The translations under genes were made by a program, and so were the position numbers. From NCBI RefSeq assembly GCF_006345805.1, contig NW_021833430.1, positions 9,815 to 73,814 on the forward strand: a DNA stretch of 64,000 bases, written 5' to 3'. The notes beneath the pieces were generated by a model that saw only the letters and a list, made by a program, of their open reading frames with translations, had not been told where the DNA came from and searched no databases. The stretch comes from Octopus sinensis. Lineage: Eukaryota. Within the stretch, counting starts at the first letter, position 1. Each line of letters starts with the position of its first letter. Below, in pieces: positions 1 to 64,000 of the stretch.

Positions 1-76
1 GCTAACTAAAGCCTTTTGTGTGAATTCGGTACATAGAATCTGAAAGAAGCCCATTGTATGTGTGTGTGTGTGTGTG

Positions 77-127
<51 letters not shown>

Positions 128-444
128 TCCTTGTCTTGATGTGTCATAGTTGTTAAATGAATGTGACCATCATACAAACATTGTAATTCATTTTTCAACC
201 TATTATCAAAACGTGTCATAAAGAAAATATTGTCTTGCTTGGAAAACAAATGTGGCTCAATGAATTCTGTCTCACCTATGCAAGCATGGAAAAGTAGACA
301 TTATAACAATGATGATGATGACGATGATGAGTCTTCTAATGCTCTCTTTATTAAATATGTTAGCACTAATTTAACTTACGTGTTTCAGATGGTTGACATT
401 TTGGAATTATTTATTCTGTAAATGGTGTTATTTACTTAACCAGT

Positions 445-1317
445 GTACAATCTCGAACAATTAATTAGTTATCTCTTATCATTACTTTGGCAAACACACT
501 TAAGATTGTGCTTTGTGAGGAAGTCACAATAATCCTAAAACCTGTCTTGTCTTCTTTTATACTTCAGGGAGAAATAAAACTAATATTAGTCATCAATCAT
601 CATCATCATCGTTTAACATCCGCTTTCCATGCTAGTATGGGTTGGACGATTTTGACTGAGGGCTGGCGAACCAGATGGCTGCCCCAGGCTCCAATCTTGA
701 TCTGGCAGAGTTTCTACAGCTGGATGCCCTTCCTAACGCCAACCACTCTGAGAATGTAGTGGGTGCTCTTTATGTGCCACCGGCACGGGCGCCAGTTACT
801 GGCAATGACCTCGCTCGAATCTTTTTTACACGTGCCACCGGCACAGGTGCCAGTGAAGCGACGTTGGTAATGATCACGCTCGAATGGTGCCTTTTACATG
901 CCACGGGTACGGAAGCCAGTTGGCTGCTCTGGCAACGATCATGTTCGGATTTGCACCCTACTAACACATGCACAAGTGCCAGTAAGGCGACACTGGTAAT
1001 GATCATACTCGAACAGTGCCCTTTTATGTGCCACTGGCACAGAAGCCAGTTAGTCGCTCTGTCAATGATCGCACTTGTATGGTGCTCTTTGCACCCCGCT
1101 GGCACGGATGCCAGTCATCGAATTGATTTTGGTTTTGATTGATTTTGATTTCACTTGCCTCAACAGGTACAATCTTGAACATTTAATTAGTTTTCTCTTA
1201 GCATTACTTTGGCAAATACACTTAAGATTGTGCTTCATGAGGAAGTCACAATAATCCTAAAACCTGTCTAGTCTTCTTTTATACTCCAGGGAGAAATAAA
1301 ACTAATATTAGTCATCA
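445..1317. repeat. 151-bp direct duplication (445-595 and 1167-1317) flanking a SINE insertion
   Basis: GTACAATCT(C/T)GAACA...TAATATTAGTCATCA occurs twice with few mismatches, on either side of the element at 596-1166. Confidence 0.85.
596..1166 (-). mobile_element. SINE-like retroposon family C with (TGA)n tail (RTE-type 3' end)
   Basis: (CAT)n CGTTTAAC..CGCTTTCCATGCTAG..CTGGATGCCCTTCCTAACGCCAACCA, with internal tandem GTGCCAC/GGCAC subrepeats. Same family recurs at 9960, 10530, 12470, 12690, 16075, 18165 and 23380. Confidence 0.8.
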
Positions 1318-1449
1318 TTGACCTGCATTATTTTTTTCCTTGCAACATAATTATTTTCAGTTAAAAAATATGTCACAAACATATTTTAACTTACCTAAAG
1401 TTTGTGTTTATTCATAATCTCTATTTGGCACTGATACTGCTATATGTCT

Positions 1450-1760
1450 CGTAGAAGCGTCATCCAACCAAAGTACAAATATATGGGAAACTACCACCTG
1501 TATCATCTCTTGTGAAAGGTAGAAGAGTCCAGTTTGCTGGACATTGTTGTAGAGCTGAAAACGAGGTCATTTCTACTCTTCTCCTCTGGAAGCCATCTGC
1601 TCGCAATACCAGAGGGCGCACACTCTCCTACTCTGATATAATCTTCAGGCATACAGGCATCCAGCAGCAGGACCTCCGTAATGCTATGATGGACCATGAA
1701 GTCTGGCGTAACATAGTAAATTCCATTGTCTCGACCACGGTCAAACAATGATGATGATGA
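1450..1760 (+). mobile_element. 3' fragment of an RTE-clade LINE
   Basis: Translates RRVQFAGHCCR...LLLWKPS..RGR..SYSDII...AMMDHEVWRNIV, a typical RTE C-terminus, followed by a (TGA)n tail. Confidence 0.75.
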
Positions 1761-2114
1761 TACTATATGTATCCTGACCAGGTGGTTAAGTAGCACAACT
1801 CAGTCACTGATGTTGACTGTTTTTCTTTTTTTAAGGGAAAGCCACAGATTTGTATCTGTCCAGGGTTATTTTCCTTCGGTATTTCCCATGGAGAAAGGCT
1901 AAAGAGCTAGGAATGGCTGTCTAGGAATCTGATAGAGCAAGCCCTGGGCAAATACAGTGTTTTTACACATTTTATTACCATATGAAAGAATTATTTCTCC
2001 ATGGTAACTGCAGTGAATTTACCTTTAGCAGTCGAAATATGTCGCAAACATGTTTTAACTAACCTAAAGGTTGTTTATTTCTAATCACTGCTTGGCACTG
2101 ATGTTGCTATATTC

Positions 2115-2540
2115 TTCTACTTGTTTCAGTCATTTGACTGTGGCCATGCTACAGCACCACCTTGAAGGGTTTTTAGTCAAATGAATTGACCCCAATACTT
2201 ATTTCTTTTTTAAAGCCTGGTACTTATTCTATCCATCCCTTTTTGCTGAATTGCTAAGTTACTGGGATGTAAACACACCAGCACTGGTTGTCAAGTGGTG
2301 ATGGGGCGGGGGCGGGGGGCAAACACAGACACAAAGACACGCGCACACACACACACACACACATGTATATATATATACAACAAGCTTGTTTCAATTTCCA
2401 TCTACCAAATCCACTCGCAAGGCTTTAGTAGGCTTGAGGCTATAGTAGAAGACATTCACCTAAGGTGCCATGCAGTGGGACTGAACCCAGAACCATGTGG
2501 TTGGGAAGCAAACTTCTTACCATACGACCATGTCTGTGCC
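2115..2540 (-). mobile_element. tRNA-derived SINE family A (diverged copy)
   Basis: Aligns by eye with the copies at 4866 and 59290. Internal (CA)n. Confidence 0.8.
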
Positions 2541-2984
2541 GATTATCTGTTAACATTAATTTAACTATTATTTCTAGTGGCCAAAATGTGGTTCCCCCAA
2601 AGGATATCAGGAGTAATGTTACTAGACGGGGTGTGTATCTTGGAGATCAGGATGTCTCTCCAGGTCAAGCCACTGCCTCTCTGTATTAAGGAGCCACAGC
2701 TCTGTTACTATAGATATGCAATCAGAATGTTGCGGGAAAGAAACGCAAAACAGATTCTTCAAACTCAGCCAACTGGTAGATCAAAAACGAGATGGTTGGA
2801 TATGATATCCATAGTCTAAGTTGGTCACATTTAAGAATCCAGCTGAAAAAGTGTAATGGTGGTTGCTTCTGATTGGACCCTGTAGAGGAGGTACCTGAAG
2901 ACTCTACCCCAAAACTTTCACAAGAATAGTGGCTGGGTGGGTTGGCAGATGATGGAGGAAAAAGGGGACGAAAAGGAGGAGTGT

Positions 2985-3258
2985 TGTGAGTGGATTTGGT
3001 AGACAGAAACGGAAAGAAGCCCATAGTATATGTATATGTGTGTGAGTGTCTTTGTATCTGTTTGTTCCACTATCATTGCTTGACAACCGGTGTTGGTGTG
3101 TTTACATCCCTGTAACATAGCAGTTCGGCAGAGAGACTGATAGAATGAGTACTAGGCTTAAAAGTAAGTCCTGGGGTCGAATTGTTTGACTAAAACACTT
3201 CAAGGCAGTGCTGCAGCATGGCCGTAGTCAAATGACGGAAAACTAATGAAAGAGTAAA
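2985..3258 (+). mobile_element. SINE family A, 5'-truncated
   Basis: TTGTGAGTGGATTTGGTAGAC...CAGCATGGCCGTAGTCAAATGACGGAAAC tail. Confidence 0.8.
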
Positions 3259-3521
3259 ATAAACATTGTGTTTGACAAAATAAAATCTGAATGCTCAAGG
3301 GTTTAAAACTCATTTTTACTTCAATCATAAAAGATAGATAGTAAAACGAGAAAATGAAAGAAGACTGATCAAGCTGTAAAGAAGAATTCTGACTGAGCCA
3401 GGGCTAACCTTTGATATGTGTGGATGTAGAGCAATAAAACAATGAAGCCAATGTCTTTATAATGAAAAAAAATCTTTCTCGACCAGTGGGACTTGCCTGG
3501 TTTTGTTTATTCTGTTTCCAG

Positions 3522-3636
3522 TGGAATTGCGTGGCTACAGATATATCAAAAGAATCTCGCTATCTGACCCACGAAAATGCCCATCGATGCAAACTTGCAG
3601 ATCGAATCCAAATTATAGAGCATGACATCAACAAAG
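3522..3636 (+). CDS. HEMK1: HemK-family (release factor glutamine) methyltransferase, internal coding exon A
   Basis: tttccag|TGG acceptor and AAAG|gtaaac donor. Translates WNCVATDISKESRYLTHENAHRCKLADRIQIIEHDINK, matching the class I MTase post-I acidic motif (xTDIS...EN). Ends in phase 1, compatible with the next exon. Confidence 0.88.
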
Positions 3637-3728
3637 GTAAACATCTTGTTTCTCAGTTTACTACTTATTACTAGTGCGACTAATAATATGCTAATGACAG
3701 TAGTAGTAGTTGTGGTGGTGGTGGTAAC

Positions 3729-3764
<36 letters not shown>

Positions 3765-3767
<3 letters not shown>

Positions 3768-4395
3768 CTTCTTCTGTTCTCCTCTTCTTTGTCATCGTCA
3801 TCCTCCTCATCCTCTTCTTCCTCCTTGTCTGCTTCGTTGTCTTCTTCCTTGTCCTCTTTGTCCTCCTCTGCTTTGTCCTTTTCTTCTTCCTCTTTGTCCT
3901 CTTCCTTCTCCTCTTTGCCCTCTTCCTTCTCTTTGTCCTCTTCCTTCTCTTTATCCTCTTCCTTCTCCTCTTTGCCCTCTTCCTTCTCTTTGTCCTCTTC
4001 CTTCTCTTTATCCTCTTCCTCCTCCTCTTTGCCCTCTTCCTTCTCTTTGCCCTCTTCCTTCTCCTCTTTGTCCTCTTCCTTTTCCTCTTTATCCTCTTCC
4101 TCCTTCTCTACTTCTTCCTCCTCCTTCCCTTATCCCTCCTCCTCTGCTTCTGCCTCTGTCTCCACCATTCCCTCTTCTTCCTCTCTCTTTCTCCTCTCCT
4201 CTTCTCCCATCCTAACCGTCTCCCCTCATCATCTCCCCTCCTCCTTACCCTCTCCCCTTTCCTTCCTCCTCATCTCTTCCTCTTTTCCATTTCTCATCTC
4301 CCTTCGTCCTTGTCCTCATCTCCCCTCTTCCTCCTCTTCTCCCCTCCTCCTTGTCCTCTGCTTCCCCTCCTCTACTCCCCTCCCTCTCTTTTTAT
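3765..4395. repeat. Polypyrimidine/polypurine minisatellite (18/21-nt subunits, ~57-bp higher-order unit), preceded by (GATT)n
   Basis: About 630 nt almost entirely C/T on +, with CTCTTT(G/A)(T/C)CCTCTTCCTT units. Intronic. Confidence 0.9.
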
Positions 4396-4865
4396 TTTGA
4401 CAGAAGCTAAAACAGTTACAGCATGGAAGACAGAAAATCACATGTTAACCATCCAAAAACACACACAGACACTGTTAACTTCACTTAAACTATCAATTAT
4501 TTGGTGTCAAAACTTGTCACACCTATCTGCATGCAACCTGGTCACTGATACAGTTCTACCTTTACCAAAAGCTGATAGTGGATGTCATCTCTGTCTTAAA
4601 TTTTATCCTACTAGAATTTCTGATATTTTTTATTTTTTTAGCTAAAGACAACAGGTTCAAATTCAGGATTTCTAATTCATTTACTTCTGTGTCTAACTTT
4701 CATTACTAAAGGGAGCTTTTCTGGGATGTAGTGGTGGTTGAGGGGGGTTGTTTGACTTGCTAAAAATAGTATCCAATCCAATTATCCTTCTAATCACGTT
4801 TTATTGTCTTAACTAAGAAAGGTCATATTAAATAATGTAGACTGTATTGACTGTGATAAACTACC

Positions 4866-5393
<528 letters not shown>

Positions 5394-5731
5394 TATAAAT
5401 ATATAAAAAAAACCAGATGGTCAAAACTGGACTGCCTTTGATCATAACTCTGCTCAATAAGGGATAATCTGAGGCTGAAGAACAACAAGAATATAGGGAA
5501 GGATTGGTCCTGAAAGAGCGGCATTTATAGGTAAAGATTTAGGTGTGTTGAAAGAAAGTTTTATAATCAAAATCATAAACACTTGGACGTTAAAATGGCT
5601 GAAGTAACGATATTTAATTGTCTATACTTATTCTAGTTTCATTTAGTGGCCTGCTGCAGTACCGTTTTCGAATGTTTTACTTTAACATTTACTTCAGTAG
5701 ATCGCCTCGTATTTATTTATTTATATATATA

Positions 5732-6237
5732 CTAGCAGTATCGCCTGGCGTTGCTCGGGTTTGTAAGGGAAATAACTATATAAGCATTTTTAGAGAGTTA
5801 CTTCCCTTATAAATTCGGGCTTTCTTAGCCATTTTTGTTTTGGTGTCTTCAAGCCATGAAGTCGTTGTTCTAAAAGAACGCTGGTTTCCTTCACAACGCA
5901 TTACGACGTTGATTTCTTTACACTCCCTTCCCCACAGCTTCACGAGGGAGGGAAGGGGGAGAAGCAAACAGGTGCAGCTGTGGGCGTGGACGCCAACTCC
6001 GCCGCCATCGACATACGATGCATTTTATGCATTAAAATGGAATAAAAAATGATGTTAAATTATTTTTAAAATCGTAGACTCATCGTTGACGCGCGCTAAT
6101 AGTCAGACGGGCTCGATATGAATCACGACTATAAGATACCCGAATTTGGTTAAACTGCACTGCAAAATGTGGGAGGAGTTAGGCATCTAAATCGAAGGGG
6201 ACAGACACTCACACAACTAGAGTTTTATATATATAGA
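5732..6237 (-). mobile_element. Non-autonomous Helitron
   Basis: Minus strand starts TC(TATATATATAAAA) and ends with GC-rich hairpin CCCGAGCAACGCCAGG followed by CTAG. Inserted between A and T. Confidence 0.8.
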
Positions 6238-6404
6238 TTTATATATTTATTTATAGTCACGCCAAAAGACGGAAGTCATTACTTGTTAGGGGAAGCAACT
6301 GGGGCGATAAGGGGAGGCAACTTAGACATAACTGTCGCAAGATATTTTTGATGCGTTGATTTGACCACACACTCTGTGACTGCCTGCATGCCTGTCTGTC
6401 TCAC

Positions 6405-6405
6405 T

Positions 6406-6461
<56 letters not shown>

Positions 6462-6582
6462 CTCTCTCTCTTGCTCTCTCTCTCTCTCATGCTCTCTCTC
6501 TCTCTCATGCTCTCTCTTGCTCTCACTCTCTCATGCTCTCTCTCTCTCATGCTCTCTCATGTCTCTCTCTCTCTCTCTCATG

Positions 6583-6614
<32 letters not shown>

Positions 6615-6624
6615 TCTCTCTCAT

Positions 6625-6670
<46 letters not shown>

Positions 6671-6690
6671 GCACATACATACATACATGT
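6405..6690. repeat. Compound (CA)n/(CT)n microsatellite
   Basis: Direct inspection. Confidence 0.95.
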
Positions 6691-7254
6691 GATAAGCTTT
6701 CCACAATTTCTATCTGACTTTTTTGCTAATTTTTGGAGGGACAGAACCCACAACTTTTGCAAACCATATCGGCCTAGTTTCGATCGCCCTGTGCGGCTCT
6801 TTGGGCAATTTTTGAAAGTGTCTTAGCATCGCGCACCTTTGTTAGATTCTCACCAACTGACCCTTTTGTCACCAAATTTCTCTTGAAATACGCTGCCTTT
6901 GTTTCAATTCATTTTGTGTGGATGGATGGATTGAGGAAAGCTTTGGTGGTTAGAGGGCTTCTTTCAGTTTCCACCTACCAAATCCACTCACAAGGCTTTG
7001 GTCGGACCGAGGCTATAGGAAAAGACACTTGCCCAAGGTGCCATGCAGTGGGACTTAACCCAGAACCATGTGGTTGGTAAGCAAGCTACTTACCACACAG
7101 CCACTCCTACTGAGCATGAACTTTTTAATTTTCGTTGCTTACTTTCGTTACTTGACTTACTATTGTTTTCTGTCTCCTTGTTTACTTTTACAAGTTTTAC
7201 TGCACAGGAACATTGTATACAAAAAGTTTATTATTATTATTATTATTATTATTA

Positions 7255-7825
7255 CGACAGTGAGCAAGCAGAATCGTTATGCACCGGACGAAATATGTAG
7301 CAGTATTTCGCCTGTCACTACGTTCTGAGTTAAAATTCTGCTGAATCAACTTTGCCTTTCATCTTTTCAGGGTTGATAAATTAAGTACCAGTTGAGTACT
7401 GGGGTCAATGTAATTGACTGCCTCTTCTCCCCAAATTTCAGGCCTTGTGCCTATAGAAGAAAGGATTATTATTATTATTACTACTAAGGCAGTGAGCTGG
7501 CAGAATCGTTTGCATGCTGGACGACATGCTTAGCAGTAATTCGCCTGTCATTACGTTCTGAGTTAAAATTCTGCCAAGGTTGACTTTACCTTTCATCCTT
7601 TTGGGGTCGATAAAATAAGTACCAGGTGAGCACTGGGGTCGATGTAATCAACTCATCCCCTCCCCCAAAACTGCTGCCCTTGTGGCAAAATTTGAAACCA
7701 TTATTATTATTATTATTAAATTAAGTACCAGTTACGCACTGAGGTAGATATAATCGACTTAATCCGTTTGTCTGTCCTTGTTTGTCCTCTCTGTGTTTAG
7801 CCCCCTGTGGGCAATAAAGAAATAA
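7255..7825 (+). mobile_element. Cluster of SINE family B copies (tRNA head + Meta-like central domain) in (TTA)n tracts
   Basis: GAGCTGGCAGAATCGTT..GTTCTGAGTT..CTTTGCCTTTCATCCTTT..GGGGTCGATAAAATAAGTACCAG. Two near-full copies and one 3' fragment. Confidence 0.8.
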
Positions 7826-8069
7826 ATTATTATTATTATTTGCTTCCACTTATACCCAAACGTAATTTAGCAGTTTTATAGACAGAGATCGATCAAATTA
7901 ATACCGGACAGAAATAAATATTCGGGTAGATATGACCGGCTAAAAACGTTTGAAGGTTGTGCTCCAGCATGGCCGCAGTGCAATGCAAACTAGTAGAAGA
8001 ATACAAGAATAAGCAATGTTTTGTTCCAGTTTTCCCAATCTTGTATTTCCCCATTGTTTTGTTATGCAG

Positions 8070-8172
8070 GCGCAGAGAGATTGAAGGAGTTCTCTCCCTT
8101 CGACTTCCTTGTCAGTAACCCACCTTATATCAACGATAAAGATATGAAAACTCTTTTACCAGAAGTGAAATT
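8070..8172 (+). CDS. HEMK1: HemK-family methyltransferase, exon B with catalytic NPPY motif
   Basis: gttatgcag| acceptor and TT|gtaagt donor. Translates (G)AERLKEFSPFDFLVSNPPYINDKDMKTLLPEVK; FDxxVSNPPYI...LxPEV is diagnostic of HemK/PrmC. Confidence 0.93.
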
Positions 8173-8635
8173 GTAAGTTGACTGATTAGTATTTTCTTCC
8201 TTAAATGTTTTTGTATTATTATTATTATTTTTTTTTTTTTTGCGCCCTTTTAAAGCCTAGCCAGGCTCATGGGCCTGGTTTCCCGGTTTAAATGGCGTAT
8301 GTGTTCCCCAGCTGGACGGGAAGGCAGTCCATCGCGGCGTTACTCATTTTTGCCAGCCGAGTGAACTGGAGCAACGTGGTGGGACAGAATTCTACACTAG
8401 TAACTGCGTTGATTTTCTAGTTGATCTGAGAGTTTATCTCACATATCATTGATGTACGAGACAGAATCTCTGAAGAGAATGTCCTTAGGCATGGGTGGTC
8501 ACAGTTGGATTCCATTCATCCCTTGATTGTACCCTTCCTCTTCCTCACAGCAGAGAAATATCTGAAAAGGCTTTCCAGACTGCCTCATGTTACCGGCAGA
8601 CAAAATAGAAGAAGCAGAAGAACATATGAATAAAT

Positions 8636-9020
8636 TAGCTGTGTGGTAAGTAGCTTGCTTATGAACCACATGGTTCCAGGTTCAGTCCCACTGTGTGGCA
8701 TCTTGGGCAAGTGTCTTCTACTATAGCCTCGGGCCGACCAAAGCCTTGTGAGTGGATTTGGTAGACGGAAACTGAAAGAAGCCCGTCGTGTATATGTATG
8801 TGTATATAAATATATATATGTATGTCTGTGTCTGTCCCCCCAACATCGCTTGACAACTGATGCAGGTGTGTTTACATCCCCATAACTTTGTGGTTCGGCA
8901 AAAGAGACCGATAGAATAAGTACTAGGCTTCCAAAGAATAAGTCCTGGGGTCTATTTACTCGAATAAAGGCGGTGATCCAGCATGGCCACAGTCAAATGA
9001 CTGAAATGAGTAAAAGAATA
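8636..9020 (+). mobile_element. SINE family A
   Basis: GCTGTGTGGTAAGTAGCTTGC...GACTGAAATGAGTAAAAGA. Confidence 0.85.
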
Positions 9021-9034
9021 CATAACAATTTGAG

Positions 9035-9370
9035 GGTGCATGGCTCAGTGGTTAGAGTGTCAGGCTCACAATCATGGAGTAGTGAGTTCGATTTCTGGAC
9101 TGGGTTGCGTGTTGTGTTCTTGGGCAAGCTGCTTTATTTCACGTTGCTCCAGTTCACTCAGCCGTAGAAATGAGTCGTGATGTCACTGGTGCCAAGCCGT
9201 ATTGGCCTTTGCTTTCCCTTTGGGTAACATTGTTGGCATGGAGAAGGGAGGTTGGTATGCATGGGTAACTGCTGGTTTTCTATAAACAACCTTTCCCAGA
9301 CTTATGTCTTAGAAGGGAACTTTCTAGGTGCAATCCCATGGTCATTCATGTCCGAAGGGGGTCTTTACTC
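9035..9370 (+). mobile_element. tRNA-derived SINE (family D-like)
   Basis: TGGCTCAGTGGTTAGAG (A box), GAGTTCGATTTC (B box), TTGTGTTCTTGGGCAAG. Confidence 0.65.
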
Positions 9371-9615
9371 TTTATAACAATCAATTGAAGGAATTGTGTT
9401 TTGTTCTCTCACTGGCATCAGCTACCTTGAGGAAAACATCAGAGGAAACCAGCTACTTAGATGGCTTGATTGGTTTTTAGCCCCTACATCCAGTTCTGAT
9501 GATTGAGCAGCACATCAGAGGTGATTAGGATATCCTCCAGACTTTCCTCTGTGCTTTGATCTGACTGGTGCAAATTTAGAGAAATAGATAATAGGGATAA
9601 TGTATTGAATCATAT

Positions 9616-9655
<40 letters not shown>

Positions 9656-10529
9656 AGAAAGGTGGGGGGATAGTTGTCAAAATCTACCTCAAGTCGCTTC
9701 TCACTGTCTGAAAAAAAATATGCTTAGAAATAAGAAAAATTAAAATTAAAATTAAAAATACATTGGATAATTTAATCCTAGGTACACTATTTCTACAAAT
9801 AGGCAACAATAGAAGCAAAAAGGAAACAAAGAAACATGTAGGAGTTTCATGTCTGCAACATGTTTGATCAAAGGAGTTTCATGTAGGAATATGTTTGATC
9901 AAAGTATTACTAGATCAGTATTGACACCAGCAACATTAATATATGATGAAGAGAGTCATTATCATCATCATTTAGCACTCCTGTTCCATGCTGATATGGG
10001 TTGGATGATTTGATAGGGTTTGATGTGTCCAAAGACTGCATCAAGCTCCAATGTCTGCTTTAGCATGGCTTTTGTGGCTTGGATGCCCTTCCTAATGCCT
10101 ACCACTTTACAGCATGAACTGGGTGCTTTTTGTTTTGTGCCACCTGTACTAACGAGGTTGTCATGCAGTTTGCAGGACTACAAACCCTGGAGTTGGCAGG
10201 TGTGTGTGAATTCGTGCTATGAGACACGGAAATTATTATGAGGGAAGGGAACAGAGCTGCTTCCCGCAGAGAGATCTGCATGGCTGATCACGTTTAGTAT
10301 GGGAAAAGTGGAGTGGAAAGAAAAAGAAAAATTGTTATCAGTAGGAGCTGCAAGATGTAGATAATGGCAATAAAGTTTCAATAAAACTTTGTCTAACCTA
10401 TGCAAGCATGGAAAAGTGGATGTTAAAATGATGATGAAGTACTTCTAGGGTTCTGTGGTCAATGTTGGCCATTCATCTACACAAGTCGTCTTGCAGGTCT
10501 GAAACAAGTAAAAGGTAAGAGATATATAC

Positions 10530-10930
10530 ATCATCATCATCGTTTAACGTCTGCTTTCCATGCTAGCATGGGTTGGACGATTTGACTGAGGGCTGGCGAA
10601 CCAGATGGCTGCACCATGCTCCAATCTGATCTGAGAGAGTTTCTACTGCTGGATGCCCTTCCAAACGCCAACCACTCCGAGAGTGTAGTGGGTGCTTTTA
10701 CGTGCCACCAGCACTGGCAACAACCTTGCTCAGGCGGTACTGGCAACAACCTCGCTCGAATCTTTTACACATGCCACCGGCACAGGTGCCAGTAAGGCGA
10801 TGCTGGTAACGATCACGCTTGAATGGTGTCTTTTACATGCCACTGGCACGGAAGCCAGATAGCCGCTCTGGCAACAATCACGCTCAGATGGTGCTCTTAA
10901 CACCCTACTAGCATGGGGCTCGAGTGCCAG
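10530..10930 (-). mobile_element. SINE-like family C
   Basis: Close match to 596-1166. Confidence 0.8.
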
Positions 10931-11053
10931 TTGATATTATGAAGTTCATGAAATGCAGAAATAAACATACAAGACTCCTTGATATCATTAATTCTACAAA
11001 GAGTGCAGATATGTTCTTTTCTTTCTAATTGCACAATTATTTCCTTTTGTCAG

Positions 11054-11149
11054 TTACGAAGACCAACGAGCTCTACGTGGAGGAAAGGATGGATTGGATC
11101 TCATTAAAGCTGTTTTAAAGACAGCATGCCATCTGGTGTCTCCTTCAGG
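11054..11149 (+). CDS. HEMK1: HemK-family methyltransferase, exon C
   Basis: ttttgtcag| acceptor and GG|gtcagt donor. Translates (F)YEDQRALRGGKDGLDLIKAVLKTACHLVSPS(G), the HemK YEdxxALxGGxDGL motif. Phase 2-2. Confidence 0.93.
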
Positions 11150-11745
11150 GTCAGTATCATCTCTCTTCTTTTATCTTTTACCTGTTTCAGTCATTGGATT
11201 GCGATCATGCTGGAGCAAGTGACATCTTCTATAGTCTCAGACTGACCAATACTTTTGTGAGTGAATTTGGTAGATGGAAACATGATGGGCTTCCACACAG
11301 TTTCCATCTACCAAATTCACTTGCAAAGCATTGGTTAGTATTATCTCTCTTCTTTTATCTTTTACTTGTTTCAGTCATTGGATTGCGATCATGCTGGAGC
11401 AAGTGACATCTTCTATTGTCTTAGACTGACCAGTACTTTTGTGAGTGAATTTGGTAGATGGAAACATGATGGGCTTCCACACAGTTTCCATCTACCAAAT
11501 TCACTTGCAAAGCATTGGTTATCCTAAGGCTATAGTAGGGTTAGTATCATCTCTCTTCTTTTATCTTTTACTTGTTTCAATCATTGGATTGCGATCATGC
11601 TGGAGCAAGTGACATCTTCTATAGTCTTAGACTGACCAGTACTTTTGTGAGTGAATTTGGTAGATGGAAACATGATGGGCTTCCACACAGTTTCCATCTA
11701 CCAAATTCACTTGCAAAGCATTGGTTATCCTAAGGCTATAGTCGA
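11150..11745. repeat. Three tandem ~190-200-bp units of rearranged SINE A, each with a 21-bp perfect hairpin
   Basis: Units begin near 11150, 11335 and 11540. Each contains GTGAATTTGGTAGATGGAAAC-N18-GTTTCCATCTACCAAATTCAC. Confidence 0.9.
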
Positions 11746-11974
11746 TGACACTTGTCCAAGGTGGTGCACAGTGGGACTGAACCCAAAACCACATGGTTGC
11801 AAAGCAGGCTTCTTAAGCACGCAGCCATATATGCATCTGTTAGGTTAAAGTTTTTGTGATTGTTTTTGGAATTTTATCTTTTGTTTGTGAAATCTGTTGC
11901 AGATTGATATTTTGAGAATTCTCATGTTCTACAGATCCTTGTTTCTCTTCTTCTATGTCTATTTAATAAATATT

Positions 11975-12196
11975 CTTATTTCTTTATTGCCCACATAGAG
12001 GGGACAAACAAGGACAGACAAGGAGATTAAGTTGATTACATCGACCCCAGTGCGTAACTGGTATTTAATTTATCAACTCCAAAAGGATGAAAGGCAAAGT
12101 CGACCTCAGCGAAATTTGAACTCAGAACGTAACGGCAGACGAAATACTACTAAGTATTTTGCCCTGCGTGCTAACGTCTCTGCCAGCTCGCTGCCT
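11975..12196 (-). mobile_element. SINE family B
   Basis: Reverse complement of GGCAGCGAGCTGGCAGAGACGTTAGCA...AATAAAGAAATAA. Confidence 0.82.
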
Positions 12197-12469
12197 TATA
12201 TTTAATAAATATTCTGTTAAGCAATGTTTTGCTTTTTTTTTTTTGTATTCATTCATTAATAGTTCCTTTGACCCTATATGGAACATAGGGCACCAGCAAG
12301 AGATTGCCATCTGTTTTGATCTTTGGCAATAGATTGCAGTTGTCCCCAGGTGTTGTCCTCTCCCAGTTCCCCAGTTTCTGTGGATCTTATCCATGTTGTT
12401 TTTTATCTGCCCTACTTCTATCTCCCTTGGGTGTCCATTGGAGGGCTTAAAAAAAGAAAAACACGATTT

Positions 12470-12950
12470 TTTCGTGGCTGTTGCCAGTACCGCCTGACTG
12501 GCCCTCGTGCCGGCGGCACGTAAAAGCACCCACTACACTTTCGGAGTGGTTGGCATTAGGAAGAGCATCCAGCTGTAGAAACTCTGCCAGATCAAGATTG
12601 GAGCCTGGTGCAGCCATCTGGTTTGCCAGTCCTCAGTCAAATCATCCAACCCATGCTAGCATGGAAAGCGGACGTTAAACAATGATGATGATGATTTAAC
12701 ATTTACATTCCATACTGGCATCATTTGGATGGTTTGACAGGAACTGGTAAGCCAGAAGACTGCACCAAGCTCTACAATCTGCTTTGACATATTTGACGTA
12801 TTTCTTTGACATATTTTTTTGACATATTTGACATATTTCTGTGACCAGATGTCCTTCCTAATGTCAACCCCTTTACAAGGTGTACTGGGTGATTCTTTAT
12901 GTGGCACCAGCACCAGTGAGGTGACCAAGTAACTTGTGAGACAAGACCCC
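12470..12950. mobile_element. Tail-to-tail pair of SINE-like family C copies (+ 12470-12695, - 12690-12950)
   Basis: GGACGTTAAACAATGATGATGATG is directly followed by a reverse-oriented, more diverged copy. Confidence 0.72.
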
Positions 12951-13204
12951 TCAACTGATGGGGAGAATAATATTGCAGTAAGTGGTTTTATGCAAGGTGA
13001 TGACTGGTTAGGGGACAGTAAAATGTGTCTTGCAGTAGACATCAGGAAAAAAGGGGGAAAAACCTTGGTCTACACCACTTATCGGACACATAATCATTGA
13101 AAACAAAGCTGTACAATTTTGTACCTCATGCAGTTGAGTATAGAAGACAACCATGATTAACCAATTATTGCTAGAGCATTCTTTCAAGTGTTGTATTAGT
13201 TTGA

Positions 13205-13425
13205 CCCTTTCGTTACCAACCCGGCCAAAACCGCCTCTGGCTCTGTAGTACAAATGTCTTGTTTTCAGAAGTTTTGAATTAAAATCTTCCGCCAAACCTT
13301 AGTCACAATTTATGTTCCTAACACTAGCTGAATGATAACTAAGTTATTTTACTAAATTCTTTGTTATAGTTAAAGTAATTGAAAGAAACACAGAGCATCT
13401 CAAAATAAATACAGTAACAAAAGGG
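13205..13425. mobile_element. piggyBac-like (TTAA) MITE
   Basis: TIRs CCCTTTCGTTAC / GTAACAAAAGGG, flanked by TTGA / TTAA. A related diverged copy lies at ~14100-14310. Confidence 0.7.
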
Positions 13426-13455
13426 TTAATGTTATTAAAAATCTTTTATTTTCAG

Positions 13456-13569
13456 ATCAATTTGGCTTGAGGTTGACTGTAGCCACATATCAGAGCTATA
13501 TAAGTGGGTTGTATCAGAGACAAAGCTCTGCTTACGGACTGTCAATATACTTCCTGACTCCTCTGGAAA
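13456..13569 (+). CDS. HEMK1: HemK-family methyltransferase, exon D
   Basis: ttttcag| acceptor and AA|gttagt donor. Translates (G)SIWLEVDCSHISELYKWVVSETKLCLRTVNILPDSSG(K); GxIxLEVD fits HEMK1. Phase 2-2. Confidence 0.9.
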
Positions 13570-13605
13570 GTTAGTAATTTTTCTATTTTCTTAATTGTTA
13601 TTTTA

Positions 13606-14092
13606 ACCCTATCGCATTCAGATTTCTTTGTCAAATGTATTGCTTTTTTATTCACATTCTTCTGACTTAATCACATATTGTCCTATAGCTTCAAGATTTC
13701 ATTGGTGTATTTGTATATTTTTAGAATGACATTGTAGGGTAGGTGCAAGAGGCTGGATCTAGGCAGTTTAAATATATATTTCTTTACTACCCACAAGGGG
13801 CTAAACACAGAGGGAACAAACAAGGACAGACAAACGGATTAAGTCGATTACATCGATCCCAGTGCGTAACTGGTACTTAATTTATTGACCCCGAAAGGAT
13901 GAAAGGCAAAGTCGACCTCGACGGAATTTGAACTCAGAACGTAACGGCAGACGAAATACGGCTACGCATTTCGCCCGGCATGCTAACGTTTCTGCCAGCT
14001 TGCCGCCTTTCATTTTAAATATAAAGGCAGTTTAAATATAAAACAGTCAGAATATTTGGGCTGGATATGGCTGGATTAAATACTAAAGAGTT
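13606..14092. mobile_element. TTAA-type MITE interrupted by a SINE B copy (13778-14008, minus)
   Basis: TTAACCCTATCGCATTCA ... TTAAATACTAAAGAGTTAA ends. The SINE is flanked by duplicated AGGCAGTTTAAATATA (13761-13776, 14025-14040). Confidence 0.65.
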
Positions 14093-14310
14093 AAGGGTTA
14101 ACTCCTTTGATACCAGCCTGCCTGAGACTATCTCCAGTCCTGTGATATAAATTTCTTGTTTCAAAGAAATCTAATTTAAAACTTTCCATTAAAATTTCAT
14201 GTTAATTTACATTCCAAACACCAGCTTAATTATGAGAAAGCTATTTTACAAAATGTTCCATTATTTTCAAAATTAACTGATGTAAAAGTAGTGTATTTCA
14301 ACAGAAATAT

Positions 14311-14685
14311 ACTCTTTTACTCTTTTACTTGTTTCAGTCATTTGACTGTAGCCATGCTGGAGCATTGCCTTTAGTCGAGCAAATCGACTCCAGGACTTAT
14401 TCTTTGTAAACCTAGTACTTATTCTATCGGTCTCTTTTGCTGAACTGCTAAGTTATGGGGGACGTAAACACACCAGCATTGGGTGTCAAGCGATGTTGGT
14501 GGGGACAAACACAGACACACACACACATGACAGGCTTCTTTCAGTTTCCGTCTACCAAATCCACTCACAATGCTTTGGTCAGCCCAAGGCTATAGTAGAA
14601 GACACTTGCCCAAGGTGCCATGCAGTGGGAATGAACCCGGAACCATGTGGTTGGTAAGCAAGCTACTTACCACACAGCCACTCCT
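14311..14685 (-). mobile_element. SINE family A
   Basis: (ACTCTTTT)n tail through ...CCACACAGCCACTCCT head. Confidence 0.87.
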
Positions 14686-14963
14686 AACCCAGACTTCATC
14701 TTTTTAGATTCTTGTCTGATCTCTTATGAAATTTTAGAGGAAAGTAGAGCCTTTTCAGGAGCCTGAGTCATTGAAAGAAATGGCTGTAACAAAGATGGCT
14801 ACTAATTTATTTGTTTAAGATTTTGTCCATCATTTACTGACCACTTATTTTAACTGATCCTTAATTATGATACAGTTTCAGATAATTTTTTACCTTGACA
14901 CTTAAACTTATTACAACAGCTGTTATGAAATTTCTCTTGTAAATTATTTTTGATTTCTTTGAG

Positions 14964-15015
14964 AGACCGTTTCTTCCATTTTATGAGGACTGAAGATGAT
15001 TCAGGACCAGCTTAA
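14964..15015 (+). CDS. HEMK1: HemK-family methyltransferase, terminal coding exon
   Basis: ttctttgag| acceptor gives (K)DRFFHFMRTEDDSGPA*, completing the conserved C-terminal DxxGxxRF motif. The five exons total 480 nt in one frame, with TAA at 15013-15015. Confidence 0.8.
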
Positions 15016-15394
15016 GCAAAACAACAGGTTTATTTCAAAACTTCCTTTATTTAATTGGCAAGACATTAAAGCATAATCAGTGATGAATATGAATTAGTAA
15101 ATCAAAAATTCAGTTTTCTTCCAGCTTGTTCTCTAGGTTAGACTCTGCAACTAAATCAAATATAGCCTATTTTCATTTAACTTCATTATTTTATTATTAT
15201 TTTTTATTTTTTGAGGAAATGGTTTATATTCAAATAGATTTTCTACCTGAAGCAGAAGTACAACCTGCTTAATACTCGAGATGAGCTAAATATAAAGAGT
15301 TATGTACCTTGTCCAGTGTTACATCACAATAGCTTACATATAAGGTTTGGCCTCAACTATTATACTACAATACATAGTTAATTAGTTAGTTAAT

Positions 15395-15568
15395 TTTTGG
15401 CTCAAAAAGCAAAAAGCAAGGCCATGTAGGGGGACATGGAGTTATGTACAGGGTGGTGTTCATGTAAAGAGTTCAAGCCACTTGTGGTCAAGGGAGACTT
15501 TGAACCGAGCGGTCGTCAGCATCTTCACCATCTCGTCCGGCAGCTTATTCCACGGATCCGCAACCCGC
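15395..15568 (-). mobile_element. 3' end of a CR1-type LINE
   Basis: Minus strand translates RVADPWNKLPDEMVKMLTTARFKVSLD, the CR1/L2 C-terminal WNxLP..FK..LD motif. (CTAA)n-like tail. Confidence 0.7.
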
Positions 15569-16074
15569 AGCATGCTATAAATGATATATGATCAGTGTTG
15601 TGTGATGCGAAAATGGGCCTTTATCAAGAGTTTCTTACATCATCTGTTGTAATGTAATGTTATAATGACTATAAATAACTTTAGATAATACAAAGCTCTT
15701 CCATGTATTTCTCATTATTTTTTTAACATTTCCCATATTTTAATGTGTATAAGGAACCCCTAATTTTGGGGTTTTTTAATTTTTGAAAAATGGTTTTGTA
15801 AGGGATTATAATACTATCCATGTATAAGAAACTCCCATACTTCTTAAACCTAATTATTGACAAAAAAGGGTTCCTTAAAATACAGTATATATAAAGTATG
15901 TCTTGTATGTATCATTAGATGTGTGACAGCTACTGTCGAGTTTAGACCTCCATGTAGATAATCATCACTCTGTCTGCTTCCAGTATAAGGGTTTCAATGA
16001 TTTGACTGCTGTATTTAGTAATATTACTGGTTATGATGTACTGAGCTAATGTCAGAGAAATTATGATAAACACA

Positions 16075-16350
16075 TCATTATCATCATCGTTATACATCCA
16101 TTTTCCTTGCTGTGATGGGTTGGATGGTTTGGCCGGGGTCTGGGAAGCCAGGAGGCTGCGCCAGGCTCCAGTCTGATCTGGCAGTGTTTCTACAGCTGGA
16201 TGCCCTTCCTAACGCCAACCACTCCAAGAGTGTAGTGGGTGCTTTCTATGTGCCACCGGCACAGGGGCCAGACGAGGCTGGCAAATGGCCATGGTTTGTT
16301 GGTGCTTTTTACATGTCACTGACATGGACCTCAGTCAGGTGGCGCTGGCA
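16075..16350 (-). mobile_element. SINE-like family C
   Basis: CAGCTGGATGCCCTTCCTAACGCCAACCACTCC core. Confidence 0.75.
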
Positions 16351-16364
16351 TCATCCACGTTTCA

Positions 16365-16570
16365 GCTGAATATACGTCATTGATTGGTTGAAATTACTGA
16401 AATATGACAACCTTAACAAAAAATAACTTCCAAAATACAGAATTTTTTCAACAACACCAAGAGTAAAAGATGTTTTATGTGACACATTCTACAAGTATAC
16501 AAAGTTTGAAAGTGTTTAGTTAAAAAAAATTATTTTTTAAATCTGTCGGTCAAAAGGTAAAGTTCCATAA
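16365..16570. repeat. Dispersed AT-rich repeat (second copy at ~18565-18830)
   Basis: TGATTGGTTGAAATTAC..ATATGACAAC..TTAACA shared between the two loci. Confidence 0.65.
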
Positions 16571-16610
16571 ATGGTATAGATTTGTGTTTATTGGAATTTC
16601 TCAAATATAT

Positions 16611-17008
16611 CTCTTTTCTTTTACTTGTTTCAGTCATTGGATTGGAGCCATGCTGGGGCACTGCTTTGAACGAATCAACCCCAGTACTTATTTTGTTGAA
16701 GCCTGGTACTTATTCTTTTAGTTTCTTCTGCTGAACCACCAAGTTACAGGAACATAAACAAACCAATACCAGCTGTCAAGTGGTGGTGGGAACAGACATA
16801 AATAGAAAGACACACACACAGAAATATGTACCTGTATATATATACAATGAACTTATTTTAGTTCCTGCTTACCAAATCCAATCACATGCCCTTGGTCAGC
16901 CCAGGGCTGTAGGAGAAGACATTTACTCAAAGTGCCACACAGTGGGACTGAACCTGTATCATGTGGTTGGGAAGCAAACTTCTTGCCACACAGCCATGCC
17001 TGCACCTA
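16611..17008 (-). mobile_element. SINE family A (old, diverged)
   Basis: Tail, body and head are all recognisable. Confidence 0.75.
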
Positions 17009-18069
17009 TTTACACACATACACACACACGCATGCATGCTCACTGCTTGTATTTATTAGTATTTTTCAATAAAATATTTCAAAATGCTTTTTAGTTTGAG
17101 TTATAACTGATTTGGTTTATAATTTGTTTTTGTTTTTTTGTTTATTGCAGATTATCTTCTGATTTAGCCGATCTATAATCAGATATTCCCACTTGACATT
17201 TAATTTGTAGGTAGAAACAATAGCATGATGTCGAGGATTAATTAGCGTGTATGTCCATTCTTTTAAAGATGCCAAGATTTAAGTAGTTTTAAGGAAAATT
17301 TGGCTAATATTTCTAGCAGAATGATTGACTTGTAGTAGCTCCTCTGTTGGCTGGTTTGAGTTATAATTAATAATTACATCACTAGGTAAGACAAGCTGAC
17401 ACTGAATCAGCTTCGCTGACTGACAGGTGACAATCGTTTAGAGAATGCGCGGGCTAAGACTACGCGCCTTCACTAGTCAGTTAAGGTGAGACAGTGTCAC
17501 GTGACAACTTGCTTGGGCTGCCTACTGGAGCCTAGCAGCAGGTATTTAAAGGGAAAAATTTGACAAGTCAGTCAGTCACCGGCTGACGCTCGCTGACGAT
17601 ACATCGAAGAGGCCAGGGAACATAAGAAAGAAGACATGCACCCAACACCAGAGCTGAAGACACCTCCGAAAGTGTGGGGGGGGGCCGCCACGTCAAAACG
17701 GTAGAGGAGTAGGGGCCGAAACCGGACGTGGTTCCTCCTGAGGATGTCTTGAGCTAACTGGATCCTATAAAGGAGCTTTTGTGGTAGCAGACCACGAAAC
17801 ACGGTTGTAATTCCTGTTGCTAATAGATGTAAAACTTACTTTTCTAATCTACTGGCCTTGCAAACACTGAAGGAAGCATACAACCTTTCCTCTCGTTATT
17901 ACTCCTTCAATACTTCTAGATATCTAACTTGAATAGTCTCATCACAAGGAATATCTGTTCTCTACCTAAATTATAATATTTGATGCTGTCATTGTTAAGC
18001 TCCAGTTGAAAAATGATTGATCAGGCTTCAGCTATCAGCATCCTATCTTATTTTTGGAGATTGTATAGC

Positions 18070-18387
18070 TGTGTGTTAAGAAGTTTACTTTCCAGCCCCA
18101 TAGTGTTAGATTCAGCCCCACTGTGTGACACTTTGGGAAAGTGTTTTCTACTATTAATGGACCGGCTAGTGGCCGTTCGCCAGCCTCGTCTGGCACCTGT
18201 GTCGGTGGCACATAAAATCACCCACTACACTCTCGGAGTGGTTGGCGTTAGGAAGGGCATCCAGCTGTAGAAACACTGCCAGATCTGACTGGTCTGGTGC
18301 AGCCTTCAGGCTTCCCAGACCCCAGTTGAACCGTCCAACCCATGCTAGCATGGAAAGCGGACGTTAAACGATGATGATGATGATGAT
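18070..18387 (+). mobile_element. SINE A head fragment followed by SINE-like family C
   Basis: GCTGTGTGTTAAGAAG.. head, then ..GGAAGGGCATCCAGCTG..GGACGTTAAACGATGATGATG. Confidence 0.75.
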
Positions 18388-18974
18388 TAACTAGAGGCAA
18401 TTCTTTCTTTCTCTCTGAATTGGTTATATTTCATTATAAGAAATATTGTGAAGAACCATTTGCAGGGAGGGAAAGTGTGAGGAATGCATGGTGTTGACTG
18501 GAAAGGATGAAGGTGGCATCATCTTTGCTCAAATACGAATAGAACAGAGTGGTGACATTTAGTAGAGATGACCTGGATGTAGTTCCTCTTTGATTACTAT
18601 TGCAAACAACAGTAGCTTTCTTCAACTGAATACATATCGTTGATTGGTTGAAATTACCCAGATATGACAACTTTAACAGGAAATAGCTTCTAAAATACCA
18701 AATTTTGTCAAAAATGTTCAAAGTAAACTGTGTTCTACATGAGATTCCACCAGTATATAAAGTTTCAAACTGTTTGGTTAAAAAAAATTAATTAAAAAAA
18801 TCTGTGCACCAAACTGAACAGATCCCAAAATTCTAATTAGTCACAGTTCGTCAATGCTCAGAACAATACTAAAACTGTAGTATGAAAGATGTTTTACTAG
18901 GGTCAGTACAGTCATGCCTTTACACAACCTCTCAGCACCAAATGTCAAGAGTTCACATTTTGGAGAGAGGCTTC

Positions 18975-19203
18975 TTATTTCTTTACTGCCCACAAGGGGC
19001 TAAACACAGAGAGGACGAACAAGGACAGACAAACTGATTAAGTCGGTTACATCAACCCCAGTGTGTAACTGGTACTTAATTTATCGACCCTGAAAGGATG
19101 AAAGGCAAAGTCGACCTCGGCGGAATTTGAACTCAGACGTAACGGCAGACGAAATACGGCTATGCATTTCGCCCGGTATGCTAACATTTCTGCCAGCTTG
19201 CCA
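18975..19203 (-). mobile_element. SINE family B
   Basis: Matches the 13778 and 29162 copies. Confidence 0.85.
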
Positions 19204-20019
19204 CAGCAGTCATATTTCTTGTTTATATTGGAGAGAGGCTTCTGCACATGATTATCAGGATTTGGAACAGACTTCCAAGGATTATCACAAGAGGCATTTT
19301 CGTCAACAAAGTATAAGCTTTTAAATTGTGTGTGAGCAAACACTCCTTGTTATTTTTGCCATTGGAAATGCAATGAACTCAGTGACTGGCCTGTTGAAAA
19401 TCTATAATTAACAACTGTTTACAAATATATGATAGAGATGGAAGAATGTAAAAGAAAATGGTTAAAGCAGTCATATTTGTTGTCTGTATTATGACCAATT
19501 AAGACAGTGCAAAACACTGAACTTGTTAGCTTTATTAACAAATGCCCGGTTTTTTTTTTCTAAAAGTTTCCATCTTTGGCTATAGATAAGTGTCAAGTTG
19601 TGTTATATAGGTGAAAAAATGTTTTCATTATGAGACTTGTTAAAAAGCTTAGAAACTGAAGAAGAAAAAGATGATGTAAACAAACAATTAGAGTACCAAA
19701 ACAAAAAAAAATGGTTCACTTGAACAATATTGATTTTTCTTTATATTTTTAGGTATTTAAACCTGACCCAGTTGGTCACAAATAATGGAAAACCTTTAGG
19801 GAGATCTTGCCAAAGTCTATTGTCTGAGCATCTTCCCTGTAATATATTGCACGTGTGTAGCTGGTGTTCCATTTTACAGTCAAGAGTCTACTTTGCAGTA
19901 ACAGGAACTTCCAATGTGTGTATGAAAGGAGCTGTAGATACCTTGTAGCTATGCACTCTCAAACTACCCTTTATTTTTATATTTATAGATGGAGATTTTT
20001 TGTACATTTGAAAACATTG

Positions 20020-20175
20020 CACACATACACATGTACACACACATGCACACACAAACACACATGCACACACAAACACACATGCACAAGCATTTGCACATAC
20101 ATGTGCACACATGTACACACACAAGCACATGCACACATGCACACACAAACACACACACATACACAAACACAGACA

Positions 20176-20234
<59 letters not shown>

Positions 20235-20440
20235 GCATATGTACGATGGGCTTCTTTCAGTTTCCGTCTACCAAATCCACTCACAAGGCTTTAGTCGGCC
20301 CAAGGCTATAGCAGAAGACACTTCACCAAGGTGCCACGCAGTGGGACTGAACCTGGGACCATGTGGTTGGTAAGCAAGCTACTTACCACACAGTCACTCC
20401 TGCACACACATGCAACACACACACACACACACATGCATCA
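20020..20440 (-). mobile_element. SINE family A 5' half with expanded (CA)n/(TA)n
   Basis: GGGCTTCTTTCAGTTTCCGTCTACCAAATCC...CCACACAGTCACTCC. Confidence 0.8.
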
Positions 20441-21710
20441 CATTTAGACTACAAACTGTGAATTAAGGGGAAACAAAAAAAATAGCTGGTCCGTCACTCC
20501 ATGAATTCTGCCATTTCATCAAACTCTAGTAACACTTTCAAATTTTGGCACATGGCTAGCAATTCTGATGGAAGTGAGTTAGTAAATGACATCGACAAGC
20601 CCCCACCCCACCCCCAGGGCTTGATTTATCGACCTTAAAAAGATGAAAGGCAAAATCAACCTCAGCTGAATTTAAAAAGCCAGAAGGAATGCCACTAAAC
20701 ATTTTATCCAAAGCACTAATGATTCTGCCTACCCACTCTCTGTGTGTGTGTGTGTGTGTGTGTGTATTATAGGCACAGAACCCTGGAATTTGGGGGAATG
20801 GGGATAGTTGATTACTTTACCCCCAAAGCTCAACTGGTACTGTTTTATCAACCCCAAAAGGATCAAAGACAAAGTTAACCTTGGCAGCATTTGAACTCAG
20901 AATGTTAAGTCAGAAGTAATGCTGCTGAGCATTTTATCGAATAGGTTAATGATTTTGCCAGCTTGCTGTCATCTTATCCCCATCTAATAATAATAATAAT
21001 AATAATAATAATTTCTATAAAGGCTTCTTCTTTATTTTCATTCCATGCTGTTCTAGATCACTCTTTTCTTAGACAGTTCCAGTAGAATAACGGTTTTCTT
21101 CTGTGATGAGGTCGCTCCTTACATACCTTCTTCATTTATGGAGAAGAGAAAACTGAGTTGTTCTTACGACTCTTCCTACAATACAATGTGGATGATTCTG
21201 AGAGAGAGAGAAAGAAGCAGAAGAAGAAGAATCGATGCTAGTACTTTATTGGTACTTTATTTGTCAATTTTAGATGGCTGGAAGACTTTCACAGGATTTG
21301 GACTCTGAGTGTAGAAAGCTACAATAAATTCCAGAAGTCATTCTATCAGATGTTCCACTGACTATTAACTTGTTTCTTGTCTAATATCGGCAGAAGATCA
21401 CACATTTTGGGTGAAGTACAGCTTATTAGATTCACCACTGTATTTGCGATACCGATCCTAGAAAGATGAAAGAATTACCATAGTAAAATTTGAACTTTGT
21501 AGGTTAGCAACATTGGAAGATATTTAGTCTGAGCTTCTACCAATTCTACCATCCACTGCCTTTTACAATGATTGTTTGTAATGTAAGCACAAGACCAGAG
21601 CTTTGGAAGAAGGACATTAATTGATAAACACTTTTGTTACTATATTTATGTTGAAATACACCACCAGTGTTAAAAAGGATTTTGAAAATAATAAAGATTG
21701 TATTAAGATA

Positions 21711-22810
21711 TTAGGTTGTCAAGAAGTTCTTGTGGAATTTTTAATTTTGGTTTTAAATGATGTATTTTCAAATTAATTTTCGATAAATTACTTTTACTTT
21801 ATATATAATTTTAAAGTCCGTTTTTCGCTCTATCTAATCGTGTTGCTCTTTTTCTTTTTGAATAATTAGGCCATTTTTTTCCGGAATGTTGAATACAACA
21901 TTGACAAAAAGCAAATTGGCACAATTTTCTTATTCCAGTTCAAGCTAGGCCGAAAAGCTGCTGAAACAGCTCGCGATATCAACCACTAATGAACGTACAG
22001 CACAATGGTGGTCCAAGAAATTTTGTAGTGGTGACGAGAGTCTTGAAGATGATAAGCATAGTGGTTGACCATCAGATGTTGACAACAATCAACTAAGAGC
22101 CTTAGTGGAAGCCAATCCATGCACACGTGTTCGAGAGCTTGCTTCTGAATTAGACATAACATATACGATAATTTCCAACCACTTGAAAGAAGTTGGAAAA
22201 ACAAATATATTTGAGAAATGGGTGCCGTGTGAACGACAACCAAAAAACGCCGTCTTGAACAACAACCAAAAAACGCCGTTTTGAAGTGTCGTCTTCCCTT
22301 CTTTTACACAACAAGAATGACCCATTTCTTGACTGGATTGTGACTTGTGATGAAAAGTGGATTCTCTACGACAACTGACAACACTCAGCTCAGTGGTTGG
22401 ATGCCGACGAAGCTCCACAGCACTTCCCAAAGCCAAAGTTGCACCAAAAGAAAGTCATGGTGACTGTTTGGTGGTTTGCGGCCAGTCTCATCAATCACAG
22501 CTATTGTATCCAGGTGAAACCATTATGGCAGAGAAGTACTGTCAGCAAATGGATGAAATGCATAGGAAACTCCAACAACAACAGCCAGCATTGGTCAATA
22601 GAAAAGGACCAATTCTTCTCCATGACAACGCTCGGCCGCATGTCACACAACTGACCCTGCAGGAGTTGAATGAATTGGGATACAAAACTCTGCCTCATTC
22701 GCCTTACTCACCAGACCTCTCGCTTACCGACTACCACTTTTTCAAGCATCTCAACAACTTCCTGCATGAGAAATGCTTCAAAAACCTAGACGATGCCAAA
22801 CATGCCTATT
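21711..22810 (+). mobile_element. Decayed, 3'-truncated mariner transposon (Hsmar1/cecropia-like) with transposase pseudogene from ATG 21886
   Basis: TA + TTAGGTTG left end. Peptides DKKQIGTIFLFQFKLGRKAAETARDIN, GDESLED, KWVP, IVTCDEKW, LLHDNARPH and YSPDLSLTDYHFF. Stops and frameshifts present; no right TIR seen. Confidence 0.92.
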
Positions 22811-23183
22811 TTTATTTTCCTAAAATTTTCGTTGCGTCTTGCAACCTTTTCAATAGTCTAACTCATATAAAGAATCTTGCAAACCAAATCCCAAAACGAA
22901 AGGTAAAAAATTACTAAAGACAAAATTTGTAAATCTACTCCATACATTGCAAGTTAATGACTTCCTGGTGCCTGATGGGATCTAGTTAAACTTTCTATAT
23001 CAGGTTGGGCAACTGTTGAGAACCTCTGCAGTAGAGTGTTGTGAGTACATGACAGTAGAGTAGAGTTACATGACAACATTCCAGATATCAGGTGTCCAGG
23101 CTTATTCTTTGTTTAATTCAGGAATGCTTCAAAGCTATGGGTAGAGCTATGGGAAAATGTGTCTGACATAAAATGGCACATTT

Positions 23184-23284
23184 ACATCATCATCATCATC
23201 ATCATCATCATCACCATCACCATCATCATAATCATCATCATCACCATCACCATCATCATCATCATCACCATCACCATCATCGTT

Positions 23285-23315
<31 letters not shown>

Positions 23316-23345
23316 CCATCATCGTCATCGTCGTCGTCATCGTCG

Positions 23346-23379
<34 letters not shown>

Positions 23380-23680
23380 TTAATGTCCATCTTCCATGTT
23401 GGCATGAGTTGTATGGTTTGACAGGAGCTGGCCAGGAAGACTACACCAAGCTACTGTGTCTGTTTTGGCATGATTTTTATGGCTGGGTGCCCTTCCTAAC
23501 ACCAACCACCCCATAGTGTGGTCTGAGTGCCTTTTTACCTGGCACCACCACAGGTAAGATCAGCTTCAGCATGGTTTTTACAGCTGAATGCCCTTCCTAA
23601 TTGCCAACCACTTCAGAGTGTGAACTGGATGCTTTTTTTACCTGGCACCAACACTGGCAGGTTCACTAAGTAACTTGCAA
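23184..23680 (-). mobile_element. SINE-like family C with long expanded (CAT)n tail (23184-23378), truncated at the satellite block
   Basis: (CAT)n TTTAATGTCCATCTTCCATG..GCCCTTCCTAA..CCAACCAC, ending at AAGTAACTTGCAAGACA. Confidence 0.75.
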
Positions 23681-23684
23681 GACA

Positions 23685-24770
23685 GTTTTCGAAAATTTTC
23701 ACTGAAAATTTTCACCGAATATTTTCTCCAAAAATTTTTCGAAAATTTTCACTGAATATTTTCGGCAAAAATTTTCGAAAATTTTCACCGAAAATTTCCC
23801 CCCAAAATTTTTCGAAAATGTTAACCGAAAATTTTACCCAAAAATTTTTCGAAAATTTTTCAGAAATTGGCACCGCTGACTTTCCATACTTTGTGATTTG
23901 GGCATCGCTGTCTTTCCGTACTTTGTGATTTTGGCACCACTGGCCTTCCATACTTTGTGATTTTGGCACCAAAAATTTACCCAAAAATTTTCCGAAAATT
24001 TTAACCCAAAAAGTTTTGGAAAATTTCACCTAAAAAGTTTTCGAAAATTTTCACTGAATATTTTCCCCAAAAATTTTTCGAAAATGTTAACCGAAAATTT
24101 TACCCAAAAATTTTGCAGACATGTCACCAAAAGTTTTTCAAAAATTTTTCAGAAATTGTGATTTGGGCACCGCTGTCTTTCCGTACTTTGCGATTTTGGC
24201 ACCAATGGCCTTCCATACTTTACCCAAAAATTTTGCGAAATTTTCACCTAAAAAGTTTTCGAAAATTTTCACTGAAAATTTTCACCGAAAACTTTACCCA
24301 AAAACTTACCGAAAATTTCACCTAAAAAGTTTTCGTAAATTTTCACCGAAAACTTTACCCAAAAATTTACCGAAAATTTTCACCGAAAATATCAAGTAAT
24401 GAGTTTTCGAAAATTTTCACTAAAAATTTTCACCGAAAATTTTACTCAAAAATTTTTACCAAAAATTTTTCGAAAATGTTAACCGAAAATTTTACCCAAA
24501 AATTTTTCGAACATTTCACCAAAAATTTTTCGAAAATTTTCACCGAAAATGTTACCCGAAAATTTTTCGGAAATTGGCACCGCTGTCTTTCCATACTTTG
24601 TGATTTTGGCACCACTGGCCTTCAATACATTGTGATTTTGGCACCACTGGCATTCCATACTTTGTGATTTTGGCACCGCTGGCCTTCCATACTTTGTGAT
24701 TTTGGCACCGCTGGCTTTCCTTACTTTTTCGAAATTTTCCCCCCAAAATTTGGAGAAAACTTTCACCGAA
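23685..24770. repeat. AT-rich palindromic A-tract satellite (GAAAATTTTC / CACCGAAAATTTT) interleaved with a 32-bp satellite
   Basis: Repeated ~10-13-nt units. 32-mer CCATACTTTGTGATTTTGGCACC(A/G)CTGGCCTT at ~23865-23970, ~24155-24220 and 24575-24720 (four clean units at 24591-24718). Confidence 0.92.
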
Positions 24771-27700
24771 AAGGAATGCCGACAGAGATCAAAGGGGAGT
24801 ACCGACATAGATCAAAGAGGAGTGCCGACAGAGATCAAAGAGGAATACCGACAGAGATCAAAGAGGAATGCCGACAGAGATCAAAGAGGAATGCCGACAG
24901 AGATCAAAGGGGGGTACCGACAGAGATCAAAGAGGAATGTCGTCAGAGATCAAAGAGGAGAGATCAAAAGGGAGTACTGCCGACATAGATCAAATAGGAG
25001 TACCGACAGAGATCAAAGAGGAATTCCGACAGAGATCAAAGGGGAGTACCGACAGAGATCAAAGGGGAGTACCGACAGAGATCAAAGAGGAATGCCGACA
25101 GAGATCAAAGAGGAGTACCGACAGAGATCAAAGAGGAATGCCGACAGAGATCAAAGAGGAATACCAACAGAGTTCAATGGGGAGTACCGACAGAGATCAA
25201 AGAGGAATGCCGACAGAGATCAAAGGGGATTACCGACAGAGATCAAAGAGGAGTGCCGACAGAGATCAAAGAGGAATATCGACAGAGTTCAAAGGGAAGT
25301 AGTGACAGAGATCAAAGAGGAATGCCGACAGAGATCAAAGAAAATGCCGTCAAAGATCAAAGAGGAATGCCGAAAGAGATCAAAGAGGAATCCCGACAGA
25401 GATCAAAGAGGAGTACCGACAGATATCAAAGAGGAATGTCGACAGAGATCAAAGGGGATTACCGACAGAGATCAAAGAGGTGTGCCAACAGAGATCAAAG
25501 GGGAGTATTCACAGAGATCAAAGAGGAGTGCCAACAGAGATCAAAGAGGAATGCCGATAGAGATCAAAGAGGAATGCCGACAGAGATCAAAGGGGAGTAC
25601 CGACAGATATCAAAGAGGAATGCCGACAGAGATCAAAGAGGATTACCAACAGAGAACAAAGAGGAATGCCGTCAGAGATCAAAGAGGATTGCCGACAGAG
25701 ATCAAAGGAGAGTACCGACAGAGATCAAAGAGGAGTACCGACAGAGATCAAAGAGGAGTGCCGACAGAGATCAAAGAGGAGTACCGACAGAGATCAAAGA
25801 GGAATGCCGATAGAGATCAAAGGGATGTACCGAAAGAGATCAAAGAGGAATGCCGATAGAAATCAAGGGGGAGTACCGACAGAGATCAAATAGGAATGCC
25901 GACAGAGATCAAAGAGGAATGCCGACATAGATGAAAGAGGAGTATCGATAGATATCAAAGACAAATGCCGTCAAAGATCAAAGAGGATTGCCGAAAGAGA
26001 TCAAAGAGGAATGCCGACAGAGTTCAAAGAGGAATGTCGACAGAGATCAAAGGGGAGTACCGACAGAGATCAAAGAGGAATGCTGACAGAGATCGAAGAG
26101 GAGTACCGACAGAGATCAAAGAGGATTGCCGACAAATATCAAAGGGAAGTACCGACAGATATCAAAGTGGAATGCCGTCAGAGATCAAAGAGGAATTCCG
26201 ATAGAGATCAAAGGGGGGTACCGACAGAGATCAAAGAGGAGTACAAACAGAGATAAAAGAGGAGTACCAACAGAGATCAAAGAGGAATGCCGACAGAGAT
26301 CAAAGGGGATTACCGACAGAGATCAAAGAGGAATGCCGACAGAGATCAAAGGGGAGTACCGACAGAAATTAAAGAGGAATGCCGTCAGAGATCAAAGAGG
26401 AGTACATAGAGAGATCAAAGGGGAGTACCGACATAGATCAAAGAGGAATGCCGACAAAGATCAAAGGGGAGTACCGAAATATATCAAAGGGGAATACCTA
26501 CAGAGATCAAAGAGGAGTACCGACAGACATCAAAGAGAAATGCCGTCAAAGATCAAAGTGGAGTACCGAAATATATCAAAGAGGAATACCAACAGAGATC
26601 AAAGAGGAATGCCGACAGAGATCAAAGAGGAATGCCGACAGAGATCAAAGGAGAGTACCGACAGAGATCAAAGAGGAGTACCGACAGATATCAAAGAGGA
26701 GTACCGACAGATATCAAAGAGGAGTACCGACAGAGATAAAAAAGAAATGCCGATAGAGATCAAAGAGGAATCCCGAGAGAGATCAAAGGGGAGTACCGAC
26801 AGATATCAAAGAAGAATACCGACAGAGATCAAATAGGAGTACCGACAGAGATCAAAGAGGAATGCCTACATAGATCAAAGTGGAGTACCGACAGATATCA
26901 AAGACAAATGCCGTCAAAGATCAAAGAGGAATGCCGACAGAGATCAAAGGGGAGTACGGACAGAGATCAAAGAGGAATGCCGACAGAGATCAAAGAGGAG
27001 TACCGACAGAGATTAAAGAGGAATGCCGACAGAGATCAAAGGGGAACAGACATAGATCAAAGAGGAATGTCGTCAGAGATCAAAGAGGAATGCCGATGGA
27101 GATCAAGGGTGAGTACCGACAGAGATCAAATAGGAATGCCGACAGAAATCAAAGAGGAATGCCGATATAGATCAAAGAGGATTGCCGACAGAGATGAAAG
27201 TAGAATGCCGACAGAGTTGAAAGAGGAATGCCGACAAGGATCAAAGGGGAGTGCCGACAGATATCAAAGAAGAATACCGACAGAGATCAAAGAGGAATGC
27301 CGACAGAGATCAAAGGAGAATACCAACAGAGATCAAAGAGGAATGCCGACAGAGATCAAAGAGGAATGTCGACAGAGATCAAAGAGGAATGCCGACAGTG
27401 ATCAAAGGGGATAACCGACAGAGATCAAAGAGGAGTACCGAGAGATCAAAGGGGAGTACCGAAAGATATCAAATAGAAATACCGACAGAGATCAAAGAGG
27501 AATGCCGACAGAGATCAAAGGAGAGTACCGACAGAGATCAAAGAGGAGTACCGACAGAGATCAAATAGGAGTACCGACAGAGATCAAAGAGGAATGCCAA
27601 CAAAGATCAAAGAGGAGTACCGACAGAGATCAAAGAGGAGTACCGCGACAGAGATCAAGAGGAGTGCCGACAGATATCAAAGAGGAATGCCGACAGAAAT

Positions 27701-28409
27701 CAAAGGGGTGTACCGACAGAGATGAAAGAGGAAAGCCGACAGAGATCAAAGGGGAGTACCGAGAGAGATCAAAGAGGAATGCCGACAGAGATCAAAGGGG
27801 AGTACCGACAGAGATCAAAGAGTAATGCCGTCAGAGATCAAAGAGGAATGCCGATACAGATCAAAGGGGAATACCGACAGAGATCAAAGAGGAATGCCGA
27901 CATAGATCAAAGAGGAGTACCGACAGAGATCAAAGAGGAATGCCGACAGAGATCAAAGGGGAGTACCGACAGAGATCAAAGAGGAATGCCGACAGAGATC
28001 AAAGAGGAGTACCGACAGAGATTGAAGAGGAATGCCGACAGAGATCAAAGAGGAATGCCGATAGAGATCAAAGGGGAGTACCGACAGAGATCAAAGAGGA
28101 ATGCCGTCAGAGATCAAAGAGGAATGCCGACAGAGATCAAAAGGGAGTACCGACATTCCTCTTTGATCTCTGTCGGTACTTCTTTTTGATCTCTGTCGGC
28201 ACTCCTCTTTGACCTCTGTCGGTACTCCTCTTTGAACTCTGTCGGTACTCTCGTTTGATCTCTGTCGACATTCCTCTTTGATCTCTCTTGGTACTCTCCT
28301 TTGATCTCTGTCGGTACTCCCCTTTGATCTCTGTCAGCATTTCTCTTTGATATCTGTCGGTACTCCTCTTTGATCTCTGTTGGCATTCCTCTTTGATCTC
28401 TGACGGCAT
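24771..28409. repeat. 23-bp tandem satellite (GCCGACAGAGATCAAAGAGGAAT), ~147 forward units then ~11 inverted units
   Basis: Unit read directly. Main variants are GAGGAATGCC, GGGGAGTACC and GAGGAGTACC. Orientation flips at ~28151-28155. Copy numbers are length/23 estimates. Confidence 0.97.
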
Positions 28410-29000
28410 ACTTTGTGATTCCATACTTTGTGATTTATCCGAAAATTTTAACCCAAAAAGTTTTCGAAAATTTCACCCAAAATATGTTGAAAAATTTTCA
28501 CTGAATATTTTCCCCAAATATTTTTCGAAAATTTTCACCCAAAATATCAAGCAAAATGTTTTCGAAAATTTTCACTGAAAATTTTCACCGAAAATTTAAT
28601 CCAAAAAGTTTTCGAAAATTTTAACCGAAAATTTTACCCAGAAATTTTCCGAAAATTTTAAACAAATTGTTGTCGCAAATTTTGTGTAAAATTTTTGGTG
28701 AAAATTTTCGAAAACTTTTTGGTTAAAATTTTCGGTTAAAATTTTCGAAAACTTTTTGTTTAAAATTTTGGGTGAAAATTTTCGAAATGTTTTTGGTTAA
28801 AATTTTCGGAAAAATTTTGGTTAAAATTTTCGGTGAAAATTTTCGAAAACTTTTTGCCTAAAATTTTTGGAAAATTTTTGGGTAAAATTTTCGAAAACTT
28901 TTTGGTTAAAACCGAAAACTTTACCCAAAAACTTACCGAAAATTTCACCTAAAAAGTTTTCGAAAATTTTCACCGAAAATTTTACCCAAAATTTTACCCA
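28410..29000. repeat. Right-hand A-tract satellite with internal inversion, preceded by 32-mer fragments
   Basis: CACCGAAAATTTT orientation to ~28665, reversed (AAAATTTTCGGTG) at ~28680-28910, then forward again. Confidence 0.9.
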
Positions 29001-29161
29001 TTGCGCCTCCACCTATTGCTGTTGTTCTCTCAACCGCGTCATAGTTGAGCTGCAGTTATTTTTCTCTTTGCGATCTCATTTTGTAGTTAGTTACCACTAT
29101 CTCTCAAGCTATAGTTACGTCTATGAACTTTAACAAACAACAAGTGGTATCTCAAAACAGA

Positions 29162-29396
29162 GGGTGGCGAGCTGGCAGAAACGTTAGTACGCCGGGCGAA
29201 ATGCGTAGCCGTATTTCGTCTGCCGTTACGTTCTGAGTTAAAATTCCGCCGAGGGCGACTTTGCCTTTCATCCTTTCGGGGCCGATTGAAAATAAGTACC
29301 AGTTACGCACTAGGGTCGATGTAATCGACTTAATCCCTTTGTCTGTCCTTGTTTGTCCCCTCTGTGTCTAGCCCCTTGTGGGTAGTAAAGAAATAG
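29162..29396 (+). mobile_element. SINE family B, full length, CpG-rich
   Basis: GGGTGGCGAGCTGGCAGAAACGTTAG...GCCCCTTGTGGGTAGTAAAGAAATA. Confidence 0.88.
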
Positions 29397-30156
29397 GTAT
29401 CCCAATACAGTCAATTTCTTAAACGTTAACATTTTATAATAACAACAAAAAATTCCAGGCTTACATTTAACCAAACGCCTCGATTTTTTTTTTACATAAA
29501 CGTAGTAATTTAAACCACCCATCATTTGCTTTTAGAAATATACCCCACAATTTGAGAAAAACGAATAACTACAATCTTTTCTGAGCAATTATCATTCAGC
29601 TGAGTAGGAAATGCAGGTAACAACACACGGGTATGTAGTAGATTCAAAGAATTTCTGAAATATCATGCTAATAGTTAGTATGGTATATGCTCTTGGATTT
29701 TAACTACCACTGCGCTCGCAAATTGATTAAATAAATTTAATTAAGTTCTACTAGATACACGAGACAGCTGTAGATGTCCATCATATTCATTAAATAATCT
29801 AACCACATGACTACTCAGACTATCAGATGTTGTTACATATTGCTAGTCACAATGCGCTTTGCATCGTTTTAGCCTTTGCATGACGCCACCCCGCTGGCTA
29901 GGCGAGAAGGTCAACAATCCCTCACGGGGAGCAAGTGTTTTGCTCAAGAACACAAGGCGCCGCCCGGTCGGGGAATCGAATCCACGATCTAGCGATCGTG
30001 AGTGCTACAACCTAACTGCCAGGCCACGTGCTTTCATTCGATAAACAAACAGTGTTACTAATTTGTTAATCTTACTCAGCATTCCAATAATAATTACCTA
30101 GTTATTTTATGAACGCAGTAATGACTAAAAGTATTTGGGTATCACCCATTGTAGCC

Positions 30157-30655
<499 letters not shown>

Positions 30656-30970
30656 CGAAATGCAATCACTACAGGCACGTTGGTACTTTACATACAGAAC
30701 AACTGAAAATGTACCTAATATTCACGTCAGTTTAGTAGATACGCATATGGGAAGCTTAACAACAGTTGTTATAAATGCAATCCCACAATGTCTATAAAAT
30801 ACAGATTATTCAATAGCTGATGAAAATCAATAAATTTTCATCATCATCCCTTTGTTACTCTTCTCAGTGAGGTCATGTAGTAAATGTGAGAGACGACTGC
30901 AACTGTGTTATGTAACTAAAACAATTTATTTAATTAATTTACGAACGTAGTAATAGGTAATAATCCATAA

Positions 30971-31365
30971 TCTTTCTATATATAAAGCTGAAGTTGTCTG
31001 TGTATGGCAGGTTTGGCAACCTTCAACTAACACTATCTCCTCCGAGACCCTGCGGCGCAAGTTGACCAAAATTGAGAGTATGATAGAAAACGGTCTGCTC
31101 TTCATTCCGTAGAAGAAAAAAATTCAAATCGGACCATGTTAACGCCAAAAATTAATTACATCAAAAAGGTGCTTTTTTTTCTATGAAAATCCCTATTTTT
31201 TTACGATTTTTTGACTGCTGTGTCACCATTTTTCGGTGTATTTCAGCCAGAAAAATGTTCACTTAAAGAGAATAACAAGCTACATAATGCAAAATTTTTA
31301 CTTTTCAAAAATTCCAATTTTAAAGCGTCGAAACAAACCCGAGCAACGCCGGGCGATACTGCTAG
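30971..31365 (+). mobile_element. Non-autonomous Helitron
   Basis: A|TCTTTCTATATATAAAG ... CCCGAGCAACGCCGGGCGATACTGCTAG|T. Confidence 0.82.
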
Positions 31366-31927
31366 TAAGTTTTATTATGAAAAGTTAATGGAGCTGTCTC
31401 GTCAGTAAATTACATTAAATATCATAGACACACGCAATCCAAATTTTAGGAGGGATAACAAACGGATCACTACGTAGTACAATGTTAGAATTTACTAAAT
31501 CCAAAAGTTAATGGGTTTCTATGAAACAGACAACGGTCCTTGGAACAATCATCCTGCAGACGTTTGAGATTAGCTCTGCAGTACCCTCCTTTTGCCATTT
31601 CATTAACTGATTTAATGTACTGTAAATCTGCGTTTAATACAGCTGTGTTTAATTAACAAACCCGTTGCATTGATAAAGGCTATATTAATAATACCGTAAC
31701 ATGTACATACTTGTATTTCATTTAATCAGTTAACATTTATTTAATTTAGGCTTCAAATTCCTATCAGTGCTTGGCACTTTAGAGACGGGAGAGAAATATA
31801 TTCAGGTGCACCGAGGTGTCTTGTGGAATTAATAAGTGCACTCTTGAGAAATTGACAACCCTGAAAGCCTTTTGGTTCCAGAAAATCGTTGGTGTATGTG
31901 TAATAGTTATTGATATTTGTAGCCCCT

Positions 31928-32388
31928 AAGGCAGTAAGGTGTCAGAATTCTCGGCGTGCAGGACAAAATGCTTAGCGACGTTTCGCCCGTCTTTACGTTA
32001 TATAACACTTCCAATCAATTAAGGTTATTATTATTATTATTATTATTATTAGGTCTGCGAACTAGCAGAATCATTAGCAGGCCGGGCGAAATGCTTAGCG
32101 GTATTTCGTCTGCTGCAAGGCGGCGAGCTGGCAGAGACGTTAGCACGCCGGGCGAAATGCTTAGGGGTATTTCGTCAGCCGCTGCGTTCTGAGTTCAAAT
32201 TCCGCCGAGGTCGTCTTTGCGTTTCATCCTTTCGGGGTCGATAAATTAAGTACCAGTTACGCACTGGGGTCGATATAATCGACTTAATCCGTTTGTCTGT
32301 CCTTGTTTGTCCTCTCTGTGTTTAGCCTCTTGTGGGTAATAAAGAAATAGGTATTTCGTCTGCCACTACGTTCTGAGTTCTTCTTCTT

Positions 32389-32419
<31 letters not shown>

Positions 32420-32432
32420 TTATTATTATTGT

Positions 32433-32468
<36 letters not shown>

Positions 32469-32470
32469 AA
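31928..32470 (+). mobile_element. Nested SINE family B copies (full copy 32119-32349) followed by (TTC)n(TTA)n(TAG)n
   Basis: Three heads. The full copy interrupts another copy, with GGTATTTCGTCTGC on both sides. Confidence 0.82.
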
Positions 32471-33524
32471 GATGTTTTTGAAATTCTTTATTAATTTTGA
32501 AATCGTCAGTAATGAACCGCTGCTGACTAACATAAATTGTCATCGCATTCTATTTCGATTAAAAAAAATAAAATGGCAAAGTAGTGTCCTTGAGTAGAAA
32601 TTCTCTCCCTTAAACAAAAACGTTATTTCCCTTGGACTGATATTCCAGCTCATTTCAAAGCATGTGAAATTCTTTATATAGCTAAGTGAGTAAACAATGT
32701 TTTAATTTCATGGTTTCTTCGTATCTTCAGCCAAGTAGATACCGGACGGTGTGTCCCAGATTTATGAAAATAAAATCCGTCTAAATTAAGCTTCAGAGAA
32801 TCCATGCTAATACTTTAGCTTCTTGGAAAACATGTTATCTTAATAATGATTATACAAATATGACAAACAATTATCTTTTACTTGTTTCAGTCAGTGAACT
32901 GCGGCCATGCTGGGGCAGCGCACTGAAAGATTTTAATTGCACAATCGACCTCAGTACTTGTTTTCTTTTTAGAGGTTGGGGAACCGGGACTTGTGTTGGT
33001 CTGTCGCGAGGACATAAACACACTGACACCGGTTGTCAAGCGGGGGGTGGGGGTGCATACACACACACGCGCGCACGCACACACACACACACGCACACAC
33101 ACACACGCGCACACACATACACACGCACACACACACACACGCACACACACACACACGCGCACACACACACACGCACTCACACGCACACACGCGCGCGCAC
33201 ACACACACGCACACACACACACACGCGCACACACACACACGCACTCACACGCACACACGCGCGCGCACACACACACACGCACACACACATATCTACTAAA
33301 TCTCCCTCAAACCACCCTACAGCTTACAGAGAAAAAGAAAGAAATATTAAAAAGTGCATGATAAGAAGGGCGTGATTGCTACCGATTGGCCCCTTTTGGT
33401 TACTGGTTAGCTTTCTCGCACATGACCCGGGATCTGAACTAAACCCCGTAGTATTAAACCATGGATAACAAGACTTGTGATTCATAATGAAGATTTAGAG
33501 GAAGCCAGAGGTTGCTAGAGAATA

Positions 33525-34036
33525 CCGTAAATCTTCGAGTATAGTCTGCCCTTGAGTATAATGCGCAAGGGATTTTTAGGGGGCTGTACTTCTGAAAAAC
33601 CTAAACCTTGTGTATAATACGCACCCTTTCTCTAACTTGAGTCAAGGAGGTCTATATAACGTCCTTGGTTTGTAAAAATGTAGACGATAACGTCCTTTAT
33701 TATTATTGTATATATAACATAATGCAAAAGTATAGCTTTTTTGTGCATTTTCTTTGCAGAAAATAAAGAAATAACAGTAATAACGTTTAATAAATGTTGC
33801 TTACTGCATGTTATGGCTGATTCTTTTATGACTTCATTGCTTTCAGGCTTAGCTTAAGGTATTTCCGTGCCCGACATCACAAAATGCGTCTGAATAAACA
33901 TTGCCGGACATCAAATAGAGACTCGGACATTGCTTAGAAAATAATTTTCATTTTTAACCTCGTATATAGTACGTACTAGGGATTTTGACCTTTAAATTTT
34001 GGGGGAAAAATGCGGATTTTACTCGAGGATTTGCGG
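33525..34036 (+). mobile_element. pogo/Tc2-like MITE, copy 1
   Basis: TA|CCGTAAATCTTCGAGTATA ... TACTCGAGGATTTGCGG|TA. Confidence 0.8.
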
Positions 34037-34612
34037 TATTTGAGAAGCACACATAACAGGACCGCGGTTTTGTACTTAACAACTGAGAAGAACGATGTCA
34101 GGGTTAAAGACGACGTACAGGACTGGGGTCAAAGTTATATTAACGCGAACTCTATCTCTGCGGAGCAGCTGTAGTAGTAAAGGTGGAAAATAATGAATGT
34201 AGAAAAGCTAAACTGACAAGACTCTCTCTCTCTATCTCTCACTCTCTCGCTCATACACACACGCAAATACCCCCCTCCTCTCTCTGTAAGAGGTTGAAAG
34301 GCTTTGGTGTGAGATACAGCATCAATAAGTCGGAAGGTTTTCTTGATATAACCCTGGGATTATTTTAAATCTTACTCTAAGACTTATTGTCTTAAACGTA
34401 TTTGAACTGATTTAAACGTTTGTTTACTCATAGCACAGCTCCCACGAGCCTACTATCATATAATACATAAAGGTTTATCAAAATGTTGACGATAATATCT
34501 TAGAAAAGTCCTGGGCCACGTCTCATCGGCGAGAGTAACGAACCGCATAACCCTTGTCGATTTCTAGCAATGTATTTCTTGGAAACGATATACTTATAAC
34601 TATATCCTTTAA

Positions 34613-35209
34613 CCTATTTCTTTACTACCCACAAGGGACTAAACACAGAGAGGACAAACAAGGACAGACAAACGGATTAAGTCGATTACATCGACCCCTG
34701 TGCGTAAATGATACATATTTAATCGACCCTGAAAGGATGAAAGGCAAAGTCGACCACGGCGGAATTTGAACTCAGAACGTAACAGCAGACGAAATGCTTA
34801 TTTCATTACTACCCACAAGGGGCTAAACACAGAGAGGACAAACAAGGACAGACAAACGGATTAAGTCGATTATATCGACCGCAACGACCAACTGGTACTT
34901 ATTTAATCAACCCTGAAAGGACGAAAGGCAAAGTCGACCTCGGCGGAATTTTAACTCAGAACGTAGCGGCAGATGAAATACCTATTTCTTTACTACCCAC
35001 AAGGGGCTAAACACAGAGGAGACAAACAAGGATAGACAAACGGATTAAATCGATTACATCGACCCCAATGCGTAACTGGTACTTAATTTATCGACCCCGA
35101 GAGGGTGAAAGGTAAAGTCGATCTCGGCGGAGTTTGAACTCAGAACGTAACGGCAGACGAAATACCGCTAAGCATTTCGCCCGGCGTGCTAACGTTTCTG
35201 CCAGCTCGT
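34613..35209 (-). mobile_element. Tandem trimer of SINE family B
   Basis: TATTTC.TTACTACCCACAAGGG recurs at ~34615, ~34800 and ~34983. Only the last unit has the head. Confidence 0.88.
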
Positions 35210-35432
35210 CAACCAAAACAACGTTGCAGACTCAGTGTAACTAAACAACGCTGCAGACTCAGTGTAACTAAACAACGCTAATACTTATGAGTGTCAAACA
35301 GTGCAGTAAGGAATACATCTTTAGAGTATACACTTCTCCCATATAATGGCCATTTTGCCCTACGAGATAAAAGTGAACATTCGTATTACATCCTTAAAAA
35401 TCTCATCAATAAATATTGCTGTCGAACATATA

Positions 35433-35938
35433 CCGTAAATTCTCGAGTATAATCCGCATTTTTTCCCAAAATTCCTAGTGCGTACTATATACGAGGTTTA
35501 AAAGGAAAAATATTTTCTAAGCAATGTCCAAGTCTCTATTTTCTGTCCGGCAATGTTTATTCAGATGCATTTTGTGATGTCGGGCACGAAAATACCTTAA
35601 GCTAAGCCAGAAAGCAATGAAGTCATAAAAAAATCATCCATAACTTGCAGTAAGCAACATTTATTAAACGTTATTACTGTTATTACTGTCATTTCTTTAT
35701 TTTCTGCAAACAAAATGCATAAAAATGCTACACGTTTGCATTATGTTATATATACAATAATAATAAAGGATGTTACCGTCTACATTTTTACAAACCAAGG
35801 ACGTTATATAGACCTCCTTGACTCAAGTTAGAGAAGGGGTGCGTATTATACACAAGGTTTAGGTTTTTCAGAGGTGCAGTTTCCTAAAAGTCCCCTGCGT
35901 ATTATACTCAAGGGCAGACTATACTCGAAGATTTACGG
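35433..35938 (-). mobile_element. pogo/Tc2-like MITE, copy 2 (inverted relative to copy 1)
   Basis: TA|CCGTAAATTCTCGAGTATAATCCGCA ... TATACTCGAAGATTTACGG|TA. Internal sequence is the reverse complement of 33525-34036. Confidence 0.82.
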
Positions 35939-36214
35939 TATGTTATTTACAACTACTATGAAGCCAACGAAAGAAACATTATATGACAGCTCTACGCGGT
36001 AGAAACAGCAGCTAAATCTCTGTCTAACCACATCCTGCCACTTTAAGACACATTGAATGATGTAGTCTAAGGCTACACTATTACCGATAATTAAATATAG
36101 AGACACAAAAAAAACCTCATGACCCCAATATCTCTTGTCATTGCTCAATGAGAATGGATTTCGATTACAATAACAACGGACAAAGGCATCATCATTATCA
36201 ACAATAACTTCAAC

Positions 36215-36233
36215 AACAACAGCAGCAGCAGCA

Positions 36234-36275
<42 letters not shown>

Positions 36276-36294
36276 GCTACTGCTGCTGCTGCTG

Positions 36295-36379
<85 letters not shown>

Positions 36380-36382
36380 AAC
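36215..36382. repeat. (ACT)n/(GCT)n microsatellite
   Basis: Direct inspection. Confidence 0.95.
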
Positions 36383-36652
36383 AATCGTGCGTATGTACAA
36401 AGTTAAGAAGTCTGATAAAGGATCTGATTTAAACACAGAAATGATGTTTCCCTCCAGGAGCTTATTCGGCGCCTGTGACAAATCCACGTTTGTATGCTAT
36501 TATAAACTCAATAGAAACACACTAACCCATATAATTAGCATTTGACGGACTACAGTTCTATAAAAAAGAAATCTGATAATATGTTGCAGGAATGTTCGTG
36601 TTGGAAATTAATTAACAGCATTGTATGATGGACTCGGCTTACTGTGAGTCGT

Positions 36653-36960
36653 GGAGGCACATGGCCTAGTGGTTAGAGCAGTGGACTCGCTGCCGAGGGA
36701 TCGCAGGTTCAAATCTCAGACCGGGCGATGTGTGTGTTTATGAGCGAAACACCTAAGCTCCACGCAGCTCAGGCAGAAGGTATTGGAGGACTTCTGCTGA
36801 CTCTTTCACCACAACGTTCTCTCGCCCTTTCCTCCTGCATCTTGCAGCTCACCTGCGGTGGACCGGCGTCCCGTCCAGGTGGGGAACCTATACGCCAAGC
36901 AAACCGGGAAACCGGCCCTTATGAGCCAGACGTGGCTCTTATTCAGGTTAGTAAAGTGGG
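36653..36960 (+). mobile_element. tRNA-derived SINE family D with V-domain-like segment
   Basis: TGGCCTAGTGGTTAGAGC (A box), GGTTCAAATCTC (B box), CCTGCGGTGGACCGGCGTCCCGTCCAGG. A related copy at ~38172-38370 shares AAACCGGGAAACCGGCC. Confidence 0.7.
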
Positions 36961-38464
36961 GTAACGACTCCCTTAGGCTATGAATGACAACGGCATTGTA
37001 CCTAAAAAGTTCCCTTTCGAGGCACAAGTCAGGGTAAGTTGTTTGCGGAAGACCAGCAGTCGCCCATAAATACCAGCCTCCCCTCTCCACTCCACCAACG
37101 TTGTCCGAGGGAAAGGTCAAGGCCGATACAGTTGTGACGTCACAACTAATTTCTACAGCTGACTGAACTGGAGCATCGGGAAATAAAGTATCATACAGTC
37201 ATACACAACATACAGTCCGGTCCGGGAATCGAACTTCCAACCTCTCGAATGTAAGCTCGACACCTTAACCACTGAGCTATGTGCATTCGAGAGGAAAACG
37301 TGTGTCAGGTTAACTCGTTTAGTGTAGTGGGCAGCTAACTCGCTCTAAGAGAGAGGACGTCGTAGTAGCGGCAGAAAAGGCAGATTACTGGGACATTGTA
37401 TATGTGTAGTAAAAGTTGAACGGGTCTTTATCAGAACAAACAGGTCTAGTATATGTCAAGTAGAGGATATTAACCACTATAAGGTGGTTGATATACTCTG
37501 CTAGCTTGTATGCTTCAATGACTTCGCGTACTATGCAAGCTGAGCACAAGCTCCTGGAATGGCCTGCCATGCTGGACAGGTCAAAAGATACAGGTTGGAC
37601 AGATTAACATGGTCCACCTCTTTCTAGAGGTAAAAATGGGATTACGTAGAGCCAAGAAACCCTACCTAGATAAAAGTAAGTTACAGAAGTATTGTTCGAT
37701 GACAATAAAAAATTAAAAAAACCGAAACTTACGACACAGTGCAGCAAAATCTGAAAGAAGCTGCAAGAAAAACAAGGGACCCAGCTGGAGAGGCGCAGAA
37801 AGTTGGTTGGCATCCTTTCTGTCTCGGGAGACAATGGAGTTGCGCATAAAGTAGTCTAGTCCGGCTTTTATATTTCATGTCCTGATACATTTCCTGCTGT
37901 GGCTGTGTAGTCCTATCCTGGACAAACACTCCCTCTGGCAGGTACCGCAAATGTAGCGTAGACTGTTCCTGGCTGGTTGTAATGCCATAGTCTCTTGTTG
38001 ACGTCTCTTCTTTTCTTTCCATTTCTCCTCTCTCTCTCTCTGTCACTCCTTTGTATTCCCTCTTTTACGGTACGTCACCATTCTCCACGGTTGCCGGCAA
38101 CTGCCTCCCAGCCGCTAAAGCCCAGTGTATAAAGAAGTGGAGAAGAGTTATTGATGGTCTATGCACCTTACAGGCGCGTGGTTTAGTGGTTAGGGAGGTT
38201 GGACTTATGATCGTAAGATTGTGGTTTCGACCCCTGGACCGGACGATGCGTTGTGTTCTTGGGCAAAACAATTAATTTCCCGTTGCTCCTGTCCACTGAG
38301 TTTGCATAAACGGTGTCCCGTTCATGTGGAGAACTTATACGCCACGAAACCGGGAAACCGGCCTTTATGGATCGGCATGACGGCATGACTCGAGAACGTA
38401 ACTTTATCTTTACCCTTGTACTTCTTGCAGAGCGGAGAGGATGTTTAAGCTCCATCCACCAAAC

Positions 38465-39226
38465 CAGGGGTCCCCAAACATTTTTTTTTAATGTATATAA
38501 ACCCTTTTGATTACTATTTTATTCTGGTAGACCTCCATAGCCATTCGATGTTTAAAGATTTCACTTACTCTCTACTCTTTTACTCTTTTACTTGTTTCGC
38601 CATGATGGAGTACAGCCTTTAGTAAAGCAAATCGACCACAGGACTTATTCATTGGAAGCCTAGTACTTATTCTATCGGTGTCTTTTGCGGAACCGCTAAG
38701 TTACGGGGACGTAAACACACCACCATCGGTTGTCAAGCGATGTTGGGAGAACAAACACAGACACACAAACACAGACACACACACGCACATATATATACAC
38801 ATATATGATCTTCTTTCAGTATCCGTCTACCAAATCCACTCACAAGGCTTTGGTCGGCCCGAAGTTATAGTAGAAGACACTTGCCCAAAGTGCCACGCAG
38901 TGGGACTGAACCCGGAATCATGTGGTTGGTAAGCAAGCTACTTACCACACAGCCACTCCCTCTTGCACCTATGAAACTTATAGAAACTCCTTTAAAACAT
39001 CCCGTTTCGTTTTTCACACACTTGCTTGTGTAGGCTGTGTAAGATGTTAGAGAAAGAAACCTAGCTGTTTCTTGCAATATGTACCAATACATACATCTAA
39101 AGCAACATTTTTTCAGAGGCCCTTAAAATGCTATCACGGTTCCTCAATTCACTATTTTACACGTGGACCCCGCAAAATCTTATATGGACCATAAGGGGCC
39201 ATATGGAGCCCGGTTGAGATCCACTG
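38465..39226. mobile_element. hAT-like MITE containing a SINE A insertion (38565-38960, minus)
   Basis: CAGGGGTCCCCAAAC ... GGTTGAGATCCACTG ends, typical of hAT-Charlie TIRs. The 8-bp TSD is only partly conserved. Confidence 0.6.
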
Positions 39227-39639
39227 AGCTAAACATTGTAGCGATTTAGTTGTGAAAAATAGTGTCATAGCCTGATAAAAGTGGACGATCGTATTACAAT
39301 CATTAAAACCTCATAAACAGATATTGCCGTTAAACGTATATACTGTATACAAATATACAACAAGGATAAAGCTAAAGAAACAACTATGTCGTGACTCGAT
39401 GTGGTAGAAATAACAGCCGAATCTCTCTGTCAAACAACACCCTGTTGCCTTAAGATATATCAGAAAATGTAGTTCAAGGCTACAATATTCCTAATAAACA
39501 AAATAATCAAATAAATAAACATGAAAAATACTTATGACCTCAATGTTCCTTATCATTTATCATTGCTCAATAAGGGATGAATTTCGATTTACAACAACTA
39601 AAAAACATCATCTACATTATTATTATCATTATCAACATC

Positions 39640-39649
39640 AACAACAGCA

Positions 39650-39708
<59 letters not shown>

Positions 39709-39880
39709 CACAGCCACCACCACCACCACTACTATTACTACAACTACCACCACCGCCACCACTACTAATACTGTTATTACTACTACTACCACCATCACCA
39801 CCACCACCAATACTTCTACTACTACCACCACAACCACCATCACCACCACCATCACCTCCTCCACCACCACCACCACCACA

Positions 39881-39912
<32 letters not shown>

Positions 39913-40175
39913 ACTACTACCACCACCACCACCACCACAACCACCACCACCACTACTACTACTACTACTACCACCACCACCATCACCACTTATAGTACTA
40001 CTACTACCACCACCACCACCACCATCACCACTTATAGTACTACTACTACTACCGCCACTACTACCACCACCACCACTACTACCACCACCACCAACAACAC
40101 TACCACAACCACCATCACCACTTATAGTACTACTACTACTACCGCCGCCGCCACCACCACCACCACCACCACCAC

Positions 40176-40212
<37 letters not shown>

Positions 40213-40445
40213 ACTACTACTACTACTACCACCACCATCACCACTTATAGTACTACTACTACTACCACCACCACCACCACCACCACCACTTATAGTACTA
40301 CTACTACTACTACCGCCACTACTACCACCACCACACCACTACCACCACCACCACCACCACCAACAACACTACCACAACCACCATCACCACTTATAGTACT
40401 ACTACTACTACCGCCGCCGCCACCACCACCACCACCACCACCACC

Positions 40446-40514
<69 letters not shown>

Positions 40515-40517
40515 GCT
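39640..40517. repeat. Compound (ACT)n/(ACC)n microsatellite with higher-order unit CACCATCACCACTTATAGTACTACT
   Basis: The marker CACTTATAGTACT recurs about six times. Confidence 0.95.
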
Positions 40518-40853
40518 ATCGCGCGTATGTGCAAGTGGATATATATAGAATTAGTAGATTTATGGAACAGAATATAGTGCTTCATCCATTACCATCCATT
40601 GCTGGTTTTTTGTAAGAATTCTTGCGATGTGAAGAAATAACGGGCAAACATGCACCGGTACGAGCATAGGAACTTATATGCGGACACAAATAATACACAT
40701 GCATACACAGGCACACACACATCCATGCACATATACATACACACAAATACATGCATACACTCACACGCACACATTTATGTACCTGAATATATTCTGTGTA
40801 ATACATTCTAAATCTGCATAACCTCCTTCCGAGGGCCATCTCTTTCCCACCTT

Positions 40854-40914
<61 letters not shown>

Positions 40915-41072
40915 GCACGCACACACATACACGCATATACACACATACATATGCGCGCGCATACGTACATTGATGCATACATAATTACATGCACACATAC
41001 TTGCATTTATATATACATACATGCATATATACTTGTATATATATATATATATATATACATACATTTATATAT

Positions 41073-41118
<46 letters not shown>

Positions 41119-41150
41119 TATATATATATATATTATATATATATATATAT

Positions 41151-41183
<33 letters not shown>

Positions 41184-41482
41184 ATATGTATATGTATATG
41201 CATATATGTATCTATGTATGCATGTATATATGTATGTATATACGTACAGGCACAAGCGTAGAAACCCAGCTTCACTCTGCTTAGCTCGCAGGAAAAGAAT
41301 GAGAAAGATAAGCTCCCAAGACAGGAACATTTAACCCTGGTGTCTGCTACAGCTGTGTGGCCTTTCATGACCCATCTACATCGTTCTGTTAGACTAGATA
41401 ACATTGATGTACTTGGCTATGGATGTAGTGAATATATCATTGGGCATATACATACATACATACATATATACACACACATACA

Positions 41483-42398
41483 TCTATATATATAAAACTC
41501 AACTTGTGTGTCTGTGTGTGTATCTGTGTGTGTGTCTGTGTGTTTAACTTCCCGGCACATCTCCTCCTAGCCAACAAATCGTAGAACCACCAAAAATGGG
41601 TCACTTGAAGTTTAGGCGAATGAAAATTGAACTGCGCTATTTCTGTTCCGAAATTCATCTCGCAAGTGCAAAAATCAATAATGTGTTTGTTCAGGCCTTA
41701 TCCCATGCATTGAATAGTGAACTTTACTCAGTCAGCTGTTTGACGTGAACTGTGTTCACCACGCGTGCAAGCATGCGTAAATTGCATGAAAAATAAAAAA
41801 TCAAGATATAAAAACGAATCGCCGTAAACATTGTAGAAATTCGGCAAAGAAATGAATTTTCGGGATGTAGCCTGGAGGTTTTTTTCGTATTAATCGTTTG
41901 GACTTTGTGAACACATAGCAATTGTTTTCATAACATTTTTAACGCTTTGAATTAAATGTGACCATTCTGCGTTGAGTCAGCAGTTTGAATCACTTTAACC
42001 AAATTTTAGCAGGCCGGATTTTTGATCATCACGATACATCGCCAGCGACTCCCAGAAATTCTCCCCAGAAATCTCAGTTGAGAAATACTGATCTAAAAGA
42101 ATAATTCAACAATGCAATTATTTGATCAACAAAAATCTATGAAACGTTTCTACCCACTTCCTATTGAGGAAATGGAACACAAAAGCGCAAAAATAGAGGG
42201 CATTAAATGCTTGATTTTAAAACCAAAATAATTGAGTTTTGATTGAACTTCATCCAAGTTTAGCTTAATTCGCGCGTGCATAGAACGCACGAGCGCACGT
42301 ACGTACATTGTGTAAGAAAGTATTGATTTTTCACTCGCAGATTAATCGATTTTCCTCAGTGCGATTAATAGTCACACAAAGCCGGGCAATACTGCTAG
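41483..42398 (+). mobile_element. Non-autonomous Helitron (longer internal region)
   Basis: A|TCTATATATATAAAACTCAACTTGTGTG ... GCCGGGCAATACTGCTAG|T. Confidence 0.78.
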
Positions 42399-42418
42399 TT
42401 AGTGTGTATATATATATA

Positions 42419-42489
<71 letters not shown>

Positions 42490-43511
42490 GATATGCATAA
42501 ATATATATAAGTATATATTCATATACTCCCCCTCCTACACACACATAGGAAAGATACTATACTTAAAAATAAGTACCAGAGATAAGAATTTCAACGAAAC
42601 CCTTCAACGCGGTGCCCCACTATGGCCGCAGTCCATTCCAGGGATTAAATGACGAAATGGTTGAAGGAAAACAGCGGTGACGCTGGTTGTGGAAATCACT
42701 TTTCGTCTCATACACTCATTAGCACTTAATCTATCTGCAAATTAAATTTGAAGCAAATCAGATATTAAATGCTAAAGTTATTGAGCAAATAAAAATTCGC
42801 AATCAAATTGAAAAAATCGTTATTATGCAGCTTTTTGTCCTCCCCTTACAGCCTAAGTAAAATATTCTTCCTTAATAGTCATTCTCGTAACGAGAAATGC
42901 AAAAGTTATTGCAAAACGTGGCCGCTGATTTGTAATTATCGATGTTTTCAAGAATCTGAGTATGCGATGAGGTTTCTAGGCATGAGTTATACTCACGTGC
43001 CAAGTTTCATCAATATCAATAAAACGATTTAGGTGGAGTTAGCTAACAATTCCGCAAAAACACTCTCACTCTCACGGGCAGAATTTCCCACATACCCGAT
43101 CACGCGGTTAAACCATTGGGAGTGAAGGACTCCTAGCCTTTGTTAGGGCATCCTTCTAGGAAGGTAACTCAGGTAACTGGGATAACTCCAACATAAAACC
43201 TGCGGCTCAGTGGTTGACTTGTTCTTTTCGGATTATGGCTGCTGTTGCTTAGTGTGTGGGATTGACTCAGTGCACAGCCTTTCCTCACAAATTCTTCTTG
43301 CAGAGGAATTGCACGATAACAACATTGTTCATGATTGTTGATGGTGCTGTGAGTCTCAACTGAATGGCTGGTTGTAGCCTTAAAAAGCAAATAAAAGTCA
43401 CATTCGATCACAGCACCAATAACAGGGGGCAGCCATCATATATATGATAGATCGTTAGCTCCAACACGCATTTTTTTCTCTCCTTGTTTCTCTCCTTTTT
43501 TTTTCTGTGTA

Positions 43512-43549
43512 TCTTTCTGTCGAAGAGCGTAGGCTCGAAACCTAAAAGA
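43512..43549 (+). ncRNA. Degenerate minimal hammerhead ribozyme in a Penelope-like terminus
   Basis: TCTTT-CTGTCGA-A-GAGC(GTAG)GCTC-GAAA-CCTA-AAAGA. Core A6 is mutated; stems I and II are intact. Confidence 0.55.
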
Positions 43550-43754
43550 CTTTTTCTATTTCTATTCCTGAGCGCTGTGCTAATACATTTGTTTGTTTGT
43601 ACTCCACCTGCCTTCGTCTTTTGTTTATTTTCGTAAACTTTCCCTTTATATATATATTTTTTTTTTGTACTTGTTTCAGTCATTTTGACTGCGGCCATGC
43701 TGGAGCACCGCCTTTTGCATATATATATATTATATATATATATATATATATGTA

Positions 43755-44985
43755 CAGGGTCAGGCAAAATGATCTGACACATTTGTGGGTTAAATAAAAG
43801 GCATTGTTTTTCGTTTCTTTTTCAGTTGCTGCCATGAATTGGACTGGTGAGCATCGCGCTTTCATTGTGCAAACGTTTATCATAACAAACGATTCTGTAA
43901 CTGCAACACAAAGAGCGTTCCGTTTGCACTTCAATCTTGGTAGACATGATCCCATACCAGCTCGAAACACGATCTTGTTATGGGTTACCAATTTCAGAGC
44001 TACTGGATCTGCATTGAAACGAAAATCAACCGGCCGACCTCGCACCGCCAGAACTCCAGAAAATGTGGCAGCGGTAAGAGCTTCAGTTCAACAGTCTCCA
44101 CGCCGTTCCACATTTAAACGCGCCCAGGCTCTTAGACTTTCCGAAAGAAGTTTGCGAAGAATTCTTCACAATGATCTTCAAATGCATCCATACAAAACGA
44201 TGTTGGCACAAGAACTCAGCGAAAGAGACACTGAAACTCGCAGAGCATTGTGTTTGGAAATTCAACAACATGTCCCCCATGCAGCAGTTGTGTTGTTCAG
44301 TGACGAGGCACATTTTCACCTGTGTGGCACAGTGAATAAGCAAAACTTCAGATACTGGGCCGAGAACAACCCTCGTGAGTTGCATGAACGCCCTTTGCAT
44401 TGTCCTCGGGTGTGCTGTGGCAGAATTCGGTATATGGGGTCCGTACTTCTTCGAAGAAGACAATGTTACAGTGATTGTGAACTCTGATCGATATTGTGAG
44501 ATGCTAGAGACTTTCTCAGACCAAAATTAAATATGCTCCACGATGTGGACAATGTTTGGTTTCAACAGGATGGGGCAACAGCCCACACTTCTCGACGTGC
44601 GATGGGGATTTTGAGGAATATGTTCCCTGGTCATTTGATCTCATTGCGTGGTGACATCGGTTGACCCGCCCGTTCACCTGATTTAAATCCGTGCGATTTT
44701 TTTCTCTGGGGATACCTCAAGTCAAAGGTATACATTAATCGCCCTCGATCTATTGAACAATTTAAAGATGCAATTCGTCAAGAAATTACTGCCATTCCAC
44801 ATGAAATGACCTTCGACAGTGTGTGGACAATAATGGATCCCATTTGACTGATTTAATTTTTAAAACATAATGAAACAAAATGGCATTATATGTACTTTTC
44901 AAAAATAAAAACATTTTTTTGTTTCTTTACTTCATTTGCCTTTTATTTAACCTACAAATGTGTCAGATCATTTTGCCTGACCCTG
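43755..44985 (+). mobile_element. Tc1/mariner-superfamily DD41D (rosa/Visitor-type) transposon, both TIRs intact, transposase pseudogene 43834-44870
   Basis: TA TSD and ~49-bp TIRs CAGGGTCAGGCAAAATGATCTGACACATTTGT(G/A)GGTTAAATAAAAGGCA. Motifs VLFSDEAHF, WFQQDGATAH and *PARSPDLNPCDFFLWG, with 41 residues counted between D2 and D3. Frameshift near 44410; TGA at 44662. Confidence 0.94.
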
Positions 44986-45005
44986 TATATAATTATATAC
45001 ATAAC

Positions 45006-45462
45006 TATAACAAGGGCTTGGCTTTTGCCTCACCACGCACTGAAAAATAGTCGTAATAAGGTGTAATATTTACACCTTATTCAAAACTGTACTAACTGCA
45101 GACTTGATCTTTAACACACTGCACGTGGCTGTAAAAGAAGGATAGGAATTCTCCTTCTCAGCATATCTCTGCGCATCTCGACAGATATAAGCTAAGCGAA
45201 GACGCAGGTCGCTTACATATTCGTGGTCACTTGTATATTTATGCCCGGAATACCGACGCTGATGAAGGCAATAGGTAATGTTTTTATTACTTTAAGCCCG
45301 AAACACGATCATGTACGCGGTTAAACTAAGTTTTAATTAATTTTCTTTCTTCTGCTAGCCTAATATGTAGTGTGTTTTTCTCGGAGAATTTATGGTGATA
45401 ATAGGGTCCTTTGACGTCTATTTTTCAGTGCGTGGTGAGGCACAAGCCAAGCCCTTGTTATA
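45006..45462. mobile_element. Foldback element with 45-bp inverted arms, probable Penelope-like pseudo-LTR remnant
   Basis: 45006-45050 is the near reverse complement of 45418-45462. Contains a hammerhead motif. Confidence 0.65.
45252..45321 (+). ncRNA. Type I hammerhead ribozyme candidate
   Basis: ACCGACG-CTGATGA-A-GGC..GGTAAT..ATTACT..GCC-C-GAAA-CA(CGATCA)TGTA-CGCGGT. Intact core, stems I-III pair, GUA cleavage triplet at 45313-45315. Confidence 0.65.
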
Positions 45463-45558
45463 ATTAAGTATATAATTATAAAATGTTTATAAAATTTACC
45501 TATGAGGTTTTATTTCCGCGCTGACCACTTGGTAAAAATCATTAATGATTTTTTACCC

Positions 45559-45617
<59 letters not shown>

Positions 45618-45665
45618 ACACACACACATATATATATATGTATGTGTGTGTGTATGTGTGTGTGT

Positions 45666-45714
<49 letters not shown>

Positions 45715-45874
45715 CATGTGTGGTTCTGTTCCAGCATGACCGCAGTTTTCGAGCTGAAACTAGTTAAAGAGTAATATATATATATAAATTAAATTAGAGA
45801 TAAAACCACTATTAGGCAACTCAAACAGTGATAGACATAAACCAAAACAAAAAACAAAAAATGAATAGAATTAA

Positions 45875-46171
45875 TCTTTATATATAAAAGTGAAGTTGTG
45901 TGTCTGTCTCCTACGATTTAGATTCCTAACTACTCCCACATTTTGCGGTGCAGTGTAACCAAAAGCGGGTATCTTATAGTCGTGATTCATATCGAGCCCT
46001 TCTGGGTATTAGTGCGCGTCTACGATGAGTCTACGATTTAAAAAAAAATTTACCATCATTTTTTCCATTTTAATGCATTTTTTTGCTATCATATAAGGGA
46101 AGTAACTCTCTAAAAATGCTTATATAGTTATTTCCCTTACAAATCCGAGGAACGCCGGGCGATACTGCTAG
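45875..46171 (+). mobile_element. Non-autonomous Helitron
   Basis: A|TCTTTATATATAAAAG ... CCGAGGAACGCCGGGCGATACTGCTAG|T. Internally deleted relative of 5732-6237. Confidence 0.82.
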
Positions 46172-46473
46172 TATAATATATAATATATATATAAAATATA
46201 AAATTAAAAATTTTTACTTATTATATTATATTTAACTTTTTTATACTTTTTGATTACTTATAAAAAAAATTAAAAGTTTAAAAATTTAAAAATTTAAAAA
46301 TAAAAAAATTAAAAATATAAATTAAAAAATTTTAAATTTTAATATTTTATATTTTAAATTTTATATTTTATATATATATTATATATTATATTAATTATAT
46401 TTATTTGTTGTTTTTTATGTTTTGGTTTATGTCTATCACTGTTTGAGTTGCCTAATAGTGGTTTTATCTCTAA

Positions 46474-47000
46474 CTAGCAGCATAGCCCGGCGTTGCCAGG
46501 GTATGAAAGAGCCCCCTAGTAGGCAACGACTAATCCCAATCTAGTCCTTTCCCTCTAATTTCCTGCCAATTTGTGAAAGATATTGTCGAAAATATGTCAT
46601 CTTGAATTTGAACGCGATTTTCCAAAATGGCATGATTTTATCGATTTTTTCTGATGGTAAGGTATTGCATGGAAAACTAACATCAGAATTAAGTTTCTTA
46701 GGGTAACATTAAGCTTCACCATGAGTTTGGTGAAAATCGATTGCAAGTTGCGAAAACTACAACAGAAAATGTGTTGCATATAAAAAGCATAGATTCTCGA
46801 CCCCATGTCGAATATATCAATCTTTTTCAGAATTGGGGGAACTTTTCAAAATTTTCGCTGCGTTAGTTTTGAATTATGACATTGGGCTATGTGTGTCAAG
46901 TTTCATCAGAATCGGTTGAAAGCTGTGGTCAGGGTGAGGGTACAACCTGACAGACACACAGACACACAGACAGACAAACTGCCGTTTATATATAGAGAGA
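46474..47000 (-). mobile_element. Non-autonomous Helitron
   Basis: Minus strand A|TCTCTCTATATATAAA ... CCTGGCAACGCCGGGCTATGCTGCTAG|T. Confidence 0.8.
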
Positions 47001-47081
47001 TTTAATTTATATTTATATTTATACTGTGAAATTTGATTTAATCCTAATCTAATTTTTCCCTGTAAGTTTGGATATACTCCC

Positions 47082-47185
<104 letters not shown>

Positions 47186-47320
47186 TATATAAATATTAGG
47201 GAATAAATCCAAACTTACAGGGAAAAATCAGATTTAGGATTGAATCCAATTTTATAGTAAAATATTATATTATATTAAATTAGAGACAAATAAGTCTCTA
47301 ATTATTTTGTCTCTAATTTA

Positions 47321-47389
<69 letters not shown>

Positions 47390-47758
47390 TCTCTTTTACT
47401 CTTTTACTCTTTTACTTGTTTCAGTCATTTGACTGCGGCCATGCTGGAGCACCGCCTTTAGTCGAGCAAATCGACCCCGGGACTTATTCTTTGTAAGCCC
47501 AGTACTTTGTAAGCCCAGTACTTATTCTATCGGTCTCTTATTCTATCGGTTGTCAAGCAATGCTAGGGGGACAAACACAAACATATACACACACACCTAT
47601 ATATATATACATATATACGTTAGGCTTCTTTCAGTTTCCGTCTACCAAATCCACTCACAAGGCATTGGTCGGCCCGGGGCTATAGCAGAAGACACTTGCC
47701 CAAGATGCCACGCAGTGGGACTGAACCCGGAACCATGTGGTTGGTTAGCAAGCTACTT

Positions 47759-49779
47759 TATTTCATTTAATTTGCCACAAGGGCAGCACAAAGAGTAGCT
47801 ACGGGCTGGACAAGGACATTAATGGATGATGGTGGTGATTGATGAATATGGTGATGGGAGAAGTCAGAAAGCGCCCGCCGACTTTTGCTTCTCTAAAACA
47901 ATGTTCTTTTTTTCAAAAATTACAAAAATTTCAAAAAATTTTCACAAAAATTTCAATTAACAATTTACACTTTTAAAAGTCTCTTCAGAGGCAATAAACC
48001 TCTGTCACAATGTAACACAATTACAATTTTACGTTACCTGACCGATGAACTCTCTTGCTTTAATGACGCAATCGTCCATTGTCAGGCTTCCGCATACAGG
48101 TATGACTTGCAAGAGATCCTCCGGGAAAGAATTCTCGATCCTGCACATATCATTTTCGAGTAGGACCTCCGCAGCCAGCTGCGAAGGCCACTCGGGATAC
48201 TCCATGCAGGACCGAAGTCCCTCCCATTCGTTTCTCTTCCTCCTCTTACGTATTTCATTTTCTACAGTGCCTCTTTTATGGAAGAGGACTACATAAAATT
48301 TCTCCGGCATCACAATCGCCGGAGGACACCTGGGAGACGCCCTCTGGGTGTTACAGTCCGCTGGTGGCGTCCCGTTCCTCTTTTTCTTTTTCTTTTTACG
48401 CTGGGCCTCGGGAGGTTGAGGTTCCGGTGCTATACGCACCGGGTCCTCTTTTTCTTCCGCAGCCTCCGGTTCCTTTGGTGGGTCGCCATTGCTCCCCACT
48501 CTTCTTTTTCTTTTGGAGGAGGATTTTTTCCCCTCCTCACTTTGTTTCTCTCCCTCCATTGGTGGGGCAGAGAGAGGCTCTGATATTAACTTCTCCAGGA
48601 TCCTACTCTGGTTCCTGGGGCAGTTTTTCTTAATATGGCCGGTCTCCGAACACAGGTGACACTTGGGGGCGCGTCCCTCTAGCATCACCGGATACTTGGA
48701 CCCGGCCATCTTCAGGAAGTCCGGCAAAACCAGACTCTTGGCCGACTGGGTCCACAGAGTCAAAGTAGCCTTTGCCCCTTCCCAGTCAGCCGCAGGCTGC
48801 ATTCTCACGTTCAGGATCTTGGCGCTACCACCACTCAGACCCCGACGGATGGAATCTTCCACCCACTCGGGCTCAAAGCCGGGCGGCAGGCCGCAGACCC
48901 ATAAACATATCAATTTTTCCCCCTTATAGCTTGGGAGAAACAGAATCTCTTCGCCCTCAATGGGCTTACTCGCGAAATCGCAAGCTGCTTTTCAAACAGC
49001 AACCAAATCGTTGCGTATTTGGCTCCCCGTTGAATATGTTTAACGGCTGGCATATAGTCTGCCAGCTCGTTCATAATTGTGTCTTTCGGAAAGACCATTA
49101 CGGTGTCGAGTGACTTCGAATATGTCCTCAGCACCACTGTCTTTTCCTCAAGTTCGTTCAAATATTTTTTGGGAGGTGTTAATTCCCACACTGTGAAATT
49201 CCTTGCCATAACGTAAAAAAACCAGTTCAAAATGTTACAAAATAAATTAGACACAGAAAGGAGAATGAAAAAGGCAACAGAAGGGAAGAAATAAAATTAA
49301 AATGGCAGTTCAAAGAAAGTTCTTTTTTTACAAATGAATGATAGACGGAGAAAGAGAGTTCAAATTCAGACAAAGGAATTAATTTTTCTTTTTTTTTTGT
49401 TCACTTTTTCGGCTAAAAATTGTATTCCAGGCCAAGTATATGGTTGGTACAACACCTTGGTAAATAATCCTTGGTAAATCCCGCGGATAACACAACGACA
49501 ATTTCAAAAATAATTTTTGCAGACGGACTACGCCGCCTCAAAAACACAATTTTCTTCACACCCGACAACAGGCAGAAAAATTATATCCGGAGCAAAGTGG
49601 AGCCTTATTATCTGCTAAAAAAATATTTAATGCTAAAAAACATTAATGCAAGTAATAAAACTTCACTTCGCTCGCAAAAATACAAAATTCCTACCTTTAG
49701 TCGAGTCGAAAGTTCAACAATTCATGTTGAAACAACGTGGCAACCGGAGCAGCAAAATGACACGTCCGAACAGTTCAGA
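47759..49779 (-). mobile_element. ORF1-only non-LTR retroposon with target-site duplication
   Basis: TSD GGTTAG(A)CAAGCTACTT at 47743-47758 and 49780-49796. One Gag-like ORF, no RT, short 3' tail. Confidence 0.8.
48029..49209 (-). pseudogene. LINE ORF1/Gag-like protein with CCHC zinc knuckle; one frameshift near 48985
   Basis: ORFs 48910-49254 and 48029-48913 join into ~390 aa from ATG 49209. Contains LWVCGLPP (RRM-like), CHLCSETGHIKKNC (CX2CX4HX4C) and basic KRKRR / RKKKKKR stretches. Confidence 0.8.
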
Positions 49780-49838
49780 GGTTAGACAAGCTACTTACCA
49801 CACAGCCACTCCTGTGTACATACATACATACATACTAC

Positions 49839-49913
<75 letters not shown>

Positions 49914-49917
<4 letters not shown>

Positions 49918-50450
49918 GATCCGTTGTATGATGTGAAAGAAAGAAAGTAGTAAACCTGGTCGAGTTACGGTTCCTCGTGAAGATGACATGGACGCCGCTT
50001 AGTATCGAAAGACTGACCGTTATGAAAACCTTCTCCACGAATGTGAAGACACATGCTGGAAAGCGGAGTATTTTCCAATCGAAGTCGGATGTAGAGGATT
50101 TGTTGGCCACAATGCGAGGCAGGCCACTGTTGTTATCGTTAGGCCTAACTCACTCTAAAGCAAATACCACCATGAATGATATCCAAACTACAGTGGAAAA
50201 GGCAAGCTACTGGATCTGGTTAAAAAGAGACGATGAGCAATCACTAGAAGAATCTTGAGCAAAAGCCTGATAATTAGTTGTTCCAGCAAGCGGAGCCTTA
50301 TTTCAGTGAGGGGGACCGGTGCGCAATGATGCCGTCGAAGAGGTAAGCCCCGAAACGGTGTGCAATCTCTCCTATGACCCCGTAAGCTTGCTATCATCCG
50401 GTATGGAGAGCTTTCAACTGGTAGTACTTGCATCTTCAAGTTGTTTGCAA
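49914..50450 (+). mobile_element. 3' fragment of a restriction-like-endonuclease LINE (Hero-like)
   Basis: LVEL...RYENL..C....WKAEYFPIEVGCRGFVG...VEKASYWIWLKR, with frameshifts. PIEVGCRGF is typical of REL-domain non-LTR C-termini. Confidence 0.7.
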
Positions 50451-50471
50451 ATCTCTCTCTTTCTCTCTCTT

Positions 50472-50540
<69 letters not shown>

Positions 50541-50787
50541 AGTAATTAAGGGTTTAGCAACGATTTGCCTCACCACACACCGAATTTAGAAATAGCAGTC
50601 AAAGAGTTATGGCTATTCTTTCTACTTAAAAGAGAGATCCAGTAAAACCACAGCACTTAAAAGGCAAACAACGCAGGCAAAAGAGAAAGAAATGACGACA
50701 ATCATATATATATGTATATCCTCTTGCACTCTCCTGTCTTTGAAAGAACTTTTCTTCACCCATTCCCTTCCGGTCATTCAAAATGTG

Positions 50788-50976
50788 ACCGCGTGTGTAC
50801 CGTTGGCGATTTTTTCCCTCCGTCTTCCCTTCTTTTGATCTTTCCTTTTCCTATGTTTCTGACGAAGAGCTCCGCTCGAAACGTTAAACCTTCCTTCTTC
50901 CCTTCCTTCTTGAGCGTCCAATAATACTATATTTGTTCCACGTCCTCGCATTGTTGTGTTTTCATGTTTGGATTAA

Positions 50977-50978
<2 letters not shown>
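50788..50978 (+). mobile_element. Short Penelope-like terminal element abutting (TA)n
   Basis: Near reverse complement of 56231-56432. Contains a hammerhead core and ends GTTTGGATTAACT at a (TA)n tract. Confidence 0.7.
50855..50889 (+). ncRNA. Minimal type I hammerhead ribozyme
   Basis: GTTT-CTGACGA-A-GAGC(TCC)GCTC-GAAA-CG-TT-AAAC. Complete CUGANGA/GAAA/UH core, with a palindromic AACGTT in place of stem III. Confidence 0.72.
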
Positions 50979-51053
<75 letters not shown>

Positions 51054-51219
51054 GATATATATATATATATGTATATATATATATGTATATATATATATTA
51101 TATGTATATTATATATATATGTATATATATATATATATATATATAGATATATATATATATATAATATATATGTATATATATATATATATATGTATATGTA
51201 TATATATATTATATATATG

Positions 51220-51254
<35 letters not shown>

Positions 51255-51300
51255 ATGTATGCATGTATGTGTGTGTGAGTATGTGTGTGTACACATAAAT
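50979..51300. repeat. Long imperfect (TA)n/(TG)n microsatellite
   Basis: Direct inspection. Confidence 0.95.
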
Positions 51301-51491
51301 ATATATACATATGTACATACGTATGCATGTGAGTGTACCTAAGCGTGCAGTCTAAAAGTGTACATTTTCCAGTTTATATATAAACGTGTGCGTCAGAAAG
51401 TGAATGCTTTAAACTCGTTATTTCATAGATTATAACAGCACATGTATAAAAGTATGACTCTACCAAAAATTGTATGTGTTATACGTATACA

Positions 51492-51900
51492 CTCTCTTTA
51501 TTCTATTACTTGTTTCAGTCATTTGACTGCGGCCAAGCTGGAACACCGCCTTTAATCGAGCAACTCGACCCCGAGACTTATTTTTTTTGTAAGCCCAGTA
51601 CTTATTCTATCGGTCTCTTTTATTAAAATTTTATGTATTGATTAAGTCTTTCCTTGTTTGTTTTGCAAAATAGTGGTTTTGTCTCTAATAATATTATATA
51701 ATATTTTACTATAAAATTGGATTTAATCCTAAATCTGATTTTTTCCCTGTAAATTTGGATTTATTCCCTAATATTTATTATATATATATATATATATACA
51801 TATATACGACGGGCTTCTTTTCAGTTTCCGTCTACCAAATCCACTCACAAAGCTTTGGTCGGCCCGAGGCTATAGTAGATGACACTTGCACAAGGTGTCA
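51492..51900 (-). mobile_element. SINE family A interrupted by an AT-rich repeat (51620-51780) related to 47035-47330
   Basis: SINE tail and head pieces. The insert shares CCCTGTAA.TTTGGATTTATTCCCTAATA. Confidence 0.7.
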
Positions 51901-52754
51901 TGCATGTGTATCCCTTAGTTTCTTTTATATTAATTTAAGCCATTAGTCTGCTGACATGTTTAAGGTTCTACAGAATTGACGCCGACCAATTTCCACTTTC
52001 GATGTATCAATCAATACGAGTCTAAAGTGGGAGGCTATTATTAATGGTGCTGCGCAATGGAGTTGAACCTGACACATGTTCATGCAAAATAAATCTAGTA
52101 GCCGAATAGTTATAGCTACATCTCTGTTCTTCTAAATGTTGAATACGTTACACATTATACATCAAACAATATACTAGTTATATTATTTTAGTCATTATTA
52201 CGCACATCTCTCTGACCTCTTCTGCCATTAGATATAAACATTCGTGACTCAGTCATAGGAGAGTTCTTCAAACAAAAACTAATAGTACAATCAGTCAGTA
52301 GAGCTTTGTTTGTGATGTCAGAGAACACACACACACAAGCACACACACAAACACACACACATACACACACGTCATTCGTATACCTACCACATACGTATTT
52401 GTGTATGTATACGTGAATACAGAACTAGACAGCTACGTGATTGCATCTGTATCATACTTTCATGCTAGTAAACAAATAGACAGCAAGGAATCTAAGAGAA
52501 TGTTTAGGAGTGTAGGTGTATGTGTGTGTTGGTGTTTGTGTTCGTGTGTATGCATGCTCGTACATATATAAGTTTATAAAGTAGAACCCGCTTCAAGAAA
52601 AATCAAAACCAACGCGATGTAGGTTGATATAATTCTTTAAATATTTTTTGTACTTTTAGTAGGACAGTACACCAATAAGGACACGTGCACTGATTGGGTT
52701 CCCTTTATTCTTAATTAATTAATTAATTAATTAATTAATTATATTTATCCATTC

Positions 52755-52985
52755 TTACTTCTTTATTGCCCACAAGGGGCTAAACACAGAGGGGACATAC
52801 AAGGACAGACAAAGGATTAAGTTGATTACATCGACCCCAGTGCGTAACTGGTGCTTAATTTATCGATCGCGAAAGGATGGAAGGCAAAGTTGACTTCGGC
52901 GGAATTTGAACTCAGAACGCAAAGACAGACGAAATACCGCTAAGCATTTCGCCCGGCGCGCTAACGTTTCTGCCAGCTCGCCGCC
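52755..52985 (-). mobile_element. SINE family B, full length
   Basis: Ends ..TGCCAGCTCGCCGCC. Confidence 0.88.
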
Positions 52986-53599
52986 TATTATGATCCTTTC
53001 TACCTAAGCACAAGACCTATAAGTACACTGGGAAATGCTTAGCGGCATTTTGTCTATAAGTAGTCAGCTACCCTACCCTAGCCGTTTCCACTCTCCAATG
53101 TAGGATTCCTCACCATATAGGTGACTGTCACAGCCATAAGGTGCATTACGGATCTACAGAAATTGGAATGACATGACCCTACTCGAATAAACATTAACAA
53201 CTGTGTGATGTGAGGGCTAAGGGGAAATGAAAGTGTCACCTTTGGATTTTGCCAATGGTCACTATGCCGATAGGTAACTGAACAAATTAAATTTGCAATC
53301 TATAAATCTCTTTGAATGACCAATCGCTTATCTGGAAAGGTCTTGAAGTCAATGTTATCATCTGGGGACTATCTCTTACCCAGGGATAATAAAAAGACTC
53401 AAAATAGGTCTGCAACCAAATAACTTTACTCAAAATAACACTATGCAACTGAATCAGTGGAGGCAAAGGTGCCTCTCCTTTACTTGACAATTTATGCACC
53501 ACATTGCAGAAAAATACAATCTAAGTATATCTCAAAGCAAACTCTTACCCTATTGTACCATTGAATTACAAATAACGCTCATCTTGTATCCTCGGGTGA

Positions 53600-54489
53600 C
53601 TCTACAGCTTCCAAGACTACAATTGTATTCGTCTTGGCTTAGGAAAAATGACTAAATTGTGGGGTCTTACTTACCTCCTAACAAGTTGAAATTTTAGGAA
53701 TATTACTTCATTTATGTCTAATATCAATAGTTAAAATTTCGTCGGCAGCAAAATATATGAATTTCCATGGGGGTTATGGCTTCATTTACACACCCTCACT
53801 TTCAAAACATATACCGCATTACATCCGCCCTTATGCATAGAATATAATTTCCAAATTTCATAAAGATCCATTCAGTACTTTTGACCTTGTTTTGGATCAT
53901 AAAAATGACTAAAATTTAGGAGTTAAGCCACGCCATTAGGGGAGTCTTAGAATCCTCATGAGAAGCGGAAACTTTAGGAATACTTCTTGATTTGTGTCAG
54001 TTACCTATGATTGAAGTTTCATCAACATTGGAAATTTATGAATTTTCATGGGGGTTATGCCCCATTTAAGCCGCCTCACATTCAGACCAAATATACTGCA
54101 TTATACCCGCCCTTATTCATTGAATCTAAGTTCCAAATATCATAAGGATCCATTCAGTAATTTTGGTCTATGATAAATGACTAAAATTTGGGAGTTAAAC
54201 CCCCATTAGGGGGTCTTAGAATCATCCAAAGAAATGGGAATTTCGGATATATTTAAAAATTTATTTCTAATATTTGTGGTAAAAATTTCATCAAAAACCG
54301 GAGCGTATGAATTTTCAAAAACCAGAGCGTATGAATTTATGCCCCTTCAAAATTGTATGAAACATTCGGCATTACCCTTCTCCCTAGGCTTGGATTTTGT
54401 GTTTCAAATTTCATTGGGATCGGCCCTGTAGTTTTCGAGTCTATAAGTAACACACAAACACACAGACATTGGACTTTTATATAATAGAT
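53600..54489 (-). mobile_element. Helitron-like element with ~260-270-bp internal tandem repeats; 3' end not located
   Basis: Minus-strand start TCTATTATATAAAAG..TGTCTGTGTG resembles the other Helitron 5' ends. AAATGACTAAA(A)TT repeats at ~53646, ~53903 and ~54175. Confidence 0.5.
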
Positions 54490-54649
54490 ATTGGTATGTG
54501 TTGTAAGAAATAGGTTTCTTTCTCTAACATTTTACATATTTCAGCCTACACAAGGGAGTGCGTGGAAAACAAAATAGGAATTTTGAAATATCGAATGGCT
54601 GTGGGGGTACAAAGGTGTCCATAGGTTAAAAATGGTTGAGAATCCCTCA

Positions 54650-55029
54650 TCTACATCATCCTCATCACCACCATCATCTTCTACATCTTCGTTGCCGTCG
54701 TCGTTATCGCTGTCGTTGTTGTTTTTGCTATTATTTTATTGTTGTTGTTGCTGTGGTCGTCGGTATCATCATCATCGTCGTTGTCGTCGTAGTCGTCATC
54801 ATCATCATCATCATCATCATCATTATCATCATCATCATCATCATCATCATCGTCGTCTTCGTCATCATCATCATCATCATCATCGTCGTTGTCGTCTTCG
54901 TCATCATCATCATCATCATCGTCGTCGTCGTCGTCTTCGTCATCATCATCATCATCATCATCGTCGTTGCCGTCTTCGTCGTCATCATCATCATCATCAT
55001 CATCATCGTCGTCGTCGTCGTCGTCTTCG

Positions 55030-55061
<32 letters not shown>

Positions 55062-55104
55062 GTCGTTGTCGTCTTCGTCATCATCATCATCATCATCATC
55101 ATCA

Positions 55105-55136
<32 letters not shown>

Positions 55137-55220
55137 GTTGCTACCGTTGTAGCTTTTATTATTGTTTTATTATAGCTGTTGTCGGTACCATCCTCCGCTT
55201 CCTCCTCCTCCTCCTCCTCC

Positions 55221-55254
<34 letters not shown>

Positions 55255-55330
55255 ATCATCATCGTCGTCGCCGTCGTTGTCGTCGTCATCCTTATTATCC
55301 TCCTCATCATCATCATTATCATTATCATAA
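54650..55330. repeat. Compound (CAT)n/(CGT)n microsatellite with higher-order CGTCTTCGT(CAT)n unit
   Basis: Direct inspection. Confidence 0.95.
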
Positions 55331-55724
55331 TAAAGCTTCAAGATGAAAGACCAAGACTCTCCCCTTTTAACGTTCACAAGCGATGCCAGTAAGACGACCA
55401 AGAAAGCAACCCCACAACGGTTTGTATTCCCTTCTGTCTATTTTAGCGAATGTAAATAATTTTAAATACATTAACCTATGACTTTTCTAGCATGCCTCTC
55501 ATTTTCTCTCTTTATTTCAATCTTACACATTACAAACGATCAGTGACCTCTGGTGGCATTTCGTGCTGGAAATCAACTTTCTTGATATTTTTGAAGATGA
55601 TTCAAGCGTGACCGCAACCGTTTTCGGTGAAGGTATTCTCTTTCCTTCCTTTCTTCCTTCGTTCCTTCCTTTCGATTATCCCCCCTCTCTTTCTATATAT
55701 ACATACACACACACACACACACAC

Positions 55725-55815
<91 letters not shown>

Positions 55816-55911
55816 ACACACATATATATATATATTTCTTTCGAGTATTCCCTCCTCTCTCTCTCTTTCTCTCTTCTCTATGTATATATATATATATGTA
55901 TTATATATATA

Positions 55912-56031
<120 letters not shown>

Positions 56032-56189
56032 TTCCTTCTTTCTTCTTTTCATTCTTTCTTTTCAAATCCACTAACAAGGCTTTGGTCCGCCCGAGTCCTA
56101 TAGTAGTCAACACTTGCCCAAGTTTCTGCGCAGTGAAACTGAACCCGGAACCATGTGTTTGTGAATCAAGCTTCTTATTACACAGCCAC

Positions 56190-56230
<41 letters not shown>

Positions 56231-56236
<6 letters not shown>

Positions 56237-56432
56237 ATCCAAACAAGAAAGCACAGAAAAACACAACAACGCGAGGACGTGGAACAAATATAGTATTATT
56301 GGACGCTCAGGAAAGAAGGAAAGAAGGAGGGTTTAACGTTTCGAGCGGAGCTCTTCGTCGGAAACATAGGAGAAGGAAAGATCCAGAGAAGGGAAGGCAG
56401 AGGGAAAAAAATCGCCAACGGTACACACGCGG
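56231..56432 (-). mobile_element. Short Penelope-like terminal element with mutated hammerhead (56331-56365) between (TA)n tracts
   Basis: Minus strand GTTT-CCGACGA-A-GAGC(TCC)GCTC-GAAACGTT-AAAC (U4 to C). Paralog of 50788-50978. Confidence 0.7.
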
Positions 56433-56483
56433 TATATATATATATGAAGCAGTATGCATACGCAGATATATCTTTTTTTTCTG

Positions 56484-56890
56484 TTACTTGCTTCAGTCAT
56501 TTGACTGTGGCCATGCTGGAGCACCGCCTTTAGTCGAGCAAATCGACCCCGGGACTTATTCTTTGTAAGCCCAGTACTTATTCTATCGGTCTCTTTTTGC
56601 CGAACCGCTAAGTGACGGGGACGTAAACACACCAGCATCGGTTGTCAAGCAATGCTAGGGGGACAACACAGACACACAAACACACACAACACACATACAC
56701 ACATACACACATATATATACATATATACGACAGGCTTCTTTCAGTTTCCATCTACCAAATCCACTCACAAGGCATTGGTCGGCCCGGGGCTATAGCAGAA
56801 GACACTTGCCCAAGATGCCACGCAGTGGGACTGAACCGGGAACCATGTGGTTGGTTAGCAATCTACTTACCACACATCCACTCCTGCGCC
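56484..56890 (-). mobile_element. SINE family A, young
   Basis: Nearly identical to 59290-59700. Confidence 0.9.
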
Positions 56891-57559
56891 TATATCTTGT
56901 ATAAGATGCGTATGCAAAAAATACATGAGAATTACAACCACAATGTAATCATTCTACGAAGGCGCGGGGTCTGTTCAATGTGACGATAAATTTCTGAACA
57001 GACTCGCTGCTGTTTTCGAAAAAGGGACCACACGAAACACACGCGCGCACAGATACATACGCACACACATATACATCCACACACGCGCATACACAAACGC
57101 ACATGAACAAACAATCATACAGATACACAAACAAGTACATGCGTGCACATATTCAACTACCTTACAACTTGACACCTTGTTTCTGCGCGTGTGTGTGTGT
57201 ATTTATCTATACACACACACACTCATTATGTATGTGTTGCCAATACATTTAAATACGCAAGGTGGTGAGCTCGTCGGGAAAAATGCTTAGCTGTATTTCA
57301 TCCATCTTTACGTTCTGAGTTCAAATACCACCGAGGTCAGCTTTGCTTTTCATTCTTTCGGTGTCGACAAAATAAGTACCAGTGGGGTCGTTGTAATCGA
57401 TTTGTCCTCTCCCATCAAAATCACTGGCTTTATGCCAAAGTTTGAAATTAATATATTTAAAGAACTGCACTCAAATTTGCGATGTTCTATTTAAATGGAA
57501 ATAAGGAAAACAGACTTCTCCGACAGTCTTACCGGAATGAAACAACACTGCTATAAGTA

Positions 57560-58080
57560 GCCTCTTTCTTTCTTACTGGCAGTAGAAAACAAACATACCT
57601 GATTGGAGGAATCCAGGGAAAAAAGCGATTAGACTGAAGGATCTTGGCTTTGCTGATGAAGTCCTGCTCACTAAAGGTGATAAAATCCTACAACAGCTCA
57701 CGTCATAGCTTGAACAGAATACGGGAAAGATTGGTCAAACATCATCGATCATAAAGATCAAACAGCAAAATATTGAGACAGTAGACAGACTCACATATCT
57801 GGGTAGCATCATCAGTAAGTAACAATGGTGATATTGAAACCATGGAATTGGCGAAGCCGCAGCTGTGTTTCAAAAGAATGTGCGCTATCTTGTCCTCCAA
57901 CACAGCCAGCCTACACAGAAAGATCCGCCTCTAAAACAGGAGAGTTCTGCCAACTATTCCCTAAGTCAGTAGGACACAGAAGGTATCCGAGAAAATCGAC
58001 AGTAAGAGCTAGGTGTATTCCATCAATGAGGGTTAAGACGGACTCAGAGAAAATACTAGTAAAATCACGTAACAAATAAA
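57560..58080 (+). mobile_element. Highly decayed RTE-like RT remnant
   Basis: LKDLGFADEVLL and ETVDRLTYLGSII fragments. Confidence 0.5.
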
Positions 58081-58896
58081 AATATTCTAAAAACCCCTCT
58101 CGGATCTAGTCTTTTTAATTTTGCTCAGATTGCTTTCAATTTTGGTGTATCGATACAACTCTGAATTTTGATTACGTTCAACCAATTACTTTATCTTGTA
58201 ACATCAGATTAAAGAATCTGATGTTATTTGGAATTAAAGTTGGACAATTTGGGTAATTTTAACCAATCAACAGACAGCGCGGCATTAGCAGCTTATTACC
58301 ATGACAACCGCACGCTATGTTGTGGTTCACTTCGCTGTTGTCTGTGCCGCACCGTTGTTCTATGTTGATTTTCCATACACGATTCTTCACACAACGAGAT
58401 TCTTTTCATCCGCCTGTTTTGTTTTAATTTTCTCTGTTTTAGCATATTACATATTTTTCTGTGCTTCCGTGTATTAGTATTTTTCAGTGCTTTTCCTGTG
58501 TTAGTATTTTTACATATTCTTAATTCCATATATTTTTCATATATATTTAAGGACTCATTAATTCAGATAGCAAGATTTATGATTTCACTTGGTTAATTCT
58601 ATTCATAAAAATTTAAATTAGGAGTATTTCTTAAACCGTTAGCTTCACATTTCAACAGGTTAACTGAAATTTAACCCACGTAACAGAAACTGAAAGGGAT
58701 ATCAAGGAACAGAGAAACTGTGGGTGATACAGATAATTTGGCATTGTTTTTGAATTCTGCATGCAAAAACATACAGGATACAGGTATTGTTTTCCTTGGG
58801 ACAAATTCTTTGTTGACCAGTTTTATTCTTATCGTAGTTTACAGATCCAAGCATGAAAACGTTACTCAACTTTAGACTTTTGGAGATAGACGCCTC

Positions 58897-58939
<43 letters not shown>

Positions 58940-58941
<2 letters not shown>

Positions 58942-59262
58942 ACAAATGTGACAGAGGGCACTGACTAGCACTAGTTTTGCTAAAGATAAGAGTTAAACTA
59001 ACGCAAAGCCACAATTTGTTGCTTACACTTTTACCGTTTTGGGAATCAGCACACGTTTTCAGCGGTTTTTCTTATAAGACTAACAGAAGCTGGTAAGTTG
59101 ACCCTTAGGCGTTAAGAGCCACTGATGAGGAAATGATGATCCCGCTATGTACGCTTGAGACTTAGCTCCCTTTGTCAGTCACTTAAGACAATGCGTTTGT
59201 GGCTTTGAGTTGGTTTAACTCTTATCTTTAGCAAATCACTACCCTCTGTCACTTTTGTGACT
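58940..59262. mobile_element. Foldback element with ~70-bp inverted arms and a decayed hammerhead-like core (CTGATGA at 59122)
   Basis: ACAAATGTGACAGAGGG..TTTGCTAAAGATAAGAGTTAAAC..CAAAGCCACAA versus its reverse complement at 59197-59260. Confidence 0.6.
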
Positions 59263-59289
59263 TCTATTGATATATACTTTTTTTAATTT

Positions 59290-59698
59290 TTTACTCTTTT
59301 TACTTGTTTCAGTCATTTGACTGCGGCCATGCTGGAGCACCGCCTCTAGTCAAGCAAATCGACCCCGGGACTTATTCTTTTGTAAGCCCAGTACTTATTC
59401 TATCGGTCTCTTTTGCCGAACCGCTAAGTTACGGGGACGTAAACACACCAGCATCGGTTGTCAAGCAATGCTAGGGGAACAAACACAGACACACAAACAT
59501 ATTCACACACACTTATATATATATATATACATATATACGGCAGGCTTCTTTCAGTTTTCGTCTACCAAATCCACTCACAAGGCATTGGTCGGCCCGGGGC
59601 TATAGCAGAAGACACTTGCCCAAGATGCCACGCAGTGGGACTGAACCCGGAACCATGTGGTTGGTTAGCAAGCTACTTACCAAACAGCCACTCCTGCG

Positions 59699-59700
<2 letters not shown>
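59290..59700 (-). mobile_element. SINE family A, full length, young
   Basis: All CpGs retained. Ends ...CAGCCACTCCTGCGCC at a (TA)n tract. Confidence 0.9.
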
Positions 59701-59735
<35 letters not shown>

Positions 59736-59798
59736 CATAATATTTTCCATTTGCCTTTTATATATATTAAACATGTAGAGATAGATAGATAGATAAAT

Positions 59799-61150
59799 AT
59801 GCCCGACACCCAACATGGTTTCCGACCAGGGAGAAGCTGTTTAACTCAGCTCCTACAACACTATGACTGGGTGCTGAAACGGCTGCTCAACCACTCAAAT
59901 GTGGAAGTGATATATCTCGACTTTGCAAAGGCCTTTGATAAAGTCGATCATGGAATGATATGTCACAAACTGCGTGATCTCAACATAGTTGGAAAACTGG
60001 GAGAATGGCTTCATGACTTTCTGAAAGATAGAAGTCAGGTGGTAGTGGCCAATGGAGCCACTTCCATTAACACGCAAATAGTGAGCGGTGTTCCGCAGAG
60101 CACTGTTCTGGGACCACTACTGTTCATAATGGCCCTCTCAGACATGCCCTCAGCCACGCAGAGAGCCACGATCACAAGTTATGCAGATGATACAAAAGTT
60201 TCACAGCAGGCAAGAACCCTGAGGACACTAAACACCTGCAATGTGAGCTAGACAAAATATACAAGTGGGCCGAAAAGAATAGCATGCAGTTCAATGCTGA
60301 AAAGTTTCAAGCTCTATACTATCAGCATGCAAAACTAAATGCAATACCCAATGAATACACTGGACCCGGAGGAATAGCAATCCCAGAGGCACAATCAGTG
60401 CGTGACCTAGATATTTACATGAGTGATGACGCGACCTTTCGTGTATATGTTGCTAAATTGGCAACGAAATGTAGACGACTGGCCGGATGGATCCTCAGAA
60501 CCTTTAGAACAAGAGAACAAGAAACCATGATGGTCCTCTGGAGGACACTTGTCCTAAGCCACTTTGACTACTGCTCTCAGTTATGGTCACCATCCAGTGT
60601 CAAGTTGATCACAGAGCTCGAGGCGATAGACTCTATGCAGAATGTAAGCTACTGGGAAAGACTCAGGAAATTAAAACTGTATACCCTGGAGCGTAGGCGG
60701 GAAAGATATGCCATAATATACATCTGGAAGATCCTGGAGGGAAGTGTCCTGAACTTTGGCATCGAGAGTTACGCAAATGCCAGAACTGGGCGCCACTGCG
60801 TGGTGCCTAGGACTCCAAACTTGCCATCAAGATGTAGGACAAGATTCTGTGATAGCCTGGGCTTCCGAGGCCCACAGCTCTTCAATATCCTGAGAGAACC
60901 TGAGAGACCTGCATGGGGTGGATACAGATGTCTTTAAAATGAAGCTGGATCTCTTCCTGTCAGGTGTCCCAGATGAACCAACTTCACGGCAGGAGGGGCA
61001 GATGAGGGCAGCTGCATCGAACTCTCTCATGCACCAAATAGCAGCTGCTAGAAAGCCTTCATGAAGTGAAACCAAGTAGCAACACCAAATGGCGGTGCCC
61101 CAGCATGGCCACAGCTCATAAGCTGAAACTGGAAAAATCAAAATCAATCA
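59799..61150 (+). mobile_element. 5'-truncated CR1/L2-group LINE: RT and C-terminal pseudogene plus 3' UTR
   Basis: QHGFRPGRSCLTQL, YLDFAKAFDKVDH, SGVPQSTVLGPLLF, YADDTK and DYCSQLWSP, with frameshifts. 3' end GGCGGTGCCCCAGCATGGCCACAGC..GCTGAAAC. Confidence 0.92.
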
Positions 61151-61533
61151 AAAAATCATACCTAAGTACATACATATCTATATAATATGTTCTTCCTATG
61201 ACTCTATATCTCCTAACAATTAGCAACTGTACTTTAAACCAATTACTACACCTATTTAACTGATCAATACACAGAAAACACGATGTTAAGTAGTTGGTCA
61301 TATAAGTGTAATTATTGATCTCTGTCTTGCTTTGGGTAGGGTTTATATGGTTTCACAGCAGCCAAATCACATTGTCTACCTGGCTGTTTGTGTGTCCGTA
61401 TGTGTCTTACTGTTTATCTCTCGCTTTCTGGACAATGCACATATACGCGCATATACATACATACATACATACATACATACATACATACATACATACATAC
61501 ATACATACATACTCTCAAGCCCACGTATATATA

Positions 61534-61575
<42 letters not shown>

Positions 61576-61678
61576 GTGTGTGTGTGCGTGTGTGTACATA
61601 TACATACATATAAATACAATTATATATATGCAGATATATAAATACATACATATATACACAGATTATATATATATATAA

Positions 61679-61725
<47 letters not shown>

Positions 61726-61819
61726 TATATTTATATATAGATACATAATATATACATATATAACATATAAATACATAAATACATACATACATACATACAT
61801 CCATACATACATACATGCA

Positions 61820-61850
<31 letters not shown>

Positions 61851-61872
61851 CATACATACATACATACATACA

Positions 61873-61906
<34 letters not shown>

Positions 61907-62114
61907 GTCAATCCAAACGTGATCAAGCAAGAAAACACAACAACGCGAGAACGTGGAATATGTACATCTGCTTTTGGAAAGAGGAAACAGTGACGGAAGG
62001 AAAAGTGAGTACGAAAGATACAAGAAGGAAAAGATGAGATTGAACGCGAAAGTGCGAGAGGGTCAGAAAGAGACAGAGACAAAGAAACGGAATGTTTGTC
62101 TGTGTATGCGTGTG

Positions 62115-62213
<99 letters not shown>

Positions 62214-62483
62214 TGGGCGAGAGAAGAGAAAGGGTGTGAGAGAGGTAGGGAGCAAGAGCAGGATCGATGATGATTTCGAGTAAGTGTTTCTACATCGATT
62301 ATATTGTCTAGTATTTCAGTTTTCATAAATCGATCCCCAATAATATTGACCACCTCGCTTCATTTTATACACTTGTTTTGTCTTGCATCAATTAGTACTG
62401 GACTCTCCAATATTGTAAGTGTTCGTATAGTGCTGGACACTCAAGCGTCCAACATTTCAGAGCATGAAAATATATAATATATA

Positions 62484-62549
<66 letters not shown>

Positions 62550-62779
62550 TACATACATACATACATACATATATACATACATATATGTATATAATAATAA
62601 GAGAAAACCTAATCAAGTAATTCAATAGGGAAAGATATCTATATTATATAGAAAAAATAAAAATACTATAATAAATATTATTCAAAAAATCGCTAACTTA
62701 AATAAACTTATATATATATATATACATACATACATACATACATACGAACATATATACATACATGCATACATATATACAT

Positions 62780-63915
62780 ATATATATGAATTAAGATATA
62801 AACTCGAATTCAGCAATTATACTCATACATTTATAAATTCGTATACATATATTAATACATATCGACACATATGAATATTTATTAATTTTCTACCAGGACA
62901 TAAGCTCTAGAAACGGACGTTGAAAGTGAACTCCTCGAACTGTATCATATACCTTATATACCATTTATATTTAAAAAACACACCGAACTCTGTGGATCTT
63001 TTAATCAAAACTCTTAACCGCTCTTAACTTCAGTACAAAAAAGACAAAAAAAATTTTTAGTCCTCTTTTTATCAATCCTCTTTTTATGAATATTTAAAAA
63101 AAATATTCATATGTCGCCAGGATAGCAACAAAGTGCAGACGACTGGTTGGCTGGATCCTGAGAACATTCAGAACCAGAGATAAGGAAACCATGATGGTCT
63201 TCTGGAAGACATTCGTCCTCAGCCGACTGGATTACTGCTCACAGCTATGGTCACCCAACAGTGTGAAATTAACAGCGGACCTTGAAGCAATCCAGAGAAG
63301 ATTCACAAAGAAGATTGTCTCTTTGCAACTGCTCAGCTACTGGAAAAGGTTGAAACAGCTAAGACTCTACCCCCTGGAGAGAAGGCGGGAGAGGTATGCA
63401 GTAATATACATCTGGAAGATCCTGGAAGGAATTGTGCCAAATTTTGGCATTGAAAGCTACACCAATGCCGGAACGGGACGACACTGCATAGAGCCAAAGA
63501 TCCCTGCAACGCCATCGCGCTTCAGGACCAGTTACTACAACAGCCTGGGCTTCAAGAACCCACAGCTTTTTAATATTCTCCCAAAGAGCCTGAGGAACCT
63601 GCACAAAGTAGATGTAGGCGTTTTTAAATCAAAGCTGGACTTCTTCCTGTCGAAAGTCCCAGATGAACTTACATCAAAGTAAGAGGTGCAAATGAGAGTA
63701 GCTATATCAAACTCCATTCTTTACCAATTGCGACATATTGGAGTAAGCTCTCAGTAATAGCAGTGTAGCAAAATGGCGGTGCATGGCCGCAGCTCTGAGC
63801 TGAAACTACAGAAAAAATGTGCCGATATGTATTAATATATGTATACGCATTTTAAGTCGAATTTATAAATGTATGAGTACGATTGCTTAATTTGAGTTTA
63901 TATCTCAATTCTTAT
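62780..63915. repeat. Inverted arms (~62785-62872 and ~63817-63914) enclosing a LINE fragment
   Basis: ACTCATACATTTATAAATTCG..TATACATATATTAATACATATCG.CACAT and its reverse complement. Confidence 0.65.
63110..63815 (+). mobile_element. 3' fragment of a related CR1/L2-group LINE
   Basis: KCRRLVGWILRTF..LDYCSQLWSP..LERRRERY..FNILP..FKSKLD, with 3' end GGCGGTGCATGGCCGCAGC..GCTGAAAC. Confidence 0.9.
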
Positions 63916-64000
63916 CTTTGGTCTCGGGTTCGACCCGAGCACTTCTTTTTTGCAGTTCTATATATTTTGTAAAAGCGAACATTATTATATATTATTATAT

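Follow-up and report, generated by a model that had tools for sequence, protein, structure and literature searches.

A dispersed octopus minisatellite, likely born from LINE codons, whose units resemble TCF HMG-Helper sites

Introduction

A 23-bp tandem array lying in a 64,000-nucleotide stretch of Octopus sinensis DNA (called the window hereafter) belongs to a dispersed family of arrays whose unit was, as sequence comparison makes likely, born from 22 coding bases of a LINE ORF2. The account that we favour, tentatively and with a confidence just short of even, is that of a self-spreading, LINE-born minisatellite that would be bound by TCF, this binding biasing which unit variants amplify, with no dedicated target. 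The founding unit would have carried AGATCAAAG only because these bases encode E-I-K-E, and tandem duplication of the 22 LINE coding bases would have started the minisatellite. Blocks would then be copied into breaks, mostly in distal chromosome arms, with template switches at 3-6-base microhomologies, and the same switching would stitch in sister repeats of 9, 10, 13, 32 and 59 bp. Units binding TCF through its HMG box and C-clamp would hold the arrays open or fork-stalling in the germ line or early embryo, sister units binding TEAD or Grainyhead would act likewise, and arrays in such a state are proposed to be copied more often; this explanation would require no dedicated target gene. That binding may promote amplification has parallels elsewhere. 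Subtelomeric, GC-rich human minisatellites are destabilised by PRDM9 binding, and the CENP-B box is a protein-binding motif conserved within alpha satellite; the octopus arrays are similar in having a motif within a tandem repeat, in forming subterminal mosaics and perhaps in a protein-dependent instability, but their motif is that of a developmental signalling factor and its binding is predicted.

The series is rooted on a protein-coding ancestor, the LINE unit, and leads through intermediates that all survive in one genome. It makes two questions testable: do bound proteins direct the evolution of satellites, and can signal-responsive elements emerge de novo from tandem repeats? Judging from their motifs, the dispersed arrays of TCF-site units, often joined to arrays of TEAD or Grainyhead sites, may represent a natural signal-responsive element. 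If they are occupied, thousands of dispersed TCF, TEAD and Grainyhead sites could alter the thresholds at which signals act, as well as regulatory turnover; otherwise, the arrays would illustrate how codons alone can produce a perfect-looking reporter, and would call for caution in reading motifs.

Results

The array in the window and its inverted tail

The main array (24772..28155, + strand) comprises 147.6 units according to TRF, each consisting of a Helper-like RCCGACA, an 11-bp HMG site, (G)AGATCAAAG(A), and a 5-bp linker. It is followed by an inverted tail of about 11 units (28157..28409, - strand; placed by TRF at 28157-28406, with 10.9 units) that is 90% alike to positions 25551-25812. 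Array and tail together hold 157 full monomers, confirming the 150 to 160 units counted in a preliminary description of this DNA, in which the inversion of the tail went unmentioned. The best partner of the tail lies 2.3 kb upstream, with 24 mismatches in 253, and the tail is therefore not a mirrored read of neighbouring units, which rules out an assembly mirror artefact. At the inversion joint (28149..28160, no strand), a CGACA microhomology is provided by a palindromic GTCGAC unit variant, present in eight copies in the array, and from this short shared word we infer a template switch.

Exact copies of AGATCAAAG number 110 in the array (104 + 6) and one in the other 60 kb, and the 7-bp core CTTTGAT is found 129 times in the array, compared with 12 times in the remaining 60,360 bases of the window. 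The roughly 150 TCF/LEF sites initially reported are thus 129 by their cores, but only 32 of these 129 have the S-flanked HMG optimum SCTTTGATS. Likewise, the idea that each site is paired with a Helper-like motif holds for the 102 cores adjoined by RCCG on one side or the 98 adjoined on the other, but both sides are occupied in 76 only. The Helper-like GCCGACA is present as described but limited to 45 copies, about half of the window units starting with A, and the perfect Helper GCCGCCR has no copy in the window array. Subtype variation, attributed mostly to the linker, falls at unit columns 1, 18 and 22, so that the first Helper base is affected as well. Two linked subtypes make up the main array, one of them with an M-CAT (TEAD) match spanning the unit junction; in the main subtype, the match extends to 10 bases of the M-CAT probe and recurs 45 times in the window array.

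The unit resembles published TCF probes

We compared the unit with the Drosophila HMG-Helper probes in Table S1 of PMC4154663. The 23-mer forms a KK0 pair inside the unit and an AK5 pair across the unit junction, and the 22-mer forms AK4; the HMG/Helper geometry proposed at first sight matches the probes in this respect, with RCCG in 98-102 pairs but no perfect GCCGCCR. The same paper gives an IC50 of 5.1 nM for AK6, of 38.7-66.6 nM for a group including KK0, and of 292-969 nM for HMG sites alone, with an AK spacing optimum of 6 bp. In its fly assay, all seven Helper bases mattered, the first four most, a change at any of these four being as damaging as loss of the motif. The junction of the octopus unit resembles the AK6 probe and the unit itself the KK0 probe, and the AK (here 4-5 bp against an optimum of 6) and KK0 arrangements are common to both systems; the octopus array differs from the Drosophila modules in its Helper, which matches at 6 of 7 bases at best, in the usual absence of the S flank, in its hundreds of copies per locus, in its LINE origin, and in that its activity is putative (PMC4154663).

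The premise of a C-clamp TCF is also supported: at C6:82.24-82.28 Mb, the genome's TCF has an HMG exon that matches LEF1 (E = 1e-16) and, read over two genomic exons downstream of it, a C-clamp of the form C-X12-C-X2-C-X5-C, which is the spacing given in PMC4999783. From the AK5/KK0 geometry and the intact C-clamp of the host TCF, in vitro binding of the array units is predicted. The array is built like a Wnt-responsive HMG-Helper module, and we treat its regulatory role as putative rather than filing it as such a module.

The unit likely derives from the ORF2 end of a LINE

A 19-base pattern of the unit gave 5392 exact matches genome-wide, LINE copies included, and none in a reversed control. 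All 17 solo matches examined have the same position within the ORF2 end of a single LINE family, where the agreement with the unit is 22 out of 22 and the bases encode V-P-K-E-I-K-E (VPKEIKE). This family, for which a first look returned 2058 candidates, has an RT domain (RVT_1, E = 2e-20) and presumably an affinity with CR1/L2. Its 22-mer is nearly invariant in 29 LINE copies found by their flanking DNA, and persists exactly within the arrays, with 54 copies in 15 of 47 array stretches; in one short array (L056), the TRF consensus is a rotation of it. LINE-type letters are linked as well: of the 293 units that combine C1 with either A6 or C6, 267 have A6. If repeat consensus is taken to amount to 10 Mb, the chance of such a LINE match is roughly 1e-4 to 3e-4. 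Related LINE lineages retain an N-I-x-P-K/T protein motif with other codons, and these older relatives set the direction as LINE to satellite. Around the array ends tested, up to a distance of 600 bp, we found no LINE directly flanking an array, as would be expected of a birth locus.

Since the LINE codons already contain AGATCAAAG, the TCF core could have arisen without selection. This agrees with the alternative offered in the preliminary description, that of a chance match in the founding monomer, and it also favours a neutral explanation, by which a LINE-born unit with an accidental TCF core would be a by-product of drift and ordinary satellite turnover. We consider such neutrality a serious possibility, held with appreciable doubt, and its other predictions are weighed with the conservation data below.

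A dispersed and mostly subterminal family

Mapping the monomer throughout the 2.7-Gb genome, as had been suggested, revealed at least 42 non-redundant dispersed arrays with 6214 units, mainly of 22 or 23 bp. This figure is a lower bound, reduced from at least 48 array-bearing stretches by leaving out two near-duplicates (L029 and L057) and merging four split arrays; arrays of fewer than 80 units (12 of 42) were excluded from class tests. With head-to-tail units at many loci, and a unit homologous to part of a transposable element, the family belongs among the TE-derived dispersed satellites. Placed arrays among the matches listed tend to be subterminal: 29 of 39 fall within the outer 15% of a chromosome, compared with 11 of 31 for LINE copies (p = 6e-4).

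The array flanks are unrelated, except in small groups with one side in common, and no flank common to the whole family was found among the arrays compared. Clear empty-site counterparts were obtained for two of 37 flank pairs tested, both of which show a loss of about 5-6 bp and no duplication; the many empty-site matches of a further array (L129) were disregarded, being caused by untrimmed units. Sixteen inversion joints were observed in nine of 48 stretches, many of them at short shared words; the putative template switches would use microhomologies of 3-6 bases. From the unrelated flanks, the loss at empty sites and the inversion joints we infer copying into breaks with template switching.

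These observations leave little room for the arrays being cargo of a single mobile carrier (Helentron/HINE-like or foldback) or coding repeats, both of which we regard as very improbable. A carrier might be seen in the A/T blocks on both sides of the window array together with its inverted tail, in the 460-bp inverted flanks of one array (L113), a partial mirror being seen in the window and in this array only, and in the few array pairs with one flank in common. However, there is no family-wide flank, and the two resolved insertions display loss rather than duplication; one shared carrier element was found neither in flank comparisons nor at empty sites. Coding repeats, to which a + strand consensus without stop codon might point, were ruled out because every frame contains 11-15 stops and unit length varies from 21 to 24 bp. 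A parallel, the Cg_HINE arrays of the Pacific oyster, likewise consists of short satellite arrays dispersed in the genome, but these have, according to PMC7492417, conserved flanks with a subTIR, a microsatellite and a palindrome, unlike the unrelated flanks seen here.

Parts of the array are present in 17 of 24 runs listed, under five organism labels that may stand for close relatives; the contigs obtained numbered 1916 for label A, 443 for C, 1063 for D and 40 for E. RNA runs do not figure among the listed holders, which bears on expression in neither direction. Two of the arrays, both short, are situated 3' of Toll-like receptor genes, at a distance of about 3.6 kb.

Taken as signs of host function, these facts would mean that the arrays serve as Wnt (and Hippo/Grainyhead) enhancers of their neighbours, or as a TCF/beta-catenin sink, and are kept by selection on the animal. 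The reporter-like AK5/KK0 geometry, the 5392 exact pattern matches (LINE copies included), the recurrence under several organism labels and the position of the two arrays near Toll-like receptor genes all speak for it, as does a precedent, the functional HSF-1 sites carried by Helitrons in Caenorhabditis (PMC6927752). On the other hand, a scan of 27 of the window's 82 ORFs, which short exons would escape, brought up no host gene, the array sites resemble repair scars rather than chosen positions, and sub-optimal flanks prevail, with 32 of 129 cores S-flanked. We therefore consider host function distinctly unlikely. A further reading, in which the arrays would be natural multi-pathway reporters (TCF plus Helper, TEAD double motif, Grainyhead and perhaps STAT) that evolved stepwise to higher affinity, are occupied in vivo and act as mobile Wnt/Hippo enhancers or as a titrating sink, is in our estimation unlikely. 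The heat-shock-element clusters of Caenorhabditis are comparable in that repetitive DNA spreads clustered sites for a signal factor; in PMC6927752, the carrier is a Helitron and both occupancy and gene induction are shown, whereas the octopus arrays have no carrier that we could find, a unit made of LINE codons, and up to three factor classes interleaved.

A search that mostly covered papers outside subscription found no published description of the repeat or of TCF sites in satellites, and repeat catalogues in the supplements of genome papers may already name this unit.

Was the site favoured after birth?

Divergence is 0.032 in the core and 0.120 in the linker, and is lower in the core in 41 of 42 arrays, also when base-matched. 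After base matching, the best-conserved of the 23 possible seven-column windows is that of columns 11-17 (column permutation p = 1.3e-4 over 42 arrays); a first rank among 23 amounts, taken alone, to only about p = 0.04. A correction for trinucleotide context derived from dispersed repeats gives p = 0.007, or p = 0.052 without the subtype columns, and, measured against the context-corrected expectation, the smallest change is seen at the CpG of RCCG. Of 20 widespread variants, only one is located in the core (p = 0.002, without base matching), and the seven stretch groups found only via the 9-bp repeat give p = 0.003, with best windows at columns 8-11. Because arrays share ancestry and variants are inherited together, these array-level p-values are inflated. 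When each of 1951 haplotypes is counted once, the common/singleton ratio is 0.068 in the core versus 0.095 (p = 0.13), and the same test without the subtype columns gives 0.077 (p = 0.67); rare-allele rates are alike in core and linker. As a position-matched neutral control, the 29 LINE copies held too few changes for use. The greater conservation of the HMG core relative to the linker, expected from the preliminary description, is thus apparent across the 42 arrays but not significant at the haplotype level, and the signal, which rests on about 20 old variants, is suggestive.

Rooting on the LINE allows the direction of change to be read. C1>G creates RCCG, A6>C yields six of seven Helper bases, and an added linker base shifts AK4 to AK5, towards the published optimum; the first two are rare transversions, with a rough mutation-weighted joint chance of 0.004-0.008. 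The linker accounts for all nine of the indels listed for four runs, and under label D it is much shortened although the Helper-core block is preserved; in the genome studied here, nine of 42 arrays have deletions at column 14, within the core. Per-letter variation under the other labels amounted to a single listed row, too little for a comparison of substitutions between species. The Helper part proved less stable than had been described, its breaking variants being among the most widespread: C2>T, C3>T and G4>A, all of which break RCCG, reach 3% in 25, 16 and 16 of 30 large arrays, respectively, and the change to a perfect Helper is found in 25 of 6658 units.

For the neutral explanation, the conserved core would reflect about 20 early variants that fell elsewhere by chance, and the other motif matches would be coincidences or descendants of the same 22/23-bp unit. 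The non-significant haplotype test, the similar rare-allele rates, the widespread Helper-breaking variants and the location of the arrays in repeat-rich DNA with unrelated flanks are all in line with this, in addition to a LINE origin that requires no selection. Nevertheless, several partly separate signals agree in the opposite sense: the core position of the best-conserved window, the two Helper-building transversions, the restriction of indels to the linker in other runs, and the spacing of the TEAD double motif in a sister repeat.

Sister repeats carry motifs of other factors

At least six RCATTCC sites were found beside 11 of 48 array stretches and in none of 64 controls. The 9-bp pattern by itself led to 10 listed loci, of which seven adjoin 22-bp arrays (two of the seven were already in the array set), and some loci are long mosaics cycling blocks of 22, 10 and 9 bp. 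Both joints are spanned by one label-B contig; labels C and D have shorter pieces. This interleaving of the genome-wide family with TEAD-like and Grainyhead-like repeats was missed in the preliminary description. The 9-bp unit is a chain of CATTCC-nnn-CATTCC, which corresponds to the cooperative TEAD double motif CATTCC-NNN-CATTCC of PMC4546604, and the 10-bp unit, commoner than the former, holds AACCGGTT, the Grainyhead consensus in PMC5829564. In those papers, the motifs are single or double sites in enhancers or crystals, unlike the kilobase tandem arrays that the sister 9- and 10-bp units form here as chains of such sites (PMC4546604; PMC5829564).

With the TCF unit left aside, a panel of 24 motifs matched three or four of 12 sister units against 1.03 expected (p = 0.07 or 0.014). 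This panel was compiled after the sister units had been seen, and pieces of the 22/23-mer suffice, on paper, to build the 9- and 10-bp units, which may thus not be independent; for both reasons, the support that the panel lends is weak. In the 59-bp unit, the TEAD columns are overall not more conserved than the others (0.097 vs 0.068).

Flanks and surroundings of the window array

Around the array, 12/13-bp A/T-tract blocks and a 32-bp repeat form a mosaic that spans positions 23690-29000. To the left (23690..24771, + strand), the A/T-tract blocks, whose repeat carries 12 TTCnnnGAA sites, alternate with three blocks of the 32-bp repeat (23867-23970, 24156-24221 and 24574-24727); to the right (28407..29000), partial 32-bp units are followed by A/T-tract blocks, in both orientations. 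No empty site was found for the window composite.

The window lies on an unplaced contig (C9901), the left 14 kb of it being more than 99% alike to C4:11.02-11.03 Mb. The left flank and the first 322 bp of the array are 99.8% identical to C4:11.03 Mb, where the array ends in an N gap. Further upstream, pieces of 8461..21973 (- strand) are 88-96% identical, in inverted orientation, to C4:4.627-4.640 Mb, a region that adjoins another array of the family, of 11.6 kb; this segmental duplicate may be what carried the array.

The surroundings of the array consist of transposon relics and microsatellites. In the 27 scanned ORFs, the domains were only those of transposases, HTH, zinc-knuckle and RT, plus a FitA-like Pfam match on an array frame, which was taken as spurious as it has no passing stretch. 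The interspersed repeats of the window may resemble octopus SINEs.

HMG-box exons of the TCF gene

The TCF gene of this genome, whose product carries a LEF1-like HMG box and a C-clamp, has its second HMG-box exon, basic tail included, in two differing versions. One lies at C6:82.245 Mb (stretch L090, positions ~5300-5440) and the other at C6:82.256 Mb (stretch L091, ~6150-6340), each followed by a GT donor. These copies look like mutually exclusive exons, and the choice between them could alter DNA recognition. A 25-unit array of the 22/23-bp family is found ~330 kb downstream of the C-clamp exons (L137, C6:82.612 Mb); its closeness to the TCF gene may be a coincidence. Separately, identical Sox-type HMG sequences occur on several unplaced contigs (L063-L067, L070-L072), and reflect either assembly redundancy or recent duplicates.

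Mosaics with TEAD-type and TTAGGG-type repeats

Over ~18 kb at C13:54.495-54.513 Mb (L122, L180 and L181), blocks of the 22-bp repeat alternate with blocks of the 9-bp repeat, a chain of TEAD double motifs (CATTCC-nnn-CATTCC), of which L181 alone holds 300, and the mosaic displays higher-order repetition. TEAD-like sites also form an inverted pair, one nearly invariant and the other decaying, in a purine/pyrimidine-skewed 59-bp repeat present in L033, L121, L174, L176 and L177. Elsewhere (L119, L120 and L173), 22-bp arrays adjoin kilobases of degenerate TTAGGG-type repeats at interstitial positions.

Transposon relics and array surroundings

The window contains broken relics of mariner/Tc1-type transposases at 21700-22830 and 43798-44484 (Transposase_1; DUF4817/HTH_32), together with retroelement fragments at 48032-48991, 59793-61187 and 63098-63820 (a weak zinc knuckle, an RT domain and a LINE C-terminus). 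A 184-bp SINE-like segment, repeated head-to-tail at window positions 34612-35166, L037:1256-2353 and L104:557-1663, is a second case of a transposable element piece turned tandem array.

In L113, inverted 460-bp copies of one flank (92% identity) stand on both sides of the array (2477-2920 and 6375-6826), and their ends are short repeats containing TACGTG. A putative tRNA-like gene, judged by eye, occupies the left flank of the L115 array (~3230-3300).

The short arrays closest in sequence to the LINE (L056:4075-4333 and 4869-5041) are located ~3.6 kb downstream of tandemly duplicated Toll-like receptor genes with LRR, TM and TIR regions (L182:8176-9999, L056:3-434 and L057:3-689). The DNA around these short arrays is CpG-rich, with CCAAT-like words.
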